Part shown: piece by piece, positions 1 through 24,250 of the stretch
Numbering within the stretch: the first letter of the stretch is position 1
How the letters are laid out: the number at the start of each line of letters is the position of its first letter
Source: Leptolyngbyaceae cyanobacterium
GTDB lineage: Bacteria; Cyanobacteriota; Cyanobacteriia; CAKZMO01
NCBI GenBank assembly: GCA_051439365.1
Contig: JBFRWC010000161.1
Location: forward strand, 1 to 24,250
Length of the DNA stretch: 24,250 bases
Direction: 5' to 3'
Position numbers and translations under genes: made by a program
Notes under the pieces: generated by a model
What the model saw: the letters and a program-made list of their open reading frames with translations, nothing else
Database searches by the model: none
What the model was told of the DNA's origin: nothing

Positions 1-69
1 GCGCTCATCTCACAGCATACCAGGATTCACAAAATTAGACAGGAATACTCAGACCCCCGACCTCCCCAA

Positions 70-127
70 CTCCCCACTCCCCCACACAAAACTGCCCACT
101 CCCCACTCCCCCACTCAAAACTGCCCA
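70..127. repeat. 29-bp tandem duplication, 2 copies, 1 mismatch
   Basis: ctccccactcccccacAcaaaactgccca at 70-98 is followed directly by ctccccactcccccacTcaaaactgccca at 99-127. The second copy overlaps the stop and last codons of the minus-strand gene 115..867. Confidence 0.85.
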
Positions 128-867
128 CCCAGCAGACGCGATCGCATCCCCTCCGCAATTTTCTGGCCCAAGTACTCCGGAATTAAACTCTCGTTCGGCC
201 CCAACAAGTAGAGAATTAACCGCGTCCGCCCCCGCCAGACCAACAAATTGGCGTTGACCACCAGCAAATCCTCCTGCCAAACCGCATACATTACCTTGTA
301 AAATAATCCTGGTTGGTTGTCCGCTTCAATCAGCAACGCAGGCAAATGAAACACCGGGTCCACATAAAATTCCGTCTCTACCTTTTCCAGGCCAGAATTG
401 AGGTTGAACTCCACCGCCAGCATTTCCTCAACTTCAAACCGTCCCGCCAACGCTTCTTTGATGGCACGGCAAACATTTTCCGCCGTTTTTTCCGGAAGGG
501 TCTTGCCGCTGCGGGACACCACCAACTTGATAAACACCAGCATAGGTGGGTAGATTTGGCCATAGAGACTGAGGCTATGGATCGTCAGCCCGTACGCCGC
601 CAATACCCCAAAAATATCGCTCAGTAAGAAAGACTGATTACGATAAGCAAAATGGAGAGCACTTTTATTGCCCTCTGGCGTTAATTCAATCACCGCTTCC
701 CGACTTTTGTATAGTTGATAGGCTAGTCGTAGGTTTTGTAATTGAATTTCACTGCTGACAAATTGCTCATAGAACTGGGGAAACGCCCGATTGAAGCGCT
801 TAAGAAGTTCTAGGGTAGATGGTTTTAAACCTGGAGCCATTTTGGAAGACAGCACTGACGTACTCAT
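115..867 (-). CDS. ACT domain-containing protein (two tandem ACT-like modules)
   Basis: This is a 250-aa ORF, and the other frames hold only short overlapping ORFs. Two segments resemble ACT regulatory folds of the GlnD type: FLLSDIFGVLAAYGLTIHSLSLYG and DNQPGLFYKVMYAVWQEDLLVVNANLL. Recognition is by eye only. Confidence 0.55.
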   Translation of the reverse strand: MSTSVLSSKMAPGLKPSTLELLKRFNRAFPQFYEQFVSSEIQLQNLRLAYQLYKSREAVIELTPEGNKSALHFAYRNQSFLLSDIFGVLAAYGLTIHSLSLYGQIYPPMLVFIKLVVSRSGKTLPEKTAENVCRAIKEALAGRFEVEEMLAVEFNLNSGLEKVETEFYVDPVFHLPALLIEADNQPGLFYKVMYAVWQEDLLVVNANLLVWRGRTRLILYLLGPNESLIPEYLGQKIAEGMRSRLLGGQF

Positions 868-1318
868 AAGATTTTTAGGAACTGACAGTCAAACGATGGC
901 CTACCCCGTCCTGCTGAGGCAAGCGTAGCAGGCCCAAAAAACCGCCTGTCTCTAGGAAACCCTAATTGGAGGGTAGACTCTCACAGCGCAGTAATTCCAC
1001 TGCATCATACTGTAATCGAAACCGTCTTGTCTTGTGGCTTAACAGGTGGTCATCCGTGTCATGAGTCACAGCCTACCCCATAACGCCGCTTTATTGGGGC
1101 ATTTTTTCCCGATATCTTGATTCCCCTAATATCTCAACTCACAGGGGGGATTTAACCACTCAGTCCCATCGATCAATGACTCCCATGGCGAGAGGCAGGC
1201 GATGCCCCCCGCGACAGTTTTCTTTTCCCCATTCTCTCTGGGAAAGCACCGTTAAGCGAGACAGCAGAGATATACTAACAGTATTGCGCTGTACCTTTTA
1301 CTAAATCAATCTGCCTGC

Positions 1319-1837
1319 ATGGGTTTCTGGAAGAGCTTGTTTACAACCACTGACACCAAGACCGAACCGTCGGCCCAAAAGCGCGACAGAGCGTCGCTAT
1401 CACCTGTCTCCCCCCAAACGGAGCGCATTTTCTTCTCCACTGAACGGGATATCGATCTCTATGACCTCGAAGAACTGTGCGATGCGGTCGGTTGGTCTCG
1501 CCGCCCACTACGAAAAGTCAAGAAAGCAATTCAACACAGCTTTCTGGTGGTTTCGATGTGGGAACAGCAGGGCAATCGCCGCCGCCTCATCGGGTTTTCA
1601 CGGGCAACCTCGGATCATGCCTTCAACGCCACGATTTGGGATGTAGTGATTCATCCTGATTTTCAGAGCAAGGGGCTGGGCAAGGCGCTGATGAAGTATT
1701 TGATTAAAAAGCTAAGAAACGATGACATTAGCAATATCACCTTATTTGCGGACCCCCATGTGGTGGAGTTTTATCAGAATTTGGGCTTTATGCCCGACCC
1801 AGAGGGGATTAAGGGGATGTTTTGGTATCCAGATTAG
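1319..1837 (+). CDS. GNAT family N-acetyltransferase
   Basis: 172-aa ORF. It has an acetyl-CoA binding motif, [17 protein letters not shown] (Q/RxxGxG/A type), followed by the [16 protein letters not shown] core typical of GNAT. It is divergent from the ACT gene. Confidence 0.8.
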
Positions 1838-1955
1838 ACGTTCGACTCTGGATTTCAAGCCTGCGGTTATCTATAGTGCTACTTTGTGGCTCCATTTTCC
1901 TTACGGTAGCCCTCGCTTGGACCCACGGCTGATTGTAAGCCAAGGGTAGGGGCGG

Positions 1956-3428
1956 ATGATCCAATCACGGTGGATTCTCAGAGTTGGGCTGGGGGTTGGA
2001 GCAGGGGCGCTTCTCATGGGTCTCTTGGTTGCACTCGTGATGCAGCCGCTGTGGTTGCTGAGTGGTTTGTCTCCGGTCATTTGTCCAAATGCGGTTTATG
2101 CGATCGCCACCGACCAGCCCGTCTTAGCTCTGACCATTGATGATGGTCCCGATTTGAATCCGGTTTTAGCGCAACATACGACTGCTGCCTTGCTGCCATT
2201 GCTGGAACGCTATCAGGCCCACGCTACTTTTTTTCTGATTAGCGATAAATTGGTCACCCCCGTAGGTGCAGCCCTCGCCCAAGCTATTGTGGACCATGGG
2301 CATGAATTGGGCAATCACTTCACCACGGATATCCGCAGTATTCGCCCGACAGCGGCTGAATTTGCCCAACGGGTGGCAGACGCGGAACAAATCTTGGGGC
2401 AATTTTCGCCACCCCGATGGTTTCGGCCAGCAGGAGGCTTTTGTAGCGCCAGTAATATGCAGACGCTGCAAGCCCATGCCCATGATTCTGATCACGATTC
2501 TGGCAATAATTTTAACTATGATATTGCCCTGGGTAGCATTTGGCCCTATGACACCTACGTCACGTCGGTGCCCCTTGCGATTCGCCAGATTCTCCAGAAT
2601 GCCCAACCGGGGGCCATCCTCGTCCTGCACGATAGCGACAAAGCTGGATTTGACCAACCGACAGCAGGCCACACGACGCGGGGACAACGGGCAGTTCAGA
2701 TCCTAGATGCAGTGCTACCTGCCCTACGTGCCCAAGGGTTTCAAGTCGTCTCTCTATCCGAGTTGGCGACCTATGGGGAACCGCTCCGCAATGCCTGGGC
2801 GCTACCGGGAGGGCTAGACCGAATTCGCCGCCGCCTCGTGTCCGGTATGTTGCTGTCCAGTGTGCTGACGCTGCCACCCCGACCCGCTTGGAGGGCGATC
2901 GCCCTCACCATGACCACGGCTTCTGTGGCGATGCTGTGGTTGGGCTTCCATTGCCGTTTTCTCCGCTGGCAACGGGAAGTGCCGCCCCAGTCTCGATCAT
3001 ATCCAGCGTTCTACGGTCAGATGATTTTAGTCAGCTTCTTCCTCCCTTCTGTGGCCGAAGAAAGTCTGTTTCGCTTGATTCTTCTCCCGACTCCAGAAGA
3101 GGTTATGGGAACCCTGACACGGGGACAGTGGCTAGAATGTGCCATCAGTCTGGGCCTCTTTGTGCTAGCCCATCCCCTGATCCATGCGCCCCTGCGCGAT
3201 CGCTGGTCGTCAAATCAGCCCGTTCGAGAGGGGGCGATCGCCTATCGTCGGACGTTCTGCCGCCCTACATTTCTGGGCCTTGCCACGCTCTTGGGTGGAG
3301 CTTGTACCCTGCTCTATTTGCAGTCTGGTTCTATTTGGCCTCCAGTGTTTTTTCATTGGATCGCTGTCGTAACCTGGTTGCTGGCCCTGGGTGGCTATTC
3401 CCAGTTGCATCGGCATCCGTCCCCGTAA
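1956..3428 (+). CDS. Polysaccharide deacetylase (NodB/CE4 domain) fused to a CPBP-family intramembrane metalloprotease domain
   Basis: 490-aa ORF with an N-terminal TM helix. NodB motifs are TIDDGP, HELGNH, RPAGG and LVLHD. The C-terminal third is polytopic and has CPBP motifs EESLFR (EExxxR), FVLAHP (FxxxH) and FFHW. Several HIP1 sites lie inside the gene. Confidence 0.75.
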   Translation: MIQSRWILRVGLGVGAGALLMGLLVALVMQPLWLLSGLSPVICPNAVYAIATDQPVLALTIDDGPDLNPVLAQHTTAALLPLLERYQAHATFFLISDKLVTPVGAALAQAIVDHGHELGNHFTTDIRSIRPTAAEFAQRVADAEQILGQFSPPRWFRPAGGFCSASNMQTLQAHAHDSDHDSGNNFNYDIALGSIWPYDTYVTSVPLAIRQILQNAQPGAILVLHDSDKAGFDQPTAGHTTRGQRAVQILDAVLPALRAQGFQVVSLSELATYGEPLRNAWALPGGLDRIRRRLVSGMLLSSVLTLPPRPAWRAIALTMTTASVAMLWLGFHCRFLRWQREVPPQSRSYPAFYGQMILVSFFLPSVAEESLFRLILLPTPEEVMGTLTRGQWLECAISLGLFVLAHPLIHAPLRDRWSSNQPVREGAIAYRRTFCRPTFLGLATLLGGACTLLYLQSGSIWPPVFFHWIAVVTWLLALGGYSQLHRHPSP

Positions 3429-3599
3429 GCTGATTGACTGACAAAACTGCCTAAAACCTTGTCCCTGCCTTTGGTCAGGAGACATGCCCCCTATATTGTC
3501 CCAATCCCTTGTAGGGGAGCGGTTTCCGCACCCAAGCCCCAATTTCTGTCAGTCAACCAGCCCCGTAAGCCTGCAATCAGTCCGTGGCGATCGCCTCAG

Positions 3600-3811
3600 A
3601 TGTATTTTATTGGCCAATCTAATGAGATCAATTTTGGGTTGATGTTAGTAATAATATAAAAAACTTTTTTCCTATTTTCTCCGGATCTCAATGAGATTAG
3701 ATGTATTAAAAAAATAGAACTTTCTCTAGCATTTTATTCCTAGGTTGTAGTTCCTATCTTTGTGTAGTTTACATTTTCGTGAATCACTAGTTCTAACAGG
3801 ATAATACTAGT
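3600..3811 (+). promoter_or_regulatory. Probable promoter/leader region of the chemosensory operon
   Basis: This strongly AT-rich stretch of about 210 bp has no ORF and lies directly upstream of the first operon gene. The octamer aatgagat occurs twice (3621-3628 and 3690-3697). No specific -10/-35 assignment is claimed. Confidence 0.3.
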
Positions 3812-4189
3812 ATGACGACGACACTGCTCGGAACCATCTTAATTATTGAAGATTCTCCATCTGAAATGGAGCTAATGACTCATTATCTCAGAGAAAGTGG
3901 TTTCTTAATCCTAAATGCTGTTACGGCCAAAGAAGGCTTAGCAATGGCATGTGAGCAAAAGCCTAATATTATCCTAACGGATGTAGTGATGCCTGGGATG
4001 AGTGGGTTTGAACTTTGTCGGAGTCTCAAGAAAAACCCAATCACCCAAAATATTCCTATCATCATTTGCACCTCAAAAAATCAGGAAATTGATCGCCTTT
4101 GGGGAATGAAGCAAGGAGCAGATGCTTATATTACTAAACCCTTTAGTCGAGAACAGCTTATCCAGTCTGTGATGTCTATTTCCAGATAA
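3812..4189 (+). CDS. CheY-like single-domain response regulator (PixH/PilH-like)
   Basis: 125 aa. Receiver signatures are an acidic pocket (IIEDS), the phospho-acceptor Asp in ILTDVVMPGMSG, Thr in IIICTSK, and Lys in YITKPF. Confidence 0.9.
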   Translation: MTTTLLGTILIIEDSPSEMELMTHYLRESGFLILNAVTAKEGLAMACEQKPNIILTDVVMPGMSGFELCRSLKKNPITQNIPIIICTSKNQEIDRLWGMKQGADAYITKPFSREQLIQSVMSISR

Positions 4190-4241
4190 ATAAGTGAGCG
4201 CAAATGAATGAGCGTAAATGAATGAGCGTAAATGAATGAGC
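4188..4241. repeat. 14-bp tandem repeat (aaatgaatgagcgt), about 3.9 copies, spanning the receiver-CheW spacer
   Basis: The units are aaataagtgagcgc, aaatgaatgagcgt, aaatgaatgagcgt and aaatgaatgagc. The last unit supplies the CheW ATG at 4236. The repeat creates six ATGs (4204, 4208, 4218, 4222, 4232, 4236). Confidence 0.85.
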
Positions 4242-4766
4242 TTTTCCACCAGTTCAGAGGTACCGTCTCTTTTACAACCTCGATTTTTGTCAGACTCAAG
4301 TCAGGAAGAAAAGGAATCTGGTATTCCGTATCTTAAGTTTTTTTTGAATCTTAATACTCCTGCACTTCTGCCAATGAAAAGCATTCAGGAGGTTGCCGTT
4401 TTACCAGCTAGACTACTCACTATCATGCCTAATATGCCGCCCTATATTTTAGGATTGATTAATCGGCGGAGTCGAGTGATTTGGGTAATTGATATTAGTC
4501 AAGTTTTAGGGTTAGAGGAAATTTCATTCATCCCTAAAAACTATGATGCAATTATTGTTAAAAATGACGTATTCTGGGCTGCATTTGCAATTCATAAAAT
4601 TGAGGGAATTATTAGAGTTGAAGATGATGCGTTCAGAGCCACACCGAGTTATATATCCCCAACTTTAATTCCTTATATGAACGGCTATATCTTACAGAAT
4701 GACAATATGTCGTTGCTATTAAATATCGAGGCGATCGCCCAATCCCCATTACTCAGGAATATCTAG
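4236..4766 (+). CDS. CheW-like coupling protein (PixI/PilI-like)
   Basis: 176 aa. The CheW fold pattern is visible by eye (LKFFLN..., [38 protein letters not shown]). It sits between the receiver and the MCP, with a 1-bp gap to the next gene. Confidence 0.8.
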
Positions 4767-4767
4767 T

Positions 4768-7700
4768 ATGGTTATTAAACTTGGCTCCGAAACGTCAGAA
4801 GATTTTGACAATTCTTCAAATGAAGAGATTATCCCTAATACTCATGAAGGCGATCGCCCTCCAAGTACGCTTCAATCTGATCTCTTAACCGCCTCGTCCC
4901 CGGACTCCCTGGCAGATGAAATACTATCCTCAAATATTGCCAAAACCAATGGGGATAAAGCTTTATTTGACGAGACAACATTTGACGAGATGACATTTGA
5001 TGGGACGGAGTTTGATGAGACGGAGTTTGATGAGACAGAGTTTGATGAGACGAAATTTGATGAGACGGAGTTTGATGAGAAAAAAAATAGTGGAACGACG
5101 TTTGACGAGACGACACTTGACGATGATGAAACTTCGATAGAGGTCACCCCTGAGATACACCCAATCATTAGCGACACTGTAGTCTCTACTCAAAATTTAA
5201 GCACAAGCAAACGCTCAAAATCAGGTTGGTTTGCCAATTTACCTGTACGCAACAAGCAGTTGATTGGCTTGTTTACCTCTAAGGTCATTGCGGTCGTGGG
5301 TTTGATGGGGGTGGCTTCATTTCTGATCATTTCCTCCGGGCGATCGCAGTTGAATCAACAGGCGGAATCAGAAGTATCAGTGGTTGATCTTCAATACAAT
5401 GTCAAAATTAACCAGATGGGCTTTGGGTTTCGTGGCCAGTCTGATAATCCGGCTATTATTAGAGCATCCCTACTGATTGCCAATGGTCAACTCCTGACAC
5501 CAATAGAACAGGCCCAGGCCCAGCAGATTCTTCAAAATGAAATTACAGCTCGTCAAATTGAGTATGCAACCCTTGTTGGTCGAGATTTACGGATTATTGC
5601 CAATGCGAATACTGACCGAAGTCGTCAGATTTTCGATCCGGTTGGATTGGTGAGCCAGGTATTAGAAACAGGTCAACAAATTAAATCCAGTGCTATTGTC
5701 AGCACTGAAGAATTGGAACGGGAAGGCTCACCGCTACCCGATGGGTTTAATGCTCAAGATGCACTGATTCGGTACACGGCGACTCCGGTTTTGAATCCGG
5801 CAAACGATGATGTAGTCGGTGTGTTGATATCAGGGGATATTGTCAACAATAAAGCCCCTATCTCTCAAGGTACCTTGGATGCTTTTGGCACGGGATATGC
5901 TGCTGTTTATCAGCATCAAGAAAACGGTTCATTTCAGTTAGCAACCTCGATTGATGGTGGTGATGTTGCCAACATGCAAGGACAAATTAATGTTCCTCTG
6001 CCCAATACTGAAATATTAGAGGCAGCGGTTCAATCTCCCACAGAAGTTGTTAGCGATCGCATCAAAATTGGCCAACATACCTATTCTGTTGCAGCGAAAG
6101 CCGTGCGCGATGTTAACAATCAAGTTGTAGCTGTTCTAGTGCGGGGAACGTCAGAAGCGCCTTTGAATGCGTTGATTAGCAATAGTCTGCGAATTCAACT
6201 ATTAATCGCAGGGGCGGTGCTGGGGGTTGACGTGGTGTTAGCGATCGCCCTAGGCCGATCGATTTCAAGACCATTGAAGGATTTGCAACGTCGTACCCAA
6301 CAATTTGCTGCAGGCGATCGCCAGATTCGGGCCGAGTTGAACACCACCGACGAAATTGGGCAGTTGGCCGACACCTTTAACGATTTGGCTGACACCATTG
6401 TGCAATCAGAGGAGCAACTAAGGGGAGAGGCACAACAACAAACCCAAGAAGCCGCACGAGCGAGTTTTCTGGCTGAGTTAGCGATTCAAATGCGACCCTC
6501 CATGTCTCGCCAAGAAACCCTTAACTTGTGGGTTGACAGTGCGCGGAGCGTCTTGCAAGCGGATCGGGTGGTCTTTTATGAGTTCGATCAGGATTGGCAG
6601 GGCATTGTTACGGCTGAGTCTGTGGGTGAGGAATGGCCGATCTCCTTGGAGGATGCCATTCATGACCCTTGTTTTGCCGACAACTACGTTGACCAGTATC
6701 GTCAGGGGCGGGTGGTGGCGATCGCGGATGTCTACCAAGCCGATTTGACTCAATGTCATCTCGATCAGCTCGAGCCTTACCACGTTCGGGCCAACCTCGT
6801 GGTCCCAGTGTTGGTGGCCAATGAGTTGGAAGCCTTATTGATTGCCCACCAATGCGATCGCCCCCGTGAGTGGACCGAAGGCGAGGCCAACTTCTTCAAA
6901 CAACTGGCGATTCAACTCAGCTACGCCCTCAATCAAGGCCAGTTATTCCAGCAAAAGGAAGAAGCGCGGCTGGCCGCCGAAGCCCTATCGGAGCAGCAGC
7001 GGCAACAAAAGGAGTCCTTACAACTGCAATTGGTGGATCTGCTCAGCGACGTGGAACATGTGGCCAGTGGTGACTTAACTGTTCGGGCGGATGTCACAGC
7101 GGGGGATATTGGAACAGTGGCCGATTTCTTTAACTCCATTATTGAAAATCTGCGCCAAATCGTGATTCAGGTGAAGGACTCATCGGATCAAGTTAACACT
7201 GCCTTGGGAGCTGATTCTGCGTCCATTCGCTTGTTGGCGGACGCAGCCCTCAAGCAAGCGGAAGAAAGTACCAGCACCTTAGCGTCAATGGAGGAGATGA
7301 TTCAGTCGATTACGGTGGTGGCACAACGGGCACAAGATGCCGCTAATGTGGCTCACACCGCAGCGATGACCGCTGAGACGGGAGGGGCGGCGATGGATCA
7401 AACGGTTCGCACAATCTTACGCCTCCGGACCACAGTAGGAGAAACGGCGAAGAAAGTGAAGCGATTGGGTGAAGCCTCTCAGCAAATTTCCAAAGTGGTG
7501 TCGCTGATTAATCAAATTGCGATGCAAACTAACTTGTTAGCCATCAACGCGGGGATTGAGGCGGCTCGGGCAGGGGAGGATGGGCAGGGATTTGCGGTGG
7601 TGGCGGAGGAAGTGGGAGAACTTGCAGCGCGATCGGCAGCAGCCACCCAGGAAATTGAGCTGATTGTCGAAAATATTCAACTCGAAACCAGCCAGGTAGT

Positions 7701-8019
7701 AGAGGCGATGGAAATTGGCACGAGTCAAGTGGTGAAAGGAACCCAGTTGGTGGAAGATGCCAAAAATAGTTTGGGCCAAATTAGGGTCGTGTCCCGTCAA
7801 ATTGATGACTTGGTTGCCGCAATTTCAGAGGCGACGGTGTCCCAGGTGAAAACGTCGGAATCGGTGGCCCGGTTGATGGCGGATATGGCCAAAGTGTCGG
7901 AACAAACGTCACAATCGTCGCTGCACGTCTCCAACTCTTTGCAAGAAACGGTAGCGATCGCCCAAACCCTCCAGGAATCTGTCAACACTTTTAAGGTCGA
8001 GGACGATTCTGACAAATAG
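4768..8019 (+). CDS. Methyl-accepting chemotaxis protein with a DXCF cyanobacteriochrome GAF domain (PixJ-like phototaxis receptor)
   Basis: 1083 aa. The order is an acidic repeat N-terminus, TM1 (about aa 165-190), an extracytoplasmic region of about 285 aa, TM2, HAMP ([16 protein letters not shown]...[15 protein letters not shown]), a GAF domain, and an MCP signalling domain ([32 protein letters not shown]). Confidence 0.9.
4966..5130 (+). repeat. In-frame 15-bp tandem repeat encoding (T-E-F-D-E)n
   Basis: Eight contiguous units of tttgaYgRgaNNNNN run from 4966 to 5085. Two further degenerate units follow at 5101-5130. The encoded peptide is [38 protein letters not shown]...[11 protein letters not shown]. 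Confidence 0.85.
6490..6975 (+). other. GAF domain of the MCP with the two-Cys (DXCF) cyanobacteriochrome signature
   Basis: DPCF has its Cys codon at 6670-6672 (aa 635). The canonical chromophore-binding Cys-His (QCHL) has its Cys codon at 6754-6756 (aa 663). The surrounding pattern is [16 protein letters not shown]...YRQGR..AI.D.....L..CH...L....VRANLVVPV...LLIAHQC..PR.W. Confidence 0.75.
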
Positions 8020-8184
8020 CAGTCAACAAATCACGGGATAACGCCCAGACTCGTTAGGTCTAGAGCCTCCACTCTACCCTCCTGTTTGCATCCCTGGGGT
8101 GCGTATTGATAAGTAAGAATCTGCAAATCAATTAAAAGATATCAGAGGAGAGGCGGCAGGAGCATCTCACTCGCCTGGAGAGCT

Positions 8185-11100
8185 ATGCAAGACGCAAAAG
8201 AACGCGAAATTCAACTGCAATTTCTAGATGAGGCTGACGATCATCTGCGAACGCTAGATGCGGTATTGCTGGAATTATCGAGTCGGGCCATTGAGGGGGC
8301 TCAGATTAATGCGGCCCTCCGTGCTGCCCATTCCATGAAAGGGGGCGGCAGTTTGATGGGCTTCCCGGTCCTGAGTCAGCTTGCCCATCAGATGGAAGAT
8401 GCACTGAAGGCGCTGAAGGTGCAGCGGCGTACGCTAAAAATAGACCGTGAACTGGAAACGCTACTGCTGTCAGGCGTGGACTGTTTGCAACTGGTCGTGA
8501 ACTGCGATCGCCAACGACGACCTCTTCCCCCAGATTGGCTCCAGAAGACGGCCCAGCCTATTTTTGACCAACTGCGCGATCGCCTCGGTGAACCCAAGGA
8601 GGAGAAAGCCACACCTGTCTTGACGTTGGATGAAGAGCAAGACATCATGCCGATTCTGTTTCAAACAGAAGTGGACGGCTGTCTCAATCGTCTAGAAGCT
8701 CTCCTCGATATCCCCAATCCCCCCTGTCTTGGCGAAGAGGTGATTCTCCTAGCCCAAGAGCTCGGCGGATTGGGCGCAATGTTGCAACTGACGGCATTCT
8801 GCCGTTTGTGTGCATCGGTGGCACATACTATCCAACTTGCCCCCAGCCGTATTGGGGAGATTGCTCACGTTGCGGTTGCTGAGTGGCGGCGATCGCAGTC
8901 TCTTGTCCTCACGAACCAACTTGATCACCTCCCCTCAACCATCCAAATTCCCGGACTGTGGGGTCAACTGGACCCTAAGATTGACCCAATGGATTTCTTG
9001 GCCACCGTGTCCACTGAGATAATCCTCTCTGAGAATAGCGTCCCAGGGTTTGCTGCGAGTTCTGAGCCAACCCTGTCCTTTGACGACTTGGATGATATTG
9101 TTGATGATGATGAAGTGGAAGATAATTTCAGGGATAGCTTCGATGCAGCGGCTGAACTAGACCCGTCCGAATTCCCGACTCTGATTGAAGCCTTTACCCA
9201 TGAAGCCAGTCAATCCCTGGAAAGTAAGGGGGAACATGATCCCCCCTGCCCAGATTTGATTGATCTGGAGCAAACTGCGATTGTTGATTTGACGGACTGG
9301 CTAGATAAGCAAGAGGCTGAGGCTAGTGTTGAGGACGTTGATCAGGCTGAAGCTGAGGCTGAGGCTAGTGTTGAGGACGTTGACTGGGCTGAAGCTGATT
9401 TAGATTCAGCCGTTGATTTAGATCCAGACGTTGATTTAGATTCAGCCGTTGATTTAGCATCCACGAGTTTAGCGCAAGCTGATTTAGCGCCAGAAGCTGA
9501 TTTAGAGCGAGCGAGTTTAGAAGAAGCTAATTTAGCGCCAACGGGTTTGGTAAACCAAGCAGAACAACCAGCCCCTCAAAATCTACCGACCGCAACCTTG
9601 GACGACACCGCGCCCGACACTTCATCCGGGCAAGATTCTGATCTGTCGCCTGAATCATCATCAACCGATCGTCAGATTAGCGAACTGATGGCCGAGTTGT
9701 TTGCTGATTCTACGGATGAAGAGGCAATTTTATCCCATACAGAAATCACCGAAACCTTAGAGGCGCTATGGAACGATGCAGGGCTTGATCCTGACTTGGA
9801 CCTGGACCTGGACCTAGACTTAGACCTAGACTTAGACCTAGAGGTTGAGGTTGAGGTTGAAGTTGGGCACGAGTCTGATCGGGGGGCTGAACTTGGACAC
9901 GAACTGGAGCCAGAGCCGGAATCAACGCCACCTCTTGACCATGAGTCTGAGCTAGAACTGGAGCCAGAATTGTTGTTGGCACTGGAGCGTGAACCTGTGC
10001 TGGAACTGGAACCTGATCGAGAGGCTAATCTGAAGTCTGGTCTAGAACCGGAACTGAACTCTGATCTGGTGCTGGAATGTGAGCACGAACCAGGGCCAGA
10101 GCAGGAACTCAAACTAGGACTGGAGTCGGAGTTGGGGCACGAACTAGGGCTGGATCTAGAGCACAAACTAAGGCCGGAACTGGAGCACGAACTAAGGCCG
10201 GAACTGGAGCACGAACCGGGGTTGGAGTTGGAGGGCGAACTAGGATTAGAACTGGAGCGCGAACCAGAACCAAAAATGGAGGGCGAACCAGAACCAAAAA
10301 TGGAGGGCGATCGCCCTCCCCAGACCGATTTAGATCTCCTCTTTGCTCAAGTTTCTCTTCCTGCTGACGCTTCTGCCATCAATGCGCCTACGATGGTCGA
10401 GTCGATCGTTGATGCAACGGCTGATCGAAGCCCTGATCGAAGCCCTGATCGAACCCCTAATCGAACCCTTGATCCGAGCATTGATCCAACCCCTGATCGG
10501 CCCCAAGCCGTCCCCTTTGCCGATCCGCCCCAGCCATCTGTTGCAGCTAACCCCATCTTGGCAGTAGAATCCCCATCTACCCATGATCTAAGCTTCCCCG
10601 TTACTATTGCTCCCACGACACCAGAACCCTCTACGGCTGAATTTCAACTCCTTACCCCCAGAAAATCAGAACTTTCTCCCGCTGCCGAAGAAGATCTGGG
10701 TTTTGTGCGAGTCAATGTCAAACACCTCAACCAACTCAATGATCTACTCGGTGAGCTAACCATTGACCGCAATGGTTTAACCCTTTATCTCAAACGCCTT
10801 CGGAGCTTGGTCAAACGATTGAGTCGCCAAGTCCGAGTTCTCAATCAAGCCAACACCCATCTCCAATCCGCCTATGATCAAAATGTTGCCCACAATATGG
10901 AGCAAGACGGGTTATCCTTACGACCCACGTCCCTGGTCGCGTCCCAGGGAGCGACGACTCAACATGAAACTATCCTGGACTTGGGCGAGGCCGACCCCAA
11001 TGCCCTTTTACAGGAGCTGGCTCTCCTGCCCTCTCTATGGGAACACCAGTTTGATGCTCTGGAGATGGATCGGTATACCGATCTCCATCATCTATTCCAA

Positions 11101-12744
11101 ACTGTGATGGAAGGAATGGTGAAAATCCAGGAGGTAGCGGAAGACCTGGGCCTGAACCTCGATGAAAGCGAGCAGGCGGCCCGCAATCTCAATAAAACGG
11201 CTCGGCAACTGCAAACAGAACTGACCCATGCCAGGATGCGTCCCCTCGTGGATATCACGAACCGCTTTCCCAAAGCCCTGCGAGAACTGTCATTGCGCCA
11301 TGGCAAAGAGGTGGTTTTTAAGCTGCATGGTGGCCACACCCTGATCGATCGCACCATTCTAGATGGGTTGAGTGAACCGCTGATGCACATGGTGCGCAAC
11401 GCCTTTGATCACGGCTTGGAAGATCCAGAAACCCGCCGCCAACAGGGGAAACTAGAAGCTGGCACCATTGCGATTCATGCCAGTCACCAGGGAAATCGAA
11501 CGATTATCAGTATTAGTGATGATGGGCGCGGGATTGATCTGGAGAAAATTCGCAGTCGCGCTATTCGGATGGGATTGGATGCAACCCTGCTTAGGGCCGC
11601 GTCGGAAGAAGAACTGTTGTCGCTAATTTTTGAACCGGGTTTTAGCACCTCCGAGGCGACAACGGATCTATCCGGTCGGGGAGTGGGCATGGATGTGGTG
11701 CGCGATCGCCTCCAACAACTCCACGGCGATATCAAAATTACCACCCGTGCTGGCCACGGCACCACCTTTAGTCTGACCCTTCCCCTCACCCTTGCCATTA
11801 CCCGCGTCTTGCTGGTCGAGAGTAATGGCATGTTAATGGCGGTGCCCGTTGATGCCATTGATGAAATGATTGTGCTGGAATCCAGCCAAATTAGCACGGA
11901 GCAAGGCCAAGAGGTCTTTGAATATGATGGCAAAACAGCCAATTTGATCCGCCTCAGCCAGTGGCTCACCTTTCACTGTCCCCGTAGTATTCCTGATGAG
12001 TTGGAAACGCCCCCCAGTCTCAAAGTTCCATCGGTCTTAATCGTCAAACGGGGCACCCAAGTCACGGGCATTGAAGTCGAACAGTCTTGGCGCGAGCAGG
12101 AAGTCACGGTGCGCCGAGTGGCGGGGACCATTGCATTACCCGAAGGCTTTAGTAGCTGCACGATTTTGGGGGATGGCCGAGTCGTTCCCCTCCTCAACAT
12201 TTCGGCCATGTTGCATTGGGTGATTAGCCACCAACGGTCTGCGATCGCTGGCTCTACCCCTGATCCCCGTCGTTTGCTGACAGCATCTCCAGCCACCGAA
12301 CGATCAGGCAAGACCCAACCCTCCCTCAGATCACGATCCGTACGGGAACCACAACCCTTCCCGAAATCTCCCCCGAAGCCCCTCAAGATCATGATTGTTG
12401 ATGACTCGATCGCCGTACGACAGTTGTTGGCTGGAACGTTAGAAAAAGCCGCCTATCGAGTCGAACAGGCCAAAGATGGTCTGGATGCCCTAGAAAAATT
12501 GACCAGTGGTCAGACAATGGATGCCGTGATTTGCGACGTGGAAATGCCCCGGCTGGATGGGTATCGACTCCTCGCCAAACTACAAGCGGATGAAACCTTG
12601 CGACGTATCCCGGTGATGATGTTAACTTCACGCAGTGGGGAAAAGCACCGTAAGCTAGCAATGGGCCTAGGGGCCAGAGGATATTGCACCAAGCCTTACA
12701 GCGATCAAGCCCTGCTACAACAGCTTGCCGCGATGATGGGCTAG
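8185..12744 (+). CDS. Hybrid CheA-type histidine kinase (Hpt, long acidic linker, dimerisation/HATPase, CheW-like, receiver); PixL/PilL-like
   Basis: 1519 aa. The Hpt motif is AAHSMKGG (His49 codon 8329-8331). The CheA core shows ARMRPL...FPKALRELS, N-box MVRNAFDHGLE, G1 DDGRGID and G2 GRGVGMD. A CheW-like domain follows (MLMAVPVDAIDEM...ILGDGRVVPLLNI). The C-terminal receiver shows IMIVDDS, CDVEMPRLDG and TKP. Confidence 0.9.
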   Translation: MQDAKEREIQLQFLDEADDHLRTLDAVLLELSSRAIEGAQINAALRAAHSMKGGGSLMGFPVLSQLAHQMEDALKALKVQRRTLKIDRELETLLLSGVDCLQLVVNCDRQRRPLPPDWLQKTAQPIFDQLRDRLGEPKEEKATPVLTLDEEQDIMPILFQTEVDGCLNRLEALLDIPNPPCLGEEVILLAQELGGLGAMLQLTAFCRLCASVAHTIQLAPSRIGEIAHVAVAEWRRSQSLVLTNQLDHLPSTIQIPGLWGQLDPKIDPMDFLATVSTEIILSENSVPGFAASSEPTLSFDDLDDIVDDDEVEDNFRDSFDAAAELDPSEFPTLIEAFTHEASQSLESKGEHDPPCPDLIDLEQTAIVDLTDWLDKQEAEASVEDVDQAEAEAEASVEDVDWAEADLDSAVDLDPDVDLDSAVDLASTSLAQADLAPEADLERASLEEANLAPTGLVNQAEQPAPQNLPTATLDDTAPDTSSGQDSDLSPESSSTDRQISELMAELFADSTDEEAILSHTEITETLEALWNDAGLDPDLDLDLDLDLDLDLDLEVEVEVEVGHESDRGAELGHELEPEPESTPPLDHESELELEPELLLALEREPVLELEPDREANLKSGLEPELNSDLVLECEHEPGPEQELKLGLESELGHELGLDLEHKLRPELEHELRPELEHEPGLELEGELGLELEREPEPKMEGEPEPKMEGDRPPQTDLDLLFAQVSLPADASAINAPTMVESIVDATADRSPDRSPDRTPNRTLDPSIDPTPDRPQAVPFADPPQPSVAANPILAVESPSTHDLSFPVTIAPTTPEPSTAEFQLLTPRKSELSPAAEEDLGFVRVNVKHLNQLNDLLGELTIDRNGLTLYLKRLRSLVKRLSRQVRVLNQANTHLQSAYDQNVAHNMEQDGLSLRPTSLVASQGATTQHETILDLGEADPNALLQELALLPSLWEHQFDALEMDRYTDLHHLFQTVMEGMVKIQEVAEDLGLNLDESEQAARNLNKTARQLQTELTHARMRPLVDITNRFPKALRELSLRHGKEVVFKLHGGHTLIDRTILDGLSEPLMHMVRNAFDHGLEDPETRRQQGKLEAGTIAIHASHQGNRTIISISDDGRGIDLEKIRSRAIRMGLDATLLRAASEEELLSLIFEPGFSTSEATTDLSGRGVGMDVVRDRLQQLHGDIKITTRAGHGTTFSLTLPLTLAITRVLLVESNGMLMAVPVDAIDEMIVLESSQISTEQGQEVFEYDGKTANLIRLSQWLTFHCPRSIPDELETPPSLKVPSVLIVKRGTQVTGIEVEQSWREQEVTVRRVAGTIALPEGFSSCTILGDGRVVPLLNISAMLHWVISHQRSAIAGSTPDPRRLLTASPATERSGKTQPSLRSRSVREPQPFPKSPPKPLKIMIVDDSIAVRQLLAGTLEKAAYRVEQAKDGLDALEKLTSGQTMDAVICDVEMPRLDGYRLLAKLQADETLRRIPVMMLTSRSGEKHRKLAMGLGARGYCTKPYSDQALLQQLAAMMG
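9290..10480 (+). repeat. Cluster of in-frame short tandem and dispersed repeats inside the CheA linker
   Basis: gctgaggctagtgttgaggacgttga appears twice (about 9316 and about 9355). gatttagattcagccgttgatttag appears twice. A run of (gacYtR)n encoding DL x9 at 9787-9840 is followed by (gaggtt)4 encoding EVEVEVEV at 9841-9864. ggccggaactggagcacgaact appears twice (about 10174-10220). gagggcgaaccagaaccaaaaatg appears twice (about 10270-10310). agccctgatcga-type units encode SPDR/SPDR/TPNR/TLDP/SIDP/TPDR at 10428-10500. Confidence 0.8.
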
Positions 12745-12759
12745 CCCGGTTTGCCTGAG

Positions 12760-13329
12760 TTAGGCGGATAGGGGGATGGCAGCGGCGGCATGGAGAGATG
12801 CGATCCCGTGTATCCGGCTCAAAATGGTCAGAAAGTCGGCAACGGTTTGATCTCGATTAAATTGGGTCAATACAGGGATGTGGACAAAAATGCAGGGACA
12901 TTGGGGTTGATCGGGAAACCGGGAACTATCTTGCTGCAAATGAGTCAGAAGATCAAAATAGAGTCGGTTGCAGACAAATTCTCCTGCATCATGGCTGACC
13001 TGGGTGAAGGCAAGACCTGCAATCAGCCAATTCAGATTAACGTCGGTGTAGAGGGTTGCACCGTCTTGAACGGCTTGCTTTTCAACGCAAATATGAGTTC
13101 CAATTTCCTTCATGCCACAGCAAATAATCGCATTGGGTCTCAACGTTTGGGTCGCTTGGATGACCTTTGCTGGAGCTTTTTGGAAATCAACGGGCAGATG
13201 GCGCAGCCAGTGCAGGTGCTCACGGTCCTGATAGAGCGGCAAAATCTCCGCCAGCAGGTCATCGGACGCATTTGACGGCTGTTCCGGCTTCCAGGTTGCA
13301 AAGGAGGTCAGTAAAATTTTAGGCCGCAT
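12760..13329 (-). CDS. Peptidase C15 (pyroglutamyl-peptidase I-like) family protein
   Basis: 189 aa. KILLTSFATW at the N-terminus matches the KILVTGFEPF pattern. A candidate catalytic triad sits in the expected order and contexts: Glu in CVEKQA, Cys in AGEFVCNRLYF, and His in IFVHIP. It is convergent with CheA. Confidence 0.6.
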   Translation of the reverse strand: MRPKILLTSFATWKPEQPSNASDDLLAEILPLYQDREHLHWLRHLPVDFQKAPAKVIQATQTLRPNAIICCGMKEIGTHICVEKQAVQDGATLYTDVNLNWLIAGLAFTQVSHDAGEFVCNRLYFDLLTHLQQDSSRFPDQPQCPCIFVHIPVLTQFNRDQTVADFLTILSRIHGIASLHAAAAIPLSA

Positions 13330-13926
13330 CGTGGATCATGACACCTCGTAGACATCAGGCTAATAGTTCGGTTGTTTAGCCAAGGTTCAGGGGAGCACCC
13401 TGATAGATTTATGATGCACCAATATCAAGCGCAGTCATTAAAGTTCTGATGAATCATGCGCCCATGCTTCACTGTAGCTTGACAGTGTCTAGCGCTTGGA
13501 GGGATGGACAACAATGTCAACAATAGGACACACAACAGTCCGAGGACTACCTCTTGGCTGCCTAATCTGCGTGTTTTCTTCCAAATGATTTAACAATTGA
13601 GCGATCGCCCCGGACCTACCGTCAGTGAATTCGCTAGGCCTATTAGAACCAGCACACCATAGGGACGTGAAAATCCCTGCCCGAATTATAGGCGAATGGC
13701 CTTTTGGCCAAGCCGATGTGGTCAAGAACTCAATATGTCCTCAAGATTAGATGAAGAAATGAAGAACTCCACTAGGGATCGGAACTCTTAGCCCGGTATT
13801 TACGGAGATGTGACTGTCGAGTCACCCAAAGATTCTGGCGGTGTTATCTATGGATCTACCCATTTTTAACTGAGAAACCCTAGAATGAAGACCAAGCACT
13901 GAGTAGATATACATAGGTACAAAATC

Positions 13927-14208
13927 ATGGTGGATAGCACTGCGAAAGAGACAACAACCACTCTTTCGGAGCGAGAAAGGCAGATTGTTGAGTTGGTAAC
14001 GATTGGCATGACCAATCAGGAGATTTCTGAAGAGCTAGCCATCAGCAAACGCACAGTCGATAACCATATCAGTAATATTCTGACGAAGACTGCCACCAGT
14101 AACCGGGTTGAACTGGTACGGTGGGCGTTGAAATGGGGGAAGGTCTGCATCGACCAAGTCAATTGCTGCACCCTACCGCCCTACTCAGGGGGAGGAGACC
14201 CTGGCTGA
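13927..14208 (+). CDS. Small LuxR/GerE-type helix-turn-helix transcriptional regulator (solo DNA-binding domain)
   Basis: 93 aa. LSERERQIVELVTIGMTNQEISEELAISKRTVDNHISNILTKTATSNRVELVRWA is a canonical LuxR C-terminal HTH. No receiver or autoinducer domain is present. The tail is cysteine-rich: KVCIDQVNCC. Confidence 0.8.
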   Translation: MVDSTAKETTTTLSERERQIVELVTIGMTNQEISEELAISKRTVDNHISNILTKTATSNRVELVRWALKWGKVCIDQVNCCTLPPYSGGGDPG

Positions 14209-14432
14209 AGTTGCGACTCCGCAGTTTAGGGGCAAATGGCAGGCTAGGGTCGTTGATCGCGGCAGGAGTCGGTTCAGGCATGGAGTCGGTCTAGCTGGAA
14301 GTCGATCCGGTCAAAAGTGTGGATTGAGGGAAAATCAGGCCAGATCGGTGGGGGTGTCATCCTCCCATTTCGTCCTACATTGGATTAGGATGACAAGCGA
14401 TTGTGTCATGGATGTTGAGGGGAGGGAAGTTT

Positions 14433-15704
14433 ATGGTGACGGTTCAAGCCGCGCGGGGAACCAAGGATATTCTACCGGAGGATGTGGGCTACTGGCAGCA
14501 CATTGAGGCGATCGCTCGGTCCACGTTCCACCGGGCTGCCTACCAGGAAATTCGCACCCCGATTTTTGAGCCGACCCATCTGTTTGAGCGGGGCATTGGG
14601 GAAGCAACGGATGTGGTGGGTAAGGAGATGTACACCTTTACCGATCGGGGCGATCGCTCTTTGACCTTGCGCCCGGAAAATACGGCTGGGGTGGCCCGTG
14701 CTTTGATTGAGCATAATCTCCAGGCTCAGGGCGGGGTACAACGGCTTTGGTACAGTGGTCCCATGTTTCGCTATGAACGACCGAAAGCGGGTCGCCAGCG
14801 CCAGTTTCACCAGATTGGAGTAGAAGTGTTGGGCAGTGGGGCGGCTAGGGCGGATGCTGAGGCGATCGCCGTAGCTATGAATTTTCTCGCCGCCTTGGGG
14901 TTGCAAACACCCAAGTTGATGTTCAATACCATTGGCAGCTTTGAAGATCGTAAAACCTACCGGGAAGCCCTGGTGGACTATTTAACTCCCTATAAGGAGG
15001 ACTTGGACCCGGATTCCCAGGATCGCCTCACCCGTAATCCCCTACGGATTCTGGATACCAAAGTGGAGCGTACCCGCGACATTATCCAAGACGCGCCCAC
15101 CTTGCTTCAGCAAATGAGTGCTGATTCCATCCAGCGGTTTGAGCAGGTGCAGCAATTGCTGACCGATTTGGGTCTTGCTTACACCATTGATCCCCAGTTG
15201 GTCCGGGGGCTGGATTATTACACCCACACGGTTTTTGAGATTCAAGCGGAGGAATTGGGCACCGAGGCCACGGTTTGTGCGGGGGGCCGTTACGATGGGT
15301 TGGTCGCGCAATTGGGTGGTGCCGATGTTCCGGCAGTAGGCTGGGCCAGCGGGGTGGAGCGGTTGCTGTTGCTAGTGAAAGAACACGGGACCGTTGCTGC
15401 TCAAACGGTGGATTTTTATGTGGTGTCACGGGGCGATCGCGCCGAAGCCAATGCCCTCACTCTCTCCCAAAAACTGCGTCAACTGGGCTTTGCCGTGGAA
15501 TTGGATCTGAGCGGCAGTGCCTTTGGCAAACAATTCAAACGGGCTGATCGCAGTGGAGCCGCTGCCTGTTTTATCCTCGGTGATGCCGAAGCAGAACAGG
15601 GAACAGTACAACTCAAGTGGTTGGCTTCCGGGGATCAAGAAGAGGTAAAACAAGAGGAATTGGAGGCGATCGCCCCCACCTTGCGCCAAAAATTGGGATC
15701 ATAG
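14433..15704 (+). CDS. hisS: Histidine--tRNA ligase
   Basis: Class II aaRS/HisRS signatures are ARGTKDILPED, YQEIRTPIFE, LTLRPENTAG, MFRYERPKAGRQRQFHQIG (motif 2) and CAGGRYDGL (motif 3), plus a C-terminal anticodon-binding domain. The ORF track starts at GTG 14403. ATG 14433 is preferred because it is preceded by the purine-rich gaggggagggaag and gives the usual N-terminus. Confidence 0.95.
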   Translation: MVTVQAARGTKDILPEDVGYWQHIEAIARSTFHRAAYQEIRTPIFEPTHLFERGIGEATDVVGKEMYTFTDRGDRSLTLRPENTAGVARALIEHNLQAQGGVQRLWYSGPMFRYERPKAGRQRQFHQIGVEVLGSGAARADAEAIAVAMNFLAALGLQTPKLMFNTIGSFEDRKTYREALVDYLTPYKEDLDPDSQDRLTRNPLRILDTKVERTRDIIQDAPTLLQQMSADSIQRFEQVQQLLTDLGLAYTIDPQLVRGLDYYTHTVFEIQAEELGTEATVCAGGRYDGLVAQLGGADVPAVGWASGVERLLLLVKEHGTVAAQTVDFYVVSRGDRAEANALTLSQKLRQLGFAVELDLSGSAFGKQFKRADRSGAAACFILGDAEAEQGTVQLKWLASGDQEEVKQEELEAIAPTLRQKLGS

Positions 15705-15712
15705 CTAGTACA

Positions 15713-15885
15713 CGTAGGGTGCCGTAAGCGAAGCGTAACGCACCCCTTAAACCGTATGGCGATCGCCCCCACTAGTATTGCGTAGGGTGCCGTAAGCGAA
15801 GCGTAACGCACCCCTTAAACCGTAAGGCGATCGCGCCGATCATGTAGGGTGCTGTAAGCAAAGCGTAACGCACCCTTTAAATCGT
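15713..15885. repeat. Three tandem copies (periods 68 and 62 bp) of a palindrome-containing element, two of them ending in HIP1
   Basis: The core is gtagggtgcYgtaagcRaagcgtaacgcacccYttaaaYcgt, starting at 15714, 15782 and 15844. Each has the inverted repeat gggtgc...gcaccc. Copies 1 and 2 are followed by ggcgatcgc. The repeat begins 9 bp after the hisS stop. Confidence 0.85.
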
Positions 15886-15990
15886 GCTGCTATGTCATGG
15901 CCAGCAAATTTCACCCCAAATGTCCCAAATATAGTATTCTAGAACTAGAATTGGAGGACAAGGTTTAGATCGTTGTGTGAGGTGAGTCCA

Positions 15991-16830
15991 ATGTATGAGT
16001 TTTCCCCCAACCATCAGCGCCCCCTACCCACCATGTACGATTTGCCCAGCGAGGAAGTTGGAGAGCCAGGGTTGCCAGACGAATTTCACCGAATGCAAGC
16101 GGAGTTGCTGCGGGAAACCTGCCAGTCGCCCTGCTATCCGCTCCCCATGTCTCCCGGACAGGGCACGGAATCCACGGCTGCATCCACCAACGAGGGCATT
16201 TTTATCGCTAGTGATCTCAACCTCTACTACGATTCCCGCAATCCCAGACTGTATAAGCGCCCCGACTGGTTTATGTGCCTGGGGATGCCCAATCTGGGTC
16301 GTCAGCAAGATTTGCGCTGGAGTTATCTAATTTGGCAAGAATCTGTCGCCCCTTTTTTAGTGATGGAGTTTTTATCTCCTGGCACCGAGGCCGATGATTT
16401 GGGTGAAACCGTGCGTCGCATTGACCAGTCCCCCCGCAAATGGGACGTGTATGAGCGGTTGCTGCGAATTCCCTACTACGGCGTGAACGATCGCTACCAA
16501 AATCAATTCCGCCTGTTCCAACTAGACGGCATCCAGTACCGAGAGTTAGACTTACCCGACGCTCGTTTCTGGTTTGAGAGTTTAAAGTTAGGCTTAGGAA
16601 TTTGGTCCGGCTATTACGAAGGCAGCAATGGCTTATGGCTACGGTGGTACGATGGCGATGGCCAGTGGATTCCCACCGAGCGGGAACAGATAGAACAGGA
16701 ACAAGCACGGGCACAGCAAGCGGAGACTCAGGCCAACGCTGAACGAGAACGGGCACAACAGGCAGAGGCCAACTATCAGGCGTTACTGCAAAAACTGCGA
16801 GAGCAGGGGATCGATCCGGATTCGTTGTGA
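15991..16830 (+). CDS. Uma2 family (DUF820) putative restriction-endonuclease-like protein
   Basis: The cyanobacterial Uma2 pattern is present: PTMYDLPSE...GLPDEFH, NLYYD, KRPDWF, VMEFLSPGTE..D and KWDVYERLLRIPYYGVND. The tail is Gln/Ala/Glu-rich and coiled-coil-like, ending in QGIDPDSL. ATG 15991 is preferred over the TTG at 15973. Confidence 0.8.
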   Translation: MYEFSPNHQRPLPTMYDLPSEEVGEPGLPDEFHRMQAELLRETCQSPCYPLPMSPGQGTESTAASTNEGIFIASDLNLYYDSRNPRLYKRPDWFMCLGMPNLGRQQDLRWSYLIWQESVAPFLVMEFLSPGTEADDLGETVRRIDQSPRKWDVYERLLRIPYYGVNDRYQNQFRLFQLDGIQYRELDLPDARFWFESLKLGLGIWSGYYEGSNGLWLRWYDGDGQWIPTEREQIEQEQARAQQAETQANAERERAQQAEANYQALLQKLREQGIDPDSL

Positions 16831-16863
16831 TGGGTTGTCGGGATGGGTTGTTGTGATGGGTTG
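16829..16863. repeat. Three copies of gatgggttg at 13-bp spacing
   Basis: gatgggttg occurs at 16829, 16842 and 16855. The first copy overlaps the Uma2 stop codon. Confidence 0.7.
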
Positions 16864-17210
16864 CGGCGGGAAGGAAAGGGCGATCGCCCCCCACCTCAAA
16901 AACTCACCAAAAACTCCCCAAAAACAAAGGAGCAAGCCGCCAAACGCCCCGCTCCTCTGTCTAATATGTGCAATCTCAAACGTAGAACTTTTGTGCAAAG
17001 CTCGTCTCTCCCATAGTATGCCCAGTCCCCCTCCCTGAATTTGTATCAAATGCTCCAAACAGAAAAAAATCTTTTGGATCTCAATCCGGTCTAAATCTAC
17101 AGAAATCTGGTGGCTTCTAGTGACTTCTAGTGGCTGTCAGGTTACGATCCATATCTGCTGTTTCAGCAAACATAGATCCATTTATCCTCAACTTAGATCG
17201 GAGGTGCAAG

Positions 17211-17900
17211 ATGACCCGCAAAGCAATTATCTTACTGTCTGGTGGCTTAGACTCGGCCACATCTGCGGCTCAAGCGATCGCCGACGGGTATGACCTGATC
17301 GCCCTCTCCTTTCGCTACGGTCAGCGCCACGAGCGGGAATTAACCGCCGCCACCAAAATTGCCGCTCTCCTGGGGATCACCCAACACTACACAATAGAGG
17401 TCAATCTGGCCCAATGGGGCGGGTCATCCCTGACCGAACCCTCTCAAGCCATTCCCTCCGATGGAGTCAAGCCCGATGAAATTCCCTCCACCTATGTGCC
17501 CGGTCGGAATACGGTGTTTATTGCGATCGCCCTCTCTTTAGCAGAAGCCCAAAACGCAGAGGCGATTTATCTAGGCATCAATGCAGTGGACTATTCCGGC
17601 TACCCGGACTGTCGGCCCGAATATTTACAAACCTATCAGCAGTTGGCCCTGTTGTCGTCTAAAGCAGGGTTGGAAGGCCATGCCCCCCGACTGATCGCCC
17701 CATTGGTAAACGATTCCAAAACTGATATTGTCCGCCGAGCGCTAAAACTAGGGGTACCCATTGCGGAAACTTGGTCCTGCTACAAGGGAGAAGCGGAACC
17801 CTGTGGGGTATGTGATTCTTGTCGGATACGCGATCGCGCCCTGATTGAAGCGGGACATCCTGAATTGGCGAGTGCGATGGGGCGATTACACGCTGTATAA
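17211..17900 (+). CDS. queC: 7-cyano-7-deazaguanine synthase
   Basis: The PP-loop is ILLSGGLDS. Also present are GQRHERE, YVPGRNT, and the C-terminal zinc cysteine cluster CYKG...[13 protein letters not shown] 17211 is preceded by ggagg (17200-17204). The 81-bp upstream extension to GTG 17130 in the ORF track is unlikely. Confidence 0.9.
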
Positions 17901-18096
17901 GCCAGCCAACGCATTTTAACTATATTTCTTCATGAGCATCTCACCTAGCTAGTTTTATAGCTATTCATTACAGACGAGAAGCATGATTCTTTTTCTTGAA
18001 TCAAGATATTACGAAGTCAATTAAGTATACTTATAAGATGATACTCTGGAGACCAAGAAACACGTAGATTCCCTCCATAGCGTATTGGAGCGTCCA

Positions 18097-19188
18097 ATGT
18101 ACAGAGCCGTGAATTCGCAGCAGTCTACAAACATAACTGATGAGCAGAGAGAATCTGCTGAAGCAGAGATCCGAGAAAAGCAAAAGCCTGTAGACTACGA
18201 CACCAAAGAGTACCCCGTTGAGATTCTCGTTCAAAAGTACCTTGACGGACGAGAAGATGATACAAATGAGTTATTCATTCCTGACTACCAGCGGGAAATA
18301 GTCTGGGATGATAAAAGACAATCAAAATTTATCGAATCTGTCTTACTAGGCTTGCCTATTCCATATATTTTTGTCGCAGATATCCCAGATGAAGAGAATG
18401 AAGCCCGTTTGGAAATTATAGATGGGACTCAGAGAATCAGGACTCTGACCAGATTCCTTAGTAATGACTTAACGCTACAAAATCTCAAAAAACTTAAAAA
18501 ATTAAACAACTTCAAGTTTAGTGACTTACCTCTTTCCCGTCAAAGACGCTTTAAAAGAACTACTCTTCGCATGATTCAGCTAACAGAAAAAGCAGATGAA
18601 GCTATCCGAAGGGATATGTTTGAGCGGATCAACACAGGTAGTGTAGTTTTGAATGACATGGAAAAGCGGAAAGGGATACAGCGTGGTCCGTTTTTAGACT
18701 TTATTGAGCGATTGTCAGAAAATGATAAGTTTCGTAAGTTATGCCCACTTTCACAAGTCGCTGTTGACAGGCGTGAACCACAGGAATTTGTACTAAGATT
18801 CTTTGCTTATCTCAATAATTATAAGAAATTTGAGCGCCAGGTAAATAAATTTCTTAATGAATACTTAGAAGAGCATAATCATGATAGCTTTCCCAAAGAA
18901 AGTATGCAGCTAGAATTTGAAGCCATGTTGGATTTTATAGACATCTACTTTCCGAATGGATTTAGCAAAGGTAAAAAGTATAAAACTACTCCTCGAATTA
19001 GATTTGAAGCTATCTCGGTTGGCACTGCACTTGCTTTAAGAGAAAATCCTAATTTGGAGCCAACCTCAATGGATTGGCTGGACTCGGATGAGTTTAAGGA
19101 ATATACAACTTCTGATGCGAGTAATTCTAAACCAAAAGTGATTCGTCGGATTGAATATGTACGTGATCAACTCCTTGGCAATTCATGA
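18097..19188 (+). CDS. DUF262 (ParB-like/GmrSD N-terminal NTPase-type) domain protein with no recognisable DUF1524/HNH nuclease half
   Basis: The DUF262 signature is FIPDYQREIVWDDKRQSKFIESVLLGLPIPYIF...IIDGTQRIRTL (a DGQQR-type motif, Asp codon at 18421). The C-terminal 200 aa or so show no H..N..H / (D/E)H-type nuclease motif by eye. ATG 18097 has a GGAG 6 nt upstream. The ORF track starts at TTG 18085. Confidence 0.8.
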   Translation: MYRAVNSQQSTNITDEQRESAEAEIREKQKPVDYDTKEYPVEILVQKYLDGREDDTNELFIPDYQREIVWDDKRQSKFIESVLLGLPIPYIFVADIPDEENEARLEIIDGTQRIRTLTRFLSNDLTLQNLKKLKKLNNFKFSDLPLSRQRRFKRTTLRMIQLTEKADEAIRRDMFERINTGSVVLNDMEKRKGIQRGPFLDFIERLSENDKFRKLCPLSQVAVDRREPQEFVLRFFAYLNNYKKFERQVNKFLNEYLEEHNHDSFPKESMQLEFEAMLDFIDIYFPNGFSKGKKYKTTPRIRFEAISVGTALALRENPNLEPTSMDWLDSDEFKEYTTSDASNSKPKVIRRIEYVRDQLLGNS

Positions 19189-19883
19189 ATAGTATCTTAT
19201 TCCAAGACTTCAGAGATCGCTCCAAAGAAGTCAGTAAATACTTTATCTTTCTCAAGAGTTTGGAGCAGGCTACCACTAAGATCAGTATGGAGGATAAAAA
19301 TGGTAATCCAAAGATTAAGGTGATTGATAGCGATCTATTGAAAACCTTGAAAGCAAGTGCTTTCCTGCTTCTTTATAACTTAGTAGAAGCAACGATGAGA
19401 AATGCAATAGAAGCAATCTTTGATGAACTGAAAATCAGAGGTATTGCCTATGATCAAATTAGACCTGAACTTAAGAAGGTAGTCCTTCAGAATTTCAAGA
19501 GACGCAATCCTGACCGATTGCTTTCAACTATTAATACAATTGCTGTTGATATTATTGCTGCTGGATTTGATAAAGGTGAGCTATTCTCAGGTAATCTTGA
19601 TGGTCGAAAAATTAGAGATACCGCAAGTGAATATGGATTTTCACATCAAACCGATTATGCAAGGACTGGAGATGGAAAGGATTTGCTAACGGTAAAGACA
19701 AATAGAAATGATCTTGCTCATGGATTTAAATCATTTACTGAAGTAGGAAGAGATAAAACAGCAGATGAACTTTTAGAAATTAAGAATAAAGTTGTCAGGT
19801 ATTTAAGACAGATATTAGAAAACATTGATCAGTATCTTTCCAGACAAGATTATCTGGATACACCTACCTCTACAACTCCCTAG
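19185..19883 (+). CDS. HEPN-superfamily putative nuclease (Rx4H motif; resembles MAE_28990/MAE_18760-type or RiboL-PSP-type HEPN)
   Basis: 232-aa, largely helical-looking protein. RNDLAH (R174-H179, nt 19704-19721) is followed by G, in the C-terminal position typical of HEPN. Its start overlaps the DUF262 stop in ATGA (19185-19188). The family-level call is from memory only. Confidence 0.6.
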   Translation: MNSILFQDFRDRSKEVSKYFIFLKSLEQATTKISMEDKNGNPKIKVIDSDLLKTLKASAFLLLYNLVEATMRNAIEAIFDELKIRGIAYDQIRPELKKVVLQNFKRRNPDRLLSTINTIAVDIIAAGFDKGELFSGNLDGRKIRDTASEYGFSHQTDYARTGDGKDLLTVKTNRNDLAHGFKSFTEVGRDKTADELLEIKNKVVRYLRQILENIDQYLSRQDYLDTPTSTTP

Positions 19884-20923
19884 CTGTAAAACTCATTAAT
19901 ATGTGAAAGGATGCTTTGTGCAATAACCTCACCCAATCTGACAGGCACAGCATTACCGATCATTTTTCCTACCCGATCAAATACAATAGGTTCACTAGGT
20001 TCTACAAATTCATAATTAGCTGGAAACGTTTGTAGCAACGCAGCCTCTCTAAGGGATATGGCCCGATCTTGCTCTGGATGACCAAAGCGGCCATTGCCAA
20101 ACCCAAAACACTGAGTTGTAATAGTTGGACTAGGCTGGCTCCATTCCATGCGACCATATACACCTGGATAAGTCTTCCCGCTACTTTTGATATGACACTT
20201 TGCGACTAGATCCTTGCTCCAATCTCGCCAAGTGCCACCAGGTTTTGAAGCACGAATGCGCCTCAAATTGAGTCCAGACAACTTACTACTGCGGTGCAAT
20301 CGATCGAGTTGAGATGACTGTCCAGCAATAAGTGGTTCAAGATGTGCGATAGTCGTGCCGACTGTTTCATATGTTTCTGGGCTATGTGTTGGCTTAATCA
20401 AATTAATTTTTTCAAATCTTGATGCGAGTAAAACCAGTCTTTTTCGGGTCTGCGGAACTCCATACTCTTGGCAATTCACTTCATTGATGCTATAGAAATA
20501 ACCTGACTTTTGCAGATGATTGATAAACTCATTGAACACTGAATGATGTTTGATCTGAAGTACATTTTCCATAGAGACTATTTCTGGTTCAGATTCCTTT
20601 ATGAGGCGGCTAAAGTCTTGCAAAAGTTTCCACTTTTTGCTCTTATTAGAATAGCGTCTGGTGTAAGTTGAAAAAGGTTGACAAGGCGCACAACCTGCTA
20701 GAACTCGAACATCACTGTTAGCGAAATATGCTGCTAAGTCGTTACCATCAATTTGCTCTACATCTCTAAGAATAAATTGCGCTCTTGTGTTATGTTCATA
20801 AGGAAACTGACACGTGGGATCAATGTCATATCCAGCTTTCACTGGAAGACCTGCCTGCTCAAATCCATAAGTTAATCCTCCTGCACCACAGAAAAGGTCA
20901 ACTGTAGCGATCGTAATAACCAT
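19880..20923 (-). CDS. dcm: DNA (cytosine-5)-methyltransferase
   Basis: All conserved m5C MTase motifs are present in order: I DLFCGAGG, IV PCQPFS (catalytic Cys), VI ENV, VIII QTRKR, then a variable TRD of about 120 aa, IX REAALLQTFP, and X GNAVPV. Confidence 0.9.
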   Translation of the reverse strand: MVITIATVDLFCGAGGLTYGFEQAGLPVKAGYDIDPTCQFPYEHNTRAQFILRDVEQIDGNDLAAYFANSDVRVLAGCAPCQPFSTYTRRYSNKSKKWKLLQDFSRLIKESEPEIVSMENVLQIKHHSVFNEFINHLQKSGYFYSINEVNCQEYGVPQTRKRLVLLASRFEKINLIKPTHSPETYETVGTTIAHLEPLIAGQSSQLDRLHRSSKLSGLNLRRIRASKPGGTWRDWSKDLVAKCHIKSSGKTYPGVYGRMEWSQPSPTITTQCFGFGNGRFGHPEQDRAISLREAALLQTFPANYEFVEPSEPIVFDRVGKMIGNAVPVRLGEVIAQSILSHINEFYS

Positions 20924-20993
20924 TAAAGCTTCAACTAATATTCCTTTGAAAAAGACATACTATCCTAGCATACCTAGCCTTATTATTTTGGTG

Positions 20994-22772
20994 CTAGCCT
21001 CGTAATCCCTTATCATTCAAAAAACGCATAAAATTACGCTTACGATTATGGGTTGCCCGTAAATCTGCCAACCATTGCTTAAACTCTGCCTTTTGATCTA
21101 ATCGAATCATTAGGGTTTTAATCGTTGCGATTAATTCCACTGCTTGTTTGTATGCCTCGTTGTTTTTCTGCTTAATCAACGGTTCAACTCTGGGCTGATA
21201 CACCGCCACTGCATCAGCGGGATGATCCGCTTCCCGTGCAGCGGCCAACTCCATCCATAGCTTACCCCGACATCCCCCAGTCTTGGCTTCCTGCCACGCT
21301 TGATCCACATCGCCTTCCCAGAGAAAAATCTCCACCAACAAGGAGTAATCAGTCAACCCAGTGTTGGCCCGATGGATACGGTTCCGGCCTGGAGAATCTG
21401 GACTTTTCTGGATAACTTGACGAATGTGGTCTAGGGCTTGGCGATGCCAGTGGTCCCAAGTCCCCAGTTGATCCGCCTGCTGCTTCAATTGCTGATAGAC
21501 GGTGATAGAGGGAACACGCTGTAGGTCTCGCCAGACGATGGCCAGGGCATCATCTAACCGTCCTTGTTTTTCGTATTCTGTAATCAGGAAATCCCCCAAT
21601 TGGCCCGTGCGCGGGTGGTCGCTAAAGGCTGCTAACCCTTTTTCCGCCCAAGCGATCGCCTCATCTCCTTCCCCGTTGTGACGATAGATCTGGGCAATCT
21701 TCAAGTAGCGAGATGGCTGAGACAAATCTTGGGCGATCGTGTTCACCAAATCTTCGACGGTGCCGGAAGCCTCCACCAATCGTTCCTTGGTACGGCGCAA
21801 CTGTGAATAGCGATAGCTGTAGCCCCCATCACTCCGGTTTTTTGCAGCTAGTTCCTCAGCTAATGCTGTATCCAACAGTTTTTCGTAGGCTTGAAGTCCC
21901 GTCTTGCCTAAAATATCAGCATACTTTTCAACGGAACTATCAAAAATGCCATAGTCTGAATTGATTTCTAAATGGAAAATGCTCGTCGCTAATTTCGTCA
22001 GGTCTGGTTGTCCAGCCACACAAGCCCGATAGTGTAAATCCTGAATATCGCAGGCTACGCCGCCCACACTGCCGCTGGAATCGTCAATGGAGTTGTAAGC
22101 CTCTTCGATGAGGGCGATCGCCTCCTCACACAATTCCACCACCTCATTGGCATAGCCCCGTTCCAGCAACTCCTCCAACCCACGAATCACCGAGCTAATC
22201 TCATCAGCGTAGTCGTAAGCCTCCCGGTAGCCGATGTAGGTACTCACATCTTGAATAGCGATGGCATCCCGCAACGACCGCCGAAATGTACTGATGTCTG
22301 CGCCACCCACTTGCTGTGCCGCCACTTTCATCAACAATTGTTCTCGCCAGCGGGGATCATTCATCGCTTGATCCACAATCAGTTGCACCAGCGTCTCGTG
22401 GGATTGCTGACTGAGGTAATCCCGCACATCCGTCATGGTAGTGGCCCGTGGCGCGGTGGCAGTCCCACTCGGCGGACGATAGGGTGGTGGTTCTGCAATC
22501 CAGACCAAACCCACAGCCACGCAATGTTTGCAGAAATAGCCAGCGACTCCCATCGGGCAAGAGCAGTCGGACTGTAGATCGTCATGTTCATCCAGCCACA
22601 GATGAACCTGGTAGGTTGCCGTGCCACTGACCGCAGCGGTAATGTGGTCGCCATCCTGGGCGAGGGCATGGACCCTACCCTGATGAAAGTAATTCACGCC
22701 CCGCTCATAGAAGCGATGACCCGCCAAGGTTTCCAACAGTTCTGAGTCCAGAATGTCACTCAATGTTGCCAT
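20994..22772 (-). CDS. SWIM zinc finger domain protein with a long helical-repeat C-terminal region
   Basis: 592 aa. The SWIM CxCxnCxH motif is CSCPMGVAGYFCKHC near the N-terminus. The remainder is alpha-helical and looks TPR-like. The gene contains HIP1 sites and has host-like composition. Confidence 0.8.
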   Translation of the reverse strand: MATLSDILDSELLETLAGHRFYERGVNYFHQGRVHALAQDGDHITAAVSGTATYQVHLWLDEHDDLQSDCSCPMGVAGYFCKHCVAVGLVWIAEPPPYRPPSGTATAPRATTMTDVRDYLSQQSHETLVQLIVDQAMNDPRWREQLLMKVAAQQVGGADISTFRRSLRDAIAIQDVSTYIGYREAYDYADEISSVIRGLEELLERGYANEVVELCEEAIALIEEAYNSIDDSSGSVGGVACDIQDLHYRACVAGQPDLTKLATSIFHLEINSDYGIFDSSVEKYADILGKTGLQAYEKLLDTALAEELAAKNRSDGGYSYRYSQLRRTKERLVEASGTVEDLVNTIAQDLSQPSRYLKIAQIYRHNGEGDEAIAWAEKGLAAFSDHPRTGQLGDFLITEYEKQGRLDDALAIVWRDLQRVPSITVYQQLKQQADQLGTWDHWHRQALDHIRQVIQKSPDSPGRNRIHRANTGLTDYSLLVEIFLWEGDVDQAWQEAKTGGCRGKLWMELAAAREADHPADAVAVYQPRVEPLIKQKNNEAYKQAVELIATIKTLMIRLDQKAEFKQWLADLRATHNRKRNFMRFLNDKGLRG

Positions 22773-22866
22773 AGTGCCCCCTCATTGCCCTGGTTCTGAC
22801 CTTATCTTATTGTGCCGCATCTTATGGTGCTGCCAAGTCGTGGGGTGAACTGTCTTGATGCTGACA

Positions 22867-22894
22867 AAAGGGGCGATTAGGCGATCGCCCCTTT
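22867..22894 (-). terminator. GC-rich hairpin, terminator-like on the minus strand
   Basis: aaaggggcgat (22867-22877) pairs with atcgccccttt (22884-22894) across a 6-nt loop. On the minus strand the stem is followed by TTTTG. It sits directly 3' of the Mrr-like remnant stop (22894-22896) and about 95 bp upstream of the SWIM gene start. Confidence 0.4.
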
Positions 22895-23180
22895 CAATCC
22901 TCAAAGTAATCGCTATCAATTTTGGGAATTTTTAAGGAACGATGACTGACCCCAATCCCGTATTCGATCATCAGGTTGGTGAGGCGATCGCCATCTACCA
23001 AAATATCTATCCCCCTGCACGCAATGCCGCCGATCGCGCCGGAAACCTCTGAGCATTCAACGCCTGCACTGTCGCTGCCTCATCACACACCCGAAACTGA
23101 GACCCCAGCTGCACCACCTGCCGCCGCTGCTGCGAGGTAATCACCGCCACCACCGGGTTCACCCCCCAACACAAAGGTCG
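22894..23180 (-). pseudogene. Remnant of an Mrr-family (type IV) restriction endonuclease, C-terminal fragment only
   Basis: Minus-frame translation of 22897-23013 gives GIDILVDGDRLTNLMIEYGIGVSHRSLKIPKIDSDYFED-stop. This matches the remembered Mrr_cat C-terminal pattern (I.LIDG..L..LMI.y.vGV ... kKiDeDYFee). This frame is closed by a stop at 23080-23082 and has no start codon. A second frame upstream reads VITSQQRRQVVQL.... No intact ORF of 60 aa or more exists here. Confidence 0.4.
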
Positions 23181-23277
23181 TCGTCCCTAGCTAACCCCCG
23201 ACCAGCGAGGGGCCGTCTTGTGCTGGCTGTAAATCCAACCCGCCTGAGAGGTGCGAGAGATGGAATACCCTCTTGCC

Positions 23278-23299
23278 GATGCTTAACTTGTTAAGCATC
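23278..23299 (-). terminator. Perfect 10-bp palindrome hairpin downstream of rarD
   Basis: gatgcttaac tt gttaagcatc lies 25 nt 3' of the rarD stop codon (23324-23326). It has no U-tract, so terminator function is uncertain. Confidence 0.3.
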
Positions 23300-23323
23300 T
23301 CCCCACCATGTCAACAAAGCCCG

Positions 23324-24250
23324 CTAGGCATCGGAACTGGGCTGGGCTACACGGCGAATCCTGAGCCAAGAATCCGCCGAGTATGTGGCTAGAGCGACCC
23401 AAATGCAACCAAAGGTGATGGCATGGGTGCGGGTAAAGGGTTCCTGATACAAAAACACTCCGAGCATCAATTGTAAACTGGGAGCAATATACTGAAAAAA
23501 GCCCAGGGTAGAAAGCCGCAACCGCTTAGCCGCATTATTGAACCACAGTAGAGGCATGGAGGTCGCGACCCCTGCGCCGATACAAAGCCATGAGATCAGC
23601 CAACTGGTCCCAAAGTGGCCCACTCCAGTACTGCCCCAATAAATTACCAGCAGCAGCATAAACGGGGCGATCGCCAGAGTTTCCACAGCTAGACCGACGA
23701 GGGGAGCGATCGCCACCACCTTCCGCACCAACCCGTAGAAGCCAAACGAGAGAGCCAACCCAAAGGCGATCCACGGGGCTTGACCAAAGTCCCAGATAAA
23801 ATGCGCTACACCAATGGTCGCGAGTCCAACCGCCATCCACTGGACTCGATTCAGCCGTTCCTTCAGCACCACCATGCCCAACACCACCGTCAACAGCGGA
23901 TTAATGAAGTAACCGAGACTAGTTTCCACCACCCGATCGGTGTTGACCCCATAAATGTAGAGTCCCCAATTGCAGGCCAGTAAGCCAGCCGCGACGATTA
24001 AGAGTTGAACCGTGCGGGGGGACTGCATCACTTTCCTCAGTTCAGCCAACCGCGCCTGTATCGCCAATAGACTCAGCACAAACACCATCGACCAAATCAT
24101 TCGATGGCTCAATACCTCCAGGGCAGGGATATCGCCAAACCATTTCCAGTAAATAGGAAATAATCCCCATGACCCATAGGCCAATACAGCATAAGTGATA
24201 CCGACAGCACCAGAGGACTCAGGGGTGGAAGGGGGAGGAGTGTGGGCCAT
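23324..24250 (-). CDS. rarD: EamA/RarD family (drug/metabolite transporter superfamily) membrane protein
   Basis: 308-aa polytopic protein. The N-terminal RarD-type signature is GITYAVLAYGSWGLFPIYWKW...EVLSHRMIWS. There are two EamA-like halves. The ATG is the last three bases of the window (24248-24250), so the true start could lie further upstream. Confidence 0.75.
   Translation of the reverse strand: MAHTPPPSTPESSGAVGITYAVLAYGSWGLFPIYWKWFGDIPALEVLSHRMIWSMVFVLSLLAIQARLAELRKVMQSPRTVQLLIVAAGLLACNWGLYIYGVNTDRVVETSLGYFINPLLTVVLGMVVLKERLNRVQWMAVGLATIGVAHFIWDFGQAPWIAFGLALSFGFYGLVRKVVAIAPLVGLAVETLAIAPFMLLLVIYWGSTGVGHFGTSWLISWLCIGAGVATSMPLLWFNNAAKRLRLSTLGFFQYIAPSLQLMLGVFLYQEPFTRTHAITFGCIWVALATYSADSWLRIRRVAQPSSDA

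Follow-up and report, generated by a model that had tools for sequence, protein, structure and literature searches.

A DUF262-HEPN gene pair with a linked C5 cytosine methylase in a Leptolyngbyaceae cyanobacterium, a candidate anti-phage cassette

Introduction

DUF262 proteins include the type IV enzymes GmrSD, BrxU, and SspE, in which a DUF262 domain with a DGxQR NTPase motif is joined to a DUF1524 His-Me nuclease in proteins of approximately 560 to 790 amino acids (aa). In SspE and GmrSD, the attached nuclease is activated by DUF262, which serves as an NTPase sensor, and the characterized DUF262 sensors (GmrSD, BrxU, and SspE) read modified rather than unmodified DNA.

The pairing of DUF262 with a HEPN protein is also already known, computationally since 2013 and, for a sister family, experimentally since 2022. 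Anantharaman, Makarova, Burroughs, Koonin, and Aravind (2013, Biol Direct 8:15) catalogued by computational analysis an operon composed of genes for a MAE_28990 HEPN protein, a ParB protein, and a DNA methylase, and proposed the existence of HEPN RNases coupled to restriction-modification (R-M). No experimental work on the MAE_28990 family was found in the literature. The sister system PD-T4-2 ("DUF262, HEPN") from Escherichia coli ECOR65 blocks T4 both in its native strain and when transplanted into K-12 (Vassallo et al. 2022, Nat Microbiol). Deletion of PD-T4-2 from the native strain is viable and restores T4 plaquing, and the mechanism of the system has been described as largely uncharacterized. 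Its HEPN protein has been assigned to PF18735 (RiboL-PSP HEPN) in a review.

Two further systems share parts with these operons. In Menshen (NsnABC; Millman et al. 2022; Li et al. 2025, NAR), the NsnA protein, with a ParB-DUF262 plus ParBDB architecture, is the proposed sensor and is accompanied by an ATPase, NsnB, and by an inPIN-nuclease effector, NsnC. In PrrC-EcoprrI, a HEPN RNase under NTPase regulation is tied genetically to genes for DNA modification and restriction. A preprint on DARNA was considered as a related system and set aside because it concerns PD-T7-3, which is not a DUF262 system.

The locus described here adds little by itself, because the 2013 catalogue already lists this combination of genes and phage defense has been demonstrated for the sister pair. 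Interest centers on how a module of such wide distribution works.

Organization of the three-gene cassette

The cassette lies in the window, by which we mean the whole 24,250-nucleotide stretch of Leptolyngbyaceae DNA that was analyzed (contig JBFRWC010000161.1 of assembly GCA_051439365.1). It consists of genes for a DUF262 protein (gene 1), a HEPN protein (gene 2), and a C5 cytosine DNA methyltransferase (gene 3) (Table 1). The coordinates, open reading frames, motifs, and ATGA overlap reported in a first-pass annotation of this DNA were all recovered at the same positions. That annotation brought up the methylase, whose gene is convergent with the HEPN gene, in its proposed checks only.

Table 1. 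Features of the cassette, with positions in the window
Feature	Position	Strand	Evidence or remark
Low-GC island with three genes	17950..20990	.	Placed between queC and a SWIM/DUF6880 gene
Gene 1, 363-aa DUF262/ParB-fold NTPase protein with C-terminal all-helical domain (NsnA/PD-T4-2_A type)	18097..19188	+	Pfam, PADLOC, AF2
ParB/DUF262 domain, aa 54-193	18256..18675	+	Pfam GmrSD_N/DUF262 (PF03235), E 4.5e-30
C-terminal helical domain, aa ~198-360	18688..19176	+	AF2 model, ~nine helices; NsnA and PD-T4-2_A models align here
ATGA, gene 1 stop/gene 2 start overlap	19185..19188	+	Sequence; translational coupling
Gene 2, HEPN protein of 232 aa (MAE_28990 family), predicted RNase effector	19185..19883	+	Pfam, PADLOC, AF2
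Rx4H catalytic motif, R174-N-D-L-A-H179 (within RNDLAHG)	19704..19721	+	Alignments
CTAG (palindromic), HEPN gene (+)/methylase gene (-) stop overlap	19880..19883	.	Sequence
Gene 3, 347-aa C5 cytosine DNA methyltransferase, convergent with gene 2	19880..20923	-	Pfam DNA_methylase 1.7e-59; TIGR00675 dcm 2.9e-39; PADLOC MTase_II/DrmMII

The GC content of the island genes is 0.37 to 0.41, compared with 0.50 to 0.56 in the flanks. No tRNA gene and no convincing flanking repeats were found around the island, and related cassettes in other genomes are sited between unrelated housekeeping genes. The ATG of gene 1 is preceded by a Shine-Dalgarno-like GGAG at positions 18087 to 18090; an alternative TTG start at position 18085 would give a protein of 367 aa, and the corresponding NCBI protein has 359 aa. 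The DUF262-HEPN pair occupies 1787 bp. Its 4-bp overlap recurs in 41 of 80 related loci under a simple first-start open reading frame rule, and 24 related loci, as well as Moraxella phage Mcat25, have an identical stop/stop overlap between the HEPN and methylase genes. Classical type II R-M systems carry, beside the methylase, a cognate endonuclease with a known nuclease fold. There is none here: Pfam searches within the island detected no PD-(D/E)XK, HNH, GIY-YIG, or PLD domain.

The DUF262 protein

Gene 1 had been read as encoding a DUF262 protein on the strength of the segments YQREIVW (aa 64 to 70) and IIDGTQRIRTL (aa 107 to 117), a reading that the match to PF03235 bears out. All three of the family motifs defined by Li et al. 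(2025, NAR) are present, namely, QRxxxW (Q65..W70), DGxQR (D109-R113), and FxxxN (F175..N179), and residues Q65, W70, D109, G110, Q112, R113, F175, and N179 are invariant in an alignment of 31 homologues.

The first-pass annotation had seen no His-Me/HNH (DUF1524) motif in the C-terminal half of this protein, and profile searches agreed. In neither gene 1 nor gene 2 did Pfam detect DUF1524 or HNH, even at E ≤ 1, the 31-sequence alignment contained no invariant histidine in the C-terminal half of the gene 1 protein, and neither a nuclease fold nor a catalytic metal-binding motif was detected in that protein. Identification as an ordinary GmrSD was rejected on the basis of the missing DUF1524 domain, the length of 363 aa, and the lack of a conserved histidine in the C-terminal half.

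The AF2 model of the protein (pLDDT 83) found its best matches among solved structures in BrxU (E 7.4e-4, probability 1.0) and in ParB CTPases. In PADLOC searches, the NsnA model (1.5e-59; aa 7 to 357 on model positions 18 to 377 of 385) ranked above the PD-T4-2_A model (5.4e-36; aa 61 to 353 on model positions 54 to 355 of 363). Given that the match to NsnA runs over the full length of the protein, the C-terminal helical domain is probably a DNA-binding domain of the ParBDB type found in NsnA-like proteins. The earlier suggestion that a HEPN protein stands in for the DUF1524 half of a GmrSD-type enzyme thus holds in part. The HEPN protein is separate and DUF1524 is absent, but gene 1 is not a GmrSD without its nuclease half; it belongs to the NsnA/PD-T4-2_A type.

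The HEPN protein

The product of gene 2, singled out at first for its RNDLAHG segment as a separate HEPN protein, was identified as such by a match to Pfam HEPN_MAE_28990 (PF18737) at 168.8 bits (cut-off, 26.8; E 2.4e-49) over the full length of the protein, in which aa 2 to 223 align with model positions 2 to 211 of 211. Weaker matches were found to HEPN_RiboL-PSP (PF18735; 8.9e-11) and to the Csx1/Csm6 HEPN region of PADLOC (2.8e-5). The expectation that the Rx4H residues would be conserved was borne out: R174 and H179, together with G180, Y64, N65, and E68, are invariant in 98 diverse representatives with 30 to 50% identity, and R174 and H179 are likewise invariant in 31 close homologues. 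The AF2 model had a pLDDT of 95.3 and a pTM of 0.90. Solved HEPN structures did not confirm the HEPN fold, as the best Foldseek match of the model in the PDB had an E value of 0.055 and a search of PDB sequences with the MAE_28990 family profile gave no match. At 50% identity, the family falls into 1,298 clusters, and a survey run with an 18-sequence HEPN alignment located it at 430 loci among the GTDB species-representative genomes.

Conservation of the pair

Co-conservation of the two genes in other genomes had been expected if they form a functional unit, and it was found. In 79 of 80 cyanobacterial loci, the gene immediately upstream of the HEPN gene is the DUF262 gene, and the remaining locus is truncated at the end of its contig. 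The pair is also carried by plasmids and phages, which come from four further lineages and include those of Proteobacteria and Actinobacteria, and it recurs in hundreds of genomes. This recurrence, together with the full-length match of the HEPN protein to its family, indicates that the features seen here are not due to chance.

When identity to one reference sequence was compared across loci, with kinship ignored, the identity of the HEPN protein correlated with that of the C-terminal domain of the DUF262 protein (rho 0.58) and showed no co-variation with that of its N-terminal domain (rho -0.01). By the same measure, again with a single reference and kinship ignored, methylase identity correlated with HEPN identity (rho 0.71), and within C5-linked loci, the correlation of the methylase with the C-terminal domain of the DUF262 protein was not significant (rho -0.16).

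A co-inherited C5 methylase

The first-pass annotation had proposed a survey of gene neighborhoods around the HEPN homologues with a count of linked m5C methylases. Orthologs of the gene 3 methylase adjoin the pair in 37 of the 80 cyanobacterial loci. Outside the cyanobacteria, they do so in 9 of 11 contexts (Klebsiella, two Roseomonas, two Rhodococcus, Polaromonas, and Sinorhizobium plasmids, a P2-like coliphage, and Moraxella phages). The full-length non-cyanobacterial methylases are 45 to 57% identical to gene 3; among the others, one is frameshifted and one gives a partial match of ~30%. Across phyla, in loci with full-length methylases, the identity is 45 to 57% for the methylase, compared with 40 to 53% for the DUF262 protein and 22 to 41% for the HEPN protein. 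The alignment of gene 3 with M.HaeIII and M.HhaI is confined to the catalytic half.

The orientation of the methylase is variable, being mostly convergent with the pair and co-directional with overlaps in two loci (L086 and L087), so that its linkage to the pair outlasts rearrangement. In three loci, the place downstream of the pair is taken by a DNA methylase of another type (N6_N4_Mtase, PF01555). Swapping of methylase types is typical of R-M systems. The presence of the methylase also varies with the form of the DUF262 gene: loci in which this gene lacks the C-terminal domain have no methylase (0 of 18), compared with 37 of 56 loci with the full-length gene. The other 19 of these 56 loci lack a neighboring DNA methylase, although two of them are cut by contig ends. 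A pair on an E. coli/Salmonella IncF plasmid has no methylase, and in the copy on phage P2_4B2, the methylase is frameshifted and the pair beside it is intact. Rather than a mere neighbor, the C5 methylase gene is an integral part of the cassette and is inherited together with the pair, and its co-inheritance shifts the likely logic of the system from modification dependent, as in GmrSD, to R-M-like.

Comparison with described systems

The cassette does not differ in structure from the MAE_28990 operons catalogued in 2013, as its HEPN, ParB/DUF262, and methylase genes all have counterparts there. The related loci add orientation variants, the exchange of methylase type, and forms lacking the C-terminal domain, none of which appear in the 2013 table.

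PD-T4-2 is likewise a two-gene combination of DUF262 and HEPN without DUF1524, and its DUF262 subunit is related to gene 1 by the PADLOC match given above. The HEPN proteins are related at the level of PF18735 alone: the PD-T4-2_B model of PADLOC gave no match at E ≤ 1 to gene 2 and none at E ≤ 0.01 to three other MAE_28990 partners. PD-T4-2 spans 1540 bp, less than the pair described here, from which its HEPN protein would be much smaller. In addition, PD-T4-2 is self-sufficient without a methylase, whereas the present cassette has a co-inherited one.

Gene 1 shares the ParB-DUF262 domain and probably also the ParBDB domain of NsnA. Identity with Menshen was nevertheless rejected, as NsnB and NsnC are absent. 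PADLOC gave no NsnB match in a search of four proteins, those of the island and the SWIM/DUF6880 neighbor, and no gene of the NsnC type (inactive PIN plus nuclease) is present, the neighbors being the C5 methylase, queC, and the SWIM/DUF6880 gene. In place of these subunits, a HEPN gene follows downstream, together with the methylase. As judged by sequence comparison, the cassette is a Menshen sensor chassis with a different effector.

Gene 1 has the DGxQR motif in common with GmrSD, BrxU, and SspE, but the effector is a separate HEPN protein, and the attachment of a cognate methylase is the opposite of type IV logic. The predicted arrangement is similar to that of PrrC-EcoprrI, with the differences that PrrC is an ABC ATPase fused to HEPN inside a type Ic hsdMSR operon, whereas the present cassette has its NTPase as a ParB-fold protein apart from HEPN and contains no classical restriction endonuclease.

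Proposed mode of action and alternatives

The locus is very probably a DUF262 plus HEPN defense module of the PD-T4-2/MAE_28990 kind. The first-pass proposal of a split module, with a DUF262 sensor and a HEPN effector in place of DUF1524, is supported by the absence of DUF1524, the invariance of the Rx4H residues, the co-conservation of the genes, and the precedent of PD-T4-2. With a probability of roughly 0.55, we take the cassette as a whole to be a horizontally mobile, three-gene anti-phage unit of the "MAE_28990 HEPN + ParB/DUF262 + DNA methylase" type that combines R-M logic with an RNase output. The methylase would mark the DNA of the host. The DUF262 protein would bind DNA through its helical domain, with NTP binding and hydrolysis serving as the switch, and upon meeting unmarked DNA of an incoming phage or plasmid, it would activate an associated HEPN dimer. 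This dimer may then cut tRNA or mRNA, halting translation and phage growth through abortive infection or growth arrest, so that an RNase output would replace the DUF1524 DNase of GmrSD-type enzymes. We give an R-M-like trigger and an RNA target, as specified here, an even chance of being correct. This reading is favored by the domain assignments and conserved motifs, the adjacency of the pair, the linkage of the methylase across phyla and orientations, the exchange of methylase types, the lack of methylases beside DUF262 genes without the C-terminal domain, the co-variation of HEPN with that domain and with the methylase, and the precedents of the 2013 operon, PD-T4-2, SspE, and GmrSD. It is weakened by the pairs that have no linked methylase, among them PD-T4-2, which works with two genes; by the frameshifted methylase of P2_4B2; by the lack of co-variation between the methylase and the C-terminal domain of the DUF262 protein; by the structural searches with the HEPN protein; and by the recognition of modified DNA by the characterized DUF262 sensors.

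A stricter version of the R-M reading, which we put forward tentatively and consider possible with the odds against it, is that of a true R-M system whose restriction arm never cuts DNA. The ParB-fold NTPase would read methylation through its helical C-terminal domain and turn the presence of unmethylated DNA into RNA cleavage by HEPN. The sensor domain and effector would co-evolve, the type of methylase (C5 for N4/N6) would be exchangeable, and variants that have neither the methylase nor the DNA-reading domain would work in another mode. This version differs from the 2013 proposal, in which the ParB protein is a DNase and HEPN is a backup.

That proposal of a two-pronged R-M system, in which ParB/DUF262 is the DNA-cutting subunit working with the methylase and the HEPN RNase is a second line that the R-M proteins hold inactive and that is freed only when restriction is blocked or overwhelmed, as in PrrC with EcoprrI, is an unlikely explanation for the cassette. 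Anantharaman et al. did name the partner a "ParB nuclease" and proposed PrrC-like logic for R-M-linked HEPN families. The frequent linkage to the methylase in cyanobacterial and other contexts fits their scheme, as does the alignment of a Type II REase model of PADLOC (PDLC03418, REase_II; 1.4e-9), which covers the DUF262 domain alone. However, characterized DUF262 domains are NTPases or sensors, with cutting performed by a separate DUF1524 domain; gene 1 has no detected nuclease fold or catalytic metal-binding motif; and PD-T4-2 and many other pairs have no methylase.

The pairs without a methylase are also consistent with a type IV-like mode of action, to which we assign a low probability. 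Here the DUF262 protein would sense modified phage DNA (e.g., hmC or glucosyl-hmC), as in GmrSD, BrxU, and Dazbog, and then fire HEPN, with the methylase being functionally separate (e.g., an orphan or anti-restriction enzyme). In addition to the preference of known DUF262 sensors for modified DNA, this mode of action is favored by the selection of the sister system PD-T4-2 on T4, the DNA of which contains glucosyl-hmC. The attachment of an orthologous C5 methylase across five bacterial lineages, on plasmids and phages, in two orientations, and with overlaps at stop or start codons is hard to explain for an unrelated passenger, and an m5C-making enzyme beside a sensor of modified cytosine would risk self-targeting.

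An addiction module, in which DUF262 neutralizes a HEPN toxin and the pair mainly stabilizes the mobile island and methylase with phage defense being incidental, is quite improbable: HEPN proteins are common toxins of toxin-antitoxin systems with an upstream neutralizing partner (MNT-HEPN and ParA-HEPN dyads; Anantharaman et al. 2013), ATGA coupling fixes the stoichiometry, and the cassette is mobile, on plasmids and prophages, but the gene 1 protein, with its 363 aa, strictly conserved NTPase motifs, and likewise conserved putative DNA-binding domain, is much more elaborate than an antitoxin, and PD-T4-2 protects from phage and can be deleted from its native strain with restored T4 plaquing.

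If methylation status does drive an RNase output via a ParB-fold NTPase, as in the preferred R-M-like reading, the cassette would be a clean case of R-M logic behind abortive infection, and its compact set of three genes would make it a handy experimental model. PADLOC v2 has no model for the HEPN partner, and a PADLOC v2 run would probably miss the cassette. Members of the HEPN family are also carried by plasmids and temperate phages in clinical genera.

Domain assignment of the cassette proteins

The cassette encodes a DUF262/ParB protein (gene 1), a HEPN protein of the MAE_28990 family (gene 2), and a C5 cytosine methylase (gene 3). The two reading frames of the pair and the ATGA overlap between them, as described in the first-pass annotation, are all present. 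The three-gene island has a low GC content (0.37 to 0.41 versus 0.50 to 0.56) and, by Pfam, is flanked by queC on one side and a SWIM/DUF6880 gene on the other.

Features of the cassette and adjoining genes in the window
Feature	Position	Strand	Basis
Gene 1, DUF262 protein, 363 aa from ATG	18097-19188	+	ORF reading
SD-like GGAG ahead of gene 1	18087-18090	+	sequence
ATGA, gene 1 stop over gene 2 start	19185-19188	+	sequence
Gene 2, HEPN protein, 232 aa, RNDLAHG (R174, H179)	from ATGA 19185-19188	+	ORF reading
Gene 3, C5 cytosine methylase, convergent with gene 2	19880-20923	-	sequence
Palindromic CTAG, overlapping stop codons of genes 2 and 3	19880-19883	both	sequence
queC, 7-cyano-7-deazaguanine synthase, directly upstream of island	17130-17900	+	Pfam
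Uma2-family putative endonuclease, one gene further upstream than queC	15973-16830	+	Pfam
SWIM zinc-finger + DUF6880 + TPR protein, 592 aa, adjoins island	20994-22772	-	Pfam, PADLOC

The gene 1 product contains both YQREIVW and IIDGTQRIRTL, and residues 54 to 193 match GmrSD_N/DUF262 in Pfam (E 4.5e-30). The family motifs QRxxxW, DGxQR, and FxxxN (Li et al. 2025) are all present and are invariant among 31 homologs. No DUF1524 or HNH domain was found in the Pfam search, even at E ≤ 1, consistent with the first-pass annotation, which saw no such motif in the C-terminal half. The C-terminal half is all-helical in the predicted model (pLDDT 83) and contains no histidine that is invariant among the 31 homologs; the top solved structural matches of the model are BrxU and ParB CTPases. 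Among PADLOC models, Menshen NsnA scores best, along the full length of the protein (1.5e-59), and PD-T4-2_A comes second (5.4e-36), which points to an NsnA/PD-T4-2_A-type "ParB-DUF262 + ParBDB" protein. A truncated GmrSD is ruled out by the full-length NsnA match and by the GmrSD-like models (SspE, HEC-05, and HEC-06), which align to a short N-terminal stretch only.

Gene 2 encodes a full-length member of Pfam HEPN_MAE_28990 (E 2.4e-49), in agreement with its initial identification, and also matches HEPN_RiboL-PSP (8.9e-11) and the HEPN portion of the PADLOC Csx1/Csm6 model (2.8e-5). The family comprises 1,298 clusters at 50% identity (E ≤ 1e-3). The proposed Rx4H residues R174 and H179, together with G180 and with Y64, N65, and E68 of the first long helix, are invariant in 98 representatives that are 30 to 50% identical to the query. 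The AF2 model, of very high confidence (pLDDT 95.3, pTM 0.90), had no significant match to a solved HEPN fold by Foldseek against the PDB, and the family profile did not match any PDB sequence; the prediction of a HEPN protein therefore rests on the profile matches and the invariant motif.

Conservation of the cassette in cyanobacteria

When one genome per GTDB species was scanned, relatives of the window's HEPN protein turned up at 430 loci; the best 80, all cyanobacterial and 55 to 81% identical, were analyzed. In 79 of the 80, the HEPN gene is immediately preceded by a same-strand DUF262 open reading frame, the single exception being at a contig end, so that the suggested co-conservation of the pair is borne out. 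An orthologous C5 methylase gene follows directly downstream in 37 loci, 24 of which share the stop/stop overlap of the window. Related cassettes are bordered by various housekeeping genes unrelated to one another (ClpB, aconitase B, SecA, UvrD, ABC1 kinase, and others), so the module travels as a small island.

By tblastn, the 56 loci with full-length DUF262 divide into 34 with a C5 methylase, 3 with an N4/N6 methylase (PF01555), and 19 with no adjacent DNA methylase (2 at contig ends). None of the 18 loci with only the first ~180 DUF262 residues has an adjacent C5, N4/N6, or other DNA methylase.

In these 18 loci (L024, L043, L050, L053, L054, L056, L060-L063, L066-L068, L070, L071, L073, L074, and L078), the short DUF262 gene (at about 5150-5950) lies upstream of an intact HEPN gene, separated from it by a spacer of ~50-120 bp; its product retains the ParB domain but lacks the helical C-terminal one. 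Either the short form is a minimal version that still functions, or it is a decayed sensor that persisted once the methylase was lost. Because 14 of the 18 are from Microcoleus, few independent events are represented. In three Nostocales/Rivularia/Calothrix loci (L055 at 6794-7771 on the + strand, L057, and L058), an N6_N4 DNA methylase (PF01555, 2.4e-39) replaces the C5 enzyme, co-directional with and directly downstream of the HEPN gene. A decayed copy occurs on a Hormoscilla MAG chromosome (L014, 4031-6474), with the DUF262 gene in three pieces and two frames, ~850 bp inserted after residue ~86, a truncated HEPN reading frame (6001-6474), and an intact methylase.

Across 54 of the 80 loci, HEPN divergence tracks that of the DUF262 C-terminal domain (rho 0.58, p 4e-6) and not that of the N-terminal domain (rho -0.01), with identity measured to the window's proteins as the one reference and shared ancestry ignored. 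The C-terminal domain falls from ~70% to 57-60% identity in loci with a different methylase or none; whatever the locus class, the N-terminal domain is ~75-78% identical. The C-terminal domain may be the HEPN-contacting or specificity part, or the N-terminal domain may have been exchanged by recombination.

Plasmid and phage copies

Plasmids of Klebsiella, Roseomonas (two), Rhodococcus (two), Polaromonas, and Sinorhizobium also carry the trio, as do nine Moraxella catarrhalis phages and a P2-like coliphage, in which it adjoins replication gene A and the methylase is frameshifted. Identity to the window's proteins across phyla is 45-57% for full-length methylases, 40-53% for DUF262, and 22-41% for HEPN. 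Most of these copies have a convergent methylase; those in Roseomonas OT10 and Rhodococcus qingshengii have one that runs in the same direction as the pair, with stop and start codons overlapping. The E. coli/Salmonella IncF plasmid version consists of the pair only, with IS66 downstream.

In Escherichia phage P2_4B2 (NC_049387.1, record 29078-31979), the DUF262 and MAE_28990 HEPN pair lies near the right end, beyond gene A, and the adjacent C5 methylase is broken into two parts in different frames (residues 3-230 and 229-346) by either a frameshift or a sequencing error. The convergent C5 methylase of Polaromonas plasmid pPNAP06 (L085, 3174-4196, - strand; 48% identical by tblastn) and the whole trio of Sinorhizobium pSymA (tblastn, methylase match partial) are absent from the gene tables, so annotation-only counts would underestimate methylase linkage.

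Relation to known systems and proposed mechanism

The idea of a split sensor-effector defense system is supported but is not new. Table 1 of Anantharaman et al. (2013) includes an MAE_28990 HEPN operon with ParB and methylase, which is this locus; within the literature on this subtype, that computational description was all that was found. PD-T4-2 from ECOR65 was validated by Vassallo et al. (2022; "DUF262, HEPN" in their Table S1), and its deletion from the native strain restored T4 plaquing. A 2023 review places PD-T4-2 in both DUF262 and PF18735 and describes PD-T4-2, Menshen, and Dazbog as all lacking DUF1524; Li et al. (2025) describe these systems as largely uncharacterized. PADLOC PD-T4-2_B is matched neither by the window's HEPN at E ≤ 1 nor by three other MAE_28990 partners at E ≤ 0.01; PD-T4-2 is also shorter and methylase-free, which makes the window's system a sister subtype. 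The cassette is a further member of a described type, and its remaining novelty lies in the mechanism, namely, whether methylation state is converted into RNA cleavage.

The ParB/DUF262 protein provides an NTPase-type sensor chassis with a conserved helical domain, the HEPN protein is translationally coupled to it and has an invariant catalytic dyad, and a methylase accompanies the pair even where phylum, replicon, orientation, or methylase class differs. In the favored model, the methylase would mark self DNA, and detection of unmarked DNA by the DUF262 protein would, through an NTP switch, activate a HEPN dimer that cleaves RNA and aborts the infection. The cross-phylum linkage and methylase-type swap argue for a functional methylase, as does its consistent absence beside DUF262 genes lacking the C-terminal domain; the co-variation and C-terminal identity drop, given their single reference and disregard of shared ancestry, are only suggestive. 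Against the model, roughly one in three full-length pairs lacks an adjacent methylase, PD-T4-2 works without one, one phage copy has a broken methylase, and characterized DUF262 sensors read modified rather than unmodified DNA. There are three alternatives: the two-pronged model of 2013, in which the ParB protein would be a DNase backed up by HEPN; a type IV-like sensor whose methylase is a passenger; and an addiction module.

Genes surrounding the cassette

The SWIM/DUF6880 gene has host-like GC content; its product aligns over its whole length with PDC-S62, a PADLOC "phage defence candidate" (2.4e-54), and at its N terminus with DpdE models (7e-10). The gene and the cassette may constitute a small defense island. 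QueC usually functions in queuosine biosynthesis, and queC also occurs in Dpd DNA-modification clusters; its position beside the island, with the DpdE-like N terminus on the opposite side, is probably a coincidence. Elsewhere in the window, a chemotaxis- or phototaxis-like operon (3812-12744, + strand) encodes a CheY-like receiver, CheW, a 1083-residue MCP (HAMP and GAF), and a 1519-residue hybrid CheA, and its 5' part forms a second low-GC stretch (0.39-0.41, at 3500-5500).
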